Source of the DNA: Chloroflexota bacterium | GTDB lineage: Bacteria; Chloroflexota; Anaerolineae; UBA4142 | Reading direction: 5' to 3' | DNA: 63,111 bases | Assembly: GCA_023489485.1 (NCBI GenBank) | Contig: JAMDCU010000158.1 | Span: 1-63,111, forward strand | Part shown: piece by piece, positions 1 to 63,111 of the stretch | How the letters are laid out: each line of letters opens with the position of its first letter | How positions within the stretch are numbered: position 1 is the first letter of the stretch | Made by a program: the position numbers and the translations under genes | The notes under the pieces: generated by a model | Database searches by the model: none | Seen by the model: the letters and a program-made list of their open reading frames with translations, nothing else | What the model was told of the DNA's origin: nothing

Positions 1-2
1 CC

Positions 3-329
3 GTCTTCGTTTGTTCCTGGTATCTTTCGATAGGAGCTGACGGGTACGCCCGCAATTGTCTCGGTGACCCCTTGAGGGCATTGGCCAGCCGTCACCTGAT
101 GCTGGGGCTGTACGCCGGGCCCGACTGGGATATCAAGGAAGCCAAATTGCACAAGGTCAGGGGAGCATTGATGATGGGATCCGATTGCCCGGGTGGAGGT
201 GTCGCCCGCAAGATGACCCAGATGGCCTATGAGGCGGCAGGAATCCCCATGTTTCTCATCGACCCAGTCTGGGATGAAGAAACGGTGAAAGCAGAAGTCT
301 CGCACTTTATCGAGACGCGATTGGCCTGA
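3..329 (+). CDS. 3' end of a gene truncated by the window edge; possibly a 2-hydroxyacyl-CoA dehydratase (HgdB/BcrC-like) C-terminus
   Basis: Frame 3 is open from base 3 to the stop at 327-329; the track ORF 72-329 starts at an internal TTG. The tail ...SDCPGGGVARKMTQMAYEAAGIPMFLIDPVWDEE..FIE loosely resembles the C-terminus of that family. Weak, by eye only. Confidence 0.3.
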   Translation, partial: VFVCSWYLSIGADGYARNCLGDPLRALASRHLMLGLYAGPDWDIKEAKLHKVRGALMMGSDCPGGGVARKMTQMAYEAAGIPMFLIDPVWDEETVKAEVSHFIETRLA

Positions 330-343
330 CCGGAGAAACTGGT

Positions 344-2767
344 ATGGTTACGTCCACGGGAGATTATGCTCGCTCAATCGATCGTCTCAATCCGCGCACG
401 CCCCGCATCGAGGCGTTGCTCCGTCGCTTTTTTGAGAGCAAAGTGCACATATGTCCCGAACGGTCGCATCTCGCCACCCAATCTTGGAAAGAGAGCGAAG
501 GCTATCCTCTTGACATTCGACGAGCTATGCTCTTCGCAAAGATCTGCGACGAGATTCCGATCGCGATCTTTGATCGCGAACTCATTGTCGGGTCGCAAAC
601 ACACTATTTCCGGGGCGTCGGCCTACAGCTGGACTACAATCCCATCGTCGGTTTCGAATTGGAGGAGGGCGACCGGCGCTTGAGGGCGGAGCAGGCCGAG
701 GGAATCCTCAGCGAGAAGGATTTGCAAACGATTATCGAGGACAGCCTCTATTGGAGGGGAAAGAGTCCCGGCGAAACCATGTGGCAATCGATCCGAGAGA
801 TCTTGGGCCCAAGCTTTGAGCAAGCAACCTACTCATGTACTCAATCTTATGGCAAGTTCACCAATTTCGCTCCGGATGCCGACTACGCCAAGGTACTTGA
901 GACGGGCCTCGGTGGGATTATGGCCGAAATCGAAGCCGAGATGGCGGCGTTGGACTTTTCCTCGCCGGAAGATGGGCGGAAATATGTGTTCCTGCAGGCC
1001 GCGCATCTTTCCTGTCAGGCGGCGATCCGGCTGGCTCGGCGGTATGCGCGTCTCGCGTGGGAGATGGCAACACGTGAAGACGATGCGCGACGTAAGCAAG
1101 AGTTGGAGACAATCGCCGCGGTCTGCGAGCGCGTCCCTGAATATCCCGCTCGAAGTTTCTGGGAGGCCCTACAATGCGTGCGTTTAATTCACCTCGCCCT
1201 ATATCTTGAGGATGGAAATGGCGCCGGGGCGCTGCTTGGGCGACTAGACCAGAATCTCTATCCATTCTACCGGGCGGATATTGATCAAGGTGTGCTGGAA
1301 AGAGAGCAAGCAGCCGAATTGCTTGCAGCCTTTTGGCTGAAGGTTGCGGCCACGGACCGGATACCGCCCGGCTACGTCAAGACAGCAGGCGCGGGCTATG
1401 TGCAGACGCGCGCCATCTTGGGAGGCGTGGACCGCAAAGGCAACGACGCCTGCAACGAACTGACGTATTTAATCCTCCACGTGGCCGGAGAGCTGAAACT
1501 GGATGTTCCGCTTTACCTGCGCTGGCATTCGCAGATGAGCCGGGAGATTATGCTCAAGGCTGTCTGGACCAATATCGAGGTTGGCTCAGAGCCCGCCTTT
1601 CACAACGACGAACAAATCATTCCCGGCTTGGTCGCCGATGGGGTGGCGCTCGAGGATGCGCGTGACTATGTGCTCCACGGCTGCTCCCATCCGTTTCCCT
1701 ATGGATCTTGCTACGGCACGGTCTTTTTCGTGAACGGAGGCAAGGTGCTGGAGCTCGTCATGAACAACGGCGTTGACCCCAAGACGGGCCAGCCAATCGG
1801 ACTTGCGACTGGCGCCCCGCGGGAGTTTACAAGCATCCGGGATTGGGTAGAGGCGTTTGCCCGCCAATGGGAGCATCTCTACGACACAGTGATCCACGGC
1901 TTTAACATCGGTGAGATTACCCAGATGCAGGTGTACAGCCAGCCGTTTGCTTCGGCAATCATAGCGGACTGTATCCATAAAGGACTCGATGTCCATGCGG
2001 GAGGATGCCGCTACAACCAATTCATCGGCGACATTCAAAACAAAGTCTATGCCGATATACCGGACGCGCTCGTCGCGATCGACGAACTCGTCTACACGCA
2101 GCACAAGCTTACCGTCGCGGATTTGCTCGAGGCATGTGCTGGCAACTTTTACGGTGAAAAGGGTGAGTACATCCGGCGCCTATTGGAGGCGGCGCCCAAG
2201 TTCGGCAATGACCTGGGGAAACCCGAGGCCATTTATCGCCAGCTCAATGACCATGCGGTATCCGTCAGCCGCTCGCGCAAGGGATATTTCGGTTTTCCAA
2301 AACGAGATACGCGTGTGGGGGGCGCGGTGCACATGGCGCAAGGGAGGGATGTGGGAGCCTTACCCAACGGTCGGAAATCAGGCATGCCGCTTTCAGACGG
2401 AGGCATTTCTCCTGTGGCTGGCTGTGATACGCGGGGGCCAACGATAACACTTCGTTCAGTAGCGCGTGCGCTGGACTTTAAGACGAATCGTTCCTCGGTC
2501 CTGAACCAAAAGATGCCGCGGGCCTTGCTCCGCACCCAAGACGAACGGAAGCGACTGGTCGATCTGATCGAGTCCTATTTTGCAGGCTATAACGGGTACC
2601 AGGTGCAATGGAACATCCAGGACCGGGATTTCTACCTTGCGGCTAAAGCGAACCCATCGGAATACAAGAATCTCATCGTCCGCGTAGGCGGGTATAGCGC
2701 CTATTTTGTCGAACTCGATCCCGAGCTGCAGGACCAGATTATTGCACGAACTGAACAGCGGATTTGA
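344..2767 (+). CDS. Glycyl radical enzyme, PFL2/dehydratase-like class (GRE1)
   Basis: 807 aa. C-terminal glycine-radical motif LIVRVGGYSAYFVEL. Thiyl-Cys loop LEDARDYVLHGCSHPFPYG. N-terminal region typical of PFL2-class GREs (ICPERSHLATQSWKESEG). Confidence 0.9.
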   Translation: MVTSTGDYARSIDRLNPRTPRIEALLRRFFESKVHICPERSHLATQSWKESEGYPLDIRRAMLFAKICDEIPIAIFDRELIVGSQTHYFRGVGLQLDYNPIVGFELEEGDRRLRAEQAEGILSEKDLQTIIEDSLYWRGKSPGETMWQSIREILGPSFEQATYSCTQSYGKFTNFAPDADYAKVLETGLGGIMAEIEAEMAALDFSSPEDGRKYVFLQAAHLSCQAAIRLARRYARLAWEMATREDDARRKQELETIAAVCERVPEYPARSFWEALQCVRLIHLALYLEDGNGAGALLGRLDQNLYPFYRADIDQGVLEREQAAELLAAFWLKVAATDRIPPGYVKTAGAGYVQTRAILGGVDRKGNDACNELTYLILHVAGELKLDVPLYLRWHSQMSREIMLKAVWTNIEVGSEPAFHNDEQIIPGLVADGVALEDARDYVLHGCSHPFPYGSCYGTVFFVNGGKVLELVMNNGVDPKTGQPIGLATGAPREFTSIRDWVEAFARQWEHLYDTVIHGFNIGEITQMQVYSQPFASAIIADCIHKGLDVHAGGCRYNQFIGDIQNKVYADIPDALVAIDELVYTQHKLTVADLLEACAGNFYGEKGEYIRRLLEAAPKFGNDLGKPEAIYRQLNDHAVSVSRSRKGYFGFPKRDTRVGGAVHMAQGRDVGALPNGRKSGMPLSDGGISPVAGCDTRGPTITLRSVARALDFKTNRSSVLNQKMPRALLRTQDERKRLVDLIESYFAGYNGYQVQWNIQDRDFYLAAKANPSEYKNLIVRVGGYSAYFVELDPELQDQIIARTEQRI

Positions 2768-2781
2768 ATTGATTATCGGGC

Positions 2782-3534
2782 ATGGACAGACTCAAAGATA
2801 AGATCGCCATTGTTACCGGAGGGGCGAGCGGGATTGGCCGAGGTATTGCCTCTCTCTTCGCTGCCGAAGGCGCACGGGTCGTGGTGGCAGATGTTGCTTG
2901 CGATCGGGGTGAAGAGACCGTCAGGCATATTAAAGCCTCCGGGGACGTGGCCGCCTTCGTTGAAACAGATGTGTCCAGAGCGGCGGATGTCGAGCGGATG
3001 GTTCAATTCACTGTTCGCCAATTCGGCAGACCCAGCATCCTCTGTAACAACGCGGGTGTGATGAGCATAGAGCCACGTCTCATCAGCGACCTCACCGAAG
3101 AAACCTGGGATCAGGTGATCAACATCAATCTCAAAGGCATCTACCTGTGTTCCAAATACACGGTCCCCGAGATGATCACCGCCGGGGGCGGCGCGATTGT
3201 CAATGTCGCCTCCATTGCCGGGTTGGTCAAATCTCCGAACTATGCCTACGCCGCTTCCAAAGGGGGAATCATCGCGCTGACTCGTTCTCTGGCGTTCGGG
3301 TGTGGGGACCACAACATTCGTGCGAATGTGATTTGCCCCGGCTCAATTGACACACCCGGTCGGGCTCGGCTGCGCCGGAATCGAACAGATAGGCAAGATC
3401 TCAGCGCCCGGGTAATCCAGAAAGACGGCACTCCCGAAGACATTGCGCACGCCGCGGTTTATCTTGCATCAGATGAGTCTTCCTTTGTCACGGGTTCTGT
3501 CTTGGTAGTGGATGGTGGCTCATTGCGAGGCTAG
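2782..3534 (+). CDS. Short-chain dehydrogenase/reductase (SDR), 3-oxoacyl-ACP reductase-like
   Basis: TGGASGIGRG cofactor motif, NNAG, and catalytic YAASKGG (YxxxK). 250 aa, starting 15 nt after GRE1. Confidence 0.85.
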   Translation: MDRLKDKIAIVTGGASGIGRGIASLFAAEGARVVVADVACDRGEETVRHIKASGDVAAFVETDVSRAADVERMVQFTVRQFGRPSILCNNAGVMSIEPRLISDLTEETWDQVININLKGIYLCSKYTVPEMITAGGGAIVNVASIAGLVKSPNYAYAASKGGIIALTRSLAFGCGDHNIRANVICPGSIDTPGRARLRRNRTDRQDLSARVIQKDGTPEDIAHAAVYLASDESSFVTGSVLVVDGGSLRG

Positions 3535-3601
3535 GATGCACGCTGAAGGATTGGGTCAGCTGAACGATGTCTATCCAAATAAAAGAACTGAAGGAGGAGA
3601 G

Positions 3602-5218
3602 GTGAGCACCAAAAGTCTAACGCGTCGAGAGTTCTTGCGTTATGCTGGCGTTACGAGTGTGGGACTGGCGGTGGCTGCATGCGCCCCATCAGTTGCTCCA
3701 GCCCTTCCCACGACAGGACCGGCGACTGCAGCCGCCGCCGCGGCGACAGCGATAACCGGACCCAAGAGCGGTGGTGTGCTCAAGATTGGCATTTTGGCGG
3801 ACGTGGCGACCATGGGAGATCCGGCCAAGATGACAGTGGTGAGCAGCACGACCCAAGCTGCCCCTGCTATCGAAACCCTATTTCGCACCGACAAGTCAGG
3901 TAAACCCGTGCCCTGGCTCGCCACTGATGCCATCAACGATCTGGCCAACAAGGCCATTACCATTCCCCTTCGCAAGGGGGTCAAATTCCACGACGGCACG
4001 GATTTTAACGCCGATGCCGTCAAGTGGAATCTGGAACAGTGCATGACGGGAAAGACCGGAGGAACCGAGAACTTTAAATCCATCGACAAGGTGGATGACT
4101 CCACGGTTCGCATCAACCTGACTCAGTGGGATAATACCGTCACCGTCAACCTTGGACAGATCATCGGGGCGATGATTTCCCCAGCGGCCTACAAAGCTAA
4201 CGGCGCCGAGTGGGCAGGTAGCCATCCGGTTGGCACTGGTCCATTCAAATTCGTCTCGTGGGAGAAAACCAGTGAAATCGTCTATGAGAAATTCGACGGC
4301 TACTGGCAAAAGGGCAAACCGTACCTCGACGGCATTGAGATCCATGTGATCGCGGATCCGGTGACCCGCCTGATCAGCTTCAGAAAAGGGGAGGTCGACT
4401 TTCTGACGTTCATTACGGCGAAAGATGCTGCGGATCTGGAAAAAGAAGGTTTCGGTGTCAATCGTGCTCGCGCGGGGTCGGGCGCGCTCGGATGGGTCCA
4501 CGACTCGATCAAACCCGACTCTCCATTTGCCAAGCTCGAGGTCCGTCAAGCCGTCCAGCATGCCATTGATGTCGATGCCATTGCGAAGACAATATTCTAT
4601 GGTTCCGCCGAGCCGGCGAACCAATGGATTTACAAAGGGCACTGGGCATACAACTCATCTATCACCGGCTACCCCTACAATCCCGACAAGGCGAAGCAGC
4701 TCCTCGCGCAGGCGGGCTTTGCTAACGGCTTCAACACCAAGCTCGCCTATATCACGAACAACGCGGATTATGCGCCGCTTTCGACTTCTGTTCAAGCGTT
4801 TCTGAAGAACGTAGGCATCGACGCCCAGTTGGATCCGGCCCCGATCACACGATGGAGCCAGGTCGCGTTGAGCGGGGGAACCTGGGATGGCATGTGGTGG
4901 GCAGGCATCTCCCCGAATCCTGACGTTGCCGCGGCACTTGCCTCCAGGTATATGGGGGGCGGAAGATACTACAGCCAGATGCTTGTGCCAGACGATTACG
5001 TGAAGGCAATCCAAACTGCTTTGGCCGCAGGCGATTTCGAGAGCAAAGCTAAAGCCACGCAGGATGCGATGAAACTAATGATTGACAAGTACTGTCTGCG
5101 CACTGTCGTTTGCTGCACATCCGACATGGGAGTCTACGACAAGAAAGTACACAATACGGGCTGGTTTGAGACGCCCGTTTCAGCGTGGTGGACGCCCGAA
5201 GACGCGTGGATTGGATAG
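3602..5218 (+). CDS. ABC-transporter solute-binding protein, family 5 (Dpp/Opp/Nik-like), Tat-exported lipoprotein
   Basis: GTG at 3602 is preceded by AAGGAGGAGAG. Twin-arginine signal TRREFLRYAGVTSVGLAVAAC with a lipobox-like Cys, followed by a low-complexity A/T/P linker. Length and composition fit SBP_bac_5. The track ORF start at 3512 overlaps the SDR gene and is less likely. Confidence 0.75.
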   Translation: MSTKSLTRREFLRYAGVTSVGLAVAACAPSVAPALPTTGPATAAAAAATAITGPKSGGVLKIGILADVATMGDPAKMTVVSSTTQAAPAIETLFRTDKSGKPVPWLATDAINDLANKAITIPLRKGVKFHDGTDFNADAVKWNLEQCMTGKTGGTENFKSIDKVDDSTVRINLTQWDNTVTVNLGQIIGAMISPAAYKANGAEWAGSHPVGTGPFKFVSWEKTSEIVYEKFDGYWQKGKPYLDGIEIHVIADPVTRLISFRKGEVDFLTFITAKDAADLEKEGFGVNRARAGSGALGWVHDSIKPDSPFAKLEVRQAVQHAIDVDAIAKTIFYGSAEPANQWIYKGHWAYNSSITGYPYNPDKAKQLLAQAGFANGFNTKLAYITNNADYAPLSTSVQAFLKNVGIDAQLDPAPITRWSQVALSGGTWDGMWWAGISPNPDVAAALASRYMGGGRYYSQMLVPDDYVKAIQTALAAGDFESKAKATQDAMKLMIDKYCLRTVVCCTSDMGVYDKKVHNTGWFETPVSAWWTPEDAWIG

Positions 5219-5226
5219 TCAATTTC

Positions 5227-5260
5227 ACCCGGAGGTCGAGATTGCGCTCGACCTCCGGGT
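5227..5260 (+). terminator. 14-bp perfect inverted repeat just after the SBP stop codon
   Basis: acccggaggtcgag-attgcg-ctcgacctccgggt, 9 nt after the TAG at 5216-5218. There is no clear U-tract, so it could be a terminator or an RNA-stability hairpin. Confidence 0.4.
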
Positions 5261-5521
5261 TAATCTGAGAGTTTCTCTCGGTCCGTTTCACCCTGCTTCA
5301 CGCTGCATGAACACGTCGACTCGAAGCCAATCTGGAACATGGGCGCCCGCTGGCAGGTTGAATCTTTCTGTGTTCGCCTCTCGAAATGAAGACGCGACGC
5401 TCAACCCATTTCGTCTGTCCTTTTATCAACCTATTCGGAAGTTGGGCAGAGTCATTCAGAATGAGATTATCGGAAGGATGGGGCACGGGTCCAATTGAAA
5501 TACTCGGTTGGGAGGTAACCG

Positions 5522-7984
5522 ATGGCTACGATCTCAGAAACAGGGTCGGATCCATCTGCCAGTCCTGGGCACGTGATTGAGGCGATCAACGCCATCGACC
5601 CGAAGATGCCCCGTATCGTCGGCTTGCTCGATCGCTTTTACGATAGCCCGGTGCAGATTTGCCCCGCACGCTCGCATCTTGCTACGGAATCGTGGAAAGA
5701 AACCGAAGGGCAACCGCTCCACCTCCGGCGCGCCTATCTCTTCGCTAAGGTCTGTGACGAGATCCCGATCACAATTTTTGACCGGGAGCTCATCGTCGGT
5801 TCGCAAACACCCTTTCCACGGGGCGTTGGCTTGCAGCTGGATTTCAGTCCTCAGATGGGCTTGGAGATCGAGGCGGGCGACCGCCGCCTCCGTGCCGACC
5901 AGACGGAAGGCCTCCTCACCGATGCTGACTTGAAAACTATCGTAGACGATGCCCACTATTGGCAAGGACGCAGCCCGGGCGACGTAATGTTGCAAGAGAT
6001 TCGAGCGGTGATGGGGTCCAGGTACGAAGACGTCTCGGTGGATGTCTGTACGCGCTCCCACGGCAAGCAATCGCTCTCTTCTCCCCATCCCGACTATGAC
6101 AAGCTCTTGAGAGTTGGCCTGTGCGGCATTATCGCCGAGATTGATCACGAGATCCAAAAGATCCAGTTCTCCTCGCCGCGTGATGGGGACAAGTATCTGT
6201 TCCTGCGTGCCGCGAAATTGGGATGCGAGGCGCAAATCCGTCTGGCACGTCGGTATGCGCAGCTAGCGCGCCAGATGGCAGCTCAGGAAGCGAATGACGT
6301 GCGGAAAAAAGAACTTGAAACGATCGCCGAAATCTGCGAACAGGTCCCTGAGAATCCACCGAGGAATTTCTGGGAAGCGCTGCAGAGCATTCGGTTTATC
6401 CATCTAGGATTGTACCTCGAGGAGGGAAACGGGAGCGGCATCCCCCTCGGCCGGCTTGACCAATACCTTTATCCCTTTTTCCACGACGACCTGGAACTCG
6501 GCAAGCTGACGATAGAGCAAGCGGCCGAGCTCTTATCTGCGTTTTGGATCAAGATGGCATCCACCGACGCCTTTGTCGTCGCTGGCGTCAAAATCAGCGG
6601 TGCTGGTTACTTAAATACCCGGACCACGTTGGGCGGGGTGGACCGGTCGGGGAATGATGCATCCAACTCGCTCACCTATCTCATTTTGCATATCGCCGGG
6701 CACTTGAAGCTAGGTGTACCCATCTACCTGCGGTGGCATTCGGGCACTCGGCGTGAGTTGATGCTCAAAGCCGTCGAAACGAATATGCAGATTGGGTCCG
6801 AGCCGGCGTTTCACAACGACGAGCATATCATTCCTGGGCTCGTGGCGGACGGGGTTTCACTGGAGGATGCACGCGATTATCTCGTCGATGGGTGTGCGCA
6901 TCCCTATCCGTATGGAAGTATCTATGGGACTTACCATTTCATCGACGGCGCCAAGGTGTTTGAGTTGGTGATGTATAACGGCCACGACCCCCGCACCGGC
7001 AAACAACTGGGCATCCAGACCGGCGACCCCGTGGAATTCGAAAGTATCGAGGATTGGATTGGCGCGTTTCAAAAGCAATGGGAATATGTCTACGATACTG
7101 TACTCAAGGGATTCAAAATCGGTGAGTTGGTCAAGATGCAGGTATACAGCCAGCCGTTTGCTTCGGCCCTCTCACCCGACTGTATCCAGAAAGGACAGGA
7201 TGTTCACGCCGGCGGGGTCCGCTACCCTCAGTTCACGGGAGATGTCTACAACAAGATCTACGCGGACGTTGTCGATTCACTGGTCGCCATCAACGAATGG
7301 ATCTACCGGAAACGCACTCTCTCTGTCTCCGAATTGATCCAGGTGTGCATGAGCGATTTCGCCGGCGAAAGAGGTGAGGTGATTCGACGAATGCTCGAGT
7401 CTGCGCCCAAATTTGGCAACGACCTGGGGAAGCCGGAGGAGACCTACCGGATCTTGAACGACTACGCGGCAACCTGGGGACGGTCGCGGAGGGGGCAGTT
7501 CGGTTATCCGAAACGCGATGTCAAATTGGGCGGTGCCGTTCACGGGTCACATGGCCGGATTGTGGGCGCTTTGCCGAGCGGCCGCAAGGCGGGGATGCCG
7601 TTGGCCGACGGCGGGATTTCTCCTTGTGCAGGGGTCGATACCCAAGGCCCCACGGTGACAATGCGTTCTGTCGCCAAGTCGTTGGCGTATGAAGGTAATC
7701 GTACGGCGGTCCTGAACATGAAAATGCCCAAGAGCCTGCTCCGAACTCGAACTGAGCGGGAACGCTTGGTCGATTTGATCGAGTCCTACTTCGTGGGGTA
7801 TAACGGCTATCAGGTTCAGTGGAATATTCAGGACCGCGAATTCTACTTGGCCGCCAAGGCGCATCCATCCGAATACAAGAACCTGATCGTGCGCGTGGGC
7901 GGCTACAGCGCCTATTTTGTTGAGCTCGACTCGCTGTTGCAAGACCAGATCATCGCCCGAACTGAACAGCGCATTTGTTGCTAA
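5522..7984 (+). CDS. Glycyl radical enzyme, close paralogue of GRE1 (GRE2)
   Basis: 820 aa. LIVRVGGYSAYFVEL glycine-radical motif and Cys loop LEDARDYLVDGCAHPYPYG. Collinear with GRE1 over its full length. RBS GGGAGG lies upstream of the ATG. Confidence 0.9.
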   Translation: MATISETGSDPSASPGHVIEAINAIDPKMPRIVGLLDRFYDSPVQICPARSHLATESWKETEGQPLHLRRAYLFAKVCDEIPITIFDRELIVGSQTPFPRGVGLQLDFSPQMGLEIEAGDRRLRADQTEGLLTDADLKTIVDDAHYWQGRSPGDVMLQEIRAVMGSRYEDVSVDVCTRSHGKQSLSSPHPDYDKLLRVGLCGIIAEIDHEIQKIQFSSPRDGDKYLFLRAAKLGCEAQIRLARRYAQLARQMAAQEANDVRKKELETIAEICEQVPENPPRNFWEALQSIRFIHLGLYLEEGNGSGIPLGRLDQYLYPFFHDDLELGKLTIEQAAELLSAFWIKMASTDAFVVAGVKISGAGYLNTRTTLGGVDRSGNDASNSLTYLILHIAGHLKLGVPIYLRWHSGTRRELMLKAVETNMQIGSEPAFHNDEHIIPGLVADGVSLEDARDYLVDGCAHPYPYGSIYGTYHFIDGAKVFELVMYNGHDPRTGKQLGIQTGDPVEFESIEDWIGAFQKQWEYVYDTVLKGFKIGELVKMQVYSQPFASALSPDCIQKGQDVHAGGVRYPQFTGDVYNKIYADVVDSLVAINEWIYRKRTLSVSELIQVCMSDFAGERGEVIRRMLESAPKFGNDLGKPEETYRILNDYAATWGRSRRGQFGYPKRDVKLGGAVHGSHGRIVGALPSGRKAGMPLADGGISPCAGVDTQGPTVTMRSVAKSLAYEGNRTAVLNMKMPKSLLRTRTERERLVDLIESYFVGYNGYQVQWNIQDREFYLAAKAHPSEYKNLIVRVGGYSAYFVELDSLLQDQIIARTEQRICC

Positions 7985-8004
7985 CGGGAAGCAAAGAAGT
8001 TGAG

Positions 8005-8964
8005 ATGCGGGTTCTAGTCACAGGGGGTGCGGGGCGGTTAGGAATTCGAGTTTGTGAAACGGGATTGAAGCACGGATTTCAGGTGAGGATCTTCGACGTT
8101 GAAACGCCGAAAACCCGTGCAGCACTGGGCGGACTTTCGGGCAAGGCTGAGATCGTCTGGGGAGACATTACCCGTCCTGTTGATATCGGCCGAGCCTTGA
8201 AGGATGTCGAAGCGGTCGTCCACATGGCGGCTGTTCTGACAGCGACGACGGTAGTCAACCCGGATTTGGCGACCCACGTCAATCTGGGAGGGACCCGGCT
8301 TCTCGTCCAGGCCCTTCAATCTTCTGGCCGGCATATTCCCTTTATTTATACTTCCTCCGTGGCCGTGTTCGGACCCACTCCGGATGCCACCGAACCTCTT
8401 TGCCCAGAGCGAGTGACTCCCCATCCCAAAGGGATATACGCCGAAACGAAACTGGCCGCGGAAGAGCTCATCAGGGCGGCCGGGATTGATTTTGTCATCC
8501 TGCGACTAGGATCCCATTGGCAGGACCAAATCTTTTCAAGAGCGGAACTTCGTTATATGTTCCGGATTCCGCTCGACAATCGTATCGAAACCAGTCACCC
8601 GGACGATACGGCACTGGCGATCATCAAGGCGATCAAGTATTTCGACTCCATGAACGGCAGGACACTGGTCATCAGCAGCGGCCCGCGCGGACGGATGCTG
8701 CATCGAGAGCGCGTGCGTGCAATCCTTGATATCCTTGGGCTGCCTCTGCCGCCTGCTGAACGTTTTAGCCGACAGCCGGCGCCCATGGACTGGTATGATA
8801 CCACCAAGTCGGAGCAGATCCTGCACTACCAGACTAGGACTTTTAGCGACAGCCTCCTTGATTACCGAGCGGCATTGAGCAGACGGTATTCCCCGCTATT
8901 CGTCCCGCTCATGCGTTACCTGGTAGGCCCTCGCCTGGGCCGATGGATCGTGCGTTGGATTTAA
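8005..8964 (+). CDS. NAD-dependent epimerase/dehydratase (extended SDR)
   Basis: MRVLVTGGAGRLG Rossmann motif at the ATG at 8005 (track start 7975 is upstream). YAETK (YxxxK) is present. Confidence 0.7.
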   Translation: MRVLVTGGAGRLGIRVCETGLKHGFQVRIFDVETPKTRAALGGLSGKAEIVWGDITRPVDIGRALKDVEAVVHMAAVLTATTVVNPDLATHVNLGGTRLLVQALQSSGRHIPFIYTSSVAVFGPTPDATEPLCPERVTPHPKGIYAETKLAAEELIRAAGIDFVILRLGSHWQDQIFSRAELRYMFRIPLDNRIETSHPDDTALAIIKAIKYFDSMNGRTLVISSGPRGRMLHRERVRAILDILGLPLPPAERFSRQPAPMDWYDTTKSEQILHYQTRTFSDSLLDYRAALSRRYSPLFVPLMRYLVGPRLGRWIVRWI

Positions 8965-8987
8965 ACGGAATACAGAGGAGATCAAGC

Positions 8988-11405
8988 GTGCAAGCGAGAA
9001 TCGCCAAGTTGACCCACGCGCTACAAGCCGCCCGCGCCAACGGGATTCCGGTGAGCACTGTAAAAGGACAGCTAATAACTGAAGCTTTCCAAGACACTGA
9101 AGGCCAACCCCAGATTATACGGAATGCCCTTGCCATCGCAAAGGTGCTGGACAACATTCCCATCTTCATTGAGGACGACGACATGTTGGCTGGCAACCTG
9201 GCAAGCAAGCCCGGAGGGGTTGAGCTTACCTGCCTGTGGGGGACCTGGTCTCCCACGGACCTCGATAGTCTCATCCAAGATGGTTTTAGCATCTCGGCCG
9301 ACGAGCGTGCAGAAATCGCCCGAATGAACGAATACTGGCGACGAAGGACCCTCACGGGCAGAATGGTGCAGCTCTATGACAACGAACGCCTCTGGCCCTA
9401 TGCGCAACTCGGCGTCGTGCTGCCCGCCTTTCGCAGCAAGGATGAGGGCTGGGGACCTGGAGGAATGATCGGCTGCGGGTACGGCGTCCGTCACGAGATC
9501 AGCCAGATTCTCGGGATCTTTGATTTTGAAAAGGTGCTAAACCAAGGGACCCGCCAGATCATCGAGGAGGCACAGCAAGAGCTACGCTCAACTCGAATTT
9601 TGAGCGCGGATGCCGTCAAGAAAGTGGATTATCTCAAAGCGGTGATTCTCGCGCATCAAGCGCTCATTCGCTTTGCTGGCCGGTTCGCTGTGCTTGCGAA
9701 AGAAATGGCAGCGAAGGAACAGAACCCAGAGCGCCGGGCTGAACTAGAGAAGATGGCGGTCACCTGCCGCTGGGTTCCCGCGAATCCGGCGCGCACGTTC
9801 TATGAGGCGATGCAGTCTTTCTGGCTCACGCTGTTAGTCCTGCTCCCTTCCGGGGTCCTGTCGTTAGGTCGCTTTGATCAATTCATGTATCCCTTCTACA
9901 AGCGGGACAGGGCGGTCCGCAGGATCACCGACGATCAAGTGTTGGAAGTACTTGAATGGCTTCGGTTCAAAGATTCACAGATTATTGTCACGGCGGGTTC
10001 TACCCATCGCAACAAATACGGCGGGCACGCGAAGTGGCACAATATGACGATCGGGGGTCAGACAGGAGACGGCCGAGACGCAACGAACGAATTGACCTTT
10101 CTCGTGCTGGAAGCAGCCAGGGATTGCCCGACGCCTCATCACACGATTACCTTGCGCGTCCATGACGGCATGCCTGCGGAGCTCATGCGGAAGGCGCTTG
10201 AATTGGTTCGGACGGGCATTGGCATGCCTGCCTTTATCGCCGACCAGTCCTGTATTGATTATTTGCTTTCGCATGGCATACCGTTGCGGGATGCACGAAA
10301 TTACGCCATTGCAGGCTGTCTCGCCATCAACGTTCCTACCCAATCGCGCACGATTGCTCACCCCATGTTTGTCGTACCGATGGTCTTTGAGTATGCGCTG
10401 AACAATGGCAGAGATCCGCGAACCGGGAAACAAGTGGGTCCCGAGACGGGCGAGTTTGAGAGTTTTGATTGTTTTGAAGATTGGATGAAAGCGCTTCAAT
10501 CCCAACTCGCTCATTTTATCGAGCTGCAGGCTGAGTTCAACAACATTACGATTCGCGCCTATGGCGAATTGTACCCGCAGCCGATCGAATCGTCGTTGAT
10601 GATCGATGGGATTCGAGCGGGCCGAGATATCCTTGAACGCACCCTGCCTTTGGAGAATGGCTCGGTGCTCAATCCTATTGGAATGATCAACGTTGCGGAT
10701 TCGATGGCGGCCATCAAGAAATTGGTCTTTGAGGAGAAAAAGATCTCACCCCGAGAGTTGATGGTAGCGCTTGCCGCCAATTGGGCGGGCGAAAGGAACC
10801 AGGAAATTCACCGCCTGTGTCTCGCCGCGCCCAAATACGGGAATGATGATGACTATGTAGATGACATTGCCCACGATCTCTATCAGTTTTGGGCGGCCAA
10901 GACGATGACGCTGGGCACCAGTCTGGGCGGGAAACAAAAGCCTGCTTCTATCACAATTGGGACATGCCAGATTCCCGGAGGAGCGGCAACCGGAGCGACG
11001 CCAGATGGCCGGTATGCCGGCGAGAGTCTTGCGGACGAGTCAATGGCGGCAATGCGAGGTCGGGATGTATGCGGACCCCGGGCACAGATCAAGAGCGCGG
11101 CGAAAATTGACCAGGTTCTGTATCAATCGACGTCACTCGATTTGAAATTCCATCCCGCGGCACTGGCGAATGAAGAAGGTTTGCAGAAACTGGGCGATTT
11201 GATCCTCACCTACTTTCGGGCCGGCGGCAAGCACATTCAATTCAATGTGGCGAGCAACCCGACATTGCTGGATGCACAGGAACACCCGGAGCAGCATAAG
11301 AACCTGATCGTCCGTATTGGGGGGTGCAGCGCGTATTTCGTCGAACTGACCAAGCCCGTCCAAGATGAAATCATCAAGCGGACTGAACACCAGCACGTGA
11401 GCTGA
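8988..11405 (+). CDS. Glycyl radical enzyme, divergent third paralogue (GRE3)
   Basis: LIVRIGGCSAYFVEL glycine-radical motif and Cys loop LRDARNYAIAGCLAINVPT. GTG at 8988 is preceded by GAGGAG; ATG at 8943 is the alternative start and overlaps the epimerase gene. Confidence 0.85.
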   Translation: MQARIAKLTHALQAARANGIPVSTVKGQLITEAFQDTEGQPQIIRNALAIAKVLDNIPIFIEDDDMLAGNLASKPGGVELTCLWGTWSPTDLDSLIQDGFSISADERAEIARMNEYWRRRTLTGRMVQLYDNERLWPYAQLGVVLPAFRSKDEGWGPGGMIGCGYGVRHEISQILGIFDFEKVLNQGTRQIIEEAQQELRSTRILSADAVKKVDYLKAVILAHQALIRFAGRFAVLAKEMAAKEQNPERRAELEKMAVTCRWVPANPARTFYEAMQSFWLTLLVLLPSGVLSLGRFDQFMYPFYKRDRAVRRITDDQVLEVLEWLRFKDSQIIVTAGSTHRNKYGGHAKWHNMTIGGQTGDGRDATNELTFLVLEAARDCPTPHHTITLRVHDGMPAELMRKALELVRTGIGMPAFIADQSCIDYLLSHGIPLRDARNYAIAGCLAINVPTQSRTIAHPMFVVPMVFEYALNNGRDPRTGKQVGPETGEFESFDCFEDWMKALQSQLAHFIELQAEFNNITIRAYGELYPQPIESSLMIDGIRAGRDILERTLPLENGSVLNPIGMINVADSMAAIKKLVFEEKKISPRELMVALAANWAGERNQEIHRLCLAAPKYGNDDDYVDDIAHDLYQFWAAKTMTLGTSLGGKQKPASITIGTCQIPGGAATGATPDGRYAGESLADESMAAMRGRDVCGPRAQIKSAAKIDQVLYQSTSLDLKFHPAALANEEGLQKLGDLILTYFRAGGKHIQFNVASNPTLLDAQEHPEQHKNLIVRIGGCSAYFVELTKPVQDEIIKRTEHQHVS

Positions 11406-11738
11406 AGTAACAATAGGAAGGGAGCTTGAATATATATCCGATTCTGTCGCCGAAAACTGCAATTGAGGCCACGCAGGAGTCTCCCCAGGGCAAGGGCCTC
11501 GATTGTGAGCTGGGAACAAATCACGCAAGTGACGGCCTAGCCGGATCGCATCGGGGGAATGCAGGTGTTCATCGAGAAACGTCAGCCAAAGTTCAAAGGT
11601 GAAATGGCAAAAAAGTCTGTGGATCGGCACGTAAGGCACGGGCTGTCATGAGCACGCGTTGATAGAATCCGTGGGGTTCCTGCGAGAACGAACAAACTAC
11701 CCGTTGTGATTGAAAAATCACTCCGCTGAGAGAGAGCA

Positions 11739-11775
11739 GACCTCCTGAGCCTCAGCCTCTCAGGAGGTCTTTTTT
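11739..11775 (+). terminator. Rho-independent terminator
   Basis: gacctcctgag-cctcagcct-ctcaggaggtc followed by tttttt. Confidence 0.6.
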
Positions 11776-11873
11776 GTCGGCACCCGATTCCGATTTGAAG
11801 CCGGTCATGTCTAGGCCCGTAAGAGTTCTCCATTCCAACACCTGTAGTCGCTGAAAGCCTTGTCCACCCCAGT

Positions 11874-12650
11874 TTAGGTAGCCCTTCGTGGCTCACGCTG
11901 CCAACCGGTAATCATGGTGCAGCCTGTTGAGAACGGGAGGGCAATGATCTTGCCTTTCTTCTCTTTCTCTGGAACCGCCGTAGCCCCCTCTGGAATCTGT
12001 TGGCCAATTCTCTGACGTGGCCGCGCTCGGTTGAAATACGCCATGTATTCCCGGATCACCCGATACAGATGTTGTTCCCCCAATACCAGGCTGTGATTGA
12101 GGCATTCTCTTCGGACATTCCCCAAGAACCGTTCACAAATTTCATTCGCTTTTGGCGCACGGTAGGGCGGCTTCAAAACCTCGATTGATGTGCCGACGGC
12201 GACCCGCGTGAAGGCTTCGCCATATCTGCTGGCCCCGTATCAAGAAACGCAGTGCCTGTCCGAACGGGGCGGCCTCGCGCAGTTGTTGAGCTACCCACTC
12301 ATCCGTTGGTGAACGCGTGACTTCAAAATGCACCATTCGCCGTGCAGCGAGCTAAATGATGAAAAAGAGATAAAGGGGACGGAACCACAGGTCGATGACT
12401 GGTAGGAAAAGACGGGCTTCTTGATTTGGCGGTGAAGGACGCTGAGTTGTTGGCGGAGCCGGCCATTTTCAGCGATGGGGTCGGCTTTGTTCCGTGTAAG
12501 GTCCGTGACGGTGCTGAGGGCAATCAAGTGGCGCGAAGGTTGGGTGAAGTGCAAGTAGATCCGTTCAAGAAAAGCGATGGGGCGGCTGAGCCATAGGGTC
12601 TGCCGCTGGCAGCGGGTGAACACAGGATTGGACTCCAGGAAAGCTGTCAA
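11874..12650 (-). pseudogene. Degenerate rve (integrase-core) DDE transposase, split over three reading frames
   Basis: Three successive - strand ORFs (12291-12650, 12142-12336, 11874-12176) together read as one transposase: ...HFEVTRSPTDEWVAQQLREAAPFGQ.., ..PYRAPKANEICERFLGNVRRECLNH..EYMAYFNRARPRQ. A related C-terminal fragment recurs at 62478-62735. Confidence 0.6.
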
Positions 12651-12744
12651 AGACTATCAATGGAGTCAAGTCCCGGACGAGTGGGGCTTTCAGCCAGCAC
12701 AGGCCTAGGTCATTGGCAAAGTCAGATGGACAGACAAGACAAAC

Positions 12745-12911
12745 GGAGACGCTCCATGAGGAAAAAGTGGAGAAGGTCGCTCATCGGAAGAGAAAGGCAG
12801 TAAAGGCCTTCTCCCTGCAGCAACCGCAGCATTCTCCGCTTCGGCGAAAACAGGAGAAGGCCGGTAGCCCCGGGCGCTTGCCGATCCGCGAGGAGTTGGG
12901 ATAATCTCGCG
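12745..12911. repeat. Direct repeat copy A (copy B = 62947-63111)
   Basis: ggagacgctccatga...gaggagttgggataatctcg. I count 3 mismatches near the 5' end, then identity up to the window edge of copy B. Confidence 0.85.
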
Positions 12912-12925
12912 TCTGGAAAAACAAG

Positions 12926-12952
12926 AACCAGCCTGAAAAATAGGCTGGTTTT
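12926..12952. terminator. Hairpin with flanking T/A runs (possible bidirectional terminator)
   Basis: aaccagcc-tgaaaaata-ggctggtt followed by tt. The reverse strand reads the same stem followed by cttgttttt. Confidence 0.4.
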
Positions 12953-12961
12953 GATCTCAAG

Positions 12962-13004
12962 AGCGGAAGACGGGATTTGAACCCGCGACCTTCTCCTTGG
13001 CAAG
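12962..13004 (-). other. 3' half of a tRNA-Gly(GCC): anticodon loop to discriminator, not a complete gene
   Basis: The - strand reads CTTGCCAAG GAGA AGGTC GCGGG-TTCAAAT-CCCGT CTTCCGC T. This gives a Gly GCC anticodon loop, T-arm, 3' acceptor strand and U discriminator. No matching 5' acceptor strand (GCGGAAG) or D-arm lies upstream. Confidence 0.55.
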
Positions 13005-13180
13005 AATCCCCTAGCACTTAGAAGAGAAGGACGATAGAGAAAGTTACGACCGTCTTCCATCACGCAAAAGCCAAAACATTTCGTAAGAGAGAATGACGCT
13101 CTTGATTATATGCAGATAGCAATTGCAGTCAAGAAGACGAATTGACTCATCAAGAATGTCGGTGAAATGAATTCGTTGAC

Positions 13181-13672
13181 TCACGGATAAGTGTCGTCCA
13201 AATTCGCTCGTTGCCTCGCAAATGATTGTCGGTGAAAGGACAGCTCGGTTTCAACGCCGCCAACCGCCGATCCACCTCTGCTTTTACTTTGGACAGGCTC
13301 AAACTCGCATACCGGGCTTTCTGTTTGCCCGCGGGACAGTACCTTGCAATCGAGCAAGCGCTGACACGGCGTCCTGGGGTCATCATAAATCTTCTTGATT
13401 TTGCTCCCCACCCACCGCTTGCTTTTCAACCTCATGACGAGTTTGAAAAAGTTGATAAACAAACGAGCCATGGCATAGATGGCATTCAATTGATCGACCT
13501 GCGCTTGGGTGGCGTAGCCTCCGTACCCGACCAGATGGCGCACTACCGTCCGATTCTTCTGCTCCACCCGCGCATTGCCATTTTTCTTGCTGGCACGGCT
13601 GCTTGTGAACCGGAGGTGCTCGGCTTTACAATACCGATGCAGTTGGTCGTTAATTGTACGGTCTAGCGACAT
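13181..13672 (-). pseudogene. 5'-truncated DDE integrase-core transposase fragment
   Basis: ..INDQLHRYCKAEHLRFTSSRASKKNGNARVEQKNRTVVRHLVGY.. matches the C-terminal half of rve-type transposases. The N-terminal catalytic part is missing. Confidence 0.5.
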
Positions 13673-14092
13673 CGTTTACACATTTGAGTATTACGCTAGT
13701 TAAAAGGAGTCTTGCAACATCGTTAACACCTCGCGCCGTCGCTACCGCCGTAGAAACTCAGGATGCAAGGGCACGACCGGTTCACGCAAGCGATAGGCCC
13801 AGATCTTGAGCAGTCGTGCGGGCCGGTGCGCCGAGCGTCAGCGATACACCAAGAGCTGCTTGTGCCACGTGTCGATCACGTCCCCGCCCAAGTTGGCGGC
13901 ACTTGGAACTCGCTCGCTGCAGCTGGGTCAGCACAGGAGCTTTTCACTGATTTCTTGCAAACACTTCGAACATCTCATCTTGGTTTCCTCCAAAACTCAA
14001 TATAGATCGTATCTGAATCATTGAGGAACAACTCATGAATATTCGCCACGGCATCCTTGAAGCAAAGCCTCCCGGGCCTTGTTTTCTTCCGT

Positions 14093-16690
14093 CTATTGGA
14101 GCTCAAGCGAAGCGTTGATGCTTCGCACCGGCACATCCAGGGGCGACGTCTGTATCCCAAGTTCAACGAAGCCACGGTTGGGGTCCACCGGCACTTGAAA
14201 TCGAAAGGCTTTCCATTCACCAGTATTCGTCAAGCGAACCGAGGCGTAGTTGTAAAAGGTGCCGCCCGGAACCTCCAAATTAAAGGCCACCCATCCGGTG
14301 CCGATGTCGAGGGCGACCATTTGGACCCAGACCCATTTGGCAGAAGGGGGTGTCTCTACATAAAGCCCGGCGGCATTTGAGTGTGCCAGAACCGACCTAA
14401 CGGTGCCATTTCCAACGCTCTCGGGACCTGACCAGCCATCAGGCGACAATGAAACAGCCAGTGGAGATTGCGCAGTGAGGGCTTCGTCCAGCGGGCCAAC
14501 ATGGTAGATCCCGGTGTTATCCCACGACTGAAAGACGATGGGGAAGTACTTGGGAGAACCCAGGTAACGATTGAGTGGCAGGTCATTGTACCGCTCCCAG
14601 ACTTGCCACCAGATCACATCGAAGACCACGCTTACGTTATTTGCCCGAAGATATCTCTCAATTTGTTCGGGGTCCTGCATCTTGTACAACTCGCGGGCTT
14701 CCCACCCATCCAGGTAAAAAAAGTAATCGTTGTCAGCATCTTTGATGTAATAGATCTGGGTGTCGTACGTGGCGACCCGCTGTCCTTTTTGCAAATGCTC
14801 GTCCAACCACCTCCAACCTCTGGCCCCGCCTCCATAGAAGCTGTTTACCGCATCCCATTTATCCATGCCCGGATTCCTTAGATAGACCAGATAATCCGGT
14901 GCAGGGGTCGCCCAATCGACCGCCGGGTAGTTTTTCCCCCCGAAAACAACCAGAGATGTCGGGAAAATAAAGGTCAGTGCAATTCCAATTGCGAGGGTTG
15001 CTTGTACCGGGCGCCGGCTGGTTAGCTCCGATTGCCCCTGTCGCACTGCCCATCCCATCGCCTTTGCTATCGGCAGTGCCGTCAAGAGCGCGATACCCGG
15101 GAGAAAGGGAATGAAGTACCTAGTGAAGATGTTGGCAACGCCGCTGAGAACGATCAGGGCGGGGATGAGAGTGAAAATGGCGGCAACCCACCAAAGAGAT
15201 CTCGATCCTTTGCAGAGAGCGAGTATGATGCCTGGAATCGTCAATATAGTTAAGGTGGGAAAGCTGCTCCGGTTGACTAAAAGTGTGCCAATCCATTCCT
15301 GCCAGCTTGGATAATAAGTGCCGAAAAAGGAATGATAGCTATCGAGATTTACGCCTCTGATCGTGGTGGCCAGAATGCCGGGCTCGATATTAATTCCGCC
15401 CAAAACGCCATAGGCAAACGGATAAATGGGATTCCCCACTAAAAGTAGGTTTCGCAGATACCAGACCGAACCCGTAAGGATGGTCGCTAAAGCCAGTAGG
15501 AAAGCGTTTCGCAGGTTTCTCATTCGTTTTTCTGATTCTGCCCACGCAACAACTGACAGGCATGCAGCCGCCGCCCCCACTGCATAGAAGAATCCCTGAT
15601 ACGAGGTCAGGAAGTCAAAACCAAGAAAAACACCAGAGGTGATCCAATAACGGGCCCTGTTCGTCTTGACGCCATAAAGCAGAAAGAGGAGGCTTGTGCT
15701 CACGAAAAAAGCCTGCATGAGGTAGCTAATTGCGTACATGGCATGGACGAGATAGATCGGACTGATGGCCAATAGGAGTACGGAGATTTTCCCGTAGCGC
15801 CTGTCCAGCAAGAACTCGCCAATTTGATAGACGACGAACAACAAGAGGACGGCCACGATGGGTGGAATTAGACGCAGGTACATGTCTTCAATCTGGCCGA
15901 CCTGCACATCGTAAAAGGCCCCCAATGCCGAAAACAGCGGAGGGAAGCTATCGCTCATTTCGAGCCCGACCCCTGGTCCTGTAATGACAGGAATGCCGTG
16001 ATGGTAGAACATGATCTTGGCCATCACGGCATGGTATGTCTGAGCATCCCAATGAACGATCGGAGTTGCAACCGCATGATAATAAACCGACAAGCAGAGG
16101 AACGCTACAAAAGCCAAGAATAGCCAGGAGCTTTTGCTTTGTCTAGGGTGATCAAAGCGCCACATCAAGAACGACTCTTCCAGGTGCACTAGATATGGCC
16201 GGATGGCGAATCGATCACGCATCCCTTGCAGAATCAGAAGAACAAAGACGAGGTAAACCGTGGTGGCACTGATTGCCATCCAATATAGCTGTCCGGCAAT
16301 CCCCAGCATGATAGTAACCAAACCCGTGAATCCGAAACCAAAACCCGCCGCTGCAATCCGTCTCAATGCCAAGCTGCTCTCATCTCGGAGGATCAAGCCG
16401 GCAGCCAGAGTCCCGATAACAACAATTTCGGCGGAAGCCACTAGCGCCGAAAGTGGACCAGCCACCTGAATTGGCGTGTAGTGGATTTCAGGTTGGCTCA
16501 GCCAGTCAACGATCTGCCCGAGAGGCTGTAACCAATCCTGATGGACGTAGAGATTGATCATCCAGGAAAGGAACCACGTCGCGGCAATAGCACCTGCCAG
16601 CCACTGCCGTAGTTCTGAGCGAGTCATGCTTGCCGCGAGCTGTCTAGCGTCCGAGAAGATGTTACTTGCGCGCGGGAGAGGAATGTTCAT
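14093..16690 (-). CDS. Large polytopic membrane protein with a C-terminal soluble domain; possibly a GT-C (ArnT/PMT-like) glycosyltransferase
   Basis: 865 aa. About 500 aa of repeated hydrophobic helices, then a ~300 aa soluble Trp/Tyr-rich domain. Its ATG overlaps the upstream rSAM stop (ATGA at 16687-16690). The family call is tentative. Confidence 0.5.
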   Translation of the reverse strand: MNIPLPRASNIFSDARQLAASMTRSELRQWLAGAIAATWFLSWMINLYVHQDWLQPLGQIVDWLSQPEIHYTPIQVAGPLSALVASAEIVVIGTLAAGLILRDESSLALRRIAAAGFGFGFTGLVTIMLGIAGQLYWMAISATTVYLVFVLLILQGMRDRFAIRPYLVHLEESFLMWRFDHPRQSKSSWLFLAFVAFLCLSVYYHAVATPIVHWDAQTYHAVMAKIMFYHHGIPVITGPGVGLEMSDSFPPLFSALGAFYDVQVGQIEDMYLRLIPPIVAVLLLFVVYQIGEFLLDRRYGKISVLLLAISPIYLVHAMYAISYLMQAFFVSTSLLFLLYGVKTNRARYWITSGVFLGFDFLTSYQGFFYAVGAAAACLSVVAWAESEKRMRNLRNAFLLALATILTGSVWYLRNLLLVGNPIYPFAYGVLGGINIEPGILATTIRGVNLDSYHSFFGTYYPSWQEWIGTLLVNRSSFPTLTILTIPGIILALCKGSRSLWWVAAIFTLIPALIVLSGVANIFTRYFIPFLPGIALLTALPIAKAMGWAVRQGQSELTSRRPVQATLAIGIALTFIFPTSLVVFGGKNYPAVDWATPAPDYLVYLRNPGMDKWDAVNSFYGGGARGWRWLDEHLQKGQRVATYDTQIYYIKDADNDYFFYLDGWEARELYKMQDPEQIERYLRANNVSVVFDVIWWQVWERYNDLPLNRYLGSPKYFPIVFQSWDNTGIYHVGPLDEALTAQSPLAVSLSPDGWSGPESVGNGTVRSVLAHSNAAGLYVETPPSAKWVWVQMVALDIGTGWVAFNLEVPGGTFYNYASVRLTNTGEWKAFRFQVPVDPNRGFVELGIQTSPLDVPVRSINASLELQ

Positions 16691-18126
16691 GTGGGTTGAG
16701 TCTCACCTCTGGCTTGGATGAATTCTCGTCCCCATCTGTACGCTTGCGCCAGTCCTCGGGGAGATCGAATCAATTTCAGGTTCCTCCAGATCACGCGGGG
16801 CCGCAAATAGAACTTGCGATAGGCCGAGGTCTTCATTGGCAGCACAAGTTCGGGCCGGAGGACATGGTTCGAAATGACGTAGGTAGAATAGTCATATTTG
16901 GACCAATCTCGCGTCGCCAGCCATCCCCTTGATACGCATTCACGGTAAAAAGCCGTCCCGGGGTACGGAACAGCCGGGTAAAAGGCCGCATAATCCGGAT
17001 CGATTTGCAGAGACAGTTGGATCGTTTGCTCCATGGTAGTCTGATTGTCTCCGAGGTAGCCGAGGATGAAAAACGCGAACGAAATGATGCCGGCCTGTTG
17101 GAGCCACTGGAATGCTAGGCGGATGCGATCGCAGTCGAATCGCTTGGACATGGTCTTGCGGATATGATCATCACCTGTCTCAACTCCCACGGATAGCATC
17201 CAACAGCCTGATGCTTTTAGCTTCTGAACAAAGTCATAGCTCGGCAACGTATCCACGCGTGCATTGGCCATCCAGCGGATGGGTAGGCCTCGGCGCTGTA
17301 CCTCCGCGGAAAACTCTTTCAGGAAACGATGCCCCATCGTGACAGTGTCGCCCCAGAGGTAGATATACCGCGTCGCGTGTCGCTTATACACGTCTTCAAT
17401 TTCATTCACAATGGATTCTGTATTACGCTGGCGGAAGACGCGACCGTGAGTCAACGGCACGACACAAAAATCACAGGCGGGCGGGCATCCTCGCGACGTT
17501 TCTACGAGAACATAGGGCTCATCAATGAGGGGCAGTCGATACAGATCCAGGGGAAGCAAATCCCAGGCCGGGCTAGGGAGTAGATCAAGATCCAACACGT
17601 GGCTGGGGCCGGCTCCCGAAAGAATGGCATCTCCGCTTCGAGAAGCGATGCCCTGCACCTCTGAAAGTATCACCCGGTCGAACTGAGCACAGAGTTCAAC
17701 TATCGGCAGTTCGGGTTCACCTACGACGGCAACATCCAGCCACGGAAACTCTTCCAATGTTTCTCGCGGGATCCCGGAAGTGTGCGGGCCAATCGCAACG
17801 AGTAACGAACTCCATTGCTCTTTCAATTCCCGTGCTACCTGCATATCCGATTGAACCGTGGGCGTCGTAGTTGCCAGGACGATGATGTCGGGCCGCTCTA
17901 TGGCCTTGGCCGTCTGCCCTACGATGGCCCGAGTGGACAAACGGCAGATGTTTGCGTCTACCAGCGCGACCGCATGACCCTTGCTTCTCAGGAGCGAAGC
18001 GAGGATCGCGAGCGATAACGGCGGTTTCGCCGTTCCCAAGACACTTTCACGTTCCTGACAGCGTCCCTCTCTGGAATAGCGTATATTCCTTACTGGAGGT
18101 GGGTTGAGCAGAAGAACTCGGCTCAT
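16687..18126 (-). CDS. B12-binding-domain radical SAM enzyme (class B)
   Basis: The N-terminal region LLNPPP..LGTAKPPLSLAILASLLRSKGH is typical of the B12-binding domain. The radical SAM cluster motif is ETSRGCPPACDFCVVP (CxxxCxxC). Confidence 0.85.
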   Translation of the reverse strand: MSRVLLLNPPPVRNIRYSREGRCQERESVLGTAKPPLSLAILASLLRSKGHAVALVDANICRLSTRAIVGQTAKAIERPDIIVLATTTPTVQSDMQVARELKEQWSSLLVAIGPHTSGIPRETLEEFPWLDVAVVGEPELPIVELCAQFDRVILSEVQGIASRSGDAILSGAGPSHVLDLDLLPSPAWDLLPLDLYRLPLIDEPYVLVETSRGCPPACDFCVVPLTHGRVFRQRNTESIVNEIEDVYKRHATRYIYLWGDTVTMGHRFLKEFSAEVQRRGLPIRWMANARVDTLPSYDFVQKLKASGCWMLSVGVETGDDHIRKTMSKRFDCDRIRLAFQWLQQAGIISFAFFILGYLGDNQTTMEQTIQLSLQIDPDYAAFYPAVPYPGTAFYRECVSRGWLATRDWSKYDYSTYVISNHVLRPELVLPMKTSAYRKFYLRPRVIWRNLKLIRSPRGLAQAYRWGREFIQARGETQPT

Positions 18127-18215
18127 GGCGATGCATCCTGTCTGCTTGGAATAACGCGTAGGCAGACGCTACTGAGCAGGATTTCTCCAGATAGATTGCT
18201 CCAGTGAAAGAGCTA

Positions 18216-19790
18216 TTACTGGCCGTAGACGGTGCGAGGCTGCCAAATGAACTTTCTGACATCTCCCTGCGGGCTGACGGGTTGGCCTTGTCCATCCACG
18301 ATGAACAAGGTCCAGAGATACTCCGCGTATCCAAAAGCGTCCTGGAGGGCCAAGATGTATTTCTGCGGCTGGCTCGCTGGGTACCGCCTCTCCCAAGTCG
18401 AGCTTGCAGGACGTTTCAGGAACACCTCATAATGATCACCCGGCTGCTGCAGCGGGCCTTCTTCCCATTCGAAAGTAACTGCAAATCCCTCCTGGGTTTG
18501 CCCATTTTTCGGCTCGCGCAGGGCGACTGCAGGATAGCGCAACGGCACTTGAGAGGCCGGCGGGCTTGGAGGCGGCACGAAGATCGCCGTGGGAGCAAAC
18601 GGACTCACTACCGGCTGAACGGTTACGGTCACGACGACCAGCGTTGAATAGACCGTTACAGCAGGTCGCGGCGACGGGACCAGAGTGGCCGTGGAGCTCG
18701 GCTCAACACTGGGAGTTGGAGCGCTTATTGCCGCAAAGGATACCTCGGTCGGGGTTGGCGCCGGGGGTTGCCCCTGGCTGAGAATGACAAATGCGAATAT
18801 CAAAGATACCACTACAAGTGCTCCCACCCCGATCAGCACTGCCATCGGTAATGATATGGGGCCGCGTGTGGGAGTAGTCGCTACCGGTGGCGGTTGTTGA
18901 GGAGGTAGCGATACCGGCGGGGGCATAGGGGTTGGCACGGCCACCGAGGGAGGAGTGAGCGATGCCGCCGGTTGCTCTCCGATCAGAGCGGCCAACATTT
19001 CTCCCGGTGTCTGAAAGCGCTCTTCTGGGTTCTTGGCCAATGCCTGGTTGACTACCGCTTCGACAGATGCCGGCAAATCGGTGCGAAAAGTGCGAATGCT
19101 GGGCGGGGCTTCGTACACCTGCTTGTGCAGCATAGAAGGTGTACTCTCCGCGTTGAACGGTAGACTTCCAGTGAGCATCTCAAATAACACGACGCCGAGG
19201 GCATAGACATCCGTACGCCCATCCACCGGCCGGCTATCCGCCTGTTCGGGTGACATGTAAGCAGGCGTGCCAAGAGGCTGACCCGTAGTGCTCACCGAAC
19301 TGCCAATGGCCAACTTGACCAGTCCAAAATCGGTCAGGACCGCTTTGTCGTAGTCATCTATGATGATATTGCTCGGCTTGATATCCCGATGGATGAGACT
19401 CTGACTATGGGCATAATCCAGCGCTGAAGCGACCTGACCGATGATCTTCTTTGCCCTCCCCAATGGAAGCGGAGCCTCAGCCTGGATGATCTTGTCGAGC
19501 GATTGCCCGGATAGGAATTTCATGGTGATATACTGAATACCCTGCTCCTCACCCAATTCGTAAATCGCGACGATACCCGGGTGCTCCAGATTTGCCTCGG
19601 TCTGGGCCTCCTGCTTAAACCTGGTCACGAACGCGGGATCGGTTAGCCGGCTGGCCGCAAGCACCTTGAGCGCGACGATGCGCTTCAGTTGCTGGTCTCG
19701 CGCCCTGTAGACGACTCCGAACCCGCCTCTTCCGATTTCTTCAAGGATTTCATACTTGCCGAGATGCTGCCCAGTCAAGGATGGAATCAT
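18216..19790 (-). CDS. Ser/Thr protein kinase STK1: kinase, TM helix, extracellular ~100-aa 'X' domain
   Basis: GRGGFGVVY, ALKVL, HRDIKPSN, DFGL, SPEQ. TM segment LPMAVLIGVGALVVVSLIFAFVIL. C-terminal LRYPAVALREPKNGQ..TFEWEEG..GDHYEV..WTLFIVDGQG. ATG at 19790 is preceded by AAGGGAG (track start 19919). Confidence 0.9.
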   Translation of the reverse strand: MIPSLTGQHLGKYEILEEIGRGGFGVVYRARDQQLKRIVALKVLAASRLTDPAFVTRFKQEAQTEANLEHPGIVAIYELGEEQGIQYITMKFLSGQSLDKIIQAEAPLPLGRAKKIIGQVASALDYAHSQSLIHRDIKPSNIIIDDYDKAVLTDFGLVKLAIGSSVSTTGQPLGTPAYMSPEQADSRPVDGRTDVYALGVVLFEMLTGSLPFNAESTPSMLHKQVYEAPPSIRTFRTDLPASVEAVVNQALAKNPEERFQTPGEMLAALIGEQPAASLTPPSVAVPTPMPPPVSLPPQQPPPVATTPTRGPISLPMAVLIGVGALVVVSLIFAFVILSQGQPPAPTPTEVSFAAISAPTPSVEPSSTATLVPSPRPAVTVYSTLVVVTVTVQPVVSPFAPTAIFVPPPSPPASQVPLRYPAVALREPKNGQTQEGFAVTFEWEEGPLQQPGDHYEVFLKRPASSTWERRYPASQPQKYILALQDAFGYAEYLWTLFIVDGQGQPVSPQGDVRKFIWQPRTVYGQ

Positions 19791-19921
19791 AACGTCTCCC
19801 TTCACTGAGATGCTAGACGCTGCAGTATCTACATGGCCTTCCATTGCGGTACCATGATCTGCTTGTTGGAGGCCCACACGAAGCCCGTGCGCCCCAATGC
19901 TCTCAAAAGCATCGCCCAAGT

Positions 19922-21847
19922 TCAGGGCAACAGCAGATGAGGTAGGCTAGGGAGTCTGGATGGAGCATTTGTGTTCCATCCGGCCGTGAAGGACCAGGGC
20001 CCAGCGCTACCGGACACGCCGCAAGGAGCCGTATAACTGTTCAGTCCGTCCTCCCCATGCGCCGTTGTCGGCGAATCGAAGGTCACGTCCGCATGGAAGG
20101 ATCCGCTGAAGGAGAAGTGATTGTTGATAATCGGCTCTGGCGTCGCATGCGTGATCTTGAAATTAGTCAGATTGCAGCTAGGGATATCGATGTAAGTGGA
20201 AAAGCTAGTCACCAAAGTACCATCAGAACTGACATAGAACTCATCTCGGTTGCTGCTTCGCCACAACCCGGCCTTGGGTCCCCATCGAATGAGGAAAGGC
20301 AGAAACAGATGCAGATTCTCGACCGAATAGGTCATTGATGAAGCGCTGTCAACAAAGTTATCGTCACCTGAATAGGTGGCCGTGAGGGTCTTGCGTCCCA
20401 CAGAAGTGAACGTTATCTCGCAACCGCCTGCCGCAACCACGTCACTGCAACCAACCACCCCGTCGCTTATGGATACGCTGCCACTTGGAGATCCGCTACC
20501 TGGTGGGTCCGCACGAACCGCGTAGCTCACTCTCACCGTTCTCCCTACGGCGGAACTGGCAGGCGAGGGTCCGGTGATAGTTGTGGTTGTATTTGCCATG
20601 TTCACGGTATGAACGACGCTGGCCGATGTAATCCCATGGAAGTTGCCATCACCCGTGTACGTCGCCGTCAGCACCTTACCTCCAGTTGAAGCAAACGTGA
20701 TGGCGCAGCTTCCCGCTGCAATTGTGCCTACACAACTACTTATCCCATCGCTCACTGTTACACTGCCCGAAGGTGTTCCTCCACCAGGCACATTGATAGC
20801 CACCATGTAAGTCACAATAACCACTTCGCCGACAACCGATGGACTTGGTTCGTGTGATGATATCACCGTGGTTGTGCTCGCCTTTTCCACATTCTCAGTC
20901 TGAACGCCAGCGCTCGCAGAAAAGCTCGCATCTCCGCTGTACAGAGCAGTGATGCTGTGCATTCCTACTGCGAGCGATGAGGTCCAGCAACTTGCCTGCG
21001 CCGTGACATTCAGAGACTGGGAACTACATCCGGCAATATCCGCGCCTCCGTCTTTAAACACCACTGTCCCAGTAGGCGTGCCCCCCGTCCCAGTAACCGT
21101 AGCTGTAAAACTTACGCCTTGTCCGAAGACCGACGGATTGAACGACGAAGTTATAGTTGTTGTTGTCGTGGGTGCAAGCGTCCCGATGAAATTCACTCCC
21201 GTGGCATTCGGTGGCACTGCAACACTGTCCGAAGCGGGAGAGAAGGTATAGCCGCTCTTCCAGGCAACAATGGAACATACGCCCGGTGGTAGCCCGGCTA
21301 AAACATAGTTGCCGCTCAAATCTGAAAACGCGGAATGTGTTGTGGCCGGCAGAGTACCAAGCTGGGTGCCAATCTGTGCCCCGGAAATGGGCGCGGAGCT
21401 CCCGTCGACAGTTTTGCCCGAGATAGAGAACGTCAATACTGTGCCGGTAATTGGTTGATCGGATGAGATTACAGCATATCCAAAATAATCCTGCGCGCTA
21501 GGTAAATTGCTACTCACATCAAAGGTGCTCGTTTCCCCAGCAGGTATCTGTATCAGGGGCGATGTGACCAGCATGCTCCCAGAGTCATCGTAAAACGTCT
21601 GGTATGTGTTCGCTGCAGCCCCGCCCATGTTCGTGACTCTGTACTGTGAGGAAAAGCAAGAGTTTTTCTCCAAGCTTGGGACGGTAAGAAGAAAAGGACT
21701 AGCAGGGCGATCGAGCGGCGGACGGGAATCTCGATCTATACGGGGTACACTACCCGCGGCAGTCGGCCGCACGCCCCAAGCCATCAACGTAATGGTGATA
21801 CAGATCAGGCTCAAGGCAATCGAGACCGCAGTGCGTTGAATCTTCAT
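19922..21847 (-). CDS. Secreted protein with a carboxypeptidase-regulatory-like domain and three bacterial Ig-like repeats
   Basis: Signal peptide MKIQRTAVSIALSLICITITLMAWG. Three ~95-aa repeats share the pattern TTTxI...P(S)..G..V..T..V......GTP(S)G.V...DG....C........C......G...LTATY.GD.NF. Confidence 0.7.
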   Translation of the reverse strand: MKIQRTAVSIALSLICITITLMAWGVRPTAAGSVPRIDRDSRPPLDRPASPFLLTVPSLEKNSCFSSQYRVTNMGGAAANTYQTFYDDSGSMLVTSPLIQIPAGETSTFDVSSNLPSAQDYFGYAVISSDQPITGTVLTFSISGKTVDGSSAPISGAQIGTQLGTLPATTHSAFSDLSGNYVLAGLPPGVCSIVAWKSGYTFSPASDSVAVPPNATGVNFIGTLAPTTTTTITSSFNPSVFGQGVSFTATVTGTGGTPTGTVVFKDGGADIAGCSSQSLNVTAQASCWTSSLAVGMHSITALYSGDASFSASAGVQTENVEKASTTTVISSHEPSPSVVGEVVIVTYMVAINVPGGGTPSGSVTVSDGISSCVGTIAAGSCAITFASTGGKVLTATYTGDGNFHGITSASVVHTVNMANTTTTITGPSPASSAVGRTVRVSYAVRADPPGSGSPSGSVSISDGVVGCSDVVAAGGCEITFTSVGRKTLTATYSGDDNFVDSASSMTYSVENLHLFLPFLIRWGPKAGLWRSSNRDEFYVSSDGTLVTSFSTYIDIPSCNLTNFKITHATPEPIINNHFSFSGSFHADVTFDSPTTAHGEDGLNSYTAPCGVSGSAGPWSFTAGWNTNAPSRLPSLPHLLLP

Positions 21848-22063
21848 CGTCTCTCCGTATGTTGTAAATTCTCTGTGGTCGCTCCGTCCTCATGGCACAA
21901 GCATTTGTTGGTCAGCGTACGTCCATCCCAGCGACGTAGCCCAGTCCTCGTAGGTTAGTGCCTGCGATGAGCAAATCAGAAAGATCAGGCCCGCCACATG
22001 CCCGTGGCGAGCATTGCGTCGCTGATCCTAAAGAGGGGCGCTCTCTCGGCTGGCTCGAATGGC

Positions 22064-23908
22064 CTACTTGACGAAGGGTGGCTGAGGCTGGGCAGGCCCG
22101 GAACCACTTTGCTGCTTCGGCTGCCAAGATATTTCTCGCTCCTCGCCCGGCTGGCTAACGATCTGCTGCTCAGCATCCACAGCCATCACACTCCACACGT
22201 AATCCCCATAGTCGAAAACATCCCGAATAGATAGAATGAATTTCCCGCCCGCAACAGGGAAACCCTTTTCCCAGATGGAACTAGCCGCTCGCCTGATCCG
22301 CAGTTCCAGGTGGTCTCCAGACTGTTGCATTGCAGGGTCCGTCCACTCGAATGTGGCGCTCTCGCCTTGTACGAGTTGCTCGTTCTTCGGCTCACGCAGA
22401 GCAACGGCCGGATATCGAATCGCTACGGTCGGCATTTTCGTCGGCGCCGGCGTGTTCGTCGGCGCACCCATAGTCGGAGTAGCCGTTAGGATGGCGCCGG
22501 TACGAGTCGACGTGGGCGCAGCAGGGCTTAGTGTTGAACTCGGCGTCTTCACCGCCCCCGTCGGCAGCGCCGTAACAGTGCTTGGAACAATGGCCACTAC
22601 CGCAGTCGGAACGGAAGCCTGCGGGCTCACCGCTAAAACAGCCGTCGCGGCTACCGACGGGATGATCGACGCCTGAGGCAGTATTGTCGGCTGCCCCTTG
22701 GTCATGTTCACCGATGCAGATTCTGAGGCAAAAAGAGAACGGACGGCAATGCTACCAGCCACAGCCAGGCAGGCTACTATGAGGAAGGCCGCGACTCCAA
22801 TAACCCAAGCTCGCCTTCGTTCTCTCTCTGCCGCTTGCTCCAGTGCCTGACGCTCGGATTCCCGTTTGGCACTCTCCTCCGCTGCCAGCCGTTCGGCTTC
22901 TCTTGCTCTCCTCTCTGCCTCTTCACGCTTCGCCTTTTCCTCAGCCAACTTTATGGCGATGCGTTCTTGCTCCTCGCGCGCTTTTCTCTCTTCTTCTCGG
23001 CGGAGTGCTTCCGCCCGTGCCTTCTTTTCAGCTGCTTGCCGCTCCCTCTCCTGACGCTGCTTGACGGCGTCCTGCTCTTTTGCCTGATCAATAATGCCCT
23101 GCAAAGCGCTACTCATTGCGCCAGCAGTCTGGTACCGTTCCTCAGGGTTCTTTGCAAGGGCCTTGTTCACGACGCTCTCAACGGCTTCAGGCAAATCGCC
23201 GCGCAGCGATCGGAGGCTGGGGGGAGGCTCGTTTACCTGTTTATAGAGCACGGCAAGAGACGTATCAGCCTTGAAGGGCGCCCTGCCCGTAAGCATTTCG
23301 AACGCCACGATCCCAAGGGCATAGACGTCTGTACGGGCGTCCGCCGGTTGGCCTTGAGCCTGCTCGGGAGCCATATACTCGGGAGTCCCAAGGATTTGTC
23401 CGGAAATGGTCGTCACGGAATGAGACAGAACCTTCGCCAAGCCAAAGTCCGTGAGAGTCGCGTGATCGCGGTCATCCACGATGATATTGCTGGGTTTGAT
23501 ATCTCGATGAACCAGCCCCTCAGCATGAGCCTGATCGAGTGCGGAAGCCAATTGAGTAGTGATTTTGGCAACACGCTCGAGGGGAAGACATTTCTCCGGG
23601 GCGATGACCTTGTCCAAAGGTTTGCCCCAGAGGAACTCCATCGCGATAAAGTAGGAGCCCTGTTCCTCCCCCGACTGATAAATGGTTACAATATTCGGGT
23701 GCTTGAGGTTAGCGGCCGATTGTGCTTCCTGCTGAAAGCGCTCGACAAAAGCCGGATCCTCGAGTAGGGAGGACTTGAGCACTTTGAGCGCTTCGATGCG
23801 GTTCAGGGTCGTGTTACGCGCTTTGTAGACGACTCCAAAACCTCCGCGCCCTACCTCTTCCAGGATCTCGTATTTGCCCAGGTGCTGCAGCTTGGGTGGT
23901 TCCGGCAT
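22064..23908 (-). CDS. Ser/Thr protein kinase STK2: kinase, E/R/A-rich coiled coil, TM helix, 'X' domain
   Basis: GRGGFGVVYKA, HRDIKPSN, DFGL. An ~85-aa charged coiled coil. TM segment AWVIGVAAFLIVACLAVAGSIAV. C-terminal IRYPAVALREPKNEQ..TFEWTD..GDHLEL..WSVMAVDAEQ. ATG at 23908 is preceded by GAGGA. Confidence 0.9.
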   Translation of the reverse strand: MPEPPKLQHLGKYEILEEVGRGGFGVVYKARNTTLNRIEALKVLKSSLLEDPAFVERFQQEAQSAANLKHPNIVTIYQSGEEQGSYFIAMEFLWGKPLDKVIAPEKCLPLERVAKITTQLASALDQAHAEGLVHRDIKPSNIIVDDRDHATLTDFGLAKVLSHSVTTISGQILGTPEYMAPEQAQGQPADARTDVYALGIVAFEMLTGRAPFKADTSLAVLYKQVNEPPPSLRSLRGDLPEAVESVVNKALAKNPEERYQTAGAMSSALQGIIDQAKEQDAVKQRQERERQAAEKKARAEALRREEERKAREEQERIAIKLAEEKAKREEAERRAREAERLAAEESAKRESERQALEQAAERERRRAWVIGVAAFLIVACLAVAGSIAVRSLFASESASVNMTKGQPTILPQASIIPSVAATAVLAVSPQASVPTAVVAIVPSTVTALPTGAVKTPSSTLSPAAPTSTRTGAILTATPTMGAPTNTPAPTKMPTVAIRYPAVALREPKNEQLVQGESATFEWTDPAMQQSGDHLELRIRRAASSIWEKGFPVAGGKFILSIRDVFDYGDYVWSVMAVDAEQQIVSQPGEEREISWQPKQQSGSGPAQPQPPFVK

Positions 23909-23922
23909 AGAATCCTCTAGGT

Positions 23923-24660
23923 TCAATGGTGGTGGCATTTCGCACAATCTGAGCCGTATTTGTCCCGATGCTGCCAAGTCAGCCGTCTCGTTTCCCCTTG
24001 CTGGCTTACTATGCGGCCTTCGCCGTTGACGACAAGAACCGTCCAGGTATAATCGCTGTAACCAAGTGCTTCCTCATACGGCCATTCCTTCTTGCCTAGC
24101 CCGGTCGGATCAAAAGTCTTCTCCCAGGCTTGGCTCGCAGCTCGCTTGATAAAGACTTGATAGTGATCGCCCTCCTGCAAAGGGACTTGGTTCCACTCGA
24201 AGGTGATCGAAAAACTCTGAAAGGTCTGGCCGTCCTGCGGCTCTCGCAACTTGACGGGCGCATAGCGCGGCGGCAGCGTGGGCGTCGGCGAGGGAGTTAA
24301 GGTTGGTGCCACCGTTGGCGTCTCGGTGGGCGTGGGCTGTTGAGTGACGACTACCGTCACGCCGATCGGCCCCGGCGTCACATTGACGACCACCGTAGGT
24401 GCGTTGACGGTGATTGCTGCCTGTCCGACAACAACCGTTGGCGCGTTCACCGTGACAACAATCTGCGGAACGCCGCCCTCTGGCGGGGTCGCCGCGGGAT
24501 ACGGAGATTGTTGAAATGCATAGAACGCATAGCCGGCGATACCGATGACTATAAGAACCACAGCGAGGCTCAGAAGGCGGCTGGTCTTCTTCTGACGCTT
24601 GAACAACTCTCGTGCTTCGGACGACGGGCTTGGCGTGTCAGGAGAGGGTATTGTGTTCAC
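23923..24660 (-). CDS. Kinase-less single-pass membrane protein carrying the same 'X' domain
   Basis: GTG at 24660 is preceded by GGAGG. TM segment LLSLAVVLIVIGIAGYAFYAF, then a T/P/V linker, then PRYAPVKLREPQDGQ..TFEWNQ..GDHYQV..WTVLVVNGEG. Confidence 0.65.
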   Translation of the reverse strand: MNTIPSPDTPSPSSEARELFKRQKKTSRLLSLAVVLIVIGIAGYAFYAFQQSPYPAATPPEGGVPQIVVTVNAPTVVVGQAAITVNAPTVVVNVTPGPIGVTVVVTQQPTPTETPTVAPTLTPSPTPTLPPRYAPVKLREPQDGQTFQSFSITFEWNQVPLQEGDHYQVFIKRAASQAWEKTFDPTGLGKKEWPYEEALGYSDYTWTVLVVNGEGRIVSQQGETRRLTWQHRDKYGSDCAKCHHH

Positions 24661-24739
24661 TGGTGAACCTCCGTACGGAAAGGAGCGACAACCTGCCGAG
24701 CTTCGTCTCTCACTCTGTAACCCAATTCGCAGGCCGTTT

Positions 24740-26893
24740 CTACTGCACTCGAGACGTGCTGCCGTCAAATACCGTTATTTTTCCTGCAACGACTTCGATG
24801 TCTGTGTACAGCTGGTCGCCGATACCAATGGCGTATTTACCTGGAGTCAGGTCAATGACCGCGCGTCCCGTATTATCAGTATGCAAGTTGGCAACCCCCG
24901 AACCTTTGGTCGGCTTGCCGTTCACATCGAGTTTTTGTGTACTGATGTCGCACCATTGGTCTGTGTTGGCCGAGCCGTCTGGTTTCTTAAGCGCGAGAGT
25001 TATGCGCCCAAGGGTAATAATCCGTTTGGTCTCTTGGCCCGGCTGAACAGGGATGCTGTCTTCGCCCTCTGCGCCGTAGGCATTGCCCCATGAATATCCT
25101 GCCAAATCCGATGTCACTAGATACATTCCAGGAGCAAGATCAAAGCTTACTGCCCCGGTGTTATCGGTCTGACGCCAGGCCACTTGGCCCGAAGATACCC
25201 AATGGCCTGCAACGTCCTGCTGTTGCATGTAGACGGTGACGCCTTGGTTAACAATCGTCGTCCCATCCGCTCGTACAAAACCGTATGTCAACCGTCCAAT
25301 CGATACGACCACTTGGGTGGTCTGGCCTGATGCGACAGAAACGCCCGTTTTTCCCTTTACATCGGCCGCGTCTCCCCAGTTATAACCTGCCAAGTCTACT
25401 GCGACTATGTACTGTCCGGGGTTGATGTTCAACGTCGCTGTTCCTGCGTTATCCGTGCTAGCCCATCCCGCGTCGTTCGCCTTTACCCATCTCCCTTGGA
25501 TGTCTTGTTTTTGCGCATAGATGCTTACGCCGACACCCTGCAGCACTTGGCCGGTGCCCTGCCTCAGGGTGACTTGAATAGAACCCTGGCCTGCGGGTGC
25601 CTTGGAACCTGCTATGGTGCTAATTGCGTAGGCCTGTCCGATGTTCTTGTCTGAAATAGGCACTGTCGGTTGCTGGGTTGGCACCGGCGATTTCATAGGC
25701 GTGGGAGCCAGAGTTGGTGCTGCCGTCGGAGGTACTGCAGTCGCCAACGGCATTGCGGTTGGCGCGATAGTTGGTATCGCTGACGGCGCTGCGGTTGGTG
25801 AGCTAGCCAGCGAGTTGATCAGCGCGGACGTTGGAATCGCGGTTGGTATCCCAGTTAACGTGAGCGCGGCCGTCGCCGTAGCTGTTGCTATCTGGGTTGC
25901 CGTTGGTGTGGATTGAGGCAAAAGGAGCGCGACGAGCTTTTGAGATATGCCCGGAATTGCCGCAAACACGGCAAGACATCCGGCAACCAGTACGAGAGCG
26001 ACAAGGGCCACCGCCGTGCATGCAAGCCCGGGTTTGGACCTTTTGATCGGCACCTGCTTGGCGTTCGGCGTCACTGACGCACGCAGTGCGGCAGCGAACA
26101 TCTCGGCAGAGGCATAGCGATCCGCCGGTTTCTTTTCCAAGGCTTTGAGGACTGCCGTCTCAACGCTCGGGGGCACCTTCGCCCCGGACTGGCTCATTGG
26201 AGGTGGCAATTCATTCACATGCTTGTACAGAATCGCCATCGGATCATTCCCCTGGAACGGGGTGCTGCCCGTGAGCGCCTCATAGGCGACCACGCCCAGC
26301 GAGTAGATGTCGGAGCGGGCATCGGCAGGCTTGTTCTGGGCTCGCTCCGGTGCAGCATACTCGACCGTGCCGCTAAACGCTCCGCTCATGCTCATCGTCG
26401 AACTGGCTCGCACCGCCTTAGCCAAACCAAAGTCGGCGAGTTTGGCACGGCCGTCGCCCGAGATGAGAATGTTAGACGGCTTGATATCGTTGTGGAGAAG
26501 ACCAATTGCATGGGCCGCCGCAAGACCCTCCGCCACCTGGCTAACCACTCTCACAGCCTCGTCACAGGGCAACTGTTTCTTCTCGGCGAGGATATCTGCA
26601 AGCGAATGGGGCAGATATTCCATGGCAATGAACAGTTTCCCCTGTTCCTGCCCCACCTCATAGATCGTCACGATATTCGGATGGTTTCCCAGACCGGCGA
26701 TGGTCTTGGCTTCGCCCAGAAACGCTTGCGTGAATTGGGGGTCGGTTAACAGGACTGGCTTTAGAACCTTGAGGGCTACGTCCCGGCTGAGGGTAGGATC
26801 CCACGCCCGATACACGACTCCGAATCTTCCCTCTCCGATCTCCCCTCTAATCTCGTACTTGCCCAAATGTGGAGACGTTTGCGACGCGCTCAT
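24740..26893 (-). CDS. Ser/Thr protein kinase STK3 (non-RD: HND): kinase, TM helix, three beta-sandwich repeats
   Basis: GEGRFGVVYRA. The catalytic loop is LLHNDIKPSN rather than HRD. DFGL is present. TM segment LACTAVALVALVLVAGCLAVFAAI. Three ~85-aa repeats (..TDN(A/T)G.A...L.PG.Y......GY.WG..). ATG at 26893 is preceded by AAAGGAG. Confidence 0.9.
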   Translation of the reverse strand: MSASQTSPHLGKYEIRGEIGEGRFGVVYRAWDPTLSRDVALKVLKPVLLTDPQFTQAFLGEAKTIAGLGNHPNIVTIYEVGQEQGKLFIAMEYLPHSLADILAEKKQLPCDEAVRVVSQVAEGLAAAHAIGLLHNDIKPSNILISGDGRAKLADFGLAKAVRASSTMSMSGAFSGTVEYAAPERAQNKPADARSDIYSLGVVAYEALTGSTPFQGNDPMAILYKHVNELPPPMSQSGAKVPPSVETAVLKALEKKPADRYASAEMFAAALRASVTPNAKQVPIKRSKPGLACTAVALVALVLVAGCLAVFAAIPGISQKLVALLLPQSTPTATQIATATATAALTLTGIPTAIPTSALINSLASSPTAAPSAIPTIAPTAMPLATAVPPTAAPTLAPTPMKSPVPTQQPTVPISDKNIGQAYAISTIAGSKAPAGQGSIQVTLRQGTGQVLQGVGVSIYAQKQDIQGRWVKANDAGWASTDNAGTATLNINPGQYIVAVDLAGYNWGDAADVKGKTGVSVASGQTTQVVVSIGRLTYGFVRADGTTIVNQGVTVYMQQQDVAGHWVSSGQVAWRQTDNTGAVSFDLAPGMYLVTSDLAGYSWGNAYGAEGEDSIPVQPGQETKRIITLGRITLALKKPDGSANTDQWCDISTQKLDVNGKPTKGSGVANLHTDNTGRAVIDLTPGKYAIGIGDQLYTDIEVVAGKITVFDGSTSRVQ

Positions 26894-26961
26894 TGGCGCT
26901 CCTTTTGTCGCGCAGATGCTGCTAAGGATTGTTGTGCGAGTTGGTCGATCATCGCCTGTCT

Positions 26962-29166
26962 CTAATAGAAGGCTTCGCCGCAATTATCGCAGAACTTGAC
27001 GCCTATCACCGACGGTTTGCGGCACTTTTTGCAGATTTGGACCTGTCCGGCCACCTGGCTGTGCCCATCCGCCGTAATGGGAGTCGGCTGGGTTCCACCT
27101 GGAGTGACAACCACGAGCGGCTGGGTCGGCGTGGTTCTGGAAAAAGCCGTCGCCGTGTCCCGCTGGCTATCCAGCGCCTTGTTGAACATCTCTTGCAGCC
27201 GTCGCGCGTTGCTCTCTTGGGTCTCTTGCAGACTCTTGGCCGACAGTTTTTGCTCCTCCAACATCTTGTCATACATCTGCTGTAGCTGCTTCTGCAGCTC
27301 GGGCGACTGCATCGCCTTGAATTTCTCGATGAACGCTTGAGCAACTTGCGGCGAGTGCTCCGCTGCCATGGCCAGGATTTGTTCCTCCGTCATGCCTTTC
27401 AGCGTCTCGGTGCGTTTGAGTTCCGCGAGAATCCTACCCTGCTCCGCTCCGGAGACTGAAATGAGTGCCTCCGAGGACATTTGCCCGATAACCTGCAGCC
27501 GCTGCAGTTCCTGCTCATGTGCGGCACGCTTCTCTTGCATCGTCAGCTCAGTCCGGGCACGGAGCTCCTGCAACTGAAGATCCAAGTGAAGTTTCTGCTG
27601 CTCGAGTTGGTTCATTCTCTCTTGATGCTGCAGCGCAAGTTTCTGGGTCTGCATCTGGTTCAACAGAGCGAGCCCCATTTCGCCGTCAAGCCGATCCTGC
27701 TCGCGTTCCGCTGCGCGAATTTCCGCTTCCGTCTTGGCATTTGATATCCGAATCTCGTTCGCGGCCTTGGCATTTCCGATCTCGCGCACTTGTCTCTCCG
27801 CATCATCGAGCTTACCTTGCTCCCGGCGGAACTCACTTTCGGCTCTTTGACGTTTGATCTCGCTTTCCCACCTTAGCGTATCCAGCCCAACGCGTCCTTC
27901 CAATCGCTGGCGCTCCGTGTCCAGTTCAAACCGAATTTGCGAACCGGTCAGATCTCGTTGGAGGCTCAAATCAGCCGTCTTGAGTTCATAATCGCGTTCC
28001 ATATCGGCTTTTGCGGCGAGGTGAGCCCGGAGTTTGTCTTGGTCCTCTCGGCGCTCGAGGATGTCCCGTTTCAGGTTCTCTCTCTCTTCCGCCCGAAGCA
28101 GCTTCTTCTTGTCTACGTCTTCCATAAAGACATCGAAATCGTCTTTGCTCCGGATTTCATTCATCTGTTCGGCCATTACAGTGCGGCGCATACGCTCCCA
28201 AGCGGCCGCCCGCTGTTCGTGGATTTCGGCCTTGGCAGTGTCTTCTGCTAGCTCCTGAAGCCAGGTCTCTTTGGTTATATCGAACACCCGCTTGCGGCCT
28301 TGGTTCTTGGCCTCCTCCTCGCTGATTTGCAAAAAGTATTCTTCGTTGACGCCGCGGACCTTGTCATAGCGCCCGAGTTCATAATCCAGAGTACGAAGCT
28401 GAACAAGGCGCATGCCGGCGAGTTCGAGAGTGCGACTCAGGTGCGCTTCCATTTCGACCTCCATCTCACGCTTGAGTTGGAGGTTGCGGGAGAGTTCGTC
28501 CACCGAGCGCTTGCCGATGCATTCCTGGGCGGCATCCACGACTTCGTCAAACAGATAGCCGCGCAGCGACCGCAGAGGAAAGGACCGTTGGCCCTTCATG
28601 AGGTTAGTGATAAAGAGGAGCGGATCGTGCATCTGCAACACGAGTTCGCACTTCATCGAGATCTTCAGCGGGTCCTTGGTATAGAGGCCGGTCAGCTCAA
28701 AGGGCAGGTCCGCGCTGCCGACATCCGTCAAAATCGCACTAAAGGTCTTGGTCGAGTCCAGGAGTGTGTTGAGAACCGGAATGCGGTCCACAAGTGTCTG
28801 CACGGTGTACCTGCCGGGATCGACAACGCCAATGTTCTTGCCATCCGCAATCAGCAGGGCGCGCGTTCCCGGCTCGACGGTCAGATCGGTCGCCAGGACG
28901 CCTCGCAGGTCGCGTACGTCGATGCGGGTCGCAAAGTCATCCGCGCCCCGTTGCCAGCAATTGTCCACGACCATTGGCATCTGCGCTCTCGCCAAATCCT
29001 GACCGCAGCGGCGGCAAAAGTTGGCTGTGGCATCATTCTCCGTGCCGCAGTTGCCGCACTTGACCTTACCCCCCTTGGCCGGCTCGCCACAATAAGGGCA
29101 GAAATTCGATCCTCCGGGGAAATCTTTTCCGCACTTGGCGCATTTTTGCTGGAACAGGTTCATCAT
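26962..29166 (-). CDS. Zinc-ribbon, SPFH/Band-7-like domain, ~400-aa coiled coil, C-terminal zinc ribbon
   Basis: N-terminal CAKCGK..CPYCGEP..CGNCG..CRRCG. The block GVVDPGRYTVQTL...LVLQMHDPLLFI resembles SPFH (Band_7_1-type) proteins. A very long E/R/Q/L heptad region follows. C-terminus is CKKCRK..CDNCGEAFY. Confidence 0.6.
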   Translation of the reverse strand: MMNLFQQKCAKCGKDFPGGSNFCPYCGEPAKGGKVKCGNCGTENDATANFCRRCGQDLARAQMPMVVDNCWQRGADDFATRIDVRDLRGVLATDLTVEPGTRALLIADGKNIGVVDPGRYTVQTLVDRIPVLNTLLDSTKTFSAILTDVGSADLPFELTGLYTKDPLKISMKCELVLQMHDPLLFITNLMKGQRSFPLRSLRGYLFDEVVDAAQECIGKRSVDELSRNLQLKREMEVEMEAHLSRTLELAGMRLVQLRTLDYELGRYDKVRGVNEEYFLQISEEEAKNQGRKRVFDITKETWLQELAEDTAKAEIHEQRAAAWERMRRTVMAEQMNEIRSKDDFDVFMEDVDKKKLLRAEERENLKRDILERREDQDKLRAHLAAKADMERDYELKTADLSLQRDLTGSQIRFELDTERQRLEGRVGLDTLRWESEIKRQRAESEFRREQGKLDDAERQVREIGNAKAANEIRISNAKTEAEIRAAEREQDRLDGEMGLALLNQMQTQKLALQHQERMNQLEQQKLHLDLQLQELRARTELTMQEKRAAHEQELQRLQVIGQMSSEALISVSGAEQGRILAELKRTETLKGMTEEQILAMAAEHSPQVAQAFIEKFKAMQSPELQKQLQQMYDKMLEEQKLSAKSLQETQESNARRLQEMFNKALDSQRDTATAFSRTTPTQPLVVVTPGGTQPTPITADGHSQVAGQVQICKKCRKPSVIGVKFCDNCGEAFY

Positions 29167-29229
29167 GGGGAATCCTCCTTGGGGATTGCAGATGAGATAA
29201 AGCCGTTTATCGTATCACAGTGTGTTGAC

Positions 29230-31248
29230 TCAGTTGCCTTTCAAAATCATGGCGCGATTGGCGAAGCAGTTGCGCAGGTTGGAGAGAGCCGAGTTGGCAG
29301 CCGAGATCGTCTCGTCCACGGCTAGCCAATCCGATTTCTGGACCATTCTGTCGAGAGTTGCCGACTGCACGGTCAATTTCTCGGCGTCCCGGCGCAGTCC
29401 TGTGCCGAGGTCCATAAGGCGTTGCGCTTGTTTGGCCGACACGCGATCTCCAAGCATCAACACCAGCCCACCCGTCTCCGCGCCTTCAAGCTCCTGTCGT
29501 AAGCGGTTTGCCTTTTCTTCAATCTCTTTCAGCCGAACCGCTCGGTCAAGGTGGTCGCTTACCATGTGATGACGCACCTCGCGCCAGCAGTCAGCCATCT
29601 TCGTCAGCTCATTGGCCGTTCGAGCACGCAGGAGAGCATCGGATTCCAGGACACGTTCGGCGCTGAGCCGGTTCAGCCAGCCGCGCTCGAAATCCTCTTT
29701 GCGCCGGCTGTACTCGGAATCCAGCCACTGAGAGCCGATAAACGCGCCAACCGTTGCGAGAAGGCCGAAGCCGGCCGCCATGATTTTGATGGTCGAGTCA
29801 TCTTGGACCAGACCCGGCGCGACGATGCCGACGAAGGTAATCGCGGAGAACAGAATACCGGCGAGCAGCTTGAGACGTGTGGCCCATGCGAGGAGGGCCG
29901 CGTTGCGCTGCAAAAACTTGTCTTGCTTGGTCTGGTGCCGATCATGGAGCAATACCTGCTCGATGCGGTCTTCGATGCGCTGACGTAGTCCGTTCATCCG
30001 GCGCTCAATCGCCTGGCTCAGGACTGCGATCCCGCGCGCCTGGCCTCCGGGCTTGGCCAGTTCCTGCTTGACCTGCTTTTCCTCTTCAGGGGTGAGCAGA
30101 TGCGGACTACCGGTCTTGTCCTCCAGCGCCTTGACTGCGCTTTCCACATCGGGGCTCGCCTTGAGCTGTTGCTCGATCTCCTGCTTGCCGCTCTCGCCCT
30201 GGAGAGTCTCAAGCTTCTCGATTGCTTGCGCTTCGTCAACCGCAGGGGCAAAGTCGATTGACGTGATCTCTGCCTCGGTGAGTCCGTTGTCCGCACAAGA
30301 ATCGTCGAGCGGCTTGCTGACGCAGCCAATCACTTGAGAAAGAGAGCGCGGATTATCGAATAGGGTTCCGGCATCATAATCGTTGACCGCGGCTTGAATG
30401 GCCGGAGAGAGGTCGGCCGCGACGATATTAGCGAGGGTTCGGCGATCGATGAGAGGTTGCGTGTCAAGCACGCGGGCCGCAAAGCGGAGGGCATCCGTGA
30501 CACGCATCCGGACGCGAAACGTCCAGTCGAGGGGCTCGCCATCAGCGGAAGTGAGGTGGTGAGCGGTAGCTAAGAGCGGGAACTCGGTCATATCGACGAG
30601 CGCGGCAAGTGCCGGCTCACGGGAGCCGATCCACCGGATGATGTGCTGGCCCGGAGGAACAACCTTTGCAGGGGCATTTCCCGTGTAAAGGACGCCGTTG
30701 TGGTCAGGCGGGACCAGGAAGGTCTTCCAGAAGATGCCGGGCAATCCGTCCACCTCGACGAGGCGAGCGATCACAGCCGCGTTCGGGTCTGGCGCAGATA
30801 TTGGCTGGCTCGGAGCAATCGGTTCATTCCGGCCCGACGCCGGCGTCGCCGCAGGTTTGCTCCCGAAAGGCCAGTTTGGCAGTAACCCCGCCGATTTGAG
30901 GAGGGCGCTCACCGCGCGAGTTCCGCCGCCGACGATCAGGCCGGTAAAGCCAAAGTCGAGGAGCCTTGCCCACTCCTGGCTCACATTCGGGATTCCGAGA
31001 TTCAGCCAATGAAGGATGCCGATGCCAAAGATCCAGCAGACGGCAATGCCCAGCAGGACGGCAAGCGATGACGCGACCAGAGGCTCCCGCCGCTCGAAAT
31101 CGGCAATTTGGGCGGGAGAGGCATCGCGCGGCGCCTGCCATCCGACAATGTCTTCCAGTAGAATGTGCGTTACGCCTTCGACGGCGGCTGCGATGAGCAG
31201 CAGCCCAAACAGGAACCCTGCGCTCGGCAAGCCACAAATCTGTGCCAT
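29230..31248 (-). CDS. Membrane protein with an SPFH-like central domain, internal TM hairpin and C-terminal coiled coil
   Basis: Hydrophobic N-terminus (GFLFGLLLIAAAV; LAVLLGIAVCWIFGIGIL). The block GIFWKTFLVPPDHNGVLY..VVPPGQHII..FRVRMRVTDALRFA is SPFH-like. A second TM pair is LLAGILFSAITFVGIV / AAGFGLLATVGAFIG. Confidence 0.5.
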   Translation of the reverse strand: MAQICGLPSAGFLFGLLLIAAAVEGVTHILLEDIVGWQAPRDASPAQIADFERREPLVASSLAVLLGIAVCWIFGIGILHWLNLGIPNVSQEWARLLDFGFTGLIVGGGTRAVSALLKSAGLLPNWPFGSKPAATPASGRNEPIAPSQPISAPDPNAAVIARLVEVDGLPGIFWKTFLVPPDHNGVLYTGNAPAKVVPPGQHIIRWIGSREPALAALVDMTEFPLLATAHHLTSADGEPLDWTFRVRMRVTDALRFAARVLDTQPLIDRRTLANIVAADLSPAIQAAVNDYDAGTLFDNPRSLSQVIGCVSKPLDDSCADNGLTEAEITSIDFAPAVDEAQAIEKLETLQGESGKQEIEQQLKASPDVESAVKALEDKTGSPHLLTPEEEKQVKQELAKPGGQARGIAVLSQAIERRMNGLRQRIEDRIEQVLLHDRHQTKQDKFLQRNAALLAWATRLKLLAGILFSAITFVGIVAPGLVQDDSTIKIMAAGFGLLATVGAFIGSQWLDSEYSRRKEDFERGWLNRLSAERVLESDALLRARTANELTKMADCWREVRHHMVSDHLDRAVRLKEIEEKANRLRQELEGAETGGLVLMLGDRVSAKQAQRLMDLGTGLRRDAEKLTVQSATLDRMVQKSDWLAVDETISAANSALSNLRNCFANRAMILKGN

Positions 31249-31435
31249 GGGACCCCCGTGTCACAAAACGAGATTCACACCCGTCCGTGCGAGAAAACTC
31301 ACGACTGGAAGGGATGTGCCATACCGGGCAAATCGAAGAGCGACATCATGCCATTTCCTTTGTTGTCCCACCCCGGGGTGCAAGACCCAGGGGGCAGGAC
31401 GATTTGATATTTGCCCGCAGCCCTCCAACCTGACT

Positions 31436-31466
31436 GCAGCCAGGGCACCGACCGCGCCATCTTTCA
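31436..31466 (-). promoter_or_regulatory. 31-nt box conserved 3' of both template repeats (second copy 51590-51620)
   Basis: gcagccagggcaccgaccgcgccatctttca versus gcagccagggcaccgaccgcgccatttttca (30/31). It lies about 55-70 nt downstream (- sense) of TR1 and TR2, and the flanking sequence is diverged. Confidence 0.5.
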
Positions 31467-31532
31467 TCCCTCGGCGACGCGTCCCGAGCGAGTCAAAAGA
31501 CGCGACGCATTTCCGGCGTAAGTGAAAGGTGT

Positions 31533-31647
31533 GCGACGCACAAACCCGAAAACCGTAGTTCTCGTTACGGTTGCCTGGATTGTTGTAGTTGCGATAGGCG
31601 CAGCGGACGTTCGTTGCATTGTTGTTGAACGCGCCCCCCCGCAAAAC
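31533..31647 (-). repeat. DGR template repeat TR1
   Basis: AAC-rich on the - strand (..[35 protein letters not shown]). Aligns to VR1 with 15 substitutions, all at TR adenines. Confidence 0.9.
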
Positions 31648-31670
31648 CCACGCGCCATCGGTCGAGCCCC

Positions 31671-32033
31671 TCACGCCGAGCCGCTTGGCTCGGGAGTGAC
31701 GGTTTTGAGCCAGCCGCCGAGCAACCGTCCCAGTTGGGCGATTATCTCGGAGGCGTAGCGATATTGCCGGCTCGAAATCCACTGCCAGCGCTCGCACAAA
31801 CGCAAGTACAGACGCACTTTGAGCAGTTCGGTGTCGGCCGCGCGCAGCTTTTGGGCGCGCATATTACCGCGGTGCGAATTCGCCTCGATCAGTAATTCCT
31901 GAAAGTTCAGCGCGGCATCCTGTAGACGACGCGTGACCACAAAGCGCTGCGCGCGCGGGAAACGCAACGTCAGCGGGACCAGCCAAGAAACGAAATCATA
32001 CGTCCGTGCAAAGATGATCATTTCCTCAGACAT
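31671..32033 (-). CDS. avd: DGR accessory variability determinant (Avd-like four-helix-bundle protein)
   Basis: 120 aa from the ATG at 32033, which overlaps the RT stop by 8 nt. [42 protein letters not shown]...[10 protein letters not shown] matches the Avd / 23S-IVS-protein pattern. The track start at 32126 lies inside the RT gene. Confidence 0.8.
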
Positions 32034-33087
32034 GCGTGACCTCGTCGGCGCGCAGGCCATACCGGTCCAGGAGCGCGCGGCGCAAGCCGTACGTGTCGCC
32101 ATGGCCCGCGTGGTTGATCCACCCACGCACGGATGCGTTCACGCGCTCGCGCGGCGCGGTCGCCAGCAAGTATTTGAGCCGCCGCTGAAAGGCGATTCCC
32201 TTGCGGCGTTTCAAACGACGATGATCTGGGAAAATGATAAAGCCGAGAAACGGAATTCCCTCGCGGACCGGGTACGGGCGGGCGCTTTCGGTGTGAATCG
32301 TCAGCCGATAGCGTGCGAGCCGCTCGATCAGCGCTGCGCGCCATTCCCACAATTGCGCCTTGCTCTCGCTGAAAAGCAAGAAATCGTCCACATACCGCAG
32401 ATACACCGGACAGCGTAGTTCGCGCTTGACGAACTGATCGAAGGGGTTCAGATAAACGTTGGCCCACCATTGCGAAGTGAGGTTCCCGATTGGAAGGCCG
32501 CGCGGGCGCGTCGCGGCAAACAGATCGTCGCCAGGAAAAAGAACGAGGCGATATTCTTCGGATAAGACATCGCGTCCGCTCGCGAGAATTCGATCAATGA
32601 GCCACTGTAGATCCGGTGTGGGGTGGATCAATTGTTCCAGCGTCTCCCGCAAAATCGCGTGATCGATGGAAGGAAAGAACTGCACCACATCGCCTTGCAA
32701 GACGTAAGGGAATCGGCGCGCAAATTGTTGGCACCGGTCGAGTGCGCGATGCGTGCCTCTGCCAGTCCGATTGGCATAACTGTCCGGCAGGAAAGCGCGT
32801 TCGAGACACGGCACCGTCACGCGGCAGAGCGCGTGATGCACGACCCGGTCGCGAAAGGGCGCGGCAGAGATGAGCCGGCGCTTGGGTTCGTGGATGAAGA
32901 ACGAGTGGTAGGCGCCGGGTTGGTAGGTCTGCGCGCGCAATTCGTCTTGTAGCTTGAGCAAATTGTCCGCGAGTCTGAATTCGAAAGTCGCCGTTGCCGC
33001 GCGCCCACGCTTGCCGCGCGATGCTGCGCGAAACGCTTGCCATAAATTGTCCCAGGCGTAAACTTGATCAAGGTCTATTCTTTCCAT
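32026..33087 (-). CDS. DGR reverse transcriptase
   Basis: 353 aa. RT motifs include RRLISAAPFRDRVVHHAL, GLPIGNLTSQWWANVYL (the DGR-type I/LGxxxSQ signature) and YLRYVDDFLLF (YxDD). Confidence 0.95.
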   Translation of the reverse strand: MERIDLDQVYAWDNLWQAFRAASRGKRGRAATATFEFRLADNLLKLQDELRAQTYQPGAYHSFFIHEPKRRLISAAPFRDRVVHHALCRVTVPCLERAFLPDSYANRTGRGTHRALDRCQQFARRFPYVLQGDVVQFFPSIDHAILRETLEQLIHPTPDLQWLIDRILASGRDVLSEEYRLVLFPGDDLFAATRPRGLPIGNLTSQWWANVYLNPFDQFVKRELRCPVYLRYVDDFLLFSESKAQLWEWRAALIERLARYRLTIHTESARPYPVREGIPFLGFIIFPDHRRLKRRKGIAFQRRLKYLLATAPRERVNASVRGWINHAGHGDTYGLRRALLDRYGLRADEVTHV

Positions 33088-35074
33088 TTTTCATTTTTCC
33101 ACGAGGGGGCGCTGTGTGCCCCCTCGTGCTCCCCCGGGCGATCAGAGATTCAGAGTTCAGAGAGCCAGAGATCAGAGGTGGATGGGCGACGCACAAACCC
33201 GAAAACCGTAGGACTCGAGACGGTAGCCTGGAAGGTTGAAGTAGCGAGAGGCGCAGCGGACGCTCGTAGCATCGAGGTTGAACGCGCCCCCCCCGCAAAA
33301 CGCGGTATTGCCCTGATTCCGGTCCCGCCGGATTCTTCGCCGGTGACTTTTGATAGTACGCCTCGTCCCACCAATCGGCGCACCAATCCCACACGTTCCC
33401 CGCCATATCCACGCATTTGTATGGACTGTCTCCGTGCGAGTTATACTTGCCCACGGGCGTCTTCGTACCGACGTTGTTGCCAAAGTTGCACAGATTCGGG
33501 CTGGGCGCGTTATTCCCCCAAGGATAGATTCTGCCGTCAGTGCCGCGTGCCGCTTTTTCCCACTGCGCTTCGGTTGGTAGGCGAATCTCCGTCCCATTTA
33601 CTTGGCTCGCCCATTTGCAGAACGCAACCGCGTCATCCCAGTTGACGCCCGTGATCGGATGATTGCCCTTCTGATTCACATTGCCAGACACCGTAATCTG
33701 GTAACCTGTCGCCTTGACAAAAGCCCAGAATTGCAGAACTGTCACCGGGTACTTGCCGATATAGTACTCATCCAATTCGACGGTGTGTTGCGGCTTTTCC
33801 TTCGCTTCTGCATGCCCATCGTTGTTTCCGCTTCCCATCGCAAATTCGCCTGCAGGTACACGCACCAGTACCAGTTCAATGCCTTGCGCCAATTGCAGAA
33901 CGATTTCGTCGCCGCTCTGGAATCGCTCCAGCGACCGCTCCGCGTGCGTGAGCCGGGTTTGCGCTGCCCTTTGCTTTTCGTCGGCTTTTCGCCGCGCCTC
34001 TTCCGCCTCCAATGCGGCTTGGCGCGCTTGCGCTTGCTCCTGTTGCAGTTCCTTCAGCAGCGTTTCAGTTTCTCCCGCCAATTGATCCAGTTGCGCGGCT
34101 TGCGCTTCCGCCAGTCGCTGCGCACGTTCGGCCTCCTCCTTCTGCCGCTGCAGCGCCTCAATCCGTGCTCGCGCTTGGGCTACCGCCGTCTCGCGCACTT
34201 GCATCAGTTTCGCCGTTTTCTCCGCCGTGGCCTGCTGTTCGGCGCTCAGCGCGGCTTGCAGCGCTTGGACGAACGCGGTCGCATGCTTGGGACGGTCGGC
34301 AGGACGCTTGGCAAGCGCGCGCAGGACTTGGGCGGCAAGCGCAGGCGGAAGGTCGGCTCGCAGATCGAGCGGGTTGGGCGGTGGTGCATCAGCATGCATC
34401 CGCACTACCGCGACCGGCGTGTTTGCACGGAACGGTATCTGACCGGTGAGCATCTCAAATACGACCACCCCGAACGAGTAGAGATCGGAGCGTTCGGTGG
34501 CCGGCTGGCCGCAGGCTTGCTCGGGCGAAAGATACTCGGCCGTCCCAATAAAGCTTTGCGATTGGCTGATGGTGCTCATGTAGGCGGAGCCTTCGATCCC
34601 ACGCATCAGCCCAAAATCGCTCAGGTATGCGCGCCCATCCTCGTCCAATAGGATGTTTGCCGATTTCACGTCGCGGTGGACCACACCCTGCGCGTGGGCA
34701 TAGTCCAGTGCGCCGGCCACCTGTGCAGCGATGCGGAGTACCATTGGCACGGCGAGCGCGCCGGAATCGTGCAGCCGCGTGCGCAAGTCAAAGCCCCGCA
34801 CGAGCGTCATCGCGATGTAAAAGCGTCCTTGCGCCTCGCCGTAATCGAGCGACCTGACGATGTTGGGATGGTCGAGCTTGGACGTGAGTTTGAACTCTTG
34901 CTGAAAGCGCGTGATGAACGTGGGGTCGTCCGCGAGCTTGGGATCAAGCGCTTTGACCGCGACATCGCGCTGGTTTTTTTCGTCGCGTCCGAGGTACACC
35001 GTCGCAAAGCCACCGCGACCGAGTTCACGAAAGAGCGTGTAAGGACCGAGAGAAAATGGAAATTGATTAACCAA
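33068..35074 (-). CDS. STK4: Ser/Thr kinase, coiled coil, FGE-sulfatase/C-type-lectin-fold domain; DGR target, reading frame broken inside VR1
   Basis: TTG start. GRGGFATVY, HRDVKSANILL, DFGL. ~110-aa coiled coil with no hydrophobic TM stretch. FGE motifs [78 protein letters not shown]. As assembled the frame slips at the G8 run and ends at 33068. With G7 the protein would end at 33172 (..FRVCASPIHL*). Confidence 0.85.
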   Translation of the reverse strand: MVNQFPFSLGPYTLFRELGRGGFATVYLGRDEKNQRDVAVKALDPKLADDPTFITRFQQEFKLTSKLDHPNIVRSLDYGEAQGRFYIAMTLVRGFDLRTRLHDSGALAVPMVLRIAAQVAGALDYAHAQGVVHRDVKSANILLDEDGRAYLSDFGLMRGIEGSAYMSTISQSQSFIGTAEYLSPEQACGQPATERSDLYSFGVVVFEMLTGQIPFRANTPVAVVRMHADAPPPNPLDLRADLPPALAAQVLRALAKRPADRPKHATAFVQALQAALSAEQQATAEKTAKLMQVRETAVAQARARIEALQRQKEEAERAQRLAEAQAAQLDQLAGETETLLKELQQEQAQARQAALEAEEARRKADEKQRAAQTRLTHAERSLERFQSGDEIVLQLAQGIELVLVRVPAGEFAMGSGNNDGHAEAKEKPQHTVELDEYYIGKYPVTVLQFWAFVKATGYQITVSGNVNQKGNHPITGVNWDDAVAFCKWASQVNGTEIRLPTEAQWEKAARGTDGRIYPWGNNAPSPNLCNFGNNVGTKTPVGKYNSHGDSPYKCVDMAGNVWDWCADWWDEAYYQKSPAKNPAGPESGQYRVLRGGRVQPRCYERPLRLSLLQPSRLPSRVLRFSGLCVAHPPLISGSLNSESLIARGSTRGHTAPPRGKMKNGKNRP
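33102..33126 (-). promoter_or_regulatory. GC-rich 9-bp hairpin downstream of VR1 (second copy 51903-51927)
   Basis: cgagggggc-gctgtgt-gccccctcg. It sits 60 nt 3' of VR1 and 15 nt before the RT ATG. It is part of an ~84-nt flank that is ~93% identical at both VR loci. Confidence 0.6.
33186..33301 (-). repeat. DGR variable repeat VR1
   Basis: Encodes ..[39 protein letters not shown]. Identical to TR1 except at 15 TR-adenine positions, plus one extra G in a G7 run (C8 on + at 33287-33294 versus C7 at 31634-31640). Confidence 0.9.
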
Positions 35075-35286
35075 TTTTTACCCAACTCCTGGAGAAAAGG
35101 GGGTTCGTGATATGCTCCGATAGAGCTCAGTAAACCAATAATGAGGGAGTTGCCGGTCTACTCACAGTCCCAGAAGCTTGCTCCCTTGCACACCGGCGAG
35201 TCGGTGATTCTCCACGGCCAGTGGCGCGGATGGTCGTCAGCCTCGCTTCGACACTACCTCCGATGGTTGGTGCCCTCCACACTCTA

Positions 35287-37329
35287 CTATGGCTTCAAGG
35301 ATCTCGGGGTCGGCGATGGAATGGGCGTCGAGGTGACGATGACGACATAAGGCGTCGCCGTGACATAGACGGTAATGGGCGTCGCAGTCGGCAGCTCGGG
35401 CGTTGGAGTGATTGGCTCGTTAGAGTACTCTTTCAAGTCGAGGGTAACGGCGATGGACCCGAGGTCGACTTGCATCCTGACCATCCCGATCCCCTTTGCA
35501 TACCAACCCGCGACCTGCATCCGCCACTGCGGTACCTCGATGTCATAGCGCGCGTGAATCGTGTCGAACGTGCCGGCCCCAACTGTGATTCTCTCCTGCC
35601 CGATCACCTCCGATGTGGCCTTGCCTTGACTGCCGCTCAGGGTGATGGGCCGGGACCATTGAAAGGTCGATTTCGGATCAAGCCCAAGAAGAGGTACGAC
35701 CGGCGCGAGAAACACGGGCGCCGGGTTGGTCGGCCGGTTGCCCACGGTGATCGGGGAATAGGAAGCAAGCGCAAGACTGGAATTTACGTCGGACATGGTA
35801 TAGTTATTTTGCCACCAGACGCTCTCCGGTATCGAGAACTCGACCGGGTAGGTCGTCGTGCCGCTTATGTTCTCCGGCGGCATGACTTTGACCGTCAGGT
35901 CTCCCGGCAACAAAGGTCCGGAGTAAACCCAGCGGTTTCCCGGCGCCAAAGGAAGATAGTCCTGCCTGCCCGTCGTCGGCAGCGTGGGACGCGAGCTCAC
36001 AAGTATGGACCCCGGCCCGGTTGCGTTGCCCGAGAGCGTAGATGACGTGAGCGGAGGGTGCGGGGTCGAAGCAGAGTCTGCCAACCCCGGATTTGTCAAC
36101 GCCGATTGGACAGCTTGGGGCACCCCCGGCGTACTCAGCCCGGGTCCTGACATTCGTGCCAATAGGCTCGGCCCGAGAAGAAATAGAAGGAACAGCACAA
36201 TCAGTCCAGCAGCGGCAGCTAACCCAATCAGCGGATTCACCCGTCTTATGATCGAGGCGGCTACCTTTGTCAGGCGCTCAATCTGCTGTCGCCGCCGAGC
36301 CGCTTCAGCCTGTTTTCTGCGCTCTGCTTCTTCGCGGGCTTGTGCGCGCCGTTCTTGTTCTTCACGCACGCGTCGCGCGCGCTCCTCAGCCTGCTCGCGG
36401 CGGGCCTGTTCCTGGGCGAGCCGCCGCGCTTGCTTCTCGGCCTCTATTTGGGCCCGCCGACGTGCCTCCTCTTCCTGCAACCGACGCTTTTCGGCTTCCC
36501 GGGCAGATACATCTGCGGCGGCGAGCGCATCGCGCAGTGCGGTGGCTGTGGGGTAGCGCTCGGCCGGCGATTTGGTTAGCGCTCGCTCCAAGACCGGCTG
36601 AATCTCCCGAGGAAGATCCGGACGGGAGTCTAGAATCCTGGGAGTGGGAGCCATCAAGTGCTGACGCATCACCGCGGCCGGTGTGTCGGCATCGAACGGC
36701 GTGCGCCCGACGAGCATCTCATAGACGACACATCCGAGAGCGTAAATGTCCGTCTGCGCCGTCGCCTCCTGGCCCTCCCACACCTCGGGCGCAATATAGG
36801 CCGGGGTTCCGATGAGCGCGCCGGCGGATGAAAGACCTCCTGACGACTCGGCTGCTTTGACGAGGCCAAAATCCGTAATGGTCACATAATCGTCCGGTCC
36901 AAGAAGAATGTTGCTTGGCTTGATATCTCGGTGGACGAGACCCCGACCGTGGGCATAGTCGAGCCCGTCCGCAATCTGGGCGACAATGCGAAGGACCCGG
37001 TCGAATGGCAGCGCTCCTGCCTGCCCGATGAGGTGCTTGAGATCGCTGCCGGCGATGAACTTTTCCGCGATATAGTGTGCGCCTTGCCATTCGCTGATCT
37101 CGTAGATCGTCACGATGTGCGGATGGTCCAAACCCGCGGCTGACTTGGCTTCCCGCTGGAGGCGGGCGACCAGCACCGGGTCGGCGAAGATGCCGGAATG
37201 GAGCACCTTGAGCGCGACAACGCGGTCGAGGGTTGTATCGAGCACCTCATAGACAACCGCGTTCGCACCCCGCCCGATCTCGCGATGGATCTTGTACTTG
37301 CCAAATGCCTCCGATAGACCTTGCGGCAT
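35287..37329 (-). CDS. STK5: Ser/Thr kinase, coiled coil, TM helix, uncharacterised extracellular beta-rich domain
   Basis: GRGANAVVYE, HRDIKPSN, DFGL. E/R/A coiled coil. TM segment LIGLAAAAGLIVLFLLFLLGPSLL. ~230-aa C-terminal domain that I could not assign. Confidence 0.9.
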   Translation of the reverse strand: MPQGLSEAFGKYKIHREIGRGANAVVYEVLDTTLDRVVALKVLHSGIFADPVLVARLQREAKSAAGLDHPHIVTIYEISEWQGAHYIAEKFIAGSDLKHLIGQAGALPFDRVLRIVAQIADGLDYAHGRGLVHRDIKPSNILLGPDDYVTITDFGLVKAAESSGGLSSAGALIGTPAYIAPEVWEGQEATAQTDIYALGCVVYEMLVGRTPFDADTPAAVMRQHLMAPTPRILDSRPDLPREIQPVLERALTKSPAERYPTATALRDALAAADVSAREAEKRRLQEEEARRRAQIEAEKQARRLAQEQARREQAEERARRVREEQERRAQAREEAERRKQAEAARRRQQIERLTKVAASIIRRVNPLIGLAAAAGLIVLFLLFLLGPSLLARMSGPGLSTPGVPQAVQSALTNPGLADSASTPHPPLTSSTLSGNATGPGSILVSSRPTLPTTGRQDYLPLAPGNRWVYSGPLLPGDLTVKVMPPENISGTTTYPVEFSIPESVWWQNNYTMSDVNSSLALASYSPITVGNRPTNPAPVFLAPVVPLLGLDPKSTFQWSRPITLSGSQGKATSEVIGQERITVGAGTFDTIHARYDIEVPQWRMQVAGWYAKGIGMVRMQVDLGSIAVTLDLKEYSNEPITPTPELPTATPITVYVTATPYVVIVTSTPIPSPTPRSLKP

Positions 37330-37357
37330 ACAGTTTCCCCCAGACCCGTTCAGATCA

Positions 37358-39221
37358 CTACTCGCAGTCCCAGAAGCTCGCGCCCTTGCACACCGGCGAA
37401 TCCGTCACCTTCCAGGGCCAATACCGCTCGTCGTAGACTTGGATTTTGCCCAGTTGCTCGAGCGGCACACGGCGAGTGCCGTCCACTTCTAAGGCGGATA
37501 GTGCGTGGTTCATTGACGAGTACGCAATGACCCATTTTCCGCCCGTGGACCAGAATCTTGGAACGTCTCCTATGTCGCTCCCGCTTATGCGAGTGAGACC
37601 ACTTCCATCAACGTTCATAAGAAATGTACCGAAGTCATTCTTAAACATATCGTAGACCGCAATCTTGCTCCCGTCCGGTGACCAAACCGCGTCAGAGACG
37701 TACCCATCAGACGGGCCTCGACTTGTAACGACAGTGCTATTACTCCCGCCCTCATCCATCAATAGGAGTTGGTTTCCGAAACCCCCGTGTCGGCGGAAGA
37801 TAGTCCCCACGCGACGGAAACCAGCACTTCAGATCCATTTCGCGACCAGACTGCAGATGCAATCTTCCTGTTCCGAGGCGGCGCAAAGATTTGCAACCGA
37901 GTTTGCTTGCCCAAGTCAAAGATGCTTAGAAGATTACTCGCGGCCGTTCCTGCGGCGTCATTCCTCTCTATTCTCTTCTGCGGCCCCGGCGGCGTTGCCG
38001 TCGAGGTCGGCGGTGGAATCGGCATGGCGGTCACGACCACCACCCGCGGCGTCCATGTCGGGATGGAAGTAGCCGTGTGCACGGCCCCGTTGGCGCTACG
38101 GTAGGCGGCACAATGGAGGCGCTTGTTGTCACCGGGGTCGAAGCTGAAGTAGACACGACTGGGATCCCTGCGACCGTTTCCGAGGACACTGGAAGCGCCG
38201 AGGGCGTTGCCTCGGTGATTCCTGCCATCTGCCTGCTTGGAGGAGCGAACAAGCCCGCTGCAGCGAACACCACGGAAAGAATCAAGAATACCGCCGCAAT
38301 GCCTGCTACCACGAGCGCCCAGGTCTTTTTCTTCGGCCGGGCAGGCGGTTTGGCTTCTGGCTTGGGAGTCTCTATGGGGGGCGGCGGGTCGATGAGACGC
38401 GGAACAGACGCCAGTTGCAGGGCGAGAGCGAATGCTGCTGCAAACTCGCCAGCGCGGGCATAGCGTTCGCTCGGCTCCTTGGCGAGCGCTTTCAGCACTG
38501 CCTGCATGACACCATCGGGCAGACCGGTCATGGGACGAACCGGCATTACGGGGTGTCGCCACATGACGGCTGCCGGAGTCTCAGCATCGAACGGCACCCG
38601 TCCAGTGAGCAGTTCGCATACGACCACGCCCAACGCGTAAATATCTGTTTGCGCGCTCGCTTGCCGTCCCTCCCATACTTCCGGGGCAATGTATGCGGGA
38701 GTTCCGATGATGGCGCCCGAGGACAGGCTTGCGGAGGATTCGGTTGCCTTAACAAGGCCGAAATCTGTTACGGTGGCCGCATCATCCGCACCTAGAATGA
38801 TGTTGCTCGGCTTGATGTCTCTATGGATGAATCCTCGGGCATGAGCATAATCCAATCCATCGGCAACTTGGCGCACAATGGCGATAACACGGCTTGGAGG
38901 GATAGCCCCTTCCTCTTTGATCACCTGTCTGAGATCGCGGCCTGGGATGTACTTCATGGCGATATAGTGGGCGCCCTGCCACTCGCCAATCTCGTAAATG
39001 GTGACAATGTGCTGATGATCGAGTTTAGCCGCCGCTTTCGCTTCCTGCTCAAAGCGCGAGACAAGTACCGGGTCAGAATAGATGCCGGCGTGCAAGACCT
39101 TGAGCGCAACAACACGATCGAGCGTCGTGTCCAGGGCCTCGTAGACGACGGCATTCGCGCCGCGGCCAATCTCTCGGCGAATCTTGTACTTGCCAAGCAT
39201 CTCGGGCAGAGGTTGCGTCAT
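37358..39221 (-). pseudogene. STK6: Ser/Thr kinase, TM helix, TolB/PD40-like beta-propeller; split by two frameshifts
   Basis: The kinase ORF 38031-39221 (GRGANAVVYE, HRDIKPSN, DFGL; TM WALVVAGIAAVFLILSVVFAAAGLF) continues in a second frame (..IPPPTSTATPPGP..IASAVWSRNGSEVLVS, to about 37760). It then continues in a third frame (37358-37810: ..AVWSPDGSKIAVYD..LMNVDGSG). Shifts are near 38060-38100 and 37780-37810. Confidence 0.7.
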
Positions 39222-39312
39222 TGCCGGCCTCCGTTCAACCCCGGTCAGGACTAGAATGTTGTTCTAACTCGAATTTAGGGCAAGATGAATCGCGGGCTCA
39301 GCCAGCTCGTAA

Positions 39313-41892
39313 TTACGAGCTTCCCTTCGCGCCTTTGGCCGCCGTCTGATTCACCGGTGTCTTGCAGTTGGGGCAGAACTGATACCCGCGCTCGATTGGC
39401 TCGCCGCAATTGGGACAGGTCTCTTTCTTGCCCGTACCGCGCTTGTCTCCAAAGGATGCGTAGCCGACGTCGCCCGTCTTGGTCCCTTCGACATAGTCGC
39501 CTGTAACTTTTCTGGCTCCACTGCTCATAAAGTCGCCGCCGACATTAATGACCTCGATGCTCTTTTCTGCAGGCGGCGGCTGAACGGGGACGAAAATGGT
39601 CTGCGTCTCTTTGAAGGGGCGCCCATCCTTTGCTTGAAATTCGGCGAGGATGGTCAGGCGGACGCGCGGACCGCGATCCTGAGGGCGTACGTCGAGCATC
39701 ACGACTTCCGAGCCATCCGCTTTGATGCCGTCAAGGGTAGTGGTGCACGGGCTTGCAGATACAAAGAGGCCGCCAATGCTCAAACATACCTGGCGAGCAG
39801 GTCCAAAACCGGTGTTGCGTACGAGCACCGTAATGGTGTTGGATTCACCCTGCCGATACAATTCCTGGTCCGCGTTCACCGCGAGGACAATTTCGGGCCA
39901 TTGGCGATGCTGCCGGACGTGCCTTTCGCAGTTCTTCTGCCGGTCGGTTTCGAGCGCTTCGTGGTAGGCTTGGGCGGCTTTTTCGTAGAGGGCAGCAATC
40001 TTTTCAGAATCGCCGGATCCGGTTGTTTCAAGGTCGAGCGCCGCGCGTTCGACGGCGCGGCCAATTCCTCCGGAATCGCCCAGCCGCTGACAGATGTCTG
40101 CGACTTCCAACCACAATCTTGTTTCTTCGGCAAGCTCCCGAGCTCTAAGAAGCAATTCCTTCGAGTTCTGCTGTTTGTACAGACCGATTGCCCTCGTCAG
40201 ACTGTCCTGCCCACCTGCCTGAACATAGAGCTCGGCGGCTTTGATCGGATCCTTTGATCGCAATAAGTCGGCGGCTTCACGGTACCGTTTCTGCTTCTCG
40301 AGCGCCTGCGCTTTGCGGTCATCTCCCAATTGGCCGGCTACCCGCAGCGCGGCCGCAGAGTCGCCTGCACATTCGTATAGATCATAGGCCTTGGCAAACT
40401 GGCCGGCCTTTTCGAACATCGCCCCAGCTCTCGCAAAGAGGGGCAGAGCTTGACTCGCTTGTCCCGCTACTTGACATTCAGTAGCCAGGCTTTCATAAAT
40501 GGGCGCGGCCTCGGCAAAACGTCCCGCGTGTTCGAGAAGTTCAGCGGCGCGGCGCGGCTGCTTTAGCTCGCGCCAGATCGTGAGGGCCGAATCCAGCTCC
40601 CCCGCCCGCTCATGATTGACCGCCGCGGGCTCTGGCTCGTGTGCCTCTTCATAAAGAGCGGCCGCCTCGTGCCAGCCATTCAAGGACTCGTAGAGACTGG
40701 CGGCTTTCGAGAAATTGCCTCGCAGAGCATAGGCCGCGGCCGCCTTTTCGATTTCGCCGCGTGCCTCATAGCTCTCCGCCGATATTTCTTGCGGCTTGCG
40801 ACGCCATTGCACAGCCGAGATATGACCGTCCCGAGCGGCCACATAAATGGCGTCTCCCTGCTGTGCGAGAGAGGTGCTGATTTTGGATCCGGCATCGAAG
40901 GACCAGAGCAGCTCAAAGCTTTTTGTGTCATACGCGTACAGGTGATGGTCATCCGAACCCACGAGGATCATGTTTTCCAGCATCAAAGGGGCGCCATTCA
41001 CTCGGCCGACCTTGATCCGCTGGAGAAGCTTGCCCGTGGCGCGCTCAAGAATGTACAGGTTCTTGTCCCGGGAGCCCACACACACGATTTCCGGGTTGAC
41101 AGCAGGCGGGGAGATCAAATACTTGTCCGCCTGAAACTTCCAAATTAACTTGCCTGTATTGGCCTCGAGCGCATAGAGGTGGCTGTCCCACGAAGAGAGA
41201 TAAAGCACATTGTCCAGAATCGCCGGCGTGTTCCGCACCCACCCCTGCGCTGCAAAAGACCAGCATTCGTCCCCATTCCCCGCATCGACCGCGATGAGTT
41301 CATTGCCCCGTGCCGGGACAAAGATGTGCGATGCGGTTGCCAGAGGCGCCGCGGGCGACCAGGCGCTGCGGGTGGCCTTGTGCCACTTTTCCTTGCCGCT
41401 GATGGCGTCTACGGCATACAGCACCTTACCGCTGGAGACGGCAAAGACGGTCGCCCCGGAGACGGCCGGCGCCGAGACATTCATCGCTTGCGTATCGAAG
41501 CGCCACAGCTCCTTACCGGTGTGCGCGTCCACCGCGACGAGGCACTTGTCGTAGGGACCGATTTCGCGCGCGGTCATCTCACCGTAAAACACACGGTCCG
41601 ACCACGCGGCGAAGGATTCGCTCGGATAGCCGTCCTGCAGAGTGATCGTCCAAATGGCAGCCTGCGTCTGGAGATCAACGGCGAAGAGGTCTCCATTCTC
41701 TGCGCCGAAGAAGAGAGAGCTTCCAGAGATCATCGGAGCCGAATGGATTTTAGCTTCGGCGTTGTAGCGCCACAGTTCCTTGCCTTCGCCGGAGAAGCTG
41801 ATCTTGGTTCTCTCCCATTTGCACTTGGGACATTGCGACATGGCAAGGATAAGAGATTTGCATTGCGGGCAAAAGATGTCTTGTGGGTACAT
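39313..41892 (-). CDS. Zinc ribbon, PQQ/BamB-like beta-propeller, TPR-like helical repeats, beta-sandwich, zinc ribbon
   Basis: N-terminal CPQCKS..CPKCKWE. Seven or eight blades share A.D..TG...W.F. An Ala-rich helical repeat region follows, then a C-terminal beta domain, ending CPNCGEP..CPNCKTP. No TM segment seen. Confidence 0.7.
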   Translation of the reverse strand: MYPQDIFCPQCKSLILAMSQCPKCKWERTKISFSGEGKELWRYNAEAKIHSAPMISGSSLFFGAENGDLFAVDLQTQAAIWTITLQDGYPSESFAAWSDRVFYGEMTAREIGPYDKCLVAVDAHTGKELWRFDTQAMNVSAPAVSGATVFAVSSGKVLYAVDAISGKEKWHKATRSAWSPAAPLATASHIFVPARGNELIAVDAGNGDECWSFAAQGWVRNTPAILDNVLYLSSWDSHLYALEANTGKLIWKFQADKYLISPPAVNPEIVCVGSRDKNLYILERATGKLLQRIKVGRVNGAPLMLENMILVGSDDHHLYAYDTKSFELLWSFDAGSKISTSLAQQGDAIYVAARDGHISAVQWRRKPQEISAESYEARGEIEKAAAAYALRGNFSKAASLYESLNGWHEAAALYEEAHEPEPAAVNHERAGELDSALTIWRELKQPRRAAELLEHAGRFAEAAPIYESLATECQVAGQASQALPLFARAGAMFEKAGQFAKAYDLYECAGDSAAALRVAGQLGDDRKAQALEKQKRYREAADLLRSKDPIKAAELYVQAGGQDSLTRAIGLYKQQNSKELLLRARELAEETRLWLEVADICQRLGDSGGIGRAVERAALDLETTGSGDSEKIAALYEKAAQAYHEALETDRQKNCERHVRQHRQWPEIVLAVNADQELYRQGESNTITVLVRNTGFGPARQVCLSIGGLFVSASPCTTTLDGIKADGSEVVMLDVRPQDRGPRVRLTILAEFQAKDGRPFKETQTIFVPVQPPPAEKSIEVINVGGDFMSSGARKVTGDYVEGTKTGDVGYASFGDKRGTGKKETCPNCGEPIERGYQFCPNCKTPVNQTAAKGAKGSS

Positions 41893-42019
41893 GTAAGCTC
41901 CAGCGCTGTGAATGAAAATCAGCCGAGTATCAGCGCCTCTTTATGATTTGGCTGCTCTCGCCAGTCGGGAGCACGATATAGCCTTCTTGAGCAGAAAGAT
42001 GCGGATTGGAAGGGAATCA

Positions 42020-44578
42020 CTATGGTCTGTAATCGGGCCCACCGGGCGCCCAGACTGGAGTGTACGATATCCAACCCTTGGAAAAGTCATCCGCCGTCTC
42101 CTGGTAAATAGCTATCTTGGGGTCGGCGCAGTCGCCGTTCGGATCGCAGGTCAGGTTACCCGTGATGCCTTTGAAATCTTTCGTCGCAGCAATCGCATCC
42201 CGCAGCGCTTGCTTCTGAACGTGCAGCGTGCCATCCGCATCCTTGGCGACCACACCCGGTTTCTGGAGGGCAGCGAGGACGATATTCATCGCGTCGTACG
42301 AATGGGCATGGAACGGGGCGAGCACGCCCGGGACATTGTATGTCTTCTTGTACTTGTCGACGAGCGTCTGATAGCCACTGCCGAAAGCGGCAAAGTTCGG
42401 GCTGGACCAGAACATGCCGATGATATTCTTGCCACAGCTCCTCACCACGTCGGGCGAGAACGTGCCATCGGAGCTTAGCATGACGACCTTTTCCAGATTA
42501 GGCACATCCCGGATTTGTGAACAGATGAAGCTGCCCTCACTCATAAAGATGGGGAAGTAGATGATCTGAGGTTTATTCGCCGCGATGCGGGTCAGAACCG
42601 GCTTCATGTCCTTGTCGCCGACATTCACGGCTTCCTGGTTCGTGACCTTGCCGCCGGCTTTCTGGAAGTTGTCGACAAAGGCGTTGACGAGACTCTGGGC
42701 ATAGATGCTGCCATCATGAATCGTGGCTGCTGAGGTGAACTTCAATTGGGTGGCGACGAACTGAGCCGCAACCGCGCCCTGGACCTTGTCGTTGGGGGCC
42801 GTGCGGAAATAGCCCGCCACGTGCTGGGCCGGGTCGGTTAGGGCAGGGGAGGTGTTCGCGGGAGAAATCATGCTCAGCCCTTGCTGCTGCATGAGGATCG
42901 GAATCGAGGCAGCCGCAGCGCTGGAGCAGTCGGTGCCGATCACCGCGACGACGGTCTTGTCCGCGGCGATCTTGGTGGCTGCCGCCTGCCCACCTTCGGC
43001 GCTGCACCCTTCATCCTGGCCGTCGAACTTGATAGTGTGGCCGAGAACTTTGCCGCCCGCATCGTCAATCGCCAACTCGGCGCCGTACTTGGTATCGAGA
43101 CCGAACGTCGAGTTGTCGCCGGACGTCACGAATTCATAGGCGATGTGAATTGGATCATTGGGCCCGATATCCACGCAGCCCAGTTTGTCCGAGCAGGTGA
43201 ATTTGCCACCGGCAACGGGAGCCGTTGTGGCGGCAGGTGCGGCCGCGGCGACCGGCTTTCCGCTCGAAAGTGCTGTGGTCGGCGGCACAGCAGTCGGCAC
43301 TGCCGTGGGCTCCATTCTGCCCGCACCTGCAAAAGCAGTGGAGGTACTGACAATTGCCGCGGTAACTGTAGGTGCCGCGGTTGGCACCTGCGAAGGGCCA
43401 GTACCCGTTGGTCGTAGGGCCATTGAGATTACAGCGATACCCAGGCACACAAAGATCGATAGCAGCGCCCCAATTCCTAATAGGCTCTTCCCCCCTCCAC
43501 CGTCGGAACCCTTTGAACCTTGGGCGCTCTGTCGTTTCCGCTCTACCTCTTGCTGCCGGGCTTTTTCAGCCGCCTCGGCCTGTGCGCGGCGCTCCGCCTC
43601 CATTCTAGCCTGACGATCGGTCGCTTCTCGTTGCTCCTGCTGCTGCCGCTCAAATTCCGCCCGCTCCCTTGCCTCGCGTTCGGCTTGTTCCTTTACCTCG
43701 CGTTCACTGCGGGCTTGGCCCTCCATTCCAGTGCGGAGAGCTCTGGCCGCTGCTTCCATGGTCACATACCGCTTTTCGGGATTATTGGCATCCGCCGCTC
43801 TCACCCCCGGCGCCTCGCACAGCATGCGCATGACGATGGTATCCAACCACTCGGGCACCTCGGGGCGCAAATCTCGAACACGGTTCACCTTGTGCCGCAC
43901 CTGCTTCCACACCTTGCCTGTGAGCATCTCAAAGGCCACACAACCTAATGAGTACACATCTGAGGTTGGACTGAGCGGTTCCCAGCTATTGTGCTCCGGA
44001 GAGCGGTAGTCAGGAGTGCCTGGGTGCATGCCTGCCACACTTCCGAGCTCCGACCGCATGCTCGACTGGCCTCCGCCAACCTGTGCGAGACCCAGGTCGG
44101 CAATCTTCGCCGTCCCCTCCTTGTCCAGCAGGATATTGGAGGGTTTCACATCGCGGTGAATTACGATAAGCTTCTCGTGCAGGGCTTCCAGGCCAGCCGC
44201 GCAATCCAGGAGAATCTCGAGCGCCCGCTCAATGGGGAGGGGAGCAGATTTCTTGAGCAGGTCGGCCACGCTTCCGCCGGGAGCATATTCTAGAACGGCA
44301 TAGAGTGCTTCTGACTCTTCTACCAGGTCGTGCACCTTAATCACGTGCGGATCATCTATCTGGGCGGCGATCTGGAACTCGGTCTTGTAGCGCTCGCGAT
44401 AGTCTTTGTACACCGTGCTCCCAACGCCCGGTGCATCCGCTCGCAGCACCTTGATCGCGCGGAGCACGTTCAGTCCCAGGTGCCGCGCAGAATACACCTG
44501 CGCAAACGCGCCTCGTCCAATGAGCGCCTCAATGCGGTACTTGCCGTTCAGGATCAGGTCTCCCGGTTGAAGTGTCAT
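42020..44578 (-). CDS. STK7: Ser/Thr kinase, coiled coil, TM helix, type-1 periplasmic binding domain (LivK/branched-chain amino-acid-binding-like)
   Basis: [23 protein letters not shown] segment LLGIGALLSIFVCLGIAVISMAL. C-terminal ~380 aa resembles Peripla_BP_6 (..IHIAYEFVTSGDNS..YGAELAIDDAGGKVLGHTI..VVAVIGTDCSSAA..). Confidence 0.9.
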   Translation of the reverse strand: MTLQPGDLILNGKYRIEALIGRGAFAQVYSARHLGLNVLRAIKVLRADAPGVGSTVYKDYRERYKTEFQIAAQIDDPHVIKVHDLVEESEALYAVLEYAPGGSVADLLKKSAPLPIERALEILLDCAAGLEALHEKLIVIHRDVKPSNILLDKEGTAKIADLGLAQVGGGQSSMRSELGSVAGMHPGTPDYRSPEHNSWEPLSPTSDVYSLGCVAFEMLTGKVWKQVRHKVNRVRDLRPEVPEWLDTIVMRMLCEAPGVRAADANNPEKRYVTMEAAARALRTGMEGQARSEREVKEQAEREARERAEFERQQQEQREATDRQARMEAERRAQAEAAEKARQQEVERKRQSAQGSKGSDGGGGKSLLGIGALLSIFVCLGIAVISMALRPTGTGPSQVPTAAPTVTAAIVSTSTAFAGAGRMEPTAVPTAVPPTTALSSGKPVAAAAPAATTAPVAGGKFTCSDKLGCVDIGPNDPIHIAYEFVTSGDNSTFGLDTKYGAELAIDDAGGKVLGHTIKFDGQDEGCSAEGGQAAATKIAADKTVVAVIGTDCSSAAAASIPILMQQQGLSMISPANTSPALTDPAQHVAGYFRTAPNDKVQGAVAAQFVATQLKFTSAATIHDGSIYAQSLVNAFVDNFQKAGGKVTNQEAVNVGDKDMKPVLTRIAANKPQIIYFPIFMSEGSFICSQIRDVPNLEKVVMLSSDGTFSPDVVRSCGKNIIGMFWSSPNFAAFGSGYQTLVDKYKKTYNVPGVLAPFHAHSYDAMNIVLAALQKPGVVAKDADGTLHVQKQALRDAIAATKDFKGITGNLTCDPNGDCADPKIAIYQETADDFSKGWISYTPVWAPGGPDYRP

Positions 44579-44611
44579 AGACGATCCCAGCCTCCTGTGT
44601 CTCGGTAACGC

Positions 44612-45706
44612 CTACTGAAATGAGAAGCTTTCAAATTTGGCCAGGTCCTTTTTCGACACGGACGGTTTGACCTGATTGATCACCGTTAGGAAATCGCGCA
44701 TCTCCACGCATCGCTCTTGTCCCGTTTTAACCGCCTCGATGAATGGAATAGCGCTTGCCTTGTCACAGATATTGCGAATATCGGCACCACTGTAACCCTC
44801 GAGCATCTCTGCGATTTCGTCGAGCTTCATCTCGGGTGCCAGCGGTTTGCCCTTCAGGTTCAGTTCGAGCATCCGTTTGCGGGCCGCCGAATCAGGAAGC
44901 GGAATATACATCTTGTCGTCAAACCGTCCGGGGCGGAGCACGGCCGGATCAAGCGACCACGGCTCGTTCGTCGCGCCGATGAAAAGCAACGTCCCCTTCT
45001 TCTGCTCGAACCCCTCTAGCTCCATCAAAATCTGTGGGACGACACGCTGCATCACCGTCGAGCCGCTCTCGCGGCGCTTGGGGACGAGCGATTCCACTTC
45101 GTCAATGAAAATGACGGCGCGTGGGTAGCTGTGGGCAGCATTAAACAGCTTTTGCACGTTCTGCTCCGCCTCGCCGACCCACTTGCTCATGATTTCGGAA
45201 GGCTTGACTGAAAAGAAGGCGGCATCCAGTTCGCCTGCGATCGCCCGGGCAATCAACGTCTTGCCAGTGCCCGGCGGCCCGTAGAGCAAAATGCCGCCGC
45301 CTGTACGGATGCCAAAGCGCTTGGCTTCATCAGGATGGGTGAATGGATAGATCATGCGCAGGCGAATCTGCTCCTTCACCTCATCGAGGCCGGCTACATC
45401 TTCGAAGCGGACGTTGGGACGTTCTGCAATGAGCCATCCCGATTCAGTCCCAGATTCCGGGGCCGCTTCGGTTTTCTGAACGGGTGCAGGGAGCCTGACC
45501 TTTTCCAGGGTGCGTGCGCGTTCGATAAGCTCTTCAGCTTGACGGATTCGCTGCTCACGCACCTCGCCGCGGGTCTGCTGGGCGGCCTTGAACAGCATCT
45601 CGGCCGCTTTTAGATACTGAAAGCGCGCCTGCTCGAATAGCCCCTTGCTCTGTAGGTCAACCCCTTTCTCAAGGTGCTCGGCGGCTTGGTTTCGGAAAAA
45701 GTCCAT
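44612..45706 (-). CDS. MIT-like domain + AAA ATPase (Vps4/katanin-clade-like), copy 1
   Basis: N-terminal three-helix MIT-like region (..GLFEQARFQYLKAAEMLFKAAQ..QRIRQAEELIERARTLE). Walker A LLYGPPGTGKTL, Walker B VIFIDEVESL. Single AAA module, 364 aa. Confidence 0.8.
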   Translation of the reverse strand: MDFFRNQAAEHLEKGVDLQSKGLFEQARFQYLKAAEMLFKAAQQTRGEVREQRIRQAEELIERARTLEKVRLPAPVQKTEAAPESGTESGWLIAERPNVRFEDVAGLDEVKEQIRLRMIYPFTHPDEAKRFGIRTGGGILLYGPPGTGKTLIARAIAGELDAAFFSVKPSEIMSKWVGEAEQNVQKLFNAAHSYPRAVIFIDEVESLVPKRRESGSTVMQRVVPQILMELEGFEQKKGTLLFIGATNEPWSLDPAVLRPGRFDDKMYIPLPDSAARKRMLELNLKGKPLAPEMKLDEIAEMLEGYSGADIRNICDKASAIPFIEAVKTGQERCVEMRDFLTVINQVKPSVSKKDLAKFESFSFQ

Positions 45707-45794
45707 GGCAGATTTCCTCTACGCGATTCCTTAATCAGCGAACGAGCATAAGGTTAGTCACTTTTTGACCGCGATTCACGATGGCAAGGAGCAT

Positions 45795-47099
45795 CTACTT
45801 GTTCAACCAAGACGGCACGGCCAAACTCAACTGGTTCTTTGCCTCGCTTGCCAGAGCATGAACGTCACCTGAGGTCGAAAGAGTAAGCAAACTGAGCATC
45901 GCCAACCGCGAATCCACATTCATGCGGGCATCCGAGCGGACGAGCTGGTTCAGGTCGGACGGCCCGATATTATTGAGGTCGTAGGTCAGATTGGCGGCAA
46001 TGATCACGGCGAAGGGAGCCGTCTGCCAGCCCGCATTCTTGGCGATCTTGTCCATCAGCAAATAGCCCACGGCATAGCGAAGCGGCTGACGGATCTCGGA
46101 GGAAATGATCTCATCTACCTGCGGGCCAAAGAGCTGGATTGTCACAATGGCCTTATGTACATCGTCCATGCCCGGCTGGTCAATGGTAAAAAGCACCTTC
46201 AGAGCCTGCTGCAAATATAGTGAGATATCCTTTAGTTCTTGGCTGCCCGACTCCAGTTTCTTGAGAGCCTGAAGTGTGGCATCCAACGTGTGAGGCTCAC
46301 GACCATTAGCACCCAAACGCGACATGAGGAATGTCTCGATCCAAGTGGCCCAGCCCTCTTCGGTGAGCTGAGACTCGGTAAAGATAATCGCGCTCTTCTG
46401 GGCGAGGAGCGTTGCTTGAGGCGAGTCGACCACGGCCAAATTGAACCGGTTGGCAAGTTGTATCTGGGCGAGGCCGAGCTGCTTTTTCTCATTGCCGAGC
46501 GCGGTAGACTCGGTGATGAACCCGTGCCCCAGTTTCTCGTGCGCGATGGTTGAGAGTATGCTCGCCAAAACGTCCGGATCCTGGAGAGCCGCACGCGGCG
46601 CATAGCCACGCCCGTAGGCGAAGAGCCACCCGTTGAGATAGCAGCCGCGCCCAGGCAAGCTGACGCCAAAGATGCCTCCTCCGTTGGTTTCGCGCGCCGT
46701 CCGCTCCGCCTCGGCAATGAGCTGCGCAAGGGCGGCCGCTTTGCCTTCTCCCGACAGATTCAATTCTTTGACAAAAGGGCCAAAGAATTCTTCGAGCGTT
46801 TCGGCGTAGACGGTCGGATAGTTTAGGTTGGCACCCGGCATGTAACGGCGGAGTTGAAAGGTCTCGATGAATAAATCATCCATCTTCCGCAGCCCAGCAT
46901 CGCCTGTCAGATCGATGCGCGCGGTGAGAGGCGACGGCGGGCGCGCCGCAATCCCATTCGCACGCGGAGATGCGGGTACGCATGGCCGCGTCTTGCCGAA
47001 CAGATCTTCGAGGTCTGACGCAAGTCTCTGCGCGTGCTCCACCTGTTGCTGCTTCAACTTTTCTTCGAACGACGGGATTGGACTGTTCTCGTTTGTCAT
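45795..47099 (-). CDS. Hypothetical protein with an HExxH motif (possible Zn-metallopeptidase)
   Basis: 434 aa. ATG is preceded by ACAGGAG. The only recognisable motif is STIAHEKLGHGF; no family assignment. Confidence 0.4.
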   Translation of the reverse strand: MTNENSPIPSFEEKLKQQQVEHAQRLASDLEDLFGKTRPCVPASPRANGIAARPPSPLTARIDLTGDAGLRKMDDLFIETFQLRRYMPGANLNYPTVYAETLEEFFGPFVKELNLSGEGKAAALAQLIAEAERTARETNGGGIFGVSLPGRGCYLNGWLFAYGRGYAPRAALQDPDVLASILSTIAHEKLGHGFITESTALGNEKKQLGLAQIQLANRFNLAVVDSPQATLLAQKSAIIFTESQLTEEGWATWIETFLMSRLGANGREPHTLDATLQALKKLESGSQELKDISLYLQQALKVLFTIDQPGMDDVHKAIVTIQLFGPQVDEIISSEIRQPLRYAVGYLLMDKIAKNAGWQTAPFAVIIAANLTYDLNNIGPSDLNQLVRSDARMNVDSRLAMLSLLTLSTSGDVHALASEAKNQLSLAVPSWLNK

Positions 47100-47316
47100 C
47101 GGTATCTCCTGTCACCATCCGGCGCACGACCAGAGCGAATCCGCGTGGTCAGGAGGGTGCCTTGCCTCAGGGCTCGGCCGGCGCCTACGGTCTGGGGCAG
47201 GGCGGTTCTTATTCGGTTGGGGATCACCCAACCAGGAACAAGTCTATAGTTCACCCTTTTCGCCTCGGTCGTCCGTCCTTGAACGCAAGACAATCCGGCG
47301 CACCTGCAGCGGGAGA

Positions 47317-49272
47317 CTATTGGGCGCAGCGAAACCCAATGGGGTTGTTACGGCCGACCGGCGTGCCGTCGCTGCGGCCGGACGCGCGTACGGAGTCCTG
47401 AAAGTAGTTCCAGGAGCCGCCGCGCAGCACGCGATATGGCCCAGAAGATGGTCCCTGCGGGTTCTTGCGCGGCGCGTTGGCATAGTATGCCTGATCGTAC
47501 CAATCTGCCACCCACTGCCACACATCCCCTGCCATATCCATCGCACCGTACGGGCTCGCACCCGCTGCATAACTCCCAACCGCGGTCGTATCTCCCTGCC
47601 CACCTTCCCATGAATTGAGCAAGGCCCTGTCGAAGGTGCTACCCTAGGGATAGATTCGTCCGTCCGTTCCCCGCGCGGCTTTTTCCCACTCCGCTTCGGT
47701 TGGCAGCCGCTTGCCCGCCCACGTGCAGAAGGTGCCTGCGTCATTCCAGGACACATAGATGACGGGATAGTTGTCGTATTCTGCATTGCCATAGTAGGAA
47801 CTGCGGGTGGAGGAGCCTGAGTTGGAAGGCGCTTGGCATTTGCCGGCATCCAGGCAGCGTTTGTACAGCGCGTTCGTCACCTCGAATTTGTCTATATCAA
47901 AGGCATCGAGGTAAACCGTGTGCTGCGGCTTTTCGTCGCTTCGTGCCATCGAGTCGCTGTTACTGCTGCCCATCAAGAAATCGCCGGCAGGTACAAACAC
48001 CATCGGCGCGCCGCCGATCACGCGCTCCTCGCCTGAGGCGGTGGCTTGTGTGGCGGCAGGCATCGGCGTGAAATAGGCTGCAGCCGTAGGCGCTTTCGTA
48101 CGAGGCGCGGCGGCTACGGGCGTAAGAGTTGCCACCCGAATGATCTCTGGCCCGGTCAGCGCCGCAATCGTGGCGATTCCCACGACCAACACCAGCGTAA
48201 CAAGGCAGCCGGCCAAGGCCCAGCTCCTGATTCGCTTGCGCCGGCGCGCGGCATCTTCCCCTGCGCGGCGCTCCGCCTCCTGGCGTGCGGCGACCTCGCG
48301 GGCGCGTTGTTCTTGTCGCTCCCGCTCGGCGCGCTCGCGTGCTTGTTGCCCTTCCAGTTCCCGCTCGGCTTGCTCCCTCGCCTGTCGCTCTGCCTCCGCG
48401 ACTCGCTTTTGCCCCTCGCGGAGCGCTGTCGCGACGGCGCTCATCGTCACATAGCGCTTGGCGGGACTCGCGGCATCTGCCGCCTTTAGCCCCGGCATGT
48501 CGCATAGCATCCGCATGACGATCGCTTCCAGCCACTCGGGCGCCTCGAGTCGCAGGTCGCGCACCCGCGTCACTTTGTGCATCACCCGCTTGTATACCTT
48601 GCCCGTCAGCATCTCGAAGGCGATGCAGCCCAGACTGAACACATCTGAGGTCGGTCCTAGCGGCTGCCAGCCGTCGTGCTCGGGCGAGCGATAATCCGGC
48701 GTGCCGGGATGCATCCCTGCCTGGCTCCCCAGTTCGCTGCGCATGCTGGATTGACCGCCGCCGACCTGCGCCAGCCCCAAATCCGCAATCTTGGCTCTGC
48801 CGTTCTTGTCCAGCAGAATATTCGAGGGCTTTACATCCCGGTGGATGATCTCCAGGTCGTGAAGCGCTTGGAGACCTGCTGCACAATCGAGCAGGATTTC
48901 AACGACTCGTTCGACCGGAAGTGGAGACTCTTTAACGATCAGATCTTTGAGGCTGCCGCCCGGGGCGTATTCCAACACAGCATAAAGGGATTCCGGCTCC
49001 TCAAAGACGTCATACGCCCGGATCACGTTCGGATGGTCGACTTGCGCCGCGATCCGGAATTCCTCTTTGTAGCGTTGAGCATAGTCGCGAAATGTCGTGC
49101 TCCCCACGCCGGGCGCGTCGGAGCGCAGCACCTTGATCGCGCGCAGCACGTTCAGGTCGAGATGCCGTGCACGATACACCTCAGCAAACGCGCCGTTACC
49201 GGCAAGCGCTTCGATGCGATACTTGCCGTTGAGGATTACGTCGCCAGGCTGCAACATCCTTTTGTCTACCAT
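47317..49272 (-). pseudogene. STK8: Ser/Thr kinase, coiled coil, TM helix, FGE-sulfatase domain; one in-frame TAG
   Basis: A single frame runs from 49272 to 47317, interrupted by TAG at 47644-47646 at the Trp of the conserved DGRIYPWGN motif (it reads RIYP*G). Kinase motifs [23 protein letters not shown] segment [25 protein letters not shown] tail ..GDVWQWVADWYD..YRVLRGGSWNYFQDSVRASGRSDGTPVGRNNPIGFRCAQ*. Confidence 0.8.
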
Positions 49273-49315
49273 GACTGCCCTACGCTGGGTTTGTCCGAAA
49301 CCTGTCTATTTGCCA

Positions 49316-51397
49316 TCATGAGTCTGCGGCCTGGGTCCGCGATCCGATTATTTCAACCCGTAACAATCCAACCATTCCTTTGACGCGAATACGCGGAGCT
49401 GGCGCGCCGGCGCCCGTTCGCACGATCACGGCCCCGGCGTCGTCCTCGGTCACGATATCCGGAGCCGCCCGTACGTTCAACGGGAATGCCTTTTGTTCGT
49501 GGTGATCGCGCCCACGATCGTCGCGGTAGGTAAGCTCCACCATCAGATTCCCGGCTCCCGTCGGCACCATCTCCAGAATGAACTCGCTCGATCCATGAGC
49601 GCCGATCCGCAGCGGCTCAGTTGTCCAGATCGGCTGCGCCAGGACTCCGCCCAGCCGGATAAATACCTCTGCCTCTGATTTGCCGCGGTTCTTAATCTCA
49701 AACGCTATGGGCGCCTGTTGGTCCGGCTCGAATTGGCGCTCGGCCGTGAGACAGCGCAAGGTCAGGCGCGGCGCGGGGTCGAGCAAGGACGCCTGCCGCT
49801 CACACTCTTGCACCTCGCCGAAGAGCTCTGCTTCGTCGAAGCACTCAGCAGCCTCGTACAACAACTCTACGGCCAGTGCACGGTCGCGTCCGACCACGAG
49901 TTGCGCCGCCGATTGGAACTCGCGGCCGACCTCGGCCGGCTTGGCCCAGAGCTGGGCGCGCAGCAACCGTGCCGCAAGGTCCGGGTGGCCGGCAGACGTA
50001 AACAAGGCGCGCGCTCGCTCAATGTACTTGCGCTTGCGGGCATAATCTGCACTCTCCATTTCACCCGCAAGCGCCCAGAGGCCCGCAGCCACTGGACGGC
50101 TTCCGCGCTGTTCCTCTCGCAAGGCCGATTCCGCATAGTGCCCGAGATGCCACGGCAGCGCGACGATCGCTCCGGCATCCGATCCGATAAAGATAGTGTC
50201 GTCATACGCGATTGGGCTGGTCAGGAGCGGCGCGCCGAGCTCGCACTTCCAGAAGAGCGATCCGGTGGTAGCATCCAGAGCATATACCTTGCCATCATTC
50301 GCTCCAAAGACGACGAGGCCTCGCACGACGACCGGGGTTGTCGCGATCCCGGCGCCGACCTCTTGATTCCACGCCGGCTCGCCCGTCGCCGCTCGAATTG
50401 CGTACAAACGATGATTCAGGCAGCCGACGTAGAGCAGCCCACCATCTACCCCGGCAGAAGCGGGGAAGCCGAAGGAGCCGCGGTCCCCCGGCTGCCCCAG
50501 AACGGTAAAGGGTTCGCGCCAAATTGCCCGGCGCGTCCGCGCATCCAACGCATAGAGCAGGCCGGTCGAAGGATAGTCGTGGAACGCCGTGACGTACAGT
50601 TTCCCATCGGCCTGAACGGGAGTGCCGCGGACGTTGCCAGCAACGCCAAACTCCCAACTCTTGCAACTGCTGTCGCTGTCGAACGCGACGACTTGGCCAT
50701 CGGTCCGATCGTGTGTCCTGCCGTAAGTCGCCACGATGATAGATTGAACCACACCGCGCTCGGTAACGAATATCGGCGAGGCAGGGACCGGCGTAGGATG
50801 TCCGCATACCTGCAAGCGCTGCACGATGTGGCCGTTACGCGCGTCGAGACAATAGAGCAAGCCATCGCCCGCAGCAGCATAGACGCGCACACCATCCACC
50901 GCGGGGGATCCACGGACGGCGCCGCCCAAGGGAGTGCGCCACTCTACTTTTCCGGTCTGTAGATCGAGCGCGACGACCGCTCCCTCCCCTGCGCCGATCC
51001 AGCGAGCCGCCGTGCCGACGACGATGCGCGCTCCCTCGGTATCCGCAATTGCCGCGCCGCCTTCCACGGGCATGCCAACGGATTCCTGCCAGATCGTGCT
51101 TCCATCTGCAAGATTGAGCAGCGTGACGCCGCCATCAGCCGGGCGCAGATCCGTCCTGCGCGGCGTATGTCCCCAAGCGGCAGCAAGCACCGGCTTGCCG
51201 TCGCACCGCGCAATCGCAAGCTGCACGGCGACGCTCCCCGGCACCTCGGCTCGCCAGACTGGCGTGTTCGGCGCGGCAGGCGTATCGAGCAACAGACGCG
51301 GCTGTCCGCACTCTGGACAGGCGGTGCCCGAGGGAAAGTAGGCGGAACAAGAAGGGCAGAAAGGGTACCCTGCCCGATTGTGAATTGGGTCATCCAT
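49316..51397 (-). CDS. Zinc ribbon, PQQ/BamB-like beta-propeller, helical repeats, beta-sandwich (paralogue of 39313-41892)
   Basis: ATG at 51397 (MDDPIHNRAGYPFCPSCS..CPECGQP). Propeller blades (ALDLQTGKVEWRT, CLDARNGHIVQRL, ALDARTRRAIWRE, AIRAATGEPAWNQ, ALDATTGSLFWKC). Helical region and a C-terminal beta domain as in the paralogue, but no C-terminal zinc ribbon. Confidence 0.7.
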   Translation of the reverse strand: MDDPIHNRAGYPFCPSCSAYFPSGTACPECGQPRLLLDTPAAPNTPVWRAEVPGSVAVQLAIARCDGKPVLAAAWGHTPRRTDLRPADGGVTLLNLADGSTIWQESVGMPVEGGAAIADTEGARIVVGTAARWIGAGEGAVVALDLQTGKVEWRTPLGGAVRGSPAVDGVRVYAAAGDGLLYCLDARNGHIVQRLQVCGHPTPVPASPIFVTERGVVQSIIVATYGRTHDRTDGQVVAFDSDSSCKSWEFGVAGNVRGTPVQADGKLYVTAFHDYPSTGLLYALDARTRRAIWREPFTVLGQPGDRGSFGFPASAGVDGGLLYVGCLNHRLYAIRAATGEPAWNQEVGAGIATTPVVVRGLVVFGANDGKVYALDATTGSLFWKCELGAPLLTSPIAYDDTIFIGSDAGAIVALPWHLGHYAESALREEQRGSRPVAAGLWALAGEMESADYARKRKYIERARALFTSAGHPDLAARLLRAQLWAKPAEVGREFQSAAQLVVGRDRALAVELLYEAAECFDEAELFGEVQECERQASLLDPAPRLTLRCLTAERQFEPDQQAPIAFEIKNRGKSEAEVFIRLGGVLAQPIWTTEPLRIGAHGSSEFILEMVPTGAGNLMVELTYRDDRGRDHHEQKAFPLNVRAAPDIVTEDDAGAVIVRTGAGAPAPRIRVKGMVGLLRVEIIGSRTQAADS

Positions 51398-51589
51398 CGC
51401 GATAGACCTGCTCAGCGCTATTTGGAGTCCGGTAGATGCAGCAGCCGTCCTGATCCGTGCGTACCGACCGCATCCGTGACGATCTGTGTGCGATAAGGCG
51501 GGGCGCTCCACCTCGAAGCCGATGGCTCAAGAAGTGGAGCATTTTTGGTATTCGCCTGCGGAGAGGTTTGCCCCATAACCCCGGTTTCC

Positions 51590-51620
51590 GCAGCCAGGGC
51601 ACCGACCGCGCCATTTTTCA
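51590..51620 (-). promoter_or_regulatory. Second copy of the 31-nt TR-downstream box
   Basis: See 31436-31466; 30/31 identical. Confidence 0.5.
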
Positions 51621-51675
51621 AGCCGCGTCAGCGCAGCCGTAGCCGCGCTGAATTTCTGGCACGCTGGAAAAACGT

Positions 51676-51799
51676 GCGACACGCACGCCCGCAACCCGTT
51701 GTTGTCGTTGCGATTGTCAGGGTTGTTGTAGTTGCGGTACGCGCAGCGGACGTTGTTCTCGTTGTTGTTGAACGACCCGCCCCGCAAAACGCGCGTGTC
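51676..51799 (-). repeat. Second template-like repeat TR2, with no adjacent RT or Avd
   Basis: The - strand encodes [37 protein letters not shown], with 13 Asn (12 AAC, 1 AAT). About 80% identical to TR1. It lies ~190 nt downstream of the VR2 gene stop. Confidence 0.7.
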
Positions 51800-51902
51800 T
51801 TTCGGTCGAGCCCTTCATGCCGCGTTTTGCGACGCTGACATGACACGATGAATGGTCTCTCGACATGTTGCGAGAGCGACGACGATTGAAAAACCTTTTC
51901 GA

Positions 51903-51927
51903 CGAGGGGGCGCTGTGTGCCCCCTCG
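51903..51927 (-). promoter_or_regulatory. GC-rich hairpin downstream of VR2 (copy of 33102-33126)
   Basis: Identical cgagggggc-gctgtgt-gccccctcg. Confidence 0.6.
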
Positions 51928-51972
51928 TGCTCCCCCAGACGATCAGAGATTCAGAGTTCAGAGACCCGGAGA

Positions 51973-53196
51973 TCAGAGCTGAATGGGCGACACGCACACC
52001 CGCAACCCGTCTTCATCCAGGCGGTCGTCAGGATTGAGCCAGCTGCGGTACGCACAGCGGGCATCGGCCTCGTCGCTGCCGCTGAACGACCCGCCCCGCA
52101 AAACGCGCGAGTCGCGACTGTTGGTGTCCTCCTGTCCATCACCCCTCTCGTACGGATAAGGCTTGTACAAGCTGCTCGTCCACTCCCACACATTTCCTGC
52201 TATATCTGCGCAGCCATACGGGCTATCTCCGCGCGGGCTGTACTCGCCTACCGGCGTCGTGTCCTTCACATTCATATTGAAGTTGCAGCGGTTTGCGTCC
52301 GGCGCGTCGTTGCCCCATGGATAAATTCGCCCATCGGTACCGCGCGCCGCTTTCTCCCATTCCGCTTCGGTTGGCAAGCGCACGCTGCGTCCAGTTGTCT
52401 CGCTCACCCATTCGCAAAACGCCACCGCATCATCCCAGCTCACCAGCACTACCGGATGGTTTGCCTTCCCGCTCACATTGCTCTCGGGTCCCCGCGGATG
52501 CTGCCAATTTGCGCCCCTGACCTCTTTCCATCCACTCCCTGTGAAAGTCCACCCGCTGCCTTGCTGCTCTGCCGTCGTCTGATAGCTCGTGGCTTTCACG
52601 AATGCCGCAAACTGCGACACCGTCACGGGATACCTGCCAATCAGATACTCATCGAGGAATACCTTCTGCTGCGGTTGCTCGTTACTGTCCGTTTGCCGAT
52701 CCTTCCTCGGATCGCTGCCCATCAGAAACTCACCCGCCGGCACACGCATCAGTTCCAATGTCACATCCGGTGCCAGCGTGAGAATCAATTCATTCGCTTT
52801 GCGCTGGCCCTCTCCCGTCTCATTTCGTGCTTTTGACTCCGCTTCGCGTCGCGCCTGCTCCTCGGCTTCTTTCTTCCATCGCCTTTCCTCGATCGAAGCA
52901 CACTCATTGCAGATGAATAAAGCAGGATGCTGGTGGCGGAGACAAATGAATTCGCGTGTACATTTCCTGCACCGGAACGTTTCTTCGCGGCGGTTGTACT
53001 TGCCACAGAGTGGGCATTCGCCTCCGCCTAACGGGGTCGCCTGCTCTCCAATGACTACGGTTCCGGCCTTGACAACCGTGCCCCGGACGTTGACGATATC
53101 GCCGTCATCCGCGGCAAGTTGTGGCAATCTTGCACCGCAGTTTTGGCAGAACCTCGCGTCGTTCGGTTGATCGCGCTCACACTGGGGACACCGCAT
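51973..53196 (-). CDS. Zinc-ribbon / Cys-rich N-terminus, short coiled coil, FGE-sulfatase (C-type-lectin-fold) domain carrying VR2
   Basis: MRCPQCE..CQNCGARL, then CPLCGK..CRKCTREFICLRHQ..CNEC. FGE motifs [60 protein letters not shown]. No TM segment. Confidence 0.85.
   Translation of the reverse strand: MRCPQCERDQPNDARFCQNCGARLPQLAADDGDIVNVRGTVVKAGTVVIGEQATPLGGGECPLCGKYNRREETFRCRKCTREFICLRHQHPALFICNECASIEERRWKKEAEEQARREAESKARNETGEGQRKANELILTLAPDVTLELMRVPAGEFLMGSDPRKDRQTDSNEQPQQKVFLDEYLIGRYPVTVSQFAAFVKATSYQTTAEQQGSGWTFTGSGWKEVRGANWQHPRGPESNVSGKANHPVVLVSWDDAVAFCEWVSETTGRSVRLPTEAEWEKAARGTDGRIYPWGNDAPDANRCNFNMNVKDTTPVGEYSPRGDSPYGCADIAGNVWEWTSSLYKPYPYERGDGQEDTNSRDSRVLRGGSFSGSDEADARCAYRSWLNPDDRLDEDGLRVCVSPIQL
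51987..52113 (-). repeat. Variable repeat VR2
   Basis: Encodes RGGSFSGSDEADARCAYRSWLNPDDRLDEDGLRVCVSPIQL*. Aligns to TR2 with most changes at TR adenines, but also ~10 non-A changes and one extra codon. Confidence 0.7.
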
Positions 53197-53212
53197 CGTC
53201 GACTCCGTTTGA

Positions 53213-53818
53213 CTATTTCTTCTTCATCTCCTCTTCGATCTTCTTCAGCCCCTCGGCTATGCGGGAATCCACCTCTGTATCCGAACTCCCCGATTCCGCC
53301 TCCTGCTTCATCGTCTTTTCCATTTCTTTCAATGAAGTCTCAAGGTCCGAGTCGGACAGTTCGTCCGAGGAAAAGACGGTCTCGTCCGTTGCCTCCATTA
53401 AGTAGTCCATCGTCTGCTCGAGATTCTGCGCTCGCGCGAGGGCAAGCTCTAGTTGGCGTTGCGTCTTGGCAAATTCTGCTGGGTTCGCGTGTGCCGTCAT
53501 GGACTTGGACATTGCCTGGACGGAGGTCATGAACTCGGCCACGGACTTGGCCTGATCGCGCCGCGCCTCGATTGCCTCATACGCCAAGAGATAGCGTTCC
53601 CATCGTTTGATATCTTCGAGCGTCCACAGATACTGTTTGCCGATCTGCTGGAACTGGCGCGTCTCACCCAGCGCTGTTGCACGCTTGCCAAGTTGCCAAA
53701 GTTTCTTGGCCATCTCTCGCTGCTTGTTCATGTGACGCTGGACTTGGATCTTGCCGCGTCGGGCCTGCAGATCGCGTTCGATTTCCTTCTCTCGGCGCCG
53801 TTCTTCAAAGAAATGCAT
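53213..53818 (-). CDS. ESCRT-III (Snf7/CHMP2-Vps24-like) superfamily protein B
   Basis: 201 aa, all-helical. The core ..AEFMTSVQAMSKSMTAHANPAEFAKTQRQLELALARAQNLEQTMDYLMEATDE.. parallels the CHMP alpha3-alpha4 region (..MAQAMKGVTKAMGTMN..KIMMEFERQAEIMDMKEEMMNDAID). An acidic linker follows, then a C-terminal amphipathic helix DSRIAEGLKKIEEEMKKK (MIM-like). RBS is GAGAGGAGG. Confidence 0.65.
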   Translation of the reverse strand: MHFFEERRREKEIERDLQARRGKIQVQRHMNKQREMAKKLWQLGKRATALGETRQFQQIGKQYLWTLEDIKRWERYLLAYEAIEARRDQAKSVAEFMTSVQAMSKSMTAHANPAEFAKTQRQLELALARAQNLEQTMDYLMEATDETVFSSDELSDSDLETSLKEMEKTMKQEAESGSSDTEVDSRIAEGLKKIEEEMKKK

Positions 53819-53830
53819 TGGTTCCTCCTC

Positions 53831-54991
53831 TCACTCGGTGGCGTCGCGCCACTCTTGATATCGGGCGAGGTCGCTCTGCGTGGCCTGCGGCTTGATTCTG
53901 GCAAAGGCCTTGTCAAAATCGTTCTGATTCAAAGGGCGGATCCGGAGCTCGTACTTTTCCAGCGCCGCCCGCCCCTGGTCCACCAAGTTCACAAGCTGCG
54001 GATTGACTTCTTCCACCATATGCTTCACAGCTTCAGTCGCAAGGTGTTCGATCTCACGACCCGAGTACCCTTCAGATCGTTTTGCTAGCTCCGGGAAGGC
54101 GATTTCAACCTTGTACCCCTTGCTTGCGAGGTGAATCTTGAAAATGCTTTCGCGGGCGCGAATGTCCGGCAGGGGCACATAGATTTTCTTCTCAAAGCGG
54201 CTGAGGATGGCTTTGTCAATCATCCAGGGAATGTTTGTCGCGCCGATCGTCATGATATAGTTTTCATCCGCCTTGCCGGTCAAGCCATCGAGTTCGGCAA
54301 GAAAAGTCGAAACTACGCGCAGCTCGGCGCCGGACTCGGTTCCGCCTCGCTGCCCGACCAAGGATTCGATCTCATCTAGGAAGACAACCGACGGCGCCAT
54401 GCGCCGTGCTGCGGCATAGAGCGCAGAGACCAATTTCGTCGATTCGCCGAAATACTTGGAAAGCAGGTTGCTCACCTTGACATTGAAGAAAGTCGCCTCC
54501 AAACCATTCGAGGTCGCCGCCGCAAGGAGCGTCTTGCCCGTGCCGGGAGGACCATAAAATAGGAGATTGCGCCAACCTCGCAGCTTGATTCCTTTGGGCG
54601 GATGGACCATAGAGAGCCCATAGGCTGTCTTAATTTCATTCTTGGTCTCCGCGAGGCCGCCGATATCAATCCAGGAGACCGGCGATTTGAAGATCAGCGC
54701 CGCGACTTCGTCGTCATATTGGTTTGCATCACCGCCATTCTCGGCGGCCTTTATCGGCGGCCCCTTGGTGGTTATGTGTTCGGCGAGTTCACGAAACCCT
54801 TTGGCTTTCTCCAGCCACTGAGCTCTGGCGCGCGGGTCGGTTGTGTAACCTGCATATTGGGTCAGATGATCCGCACACTGACGATAAGCCGCAGCGGCTT
54901 CGAACATGTTTCCCTTCTGCTGCTGAGCCTTGGCGCGTGCTAGCGCTTTCTCGTAGAGTGCAAAAATGGGCCCTGCTAGATCAACAGGCAT
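53831..54991 (-). CDS. MIT-like domain + AAA ATPase (Vps4-like), copy 2
   Basis: ATG at 54991 is preceded by AGGAG (track TTG start at 55018). MIT-like N-terminus (FALYEKALARAKAQQQKGNMFEAAAAYRQCADHL..AQWLEKAKGFRELAEHI). Walker A LFYGPPGTGKTL, Walker B VVFLDEIESL. Confidence 0.8.
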   Translation of the reverse strand: MPVDLAGPIFALYEKALARAKAQQQKGNMFEAAAAYRQCADHLTQYAGYTTDPRARAQWLEKAKGFRELAEHITTKGPPIKAAENGGDANQYDDEVAALIFKSPVSWIDIGGLAETKNEIKTAYGLSMVHPPKGIKLRGWRNLLFYGPPGTGKTLLAAATSNGLEATFFNVKVSNLLSKYFGESTKLVSALYAAARRMAPSVVFLDEIESLVGQRGGTESGAELRVVSTFLAELDGLTGKADENYIMTIGATNIPWMIDKAILSRFEKKIYVPLPDIRARESIFKIHLASKGYKVEIAFPELAKRSEGYSGREIEHLATEAVKHMVEEVNPQLVNLVDQGRAALEKYELRIRPLNQNDFDKAFARIKPQATQSDLARYQEWRDATE

Positions 54992-55093
54992 CCGATGACT
55001 CCTGAACGGAACGCGCAAGAGGATGGGGGCTCGACAGGGAACGACGAGCCCCCCTTCGCAACGGTGAATGTGCCCATTTTAGAACCAGAGATC

Positions 55094-55729
55094 CTATGGT
55101 TCCTTCTCCGATGGTTCAGGAGCGAGCACCTGATTTACCTGCTTGAATCCCTCTTCAATGGCGCCGGGGTTTTCGGTTTGCGCCGCCCGCGCCTTTTCCA
55201 TCAAAGCGACAATATCTTGCGTGTCTTTATCCACCTGGGAATCTTTCATTACACCGCCGCTGTCTTCCAGGACGGTGACAATGTCTTTTAGCTTTTCCAC
55301 CTGAAAATCGCCGTTGACCGTCTCGCGCTCGACATAGTTGCGAAGCTCGGATAGATCGATCTTGCTGATGACGGAAGAAAGGCCCAGCTGCGTGAGTAGG
55401 CGGCGGTTCTCTTTGATCTGAATAAAGCCGTTGATGATGCGCAGCTGATGCGCGAAAAGCTTGAGCGTTTTGTCGTAGCCGCGCGCCTGACTATCAAGGT
55501 CCTTGATCTTGCCAGCGACGATTTCTCTCTGGCGCGGTGACGCTTCTTCGACCCCCTTTTGGAAGAGCTGCTTTTTCTGTGTTTCCATGTCATCCACCCG
55601 CTTGATCATCTTGCTCTCTTCCTGCTCCAGGCGGATGCGCTCCAGGCGTAGCTCGTCCTCTGTGATGTCGTCAATGGTTTTCTTCTTGGGTCCTGAGAAA
55701 AGCCTAGTCAGGGCGTCTAGCATTTCCAT
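55094..55729 (-). CDS. ESCRT-III/Snf7-like coiled-coil protein A
   Basis: ATG at 55729 is preceded by AAAGGAGG. N-terminus MEMLDALTRLFSGPKKKT is followed by a long helical hairpin (..LRLERIRLEQEESKMIKRVDDMETQKKQLFQKG..REIVAGKIKDLDSQARGYDKTLKLFAHQLRII..), as in Snf7/Vps20. The acidic C-terminal half ends in a Pro-rich tail, VLAPEPSEKEP. Confidence 0.5.
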   Translation of the reverse strand: MEMLDALTRLFSGPKKKTIDDITEDELRLERIRLEQEESKMIKRVDDMETQKKQLFQKGVEEASPRQREIVAGKIKDLDSQARGYDKTLKLFAHQLRIINGFIQIKENRRLLTQLGLSSVISKIDLSELRNYVERETVNGDFQVEKLKDIVTVLEDSGGVMKDSQVDKDTQDIVALMEKARAAQTENPGAIEEGFKQVNQVLAPEPSEKEP

Positions 55730-55837
55730 CGGAAGCCTCCTTTGATTTGCTGTGATCAATTTGAGTATCAGACGAACCGAGCACAGGGAGAGCGAATGGT
55801 TGACATGAAATCACCCCACGAACATTATCGCCCGCCG

Positions 55838-57070
55838 CTAGCGCACATCCATCACGAGGCCCACATCTTTGATCTCATCCACAAAGAAACGTTCGTCTTT
55901 GCCGAGCTGCCGACAGGCCTCTTGGACTACGTCAGGCGGGAGCCCGAGCTGGTCGGCGACATCCTTTGCCGTAAGGCTTCGGTGTCTGGAGAGCAATTGT
56001 TCCGCAACGTAGGTGCGCGCCCGCTCAACCTGCTCATGCCGCAGTAGTGGCAGGAAAAGTGGTTCCAACACGGACAATCGCGCGTCAAGCCGGTCCCGAA
56101 AGATCTTGCCTTTCGCCAAGTCAACGAGAAACGGCAGTACGAGCCGGTGGTGAAATACGCTGCTTCGTTGGCCCGCTCCGATATATTCGATGGCTTCCGC
56201 TGTCCATCCCGTAGGCGAAGCGTAGGCGCACATATAGTTACTGTTGCGACTCTCAGCAGTCCGGATACACACCTGGAGAAGGTCCACAAGTTCGGACAAG
56301 CTTGCCGGCGCAGTGTCGATCCCTGAGCGCAGGAAACATTCCAGGTGTGCAAAGCAACTTGCGGAGAGAACAAGCCCGGTCTGTTGCCGGTTCGGCCGGG
56401 CTACAGTATAGATAGAGGTGCCGTTGAGGGGCACCAGCTTCTCGGCCACTTGACTCGAATCGGCCCGCAGGCCCAATTGTCTAATGCGCGCGGTGTCGTC
56501 TTGGTATTCATGAATTGCGGCCCAGTCTTCGATCTGAATCGCTTTTCCTGTTGCCGGATGGCGGACGGACTTGAGTTCTCGCGTCTGGTGGTCAAAGCGT
56601 CCGAGATAGGCGAGCTCCATCCGCCGCGCCTGCTCTGTAGTTATGGGTGCCGGGGCTCGTCCAGCGGCATGATCATCCAGAGCGCGCCGCAACTTCTCAT
56701 CCCAGCTGGGCTCGTGCCGCGAGCAATAGCGCGCCTTGTCCTCCATCCAACACACCTGGCAGAGAGAGGCTCCGCATTCGGACGCAGCACATTGGCCTGC
56801 GACCTGGTCCTTGTTGTGAATCACGCGCAAGCAGCGCCCGCAGTGTAGGGTTTCTGGAGACGACAACAGCGTGTCTTGTCTCACACCGGTGTGAGACAAG
56901 ACACGCTGTTTCTGTTGCTCGAAATAGTCCTCGAGGTCTGCAAGCTTGATGCGATACACGCCTCCAAGTCGTGCGGCAGGTATCTCACCGGCTCGCACAA
57001 GACGGTAGACCGTCTTGTACTCGAGACCCAGGTACTCGGACGCCTCTCGGATGCTGAGGAAGGGCTTCAT
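55838..57070 (-). CDS. Excisionase/MerR-type HTH protein with a Cys-rich region and a large uncharacterised C-terminal domain
   Basis: N-terminus LSIREASEYLGLEYKTVYRLVRAGEIPAARLGGVYRIKLADLEDYF is the excisionase-family HTH. The Cys cluster is CGRCLRV..CAASECGASLCQVCW..YCSRH. It is the first gene of the - strand block. Confidence 0.7.
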   Translation of the reverse strand: MKPFLSIREASEYLGLEYKTVYRLVRAGEIPAARLGGVYRIKLADLEDYFEQQKQRVLSHTGVRQDTLLSSPETLHCGRCLRVIHNKDQVAGQCAASECGASLCQVCWMEDKARYCSRHEPSWDEKLRRALDDHAAGRAPAPITTEQARRMELAYLGRFDHQTRELKSVRHPATGKAIQIEDWAAIHEYQDDTARIRQLGLRADSSQVAEKLVPLNGTSIYTVARPNRQQTGLVLSASCFAHLECFLRSGIDTAPASLSELVDLLQVCIRTAESRNSNYMCAYASPTGWTAEAIEYIGAGQRSSVFHHRLVLPFLVDLAKGKIFRDRLDARLSVLEPLFLPLLRHEQVERARTYVAEQLLSRHRSLTAKDVADQLGLPPDVVQEACRQLGKDERFFVDEIKDVGLVMDVR

Positions 57071-57182
57071 TGCTTACTCCTTCTCCGACCAAGTCGGAGG
57101 CGAACGTCCTCGACCCATTCCGTACGTCCCAAGTGCGTTGTATTTCTTTTGTCTTTCTTGCCTTCATTGGGATTTTAGGGAC

Positions 57183-57211
57183 ATTGTACTCTGAATTTAT
57201 GGGGCAGTCAA
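57183..57211 (-). promoter_or_regulatory. Near-consensus sigma70-type promoter
   Basis: The - strand reads TTGACT-17 nt-TACAAT in an AT-rich gap, about 110 nt upstream of the ATG at 57070. GGAGAAGGAG RBS follows. Confidence 0.45.
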
Positions 57212-57468
57212 TAATTTTCAGGTTAAATCTAGGTAGAATTTGGTAAAGAATTTTTAACCTTTGGCTGGCAACAATCCGAACCGAAAACGGGAATTCACCA
57301 CTCGACATAACTGAAAGGGCAAGCCTCGCTTCTGGCGGAGAAACTCCCGACTCGACTTTTTCAGCACTTTGCCAAGCGAACACGGGACTCGTTGGCGAGG
57401 GAACGGGCGCGCCTCGCTGTAATCTTGGAAACGAGTTTCCGAGACGGAGGTCGCGTCTGTTCCCCCTG

Positions 57469-58227
57469 TTTGGATTTCCGGAGCTGTTCGAACATTATGC
57501 CTAGGAGTTCGGGGAGGTCTTCTCGCCCGAAGCCTTCGTCGAATTCAAACGCTACATCAGCGGGCTGATTGTCTCCGAGAACAAAACGGTCGACGGCATC
57601 AACCGCCTGTTCGTCGACGACAGCCGCAATCAAAGCAGTCTCAACCGTCTGCTCACCGAGAGCCCCTTCTCGCTCGAGGCGTTGAACCAGGCCCGCCTCG
57701 GGGTGCTCGGAAAGTTGCCCGGCACCCAGATCAAACGGAAGGGTGTCCTCAGCGTGGACGACACCTTCCTCATCCATACCGGCGAGCACTTTGACCAGAT
57801 TGCCCTCTTGCGGGACCCGGAGACAGGCCACTTTGTCGGAGCCCACAACCTGGTGACCCTCCACTATAGCGATGACGCAACTGACTATCCCGTCCGCTTC
57901 CAGCTCTGGCAATCCACCGATGTGGAGGCGCTGGAACAGGGACTGGTCGCGGCCGGGTTCCACCTGAAGGAGAGCAAGTTGGCCCTCAAGACGACCGCGC
58001 CCCACAAATGGCGCAACAACTTGCAAGGGCTGTGGCGACGCCAATAGGACGAACCCACCATGGCGGCACTGTGCCAGAGCAAGCTCCTCATCGCCGAGCA
58101 CCTGCTCCAGGACTGGGTCGCGACGAACCCGCCGGCCCGACTCCCGGTGACCTTTGACAACTGGTACACGCAGCCCGCCTTCTGTCGCTACCTGGACGAG
58201 ACCTTGCACCTACAGGTCGTGTCATAA
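57469..58227 (+). pseudogene. IS701/IS4-superfamily transposase N-terminal part with two in-frame TAG codons, 3'-truncated
   Basis: A single + frame reads ..FPELFEHYA*EFGEVFSPEAFVEFKRYISGL..LSVDDTFLIHTGEHF..AHNLVTLHYSDD..RRQ*DEPTMAALCQS..FDNWYTQPAFCRYL.. with TAGs at 57502 and 58045. It ends where an IS630-like copy begins. The 282-aa - strand track ORF here is its shadow. Confidence 0.6.
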
Positions 58228-58237
58228 TTTGCAAAAC

Positions 58238-59050
58238 TCAAATGAGATCTAGACCAGCACCCGCAAAGAACGATTGAATGAGATGGGGCTTGCGGCGCAG
58301 GCGCGTGACCGCCAAGTCGAACTGGTGGCGCAAATGGGCCAAATCGAGACAGCAGACATTCCGCAACGCGACCGTTTTCAGATGACTCCACATGCCTTCG
58401 TCCGGATTGAGATCGGGTGCATAGGCAGGTAATCGCTCGAGATGGATGTGTTTGGCCTCCCCCTCGGCCAGGTAGGCTTTAACTTCCTGACCGCGATGAA
58501 TCGGTGAGCCATCCCAGATCACCAGGAGTTTGCGATCCAAGTTCGCCAGCAAATGTTTCAAGAACCGGACACTCTCGACACCCGTCAGCGCGTCATCCCG
58601 GATCAGTGTGAACAACCAACCCTGCGACGTGATGGCGCTCATCGCCGAGAGGTGGTCGCGTGTCTCGAACACTCGGAGCGTCGGGGGCTGCCCACGCGGC
58701 GCATAGGTGCGGACCCTGGCGGGAAGCAGATAGAACCCCGATTTGTCCACAAGAACAAGGGTTCGGCGTTCGAGACGAGCCTTTTTCTGAAGCTCGGGCC
58801 ATTGTTCTCTTTGCCACTCCGCATAGCCTTGTCGTTGCGTTGAGTCGCACGCACCTTGGGGAGTTGGGGGGCCACTTCAGTTCCTTGAGCAAGCGAGCGA
58901 CATAGGAGGGGTGCTGGGTGACAGCCCATTCCCATTCAATGACTTTTGCGATGCGTGCAGTGGTCCAGACTTCTCCACGAAAGCCGTAGGCTTCCGCGCC
59001 AGGGGAGAGCAGATCGGGAATGAGATTCTTTTGTTCAGGTGTCAGTTCCG
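58238..59050 (-). mobile_element. IS630/Tc1-mariner-family transposase copy, 5'-truncated and frameshifted
   Basis: DDE part DKSGFYLLP..LVIWDGSPIHR..LERLPAYAPDLNPDEGMW (58238-58750). The upstream HTH part ..RPHTGRPPELTPEQK..YGFRGEVWTTARIAKVIE.. is in another frame. Confidence 0.7.
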
Positions 59051-59084
59051 GCGGTCGGCCGGTATGCGGGCGAGCCAGGAGACC

Positions 59085-59659
59085 CTCGGTACCGGGCAAA
59101 GGCTCGGTATTTGAAGCAGTTGCGTCGCCAAGCCCGCCAAGGGCGGATTCACCTCTATTATGCCGACGAGATGGATGTGGCCCTCCTGCCAACGATCAGT
59201 GGGCGTTGGATGCGGATCGGGCACCAGACCGAAATCGACACACCGGGTCAGAATGCCAGACAGTACATCTTCGGTGCGGTGAACTATGTCACCGGGGCGT
59301 TCGTCTGGGTGCCTTGGTCCAACAAGAACCATGTGGGTTTCCGGGAGCTCTTGAAGCGAGTGTTGGAATGCCACGGCGGTGATGCCACGAAGGTCGTGAT
59401 GGTCCTGGACAACGATCGGATTCACAAGGCGAAGGCAGTCCGCGAATGGCAGCGTCGCCACCGCTCGACTTTCCGGCTGTACTTCCTGCCGACCTATTCG
59501 CCCCGACTCAACCCGGTCGAGCGAGGGTGGCGACATTTCCGCCGGAATGTCACCGACAATTGCTTTTTCAGGACCATGGCTCGCTTGATGCATGCCGTCG
59601 AGACCTTCTTGGTCGAATTAGCCGCGTCGCCGGCTCTGGTTCTGAAAATCGTTGCATGA
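59085..59659 (+). mobile_element. Second IS630-family transposase fragment (DDE domain only), head-to-head with the first
   Basis: ..IHLYYADEMDVALLP..VMVLDNDRIHKAK..FLPTYSPRLNPVERGW.. Confidence 0.65.
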
Positions 59660-59670
59660 TTTATGCAGTC

Positions 59671-61283
59671 CTATTCAGGTGTCAGGGTCACGTCTTCGAT
59701 CAGCAGGCGCGCCAGACGTTTGCGATCATGATCGGTGGTGTGCGGGTCCTGGCACACCCGCGGAAAGTCGTGGGTCAAGGCCATCACCTGGGCCCGCACT
59801 TCCTCGTTCACCAGCAGCCGCTCCCGCTCGCGCTGCGCGGCATACTCGGCTTGAGCCTCCTGCAGCGCACCGAGCGCCGCGTTCCACTCCGCTTCCAGTG
59901 AGGCGCCCACCAGGCGATTGTTCGGATCCACCCGCCGGTAGCGTTGGCCGGCGAGATCGGCTTCGTACTGCGCGCGGGCCACCTGTTGGGCGCGCAAGGC
60001 GTCCGCTTCGTCCTGGCGGTCGGCCAGCTCTTGCTGCACCGCTAAGGCGACCTCCAGTTGGAGCGGGGTCAGACGCGCCGCGAGGAGCTCCGCCACCGCC
60101 GCATCGATGGCGTGCCCGGGCAGCTGTTGGCAGCGCGGCGCCGCATGGTCGATGTGCTCCCGCTGGCAGACGTAATCGGGATACAAATGGCCCTGGCGCT
60201 CATGATAGCGCACCGTCATCCGCCGACCGCACTCGCCTCACACGAGGAGTCCCTGCAACAGAGCCGGCCCCTCCCGGGGTGGGCTTTTCCGTCGCTCGGC
60301 CCCATGTGCTTGAGCGCCCGCCCGCAGCCGGCGTTGGTTCTCTTCGTATTCGTCCCACCCGACGTACCCGGCGTGGGCGTTGGGAATCAACACGAGCCAC
60401 GCCCCGCGGAGTAGCGCTTGCGTGCGGGGTCGCCCGTCCGGCCAGATCCGCGTGCGGCTGCGTCCAAGGCAGAAGGCCCCCGCATAGCGCGGACTATACA
60501 ACACATACAAAACTCGCGACAGGCTCATCTCCTCCCAGACCACCTCGCCTTTCCGGGGCCCACTCCGCATCCGGCGCGGAAACTTCAATCCCGCCCTCCG
60601 AAAGTGCTGGACCGTCGCATGGGCTGCACCCGTCCGCCGGAAGGTGGCAAACACCAGGTACAGCGCGTGCTGCACTTGCTGGTCGGGATCGAGCCGCACC
60701 CGCCCGGCTTCATCACACACGAATCCCACCGGCAAGAGCACGCCAATTCCCCGCGCCGTGCCTTGCTCAGAATCCCCCCGCGCAACCGCGCCCGTAGAAA
60801 ATGGAGCTCCGCCTCGGAGAGGGTGCCTTTCTTGCCCAAGAGCAGCCGGTCATTGAAGTCGTTACAGCCGTAGAGGCCATCTTCATCCAAAATCAAGGTG
60901 TCCGTCAAGGCGCACAGTTCCAACAGGCGTTGCCAGTCCGCCGAGTTGCGGGCGAGGCGGGAGACCTCGAGTCCCAACACGACGCCCGCTCGGCCCAAGC
61001 TGACCTCGCTGACCAGTTGTTGAAAGCCTTCCCGATGGACCGCCGAGGCGCCCGAGTGGCCCAGGTCACAGTCGATGACGTGCACGCGCTCGATGGGCCA
61101 GCCGAGGGCCACCGCCCGCTGCGGGAGCGCGTACTGACGCTGGGTACTCTCCGTGTTTTGCAGCACCTGGTGCAGCGTCGACTGCTGGACACAGAGAAAC
61201 GCCTCGCGCTTCAAGTGGGCCGCCATCGCTTTCGGGTGGCCGGTCGGTGACGGTAGATGGTCTCGGCCACGCTCTTCGGTCAT
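59671..61283 (-). pseudogene. Large serine recombinase, disrupted by one frameshift and one in-frame TGA
   Basis: Resolvase N-domain ..VQQSTLHQVLQNTESTQRQY..VIDCDLGHSGAS..VLGLEVSRLARNSADW... The recombinase domain is in another frame. TGA at 60238-60240 replaces the first Cys of the zinc ribbon (LLV*GECGRRMTVRY). C-terminal coiled coil. Confidence 0.75.
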
Positions 61284-61331
61284 CCCTCTGCTCCTGTCGG
61301 TCCCCCAGGACCAAATCCGTCAGAACGACAA

Positions 61332-62031
61332 TCAAGCCGCGGCGGGGACGTCGGTCGGTGCGTCCCCGGAGACGGTGGGGGCTTCCGGCCCGCCGGCCAG
61401 CCAGGCCGCCAGACCTTGCCGCTCGATGAATCCTAGTTCCAGACCCTGACCGGCGACGGCTGGCGGGGCCGCCAAAGCCTGACGGTGCAGGGATTCGTAG
61501 CGACGCTGCGTGTTGGGCCCTGACTCCACCGCGGCGGGAAGAGACGCGGCCGGCGTCGCCCGGAGGCTCTGTCTTTTTTTGCCCCCGGGCCAGGGCCCGC
61601 TCGATGCTGCGCAGATGGACAGAGCGCCCAAATTCTTTTTCCACGCGCGCGGGTAGCTACGCCAAGCGCAGAGCCGGCTCGGTTTCCAGGAGGTGCAGGA
61701 TGAAAGCCACGACGTCGTCGGAGAGCTTGTGCGCCCGCTGGGGTCCCTTGGGCTGGGGCAGCAAGCCGGCCAGCCCCGCGGCCTCGAAGCGCTGGCGCAG
61801 GTGATACCATGTGACGCGGGAGACGCCAAAGGCGGCGGCCGTGGTCTGCACCGTCTGACCTTCGAGCAGGACGCGGCGCACCATCTCGTAGCGAACCTGG
61901 ACGAGATCGCGGGCATCGAAGAAGGGATGAGTCTGAAACAGCGGATCGGTGACCTGCTCGGGCTGTGGGTTGAGGGTAGCGGTGACGCGCAGGACTTCGC
62001 ACTTGGGATCGGACCGCGCCGTCGTGCGCAT
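61332..62031 (-). pseudogene. HTH protein upstream of the recombinase, split over three frames
   Basis: ..FFDARDLVQVRYEMVRRVLLEGQTVQTTAAAFGVSRVTWYHLRQRFEAAGLAGL.. (61657-62031) continues in two other frames down to about 61332. Confidence 0.45.
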
Positions 62032-62088
62032 CCAGACCTCTCAATCTAGGATCGCGGTGCCGCCGAGGTGCCTCGAAGACTACCCTCA

Positions 62089-62481
62089 TTATCCGACGGT
62101 CTGAGCGCTTGTCAATCCCTCGCGGGCATTTTCCCGACTAAATAGGCTTAACACAGACGGCAAAATGCACTTCACCTCCGGGCCCTGAGCCAGCGCCGCC
62201 AGGAGTCGTGCGAGCTCCAACAAGTCGGTCACCCGGAAAGCGGATCGGCCGGCGGCCAAACGGACGAAGGAGTCGACGGGGGCCAAGCTGGTCCAGGCTG
62301 TAGGCATCGAACGCAATGCCCCCGCCTGGTCCTGGTAACACACGCGCTCTTCGCCCCAGGTGTGGCGGCACATCACGAGCCCGAAGACTTGGCCATATAG
62401 AGGATGAAAGGTATGGGTTACTTGGAAAGTTTCGACCTCACTGTTCCGTTGAGGTGTAGTCCACGCGTTAGACCAATGCAA
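62089..62481 (-). CDS. Small hypothetical protein (DUF5372-like pattern)
   Basis: ..VTHTFHPLYGQVFGLVMCRHTWGEERVCYQDQAGALRSMPTAWTS.. matches my recollection of DUF5372, a small mobile-element-associated family. From memory only. Confidence 0.4.
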   Translation of the reverse strand: MHWSNAWTTPQRNSEVETFQVTHTFHPLYGQVFGLVMCRHTWGEERVCYQDQAGALRSMPTAWTSLAPVDSFVRLAAGRSAFRVTDLLELARLLAALAQGPEVKCILPSVLSLFSRENAREGLTSAQTVG

Positions 62482-62735
62482 TAGGCGAGCGATTTCTGGG
62501 CACCGTGCGGCGAGAGGGTCTGGATCACGTGCTGATCTTGGGCGACGGGCAGCTGGATCGAGTGCTCCAAGAATACGTTGCGTTCTTCAACGGGCCTAGG
62601 CCGCCTCAGGGCATGGATCAGTCGATCCCGGCGCGGAGGCGAATCAGCGGAGAGTCAAAGAGCGAGGGGAAGATCATCTCCTTTCCGGTCCTCAACGGCC
62701 CTCAGCCTCATGATCGTAGGGTGGCATCATGGCTT
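62478..62735 (+). pseudogene. C-terminal fragment of an rve-type transposase (same family as 11874-12650)
   Basis: ..IGERFLGTVRREGLDHVLILGDGQLDRVLQEYVAFFNGPRPPQGMDQSIP..GKIISFPVLNG.. parallels ..ICERFLGNVRRECLNH..EYMAYFNRARPRQ..GKIIALP. Confidence 0.55.
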
Positions 62736-62946
62736 CAAGCACCCGTAGTTGACGATGGATGTGTTTTTCGGCCATCACAGGCCGAAGCGATCCGTGCTTG
62801 TTCGCGATTGCGGATGCTGCGGCAATCTGGTTAGCAAACTCCTGCCTCCGCTTATGCCGTGCCAATGGGGAAGACCCGCACAACCTCAATCGGGATACCG
62901 CTTTAGCCATGGGAGGTGGCTGGATGGGGGTAGCATCAACCGCAAG

Positions 62947-63111
62947 GGAGACGCTCCATGAAGAAGAAGTGGAGAAGGTCGCTTATCGGAAGAGAAAGGC
63001 AGTAAAGGCCTTCTCCCTGCAGCAACCGCAGCATTCTCCGCTTCGGCGAAAACAGGAGAAGGCCGGTAGCCCCGGGCGCTTGCCGATCCGCGAGGAGTTG
63101 GGATAATCTCG
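62947..63111. repeat. Direct repeat copy B (runs into the window edge)
   Basis: Matches 12745-12911 with 3 mismatches near its 5' end. Confidence 0.85.

Follow-up and report, generated by a model that had tools for sequence, protein, structure and literature searches.

We report a gene in a 63,111-nt window (the whole stretch of DNA that was analysed) for which we find it somewhat probable that the product is a cytoplasmic Hanks kinase, joined by a fixed-length linker of ~110 residues to a non-catalytic CLec domain that is rewritten by an adjacent DGR, and that it senses an intracellular ligand and passes the signal to its kinase. In the mechanism that we propose, the neighbouring RT, Avd and TR1 would rewrite the C-terminal surface of the CLec domain by adenine-specific mutagenic retrohoming, and the variable domain would bind an intracellular ligand, plausibly a phage or mobile-element protein or some other changing cue. 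Ligand occupancy would then be relayed through a probably dimeric linker to control autophosphorylation of the kinase, which in turn may signal into the surrounding kinase/SPFH/AAA island. The features of the locus are collected in Table 1.

Table 1. Coordinates of the target gene, its domains and the associated DGR elements in the window.
Feature	Position	Strand	Remark
Target gene as assembled	33068..35074	(-)	668-aa ORF, TTG start
Hanks-type Ser/Thr kinase domain (predicted), residues 12-275	34250..35041	(-)	every catalytic motif kept
A/E/Q/R-rich helical linker, residues 276-388	33911..34249	(-)	without TM segment
FGE-like C-type-lectin-fold (CLec) domain, residues 389-633 of the repaired frame	33175..33910	(-)	without FGE catalytic Cys pair
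G8 homopolymer (G7 in TR1), +1 frameshift at the 5' edge of VR1	33287..33294	(-)	longest homopolymer in the window
Variable repeat VR1	33183..33301	(-)	16 A-to-N differences vs TR1, no non-A difference
Perfect 11-bp hairpin	33100..33128	(-)	between target stop codon and RT start
DGR reverse transcriptase (RT), 353 aa, intact	32026..33087	(-)	IGNLTSQ and YVDD
Accessory variability determinant Avd, 120 aa	31671..32033	(-)	start overlaps RT stop
Template repeat TR1	31530..31647	(-)	29 adenines, 10 AAY codons
Conserved structured RNA	31357..31554	(-)	overlaps TR1 3' end, runs on downstream

The N-terminal part of the ORF gave a Pfam Pkinase match (residues 12-226/264, 165.7 bits) and carries all of the Hanks motifs, namely the Gly-rich loop, the VAxK Lys, the alpha-C Glu, HRDxKxxN, DFG, (A/S)PE and the subdomain XI Arg. 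In a 30-sequence alignment G19, G21, K41, E60, H133, D135, K137, N140, D153, G155, P184, E185, D197 and R261 were invariant and no catalytic residue was missing, which confirms the complete Hanks kinase described in an earlier note on this DNA. As judged from its sequence, the target is a predicted Ser/Thr kinase that is complete in catalytic residues. The kinase domain matched the receptor kinases PknB/StkP in sequence (E 6e-55, 37-40% identical, with the catalytic residues all present) and in fold (TM-score of 0.82-0.92, normalised to target length); the fold search used the whole target model, and its matches, mostly kinases, gave no further information on the CLec domain. The activation loop likewise resembles that of PknB/StkP in having Ser/Thr residues and a GTxxYxSPE motif.

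The likeness to PknB/StkP does not extend to topology. Unlike these kinases, which have a TM helix and extracellular PASTA sensors, the target has no TM helix, one having been sought between the kinase and the sensor domain and not found, and its putative sensor is an intracellular hypervariable CLec domain. Neither a signal peptide nor a hydrophobic helix was detected in the protein by a Kyte-Doolittle scan and by examination of the N-terminus of the longest possible ORF: the highest 19-residue value, 1.62, falls within a kinase-core helix, and the kinase fold begins at residue 12 of that ORF, so that there is no space for a signal peptide. Each of the other seven kinases of the window has a segment of 2.55-3.04 on the C-terminal side of the kinase domain. 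The topology proposed in the earlier note is thus borne out for the target, for the paralogue STK8-FGE with its clear TM helix (residues 348-380) and for the VR2 protein (51973-53196), which has a maximum of only 1.10 and no TM segment. Keeping in mind that an ATP-dependent domain without an export signal points to the cytoplasm, we take the target protein, by default, to be cytoplasmic.

The linker was modelled by AlphaFold2 as two long helices (residues 278-333 and 340-385), in a model whose inter-domain geometry is uncertain (pTM 0.50). It is highly charged, reaches a Kyte-Doolittle maximum of less than 0.7 in close orthologues, and among 8 orthologues shows no indels and 16 invariant residues; this indel-free conservation is in keeping with a mechanical link between kinase and binding domain, and the invariant length suggests that the coupling between kinase and CLec domain is real. 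The description of the protein as a TM-less kinase/coiled-coil/FGE fusion held with regard to the kinase, the helical linker, the CLec fold and the absence of a TM segment, but not fully with regard to the coiled coil. Since the heptad signal is weak and not significant (p ~0.07 vs shuffles), the firm coiled-coil claim was dropped, and residues 276-388 are best described as a helical linker that is plausibly a coiled coil.

Catalytic FGE/SUMF1 enzymes bind copper through an active-site cysteine pair (LCH...SYC motif). When the C-terminal domain of the target, which gave an FGE-sulfatase match in the ORF as assembled (Pfam, residues 403-603, 171.2 bits), was aligned to the FGEs of T. curvata and S. 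coelicolor, the first active-site Cys was found to be replaced by Leu, on a TR-variable codon, and the second by a gap or Ala. The absent cysteine pair rules out a catalytic FGE/SUMF1 identity; the fold is retained and the enzyme site lost, and for this reason the CLec domain is predicted to be a binding module, not an enzyme. The same combination of an FGE-like CLec fold, a C-terminal VR and no FGE catalysis occurs in the T. denticola DGR variable protein TvpA (2y3c), a sequence match of the domain (E 3e-21), and in other solved DGR variable proteins. In contrast to TvpA, which is a surface lipoprotein without a kinase, the target is kinase-fused and has no export signal.

Directly downstream of the target gene lie RT, Avd and TR1, giving the order target-RT-Avd-TR. 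The RT (RVT_1 match, E 1.1e-16) contains IGNLTSQ and YVDD, which we take to be DGR-type motifs, and is 57-72% identical to RTs adjoining Avd and FGE-fold genes in 20 or more Chloroflexota DGR loci and 57-68% identical to RTs of GTDB genomes labelled Anaerolineae, Anaerolineales or Chloroflexota. Avd was matched by Pfam bAvd (3e-18) and by NCBIfam DivGenRetAVD (NF033474) at 94.3 bits, vs a curated cut-off of 80. Of the 29 template adenines of TR1, 16 are changed in VR1, as against 0 of the 89 non-A positions, and the calculated chance that all 16 substitutions would fall on 29 A among 118 positions is ~2e-10. As the differences are confined to adenines, apart from one extra G, they indicate recent retrohoming; between VR2 and TR2, 11 non-A changes and a 3-nt indel were counted. 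Judged by its repeats, the target gene is a genuine DGR target, for which TR1 permits ~2e15 possible protein variants. The structured RNA downstream of TR1 is common to TR2 and related loci and matched no Rfam family, and the hairpin may be a terminator-like or a DGR target-site element.

Two other accounts of how the CLec domain works have to be weighed against intracellular ligand sensing. An extracytoplasmic CLec domain, exported by a route that escaped recognition and serving as a surface receptor in the manner of the TM-containing paralogues, would agree with the TM segment that separates the two domains in 50 of 86 kinase-FGE fusions from the 120 best homologues, yet we regard this reading as scarcely credible given the high charge of the linker, the start of the kinase at residue 12 and the lack of any hydrophobic segment in the target or its 7 closest orthologues. 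Unlikely, though far less so, is that the CLec domain recruits proteins for phosphorylation, in which case the DGR would diversify substrate specificity and not signal input, and the kinase would not be regulated by the CLec domain. This is the explicit alternative of Vallota-Eastman et al. for kinase-CLec targets (PMC7517822) and draws on the same architecture; however, the strict length of the linker and its invariant residues across orthologues fit signal transmission better than a passive tether. Should ligand sensing by the target be true, programmed hypervariation would feed straight into phospho-signalling through a cytoplasmic DGR target that carries its own kinase, and bacteria would have in it their closest analogue of a diversified immune receptor that contains its own signalling domain.

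The DGR targets characterised so far are for the most part adhesins of the cell surface or receptor-binding proteins of phages. Comparison with the literature does not support the view that the architecture of the target is new or unusual, as kinase-CLec DGR targets are already published (PMC5758913, PMC7517822, PMC10907252) and 36 of the 86 kinase-FGE fusions among the 120 best homologues have no TM-like segment. Wu et al. (2018) described a kinase-containing DGR target type, b12 (PMC5758913), and Vallota-Eastman et al. (2020) found that cyanobacterial DGR variable proteins have a Ser/Thr kinase at the N-terminus more often than any other domain, predicted most such proteins to be cytosolic and proposed a possible role of the CLec domain in gating the kinase or choosing its substrates (PMC7517822); cytoplasmic DGR-diversified antigen sensors were proposed by Doré et al. 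(2024; PMC10907252). With both the kinase-CLec targets and the sensor idea in print, the target gene adds another example and not a new principle. Biochemical tests of kinase-coupled DGR targets were not found in the searchable literature, although the class has been predicted several times. The value of the locus is that of a testable example, a compact one in which the RT-Avd-TR cassette is intact, the VR has been rewritten recently and the linker is invariant in length.

The target shares with the cyanobacterial kinase-CLec DGR proteins (PMC7517822; b12, PMC5758913) an N-terminal Hanks kinase and a C-terminal FGE-like CLec domain with the VR, a predicted cytosolic location, paralogues inside and outside DGR loci, and the same proposed functions of ligand-gated kinase or substrate selector. 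It differs from them in its apparently Anaerolineae/Chloroflexota host lineage, in its distinct, length-invariant, 110-residue helical linker, in the gene order given above, in its position within a conserved multi-kinase/SPFH/Vps4-like AAA island, and in the frameshift carried by the present copy. The DGR antigen sensors of multicellular bacteria (PMC10907252; Kaur et al. 2020, PMC7159879) are similar in having a cytoplasmic DGR-diversified CLec/FGS domain fused to a signalling domain, in filamentous or multicellular host lineages with several CLec paralogues per genome, but those are centred on STAND NTPases or MoxR-vWA ternary modules, whereas the target has a kinase as its signalling module.

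The TM-less architecture and the indel-free linker recur in seven orthologues (51-62% identity). One of them, L085 (54% identity; reached via orthologue P0006), adjoins its own RT-Avd-TR and shows 15 A-to-N changes in its VR with the VLRGGAF frame intact, while another, L001, has the same gene order and a syntenic kinase/SPFH/AAA island without a DGR; these two, with and without a DGR, are the natural comparators for the target. No local RT or TR was present at the L001 and L082 loci. In the search for kinase-FGE fusions next to DGR RTs in other genomes, which the earlier note had suggested, L085 was the only such pairing found among the loci examined, with none among 22 GTDB loci carrying related RTs, where the targets are FGE-fold but not kinase-fused, and none in a JGI metagenome profile scan, in which the matches listed were a generic FGE sample with 13 kinase fusions and 4 RTs, 0 of the 13 fusions being beside an RT. 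Since most of the sampled kinase-FGE fusions are not beside an RT, and L001 and L082 have no local RT or TR, DGR coupling is not general in the family. A genome scan with the whole target protein returned mostly unrelated kinases of Acidobacteriota and Planctomycetota.

Both AAA proteins of the island are Vps4/CdvC-like. No MoxR, vWA, NACHT, NB-ARC or STAND domain was found by Pfam in the 33 window ORFs scanned, and a conflict system of the MoxR-vWA ternary or STAND NTPase type (Kaur 2020; Doré 2024) was rejected because those genes are absent. The target was also compared with the known anti-phage kinases PD-T4-6, Stk2, Mad6 and PglW: PADLOC models of PD-T4-6 gave matches of as much as 295 bits that span no more than the generic kinase domain, and the NCBIfam MAD6 and PglW scores were far below their cut-offs.

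The frameshift that the earlier note had pointed out is present in the assembly, as G8 in place of the G7 of TR1. The extra G exchanges the last 37 residues of the domain for a 72-residue out-of-frame tail, and a functional binding domain is possibly not made from this copy. With one G removed, the product is a 633-aa protein with the C-terminus GFRVCASPIHL* (stop codon at 33172-33174), and the FGE-sulfatase match, which had covered profile positions 5-227 of 255 at 171.2 bits, covers positions 5-253 at 187.5 bits; VR1 lies at the C-terminal tip of the FGE/CLec domain, as had been stated, only after this repair, and is out of frame as assembled. A second copy of the locus was not found, as a 26-nt anchor just upstream of the G-run had 0 exact matches in JGI metagenomes and 0 in GTDB genomes, and a protein search with the C-terminal 142 residues gave no match above 67% identity. 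The flanking proteins led to Logan contigs of SRR10244963 that are 100% identical to the window; these end at 35033 and resume at 33130, leaving the target gene uncovered.

It is quite possible that the gene is in reality intact and that the extra G, which lies in a hypervariable region and within the longest homopolymer of the window, arose as an error of sequencing or assembly. G/C runs of 7 or more occur in the 63 kb only in one motif, in its TR1 and VR1 copies, the repair recovers both the full domain match and the VLRGGAF frame found in every orthologue, and the Logan assembly breaks at exactly the target gene, suggesting a difficult or heterogeneous region. On the other hand, the contig is otherwise of high quality, being 100% identical to Logan contigs over 17 kb and holding many intact ORFs of 700-860 aa; the 28 kb of the window that overlap Logan contigs are 100% identical, so that two independent assemblers agree on the flanks, and nearby genes are damaged too, by non-homopolymer lesions. 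Indeed, the TAG in STK8-FGE, in place of an invariant Trp, and the fragmented kinase at 37358-39221 raise the prior for a real frameshift. A genuine and fixed extra G would make the gene a pseudogene in a decaying island, with the last beta-strands and the VR lost and the locus non-functional; the frameshift as assembled, the out-of-frame fragments after the kinase at 38031..39221 (for which the independent Logan assembly gives the same ORF calls), the drift between VR2 and TR2 and the frame-shifting TR/VR indels known from DGR surveys (PMC5758913) are all in keeping with this. We nevertheless consider such decay improbable, since VR1 shows no substitution at its non-A positions, 596 upstream codons are free of stops, the catalytic and scaffold residues are all retained and RT, Avd and TR1 are intact, so that any inactivation must be very recent, and the lesion falls within the segment that TR1, with its G7, can overwrite.

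A real extra G would mean that this allele is switched off, and a further round of retrohoming could bring back the frame from the G7 run of TR1. It is conceivable, but very unlikely, that the extra G was made by the DGR itself through cDNA slippage at the G-run, at the 5' TR/VR junction, and that it switches off an intracellular hypervariable sensor kinase reversibly (phase variation) until the next retrohoming from the G7 template resets it; the kinase would then supply the variable input to a conserved multi-kinase/SPFH/Vps4-like AAA island with which a filamentous Chloroflexota host responds to invaders. On paper, R-G-G-A-F would be restored by programmed +1 ribosomal slippage on the G-run, which is speculation.

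The kinase of the DGR target (the kinase-FGE protein) looks competent, since all of its catalytic residues are kept (G19, G21, K41, E60, H133, D135, K137, N140, D153, G155, P184, E185, D197 and R261), and none of these 14 varied in an alignment of 30 full-length homologues. The complete Hanks kinase read from the sequence in the earlier note was thus borne out. Pfam placed the kinase domain at residues 12–226, or to 264 with PK_Tyr_Ser-Thr; the closest solved structures are StkP, PknB, PknE and PknA (E 6e-55 to 3e-47), and an AlphaFold2 model of the target (mean pLDDT 84.4) superposed on PknB with a TM-score of 0.82–0.92, normalised to target length. Sequence homologues of the C-terminal domain include formylglycine-generating enzymes (E 5e-36) and TvpA, a DGR variable protein of Treponema (E 3e-21). 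Alignment showed that both FGE catalytic cysteines are missing (a TR-variable codon at one position; a gap or Ala at the other), and the domain is an FGE-like C-type-lectin-fold (CLec) binding module and not an enzyme, the same kind of module as in other DGR targets.

The absence of a signal peptide or TM helix from the target was likewise upheld. Its highest 19-residue hydropathy window scored 1.62 and lies inside a kinase-core helix; the seven other kinases of the window all carry a segment of 2.55–3.04 after the kinase domain (7/7). No upstream extension of the ORF is possible, and its kinase fold, like that of every orthologue, starts at residue 12, which leaves no space for a signal peptide. 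Hydropathy also agreed with a TM helix in the paralogue STK8-FGE and revealed no TM-like hydrophobic segment in the VR2 protein. From hydropathy, rather than a dedicated topology predictor, and from the ATP requirement of a kinase, we infer that the target is cytoplasmic. The A/E/Q/R-rich linker (residues 276–388) was modelled by AlphaFold2 as two long helices (pLDDT 46–73), but the coiled coil of about 110 residues proposed for it is only plausible, because heptad periodicity scored weakly (p about 0.07). Alignment showed the linker free of indels in 8/8 orthologues (51–63% identity), with 16 invariant residues, as would be expected of a signal-transmitting helix and not of a spacer.

Coordinates of the DGR cassette and associated features
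Feature	Position	Strand	Remarks
Kinase-FGE target, 668 residues as assembled	33068..35074	-	ORF call
Reverse transcriptase (RT)	32026..33087	-	RVT_1; directly downstream of target, same strand
Avd	31671..32033	-	Pfam bAvd; NCBIfam DivGenRetAVD 94.3 bits, cut-off 80
TR1, template repeat, 118 nt	31530-31647	-	Repeated as VR1
VR1	33183-33301	-	TR1 copy within 3' end of kinase gene
Conserved structured RNA	31357-31554	-	Overlaps TR1 3' end, continues downstream
STK8-FGE	47244..49272	-	TAG at 47644-47646
TR2	51674-51822	-	Template-like repeat, 79% identical to TR1
VR2	51984-52104	-	Within gene 51973..53196 (-), zinc-ribbon + FGE

The DGR is genuine and recently active, because differences between TR1 and VR1 are confined to adenines: across the 118-nt core, 16 of 29 template adenines were changed, against 0 of the 89 other positions, and 16 substitutions placed at random would all hit adenines with a probability of ~2e-10 (our calculation). 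With ten AAY codons, TR1 could encode about 2e15 protein variants. The RT is full length, contains IGNLTSQ and YVDD, and is 57–72% identical to RTs from other RT-Avd-FGE loci; since most of these are labelled Anaerolineae or Chloroflexota, the host is probably an Anaerolineae-like filamentous bacterium. Between the repaired target stop and the RT start lies a GC-rich hairpin (33100-33128, - strand) with 11 perfectly matched base pairs and a loop of 7 nt. No T-run follows it, and it may serve as an attenuator or as a target-site structure of the DGR.

As assembled, the target loses its frame exactly at the start of VR1, because GTTTTGC-G7-CGCG of TR1 reads GTTTTGC-G8-CGCG in VR1 (33287-33294). 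The ORF then runs from VLRGG into 72 residues beginning RVQPRCYE and overlaps the RT start, and its FGE-sulfatase match (residues 403–603) covers profile positions 5–227 of 255. Deletion of one G restores a 633-residue protein (stop codon 33172-33174), extends the match to positions 5–253 and raises its score from 171.2 to 187.5 bits; the VLRGG(A/S)(F/W) frame is present in every orthologue. The placement of VR1 at the C-terminus of the FGE domain thus stands after this repair, but not in the sequence as assembled. Apart from the TR1 and VR1 copies, the window has no G/C homopolymer of at least 7 nt, and related TRs read GGGGCGG at this position, so that the G run is peculiar to the DGR element of this target.

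The extra G may be a very recent change or an artefact, as the non-A positions of VR1 have not drifted, the codons upstream of the run are intact, and so are RT, Avd and TR. It may also be a real lesion: elsewhere the quality of the contig is high, and damage that is not of the homopolymer type occurs in two neighbouring genes. In STK8-FGE, TGG has become TAG at the Trp of YPWG, which is invariant in relatives, and reading through it gives a 651-aa kinase-TM-FGE protein. Out-of-frame fragments, one of them PD40-like (SPDGSKIAVY), follow the 396-aa kinase-TM ORF at 38031..39221 (-), and the region 37358-39221 resembles a kinase-TM-propeller gene that frameshifts have broken up; L088, a contig of an independent assembly, gave identical ORF calls there. 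That assembly (Logan contigs of SRR10244963), the only independent one of this population, is 100% identical to the window over about 28 kb. Its contigs of 20.2 and 7.1 kb end at 35033 and resume at 33130, and therefore bracket the target gene without covering it. These breaks (L087/L088) lie 41 nt inside the target start and 42 nt beyond the repaired stop, pointing to heterogeneity across, or allelic replacement of, the entire gene, beyond the VR alone. An exact 26-nt anchor found no second copy of the locus in JGI metagenomes or GTDB genomes (0 matches in each), and a search with the C-terminal 142 residues of the target for near-identical protein fragments returned nothing above 67% identity. 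Frameshifting TR/VR indels occur in DGRs (Wu et al. 2018, PMC5758913), and since the G run lies inside the TR-homologous segment, later retrohoming could restore the frame.

Kinase-to-FGE fusions are abundant, and one NCBI label for them is 'bifunctional serine/threonine-protein kinase/formylglycine-generating enzyme family protein'. There were 86 among the best 120 matches, 50 with a TM-like linker segment and 36 without; the seven closest (P0002–P0008) all lack a TM and share the helical linker. One of them, P0008 (51% identity), has HGD for HRD and DLG for DFG, and some family members may be non-RD or weakened in activity. Another, P0006, lies directly after RT-Avd-TR on locus L085, where the RT is 72% identical to that of the window. 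With 15 A-to-N changes in its VR, it is a second, independent DGR-coupled member. Outside the window, the pairing with a DGR RT was found at L085, but a kinase-fused target was absent from 22/22 reference genomes with related RTs, and among the 80 metagenomic FGE loci listed, 13 were kinase fusions, 4 had an RT and none had both. Contig L001, which encodes P0002 (62% identical), repeats the gene order of the window (AAA, kinase, PQQ/zinc-ribbon, kinase, kinase, kinase-FGE, SPFH, zinc-ribbon-SPFH, kinase), with 453 nt between kinase-FGE and SPFH and no RT, Avd or TR-like repeat within 22 kb. Comparison of L001 10001-14398 with window positions 29230-35074 shows that the RT-Avd-TR cassette (about 1.9 kb in the window) was gained or lost precisely between these two genes; P0005 (on L082) has no local RT or TR either. 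From these comparisons, the kinase-linker-CLec protein emerges as a conserved part of a kinase-rich island, joined to a DGR cassette in some lineages only.

The idea of a diversified intracellular receptor kinase is sound and agrees with this architecture and location, but it is already in the literature. A kinase-containing DGR target type had been listed (Wu et al. 2018, PMC5758913). Among cyanobacterial DGR variable proteins and their paralogues, Ser/Thr kinase is the commonest N-terminal domain, most kinase-CLec proteins are predicted cytosolic, and the CLec domain was proposed to be autoinhibitory and ligand-released, or substrate-selecting (Vallota-Eastman et al. 2020, PMC7517822). A survey from 2024 again named targets annotated Pkn1 or PknD that have a CLec VR. 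The conflict systems to which the earlier note had alluded are indeed described: FGS/CLec domains diversified by DGRs have been placed in such intracellular systems in multicellular bacteria (Kaur et al. 2020, PMC7159879; Doré et al. 2024, PMC10907252). As the note had also supposed, our literature search turned up no biochemical work on any kinase-coupled target; a sensor function is what we infer for it. The locus adds an example of Chloroflexota type, in which the helical linker is length-invariant, the conserved neighbourhood has neither MoxR nor STAND, and a homopolymer frameshift lies at the VR boundary.

The structured RNA flanking TR1 recurs at about 51440-51690 (-) and in three related loci (L085, L089, L090), with the motifs GCCGGAAATGC, GATGGCGCGG..CCCTGGC and GGGCAAATAYCAAA plus a hairpin. 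RNAalifold predicted 54 pairs from 5 sequences, 21 with compensatory changes, and no Rfam family matched. TR2, 150 nt downstream of the VR2-bearing gene, keeps this downstream RNA and shares a 26-nt block with TR1. VR2 differs from TR2 at 17 adenines, 11 non-A positions and a 3-nt indel, and the window holds no second RT or Avd; either one RT serves two templates or this is a decayed second DGR.

The island comprises about 20 co-directional genes (about 18200-55000, -), much of whose order is also found in L001: eight Hanks kinases, of which seven have a TM segment and diverse sensor domains, two SPFH/Band_7 proteins, two Vps4/CdvC-like AAA ATPases, three FGE-fold proteins, two PQQ-propeller proteins (one with a zinc ribbon) and several ORFs without a Pfam match. 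Unrelated to the kinase-FGE finding, the stretch 344-11405 (+) has three PFL-like glycyl-radical enzyme genes in tandem (807, 820 and 820 aa), with a solute-binding protein gene and small ORFs interspersed among them.

Follow-up and report, generated by a model that had tools for sequence, protein, structure and literature searches.

A predicted DGR template-RNA unit and variable repeat far from the only reverse transcriptase on a Chloroflexota contig: a possibly dormant paralogue of a complete element

We analyzed a stretch of 63,111 nucleotides from a Chloroflexota bacterium (contig JAMDCU010000158.1 of assembly GCA_023489485.1), which we refer to in its entirety as the window. It holds one complete DGR, designated DGR1, in which the gene order is target-VR-RT-avd-TR. 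Its features are as follows:

32026-33087, minus strand: reverse transcriptase (RT), the only one in the window, intact, with YVDDF and IGNLTSQ motifs (Pfam RVT_1, translation, tblastn of the window)
31671-32033, minus strand: bAvd accessory protein (Pfam bAvd, 1.4e-18)
31365-31700, minus strand: TR1 RNA unit, with TR1 at 31531-31647 and a downstream box at 31436-31460 (alignment, folds, covariance models)
33068-35074, minus strand: target gene 1, Ser/Thr kinase with FGE domain, containing VR1 at 33184-33301, with a hairpin at 33100-33128 (Pfam, alignment, fold)

The RT is a DGR-clade enzyme with the YxDD and I/VGxxxSQ signatures. Its closest relatives are Chloroflexota DGR RTs that have TR/VR pairs, and its family is very large, with 7877 proteins reaching E <= 1e-60 among 8000 candidates scored. 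Between TR1 and VR1, 16 of 28 adenines are changed and none of the 89 other bases; beyond these 16 changes, VR1 has one additional G in a G-run.

Another pair of repeats lies in a region of the window that we call cassette 2. Every feature of cassette 2 and DGR1 is on the minus strand:

51973-53196, minus strand: target gene 2, double zinc ribbon and FGE-sulfatase (C-type-lectin-fold), 407 aa, frame intact (ORF list, translation, Pfam)
51985-52104, minus strand: VR2, the last 40 codons of target gene 2 (alignment to TR2)
51896-51984, minus strand: VR2 3' flank, with an IMH-like end that includes the stop codon, a CTCTGA-rich spacer and a G+C-rich hairpin at 51902-51928 (alignment, DNA fold)
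51845-51895, minus strand: filler that separates the hairpin region from the TR2 unit, in the place that RT and avd occupy in DGR1 (no homology found)
51505-51844, minus strand: TR2 template-RNA unit (folds, covariance models)
51815-51844, minus strand: 5' hairpin of the TR2 unit, with homology to the final ~30 nt of the DGR1 avd gene (alignment, folds)
51803-51813, minus strand: 5' strand (GGGCTCGACCG) of a long-range duplex closing around TR2 (MFE fold)
51674-51790, minus strand: TR2, template repeat (alignment to VR2)
51505-51672, minus strand: TR2 3' RNA module, consisting of GCCAGAAAT, a 9-bp stem with a UACG loop, the box at 51590-51614, a stem-loop, the A-rich AAUACCAAAAAU and a terminal hairpin (covariance models)

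The original prediction had placed a DGR-type repeat pair here, beside a second FGE target and with no RT or Avd nearby, and each of these points is confirmed. The alignment of TR2 with VR2 yields differences at 16 of the 30 TR2 adenines and at 10 of the 87 non-A positions (odds ratio 8.8, Fisher p = 8.9e-6), together with a 3-nt insertion that gives VR2 one extra codon; an earlier hand count of about 17, about 10 and one codon was close to these values. The product of target gene 2 matches Pfam DZR (9.6e-08) and FGE-sulfatase (5.3e-63), so that VR2 sits at the 3' end of an ORF with the C-type-lectin/FGE fold. The sole RT is 18.7 kb from TR2, and neither a second RT nor a second Avd was found in the 63-kb window by Pfam or tblastn. 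No homologue of target gene 2 above 62% identity was found in other samples.

The differences between TR2 and VR2 are concentrated at TR adenines, as is characteristic of DGRs, but they are not essentially A-to-N only, since 10 non-A substitutions and the 3-nt indel are present. Surveys of DGRs allow for 'minor exceptions' (PMC5758913) or fewer than four non-A substitutions (PMC6642488), and the VRs of relatives normally have 0-2 non-A mismatches each. Eight of the 10 non-A differences fall at third codon positions (8/39 vs 2/48, p = 0.04). All 30 TR2 adenines occupy codon position 1 or 2, and no TR2 codon is mutable to stop. TR1 and TR2 are ~81% identical and differ at 2 of 28 A sites vs 24 of 89 other sites (p = 0.02), indicating that the TR adenines are preserved. 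The homology between TR2 and VR2 reaches 51799 on the TR2 side and 52113 on the VR2 side, the two repeats are spaced 195 nt apart, and VR2 has 31 nt of perfect homology at its 5' end and a single mismatch at its 3' end.

We considered other sources for these repeats. TR1 was rejected as the template of VR2 because the alignment requires 20 non-A mismatches and 7 gap positions, which identifies TR2 as the cognate repeat of VR2; nor is VR2 identical to the RT-adjacent TR at all non-adenine positions, as a remote target would be. Conversely, TR2 was rejected as the template of VR1 (18 non-A mismatches). Other placements of the 3-nt gap did not lower the number of non-A mismatches. A chance origin of the repeat was rejected as well, given the adenine bias (p = 8.9e-6) and an exact box match that is unexpected by chance. 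TR2 and VR2 are cognate DGR-type template and variable repeats. Because the adenine bias is strong, the alignment shows VR2 to be the product of past writing from a TR2-like template.

The DNA downstream of VR2 resembles that of VR1 closely. As had been proposed, the hairpin-containing flank is common to both, with 88 of 95 positions identical (93%) in a comparison that starts at 51990, 6 nt inside VR2, whereas the adjoining FGE coding DNA of cassettes 1 and 2 is only about 61-76% identical. Both flanks carry G+C-rich hairpins with stems of 10-11 bp; that of VR2 has a 10-bp stem and a 7-nt loop in the DNA fold. The predicted VR2 flank would thus provide an IMH-type end and a downstream hairpin/cruciform of the kind described for DGR targets (PMC3240598).

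On the RNA side, TR1 and TR2 lie in units with the same fold architecture. A box of 31 nt downstream of both TRs had been claimed, and we find 25 nt exactly shared (51590-51614 and 31436-31460; none expected by chance) within a region that is 80% identical over 54 nt. In the minimum-free-energy fold, the 5' strand GGGCTCGACCG pairs with 51593-51604, so that a long-range duplex (strands GGGCUCGACCG/CGGUCGGUGCCC) closes around TR2. The TR1 unit contains GGGCTCGACCG unaltered, and covariation of this strand is seen in four relatives (L003, L004, L015 and L037). Between DGR1 and cassette 2 the box strand is identical at 25/25 positions and the 5' strand at 12/13 (37/38 together). The helices of cassettes 1 and 2 are only 44-64% identical with pairing kept, and the 5' hairpin shows a compensatory change (UCAC/GUGA in TR1 vs UCAU/AUGA in TR2). 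The duplex covariation was read directly from the sequences: whole-unit RNAalifold missed the long-range duplex owing to misalignment in L004 and L015, and an RNAduplex matrix of cognate vs non-cognate strands was too noisy with long G+C-rich segments.

Covariance models gave a consistent picture. Model R1 scores the TR2 3' module at 53.3 bits (E 4e-13) and also recovers six relatives outside its training set (L011, L006, L010, L005, L149 and L151). Model R2, built from L003, L004 and L037 only and including no window sequence, scores the TR2 flank at 49.5 bits (E 2e-12) and the TR1 flank at 57.2 bits, with the rest of the 63 kb at <=11 bits. Across the family, 88.9% of cells are paired vs 69.6% in shuffles and 36-49% in slid controls, and 22 pairs show double changes vs 11.2 in shuffles. 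The elements of the TR2 unit agree with those reported for DGR RNAs (10.1101/2023.10.23.563531). As modeled, TR2 is a complete template-RNA unit with the whole predicted RNA scaffold that DGR reverse transcriptases need, and, scored against relatives from other genomes, this scaffold is as well conserved as that of TR1. Apart from TR1, TR2 and a decayed module described below, the covariance models found no TR module in the window. At gathering thresholds, Rfam gave no match across the whole window, and a promoter and terminator scan around TR2 gave nothing above shuffles and no promoter-like site for TR2.

The homology of cassette 2 to DGR1 breaks off ~8 nt short of the RT start and is picked up again ~30 nt ahead of the avd stop. 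The intervening region (51840-51912) has no homology to RT or avd, with a local score of 21 vs a shuffled mean of 20.4, and no transposon or MITE was seen at this site. Cassette 2 is therefore a degenerate locus in the sense of PMC10907252, a paralogous locus lacking the RT and accessory gene beside a complete related locus. A third cassette lies nearby:

47158-49272, minus strand: cassette 3, third kinase-FGE gene and decayed TR 3' module (Pfam, covariance models)

The third kinase-FGE gene contains an in-frame TAG (47644-47646), and its stop (47317-47319) is directly abutted by the decayed TR 3' module (47158-47311). This direct succession suggests that cassette 3 is a collapsed former DGR, and it appears to have collapsed by VR x TR recombination.

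Among the relatives, L151 has the same VR-hairpin-TR-module layout as cassette 2, with 19 differences between its VR and that TR, all of them at adenines. The exact 25-nt box had no match in representative genome contigs, which points to a species outside the representative genomes searched. A degenerate box pattern had at least 120 matches in metagenome contigs, nearly all of them chance occurrences in coding DNA, and among the matches listed only L037 is a true relative. Other copies of the RT and a neighbor gene were found only on Logan SRR10244963 contigs, which are fragmented and broken at repeat forks. The contig with the neighbor gene ends exactly where TR2 and VR2 diverge; we rejected this end as a sign of VR2 heterogeneity, as it is a repeat-fork break. 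Where the additional G of VR1 was looked for in the Logan assembly, the contig stops short of target gene 1. Target gene 2 and its PQQ neighbor have no copy on record in the public assemblies searched.

To place the non-A changes on one repeat or the other, we polarized them with TR1 as outgroup. Six are derived in VR2, three in TR2 and one is ambiguous, and the extra codon is derived in VR2. Additionally, the VR2 codons TGG (Trp), GAA (Glu) and CTG (Leu) cannot arise from TR2 codons that end in C. Because the non-A differences and the codon are mostly VR2-derived and include residues that TR2 cannot encode, the comparison shows VR2 to have gone a substantial time without rewriting, both repeats having changed by ordinary mutation since the last writing. 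The original prediction that VR2 is not exactly templated by TR2 at present is thus upheld, given the 10 non-A differences and the extra codon. We infer that cassette 2 is probably quiescent now, being either unexpressed or unused, or having its rewritten variants selected against. Drift on the TR2 side amounts to just ~3/87 sites. With so little drift, an intact TR2 scaffold is no proof of present selection, and function could have been lost recently.

Could cassette 2 nonetheless be active, with the RT-Avd encoded 19 kb away acting in trans on TR2 RNA and VR2 still undergoing diversification? The non-A differences would then reflect a rarely rewritten, selectively retained allele or a one-haplotype assembly. 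The RT is intact, and so are all cis elements of cassette 2, which are matched to those of DGR1; VR2 retains the homology at both ends, the IMH-like end and the hairpin. Trans donors work experimentally (PMC3240598), and trans diversification has been inferred in Thiohalocapsa (PMC10907252). However, the 10 non-A differences and the extra codon would not survive any homing event, and all of them are still present; relatives with A-only patterns have 0-2 non-A mismatches, and VR2 contains residues that TR2 cannot template. We therefore regard present activity as unlikely. A consensus VR2 could stay fixed by purifying selection despite low-rate homing, which is a point against the reading we prefer below. 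It is also rather doubtful, to our mind, that one RT-Avd serves two template RNAs, the first encoded next to it and the second by a free-standing 'satellite' TR gene at a distance of 19 kb that has kept exactly the loading scaffold, and that cassette 2 is still rewritten at a low rate. Filamentous Chloroflexota-type DGRs would in that case be modular networks of a central enzyme with dispersed template and target cassettes.

At the other extreme, cassette 2 would be a pure fossil, a former complete DGR with its own RT2-Avd2 that died once these were deleted and was never served by the RT of DGR1, and the likeness of box and flank would be inherited or due to gene conversion. The breakpoints of homology are those expected for RT-avd loss from a full copy, VR2 and TR2 have both drifted, the neighboring cassette 3 is clearly dead, and this DGR clade has many degenerate loci (PMC10907252). 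Yet precisely the functional RNA unit was spared by the loss, the duplex strands match DGR1 at 37/38 positions though the duplex covaries freely among relatives, the VR flank is far more similar (93%) than adjacent coding DNA (61-76%), and the TR2 module scores nearly as well as that of TR1. A locus never served by DGR1 thus seems improbable. The near-identity of box and VR flank could also reflect gene conversion or the conserved specificity of a lost RT2-Avd2, which likewise weighs against our preferred reading. The original prediction had offered either drift of the cassette or writing from another TR copy. Drift is the better option, the changes being mostly VR2-derived. A third TR elsewhere in the genome that matches all non-A sites, possibly with a second RT/Avd, from which VR2 is or was last written, TR2 being a diverged sister copy, is a distinctly weaker candidate and very unlikely. 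The view is limited to 63 kb of the genome (a limit on our preferred reading too), the RT belongs to a very large family, multiple related DGR loci within a genome have been reported (PMC10907252), and three non-A differences are derived on the TR2 side. Against this, most non-A differences and the codon insertion are VR2-derived relative to both TR1 and TR2, including third-position changes typical of coding drift; the window has no further TR module, RT or Avd; and TR2 lies 195 nt from VR2, in the layout of the working pair of L151.

We favor, with a probability of about one half, the reading that cassette 2 is an RT-less paralogue of DGR1, diversified in the past and now quiescent, from which the original RT and avd genes have been lost. 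It could only work in trans. Its parts would be target 2, VR2, an IMH-like end with hairpin and a self-contained TR2 RNA unit; the DNA-side elements (IMH-like end, hairpin and homology at both VR2 ends) appear to be kept, and the putative sequence-specific parts are a near-perfect match to DGR1. When in use, TR2 RNA would probably have been made by read-through from target 2, bound in trans by the DGR1 RT-Avd complex, copied into adenine-mutagenized cDNA and then homed into VR2. Experiments on the Bordetella phage DGR have shown its donor functions to act in trans (PMC3240598, PMC5758913). Cassette 2 may then represent the middle stage of a local decay series between complete DGR1 and collapsed cassette 3.

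Were cassette 2 still functional, it would offer a clear example from nature of a DGR whose template RNA gene is physically separated from the enzyme. RT-Avd recruitment in trans would then require nothing beyond the RNA scaffold, and one enzyme could drive several independently templated targets, a matter of relevance for engineering DGR mutagenesis of multiple targets. If it is dormant, the window still displays three successive stages of DGR decay next to one another: a complete element, a cassette without enzyme genes and an apparently collapsed cassette with a nonsense-bearing target. A former hypervariable site would in that case be moving into residues that the DGR could not reach. The drift pattern offers practical markers for ex-targets and RT-less template units, which standard RT-centered, A-only pipelines would miss.

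Among known systems, the Bordetella phage BPP-1 DGR (avd-TR-brt, target mtd) shares the adenine-biased TR-to-VR differences, the VR at the 3' end of a C-type-lectin-fold target, and the IMH-like end followed by a G+C-rich hairpin. Its donor functions work in trans (PMC3240598; 10.1101/2023.10.23.563531), a likeness if trans use holds here, as we suppose. In contrast to BPP-1, the order here is target-VR-RT-avd-TR, a second TR unit stands without RT or avd within 18 kb, the hairpin is ~50 nt past the VR rather than a few nt, TR2/VR2 have 10 non-A differences and an indel, and the host is a chromosomal Chloroflexota-type lineage with no phage signs in the window. Cyanobacterial Ser/Thr-kinase-CLec targets (PMC7517822) are also similar, in that they form families of kinase-CLec and CLec-only paralogues, some in DGRs and some dispersed, with graded VR/TR homology that implies former targets that drifted. 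The phylum differs, and a term search of that report turned up neither multiple TRs nor action in trans, so that an RT-less template unit is not known to us next to its drifted paralogues.

Remote DGR targets (Treponema denticola, Legionella and others; PMC5758913) resemble cassette 2 in lying far from the RT, depending on RT/Avd in trans and having a VR with the 3' recognition flank of the cis target. They are defined by an A-to-N-only match to the RT-adjacent TR, whereas VR2 has 20 non-A mismatches to TR1 and its own template alongside. Multi-TR DGRs, such as that of Stenotrophomonas sp. SKA14 with two TRs and six VRs, likewise have one RT and two TRs, each with its cognate VR(s), and more than one TR was recorded for about 20% of multi-VR DGRs in the PMC6642488 survey. 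Their TRs lie within one cassette and they passed the filter of <4 non-A substitutions, whereas TR2 is 18.7 kb off and VR2 fails that filter. The suggestion that one RT with two TRs is unusual was therefore overstated, since such DGRs (PMC6642488) and RT-less 'degenerate' loci (PMC10907252) have already been described.

The degenerate loci of Thiohalocapsa PB-PSB1 (PMC10907252) are likewise several paralogous DGR loci in one genome, with the full machinery at one locus per class and the others lacking RT or TR or carrying pseudogenes. Their targets are CLec domains fused to kinases and other signaling domains, an RT and/or TR from another locus is inferred to serve them in trans, and the RT clade includes filamentous Chloroflexi. 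At all non-A sites, the RT-less loci of Thiohalocapsa agree with the TR of the complete locus, and diversification of most of them is visible in populations, unlike in cassette 2, which has its own distinct TR (~20% diverged from TR1), a VR2 that fits neither TR perfectly, and no transposon or MITE at the RT-avd loss site. Rather than a new system, cassette 2 appears to be a copy of an already known type that is dormant or in decay.

All of the relevant features lie on the minus strand, and the window holds a single complete DGR (cassette 1), made up of the following parts:

35074..33068, minus: target 1, a Ser/Thr kinase with an FGE domain
33301-33184, minus: variable repeat VR1
33128-33100, minus: G+C-rich hairpin after VR1
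33087..32026, minus: reverse transcriptase (RT; RVT_1, with YVDDF and IGNLTSQ motifs)
32033..31671, minus: bAvd
31647-31531, minus: template repeat TR1

In the computed alignment of TR1 with VR1, 16 of 28 adenines and 0 of 89 non-A bases are changed, the only indel being one extra G. This G, the sole non-A difference between the two repeats, belongs to the stretch of G at VR1's 5' end (33287-33294, minus; 8 G in VR1 versus 7 in TR1). Target 1 is frameshifted by it, such that the VR is read out of frame and the ORF end at 33068 overlaps the RT start; without the frameshift, the expected end is ...GFRVCASPIHL followed by a stop. Three origins are conceivable for the extra G: misassembly of the homopolymer, a genuine frameshift allele, or slippage in the course of homing.

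Cassette 2, ∼19 kb from this DGR, consists of a target gene with a VR and a TR of its own:

53196..51973, minus: target 2, a double zinc ribbon with an FGE domain
52104-51985, minus: VR2, the terminal part of target 2
51790-51674, minus: TR2, ∼195 nt beyond VR2

The original prediction of this pair, difference counts included, was borne out almost to the base by computed alignment: 16 of 30 adenines and 10 of 87 non-A bases are changed between TR2 and VR2, and VR2 carries a 3-nt insertion. As proposed, TR2 is not the exact current template of VR2. The differences are nonetheless biased toward adenines (odds ratio 8.8, p = 8.9e-6). Aligned with TR1, VR2 shows 14 of 27 adenines changed, 20 non-A changes and 7 gap positions; VR2 therefore does not behave as a remote target of TR1, nor does it differ from TR2 at adenines only. 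TR2 itself is a well-formed template: 30 of 30 adenines occupy the first or second codon position, and none of its codons is able to mutate to stop. Adenine sites differ between TR1 and TR2 in 2 of 28 cases, non-adenine sites in 24 of 89 (p = 0.02). A tblastn search of the 63 kb with the RT, Avd and FGE domain returned three FGE domains and both TRs but no second RT or Avd.

Folding of 350 nt around TR1, and likewise around TR2, gave one common architecture:

element 1: 5' hairpin, corresponding to the last 30 nt of avd in cassette 1
element 2: GGGCUCGACCG, pairing across the TR with CGGUCGGUGCCC inside the originally described downstream box
elements 3-4: the TR, then GCCRGAAAU
element 5: stem-loop, in TR2 a 9-bp stem with a UACG cap
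elements 6-7: the box, then a further stem-loop
elements 8-9: A-rich single strand (AAUAYCAAA), then a terminal hairpin

TR2 is a whole template-RNA unit and more than a repeat. The elements of both units correspond to those that DGR RNAs are reported to require for cDNA synthesis by bRT-Avd and to conserve in 207 DGRs (10.1101/2023.10.23.563531). With its mechanical GTG start at 51511, a PQQ-repeat ORF (minus) overlaps the TR2 unit's terminal hairpin; the likelier start is an ATG near 51399, before the CxxC...CxxC zinc-ribbon motif, and this would leave the entire unit intergenic.

The same RNA module is carried by RT relatives at 57-74% identity, all from Chloroflexota/Anaerolineae metagenome-assembled genomes. 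Among these relatives' loci, the long-range duplex covaries (GGGCUUGUCCG/CGGACAAUGCCC in L003; GGGGCAGGCC/GGCCUGCUCC in L015), with bulged or internally looped variants in L004 and L037. A covariance model of the 3' module trained on TR1 and four relatives scored TR2 at 53.3 bits (E 4e-13) and also detected the untrained relatives L011, L006, L010, L005, L149 and L151. With a second model, trained on three other genomes only and on no window sequence, TR1 scored 57.2 bits, TR2 49.5 bits and all else ≤11 bits. Across ten units, standard pairs fill 88.9% of pair cells versus 69.6% when shuffled and 36-49% with slid partners, and 22 of 34 pairs have changes on both sides versus 11.2 in shuffles, in an alignment which, being fitted to the model, favours structure somewhat.

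Identity between cassettes 1 and 2 is strongly mosaic when compared by segment:

box: 25/25 identical
5' duplex strand: 12/13 identical
VR 3' flank including hairpin: 88/95 identical
TR: ∼81% identical
helices: 44-64% identical, pairing kept
FGE coding DNA upstream of VR: 61% global, best local segments 65-76%

Homology to cassette 1 on the VR side ends ∼8 nt before the RT start codon and restarts ∼30 nt before the avd stop codon, and the intervening 50-60 nt of cassette 2 show no likeness to anything in RT or avd. Because homology stops and resumes at these points, cassette 2 has the appearance of an originally complete DGR that lost RT-avd and retained exactly the functional RNA unit. VR2 also appears to carry all of the experimentally defined VR-side requirements, namely an IMH-type end and a hairpin, together with homology at either end of the VR; donors have also been shown to act in trans (PMC3240598, PMC5758913).

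Our best explanation, about 50% probable, is that cassette 2 is an RT-less paralogous unit, in principle trans-dependent, that was once diversified and is now quiescent; it would depend on RT/Avd acting in trans. The sequence-specific elements of cassette 2 stayed identical to the surviving RT-Avd locus, though among relatives this duplex is free to covary. Such identity is what shared use of a single enzyme would yield; gene conversion, or a lost RT2 whose specificity was conserved, would yield it too. That cassette 2 is a pure fossil never served by the surviving RT is unlikely. That VR2 was written from a different template elsewhere in the genome is improbable.

Present activity in trans, for which cassette 2 retains the RNA unit and VR-side elements, is doubtful. 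During homing, all non-A bases of the TR are copied into the VR, yet VR2 has 10 non-A mismatches and an in-frame codon insertion, compared with 0-2 mismatches in relatives and 0 in VR1. Polarised against TR1, the 10 differences comprise 6 that arose in VR2, 3 that arose in TR2 and 1 of ambiguous origin; 7 of 10 are transitions and 8 of 10 fall at third codon positions. None of TR1, TR2 and VR1 has the extra codon, and several VR2 differences create TGG (Trp), GAA (Glu) or CTG (Leu), which C-ending template codons cannot give. Judged from these non-A differences, the extra codon and the codons TR2 cannot give, VR2 has changed by ordinary point mutation, with its reading frame kept intact, since it was last rewritten, and cassette 2 is probably not being rewritten now. 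Drift on the TR2 side is small (∼3/87 sites), an intact scaffold being in itself no proof of present selection. If the VR2 allele now present is under strong purifying selection, rare homing could go unseen. In Logan SRR10244963, contig L002 ends exactly at the last base common to TR2 and VR2, and contig L001 begins 43 nt ahead of the RT gene, inside the hairpin flank common to VR1 and VR2; these ends resemble breaks at a repeat fork and are no sign of VR heterogeneity.

Comparable layouts occur in relatives. Locus L151 (GCA_023481035.1, contig JAMCWU010000019.1, 8996-11760; RT 70% identical) combines a single RT with two bAvd genes, one of them inverted, and with two TR units. Its canonical unit after avd is broken ∼27 nt into the TR by a MITE-like insertion bearing an inverted repeat. 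The VR of L151 matches the other, intact unit, with differences at 19 adenines only; this unit follows the VR and hairpin immediately, an arrangement also seen in cassette 2. Another partly drifted target is the remote second VR of L010 (contig DAOUMU010000411.1, 14725-14852), which departs from its TR by 4 non-A changes plus a 3-nt insertion and has a 3' flank identical to that of the clean VR at the same locus. The target 2 orthologue of L145 (JGI 3300063055, 3882-5100; 54% identical, same AAA-ATPase neighbour) has a VR-like, diversified-looking end with an IMH-like flank (TCCCCCATCCCGCTCTGA) and a small hairpin; its 7.5-kb contig carries no TR module or RT.

Cassette 3 comprises a gene and a decayed module:

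47158-49272, minus: third kinase-FGE gene plus decayed module

Both covariance models matched the TR 3' module over its full length, but weakly, at 47311-47158 (12.9 and 11.0 bits), directly after the stop codon of the gene (47319-47317). The last ∼40 codons and the following stretch align collinearly with the units of TR1 and TR2, with the same spacing from the GFR codons to GCCGGA, and there is no VR-type flank or hairpin at cassette 3. The gene has an in-frame TAG (47646-47644) instead of the Trp of the conserved YPWG motif. On the simplest reading, VR x TR recombination collapsed a former DGR into cassette 3, a "tombstone"; such an event would have removed hairpin, RT and avd. Together with the relatives described above, cassette 3 gives cassette 2 a context that supports a decay series. 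Between the cassettes, 34400-51000 is an array of paralogous Ser/Thr kinase and zinc-ribbon/PQQ beta-propeller genes, in which repeat families D1, D5-D7, D12 and D13 share long segments 68-81% identical (for example, 43733-44032 versus 48418-48717 and 35158-35227 versus 37358-37427), suggesting repeated segmental duplication of sensor-like gene sets.

The TR2/VR2 finding is real, correctly described and of a known kind of element. Remote DGR targets are well known (PMC5758913), and one survey found more than one TR in ∼20% of multi-VR DGRs (PMC6642488). Cyanobacteria have kinase-CLec paralogues with graded VR/TR homology (PMC7517822). In Thiohalocapsa, whose DGR clade includes filamentous Chloroflexi, trans activity was inferred for degenerate DGR loci without RT or TR (PMC10907252). 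Particular to cassette 2 is an RT-less locus keeping its own distinct TR and a complete, well-conserved RNA scaffold, with TR2 18.7 kb from the enzyme.
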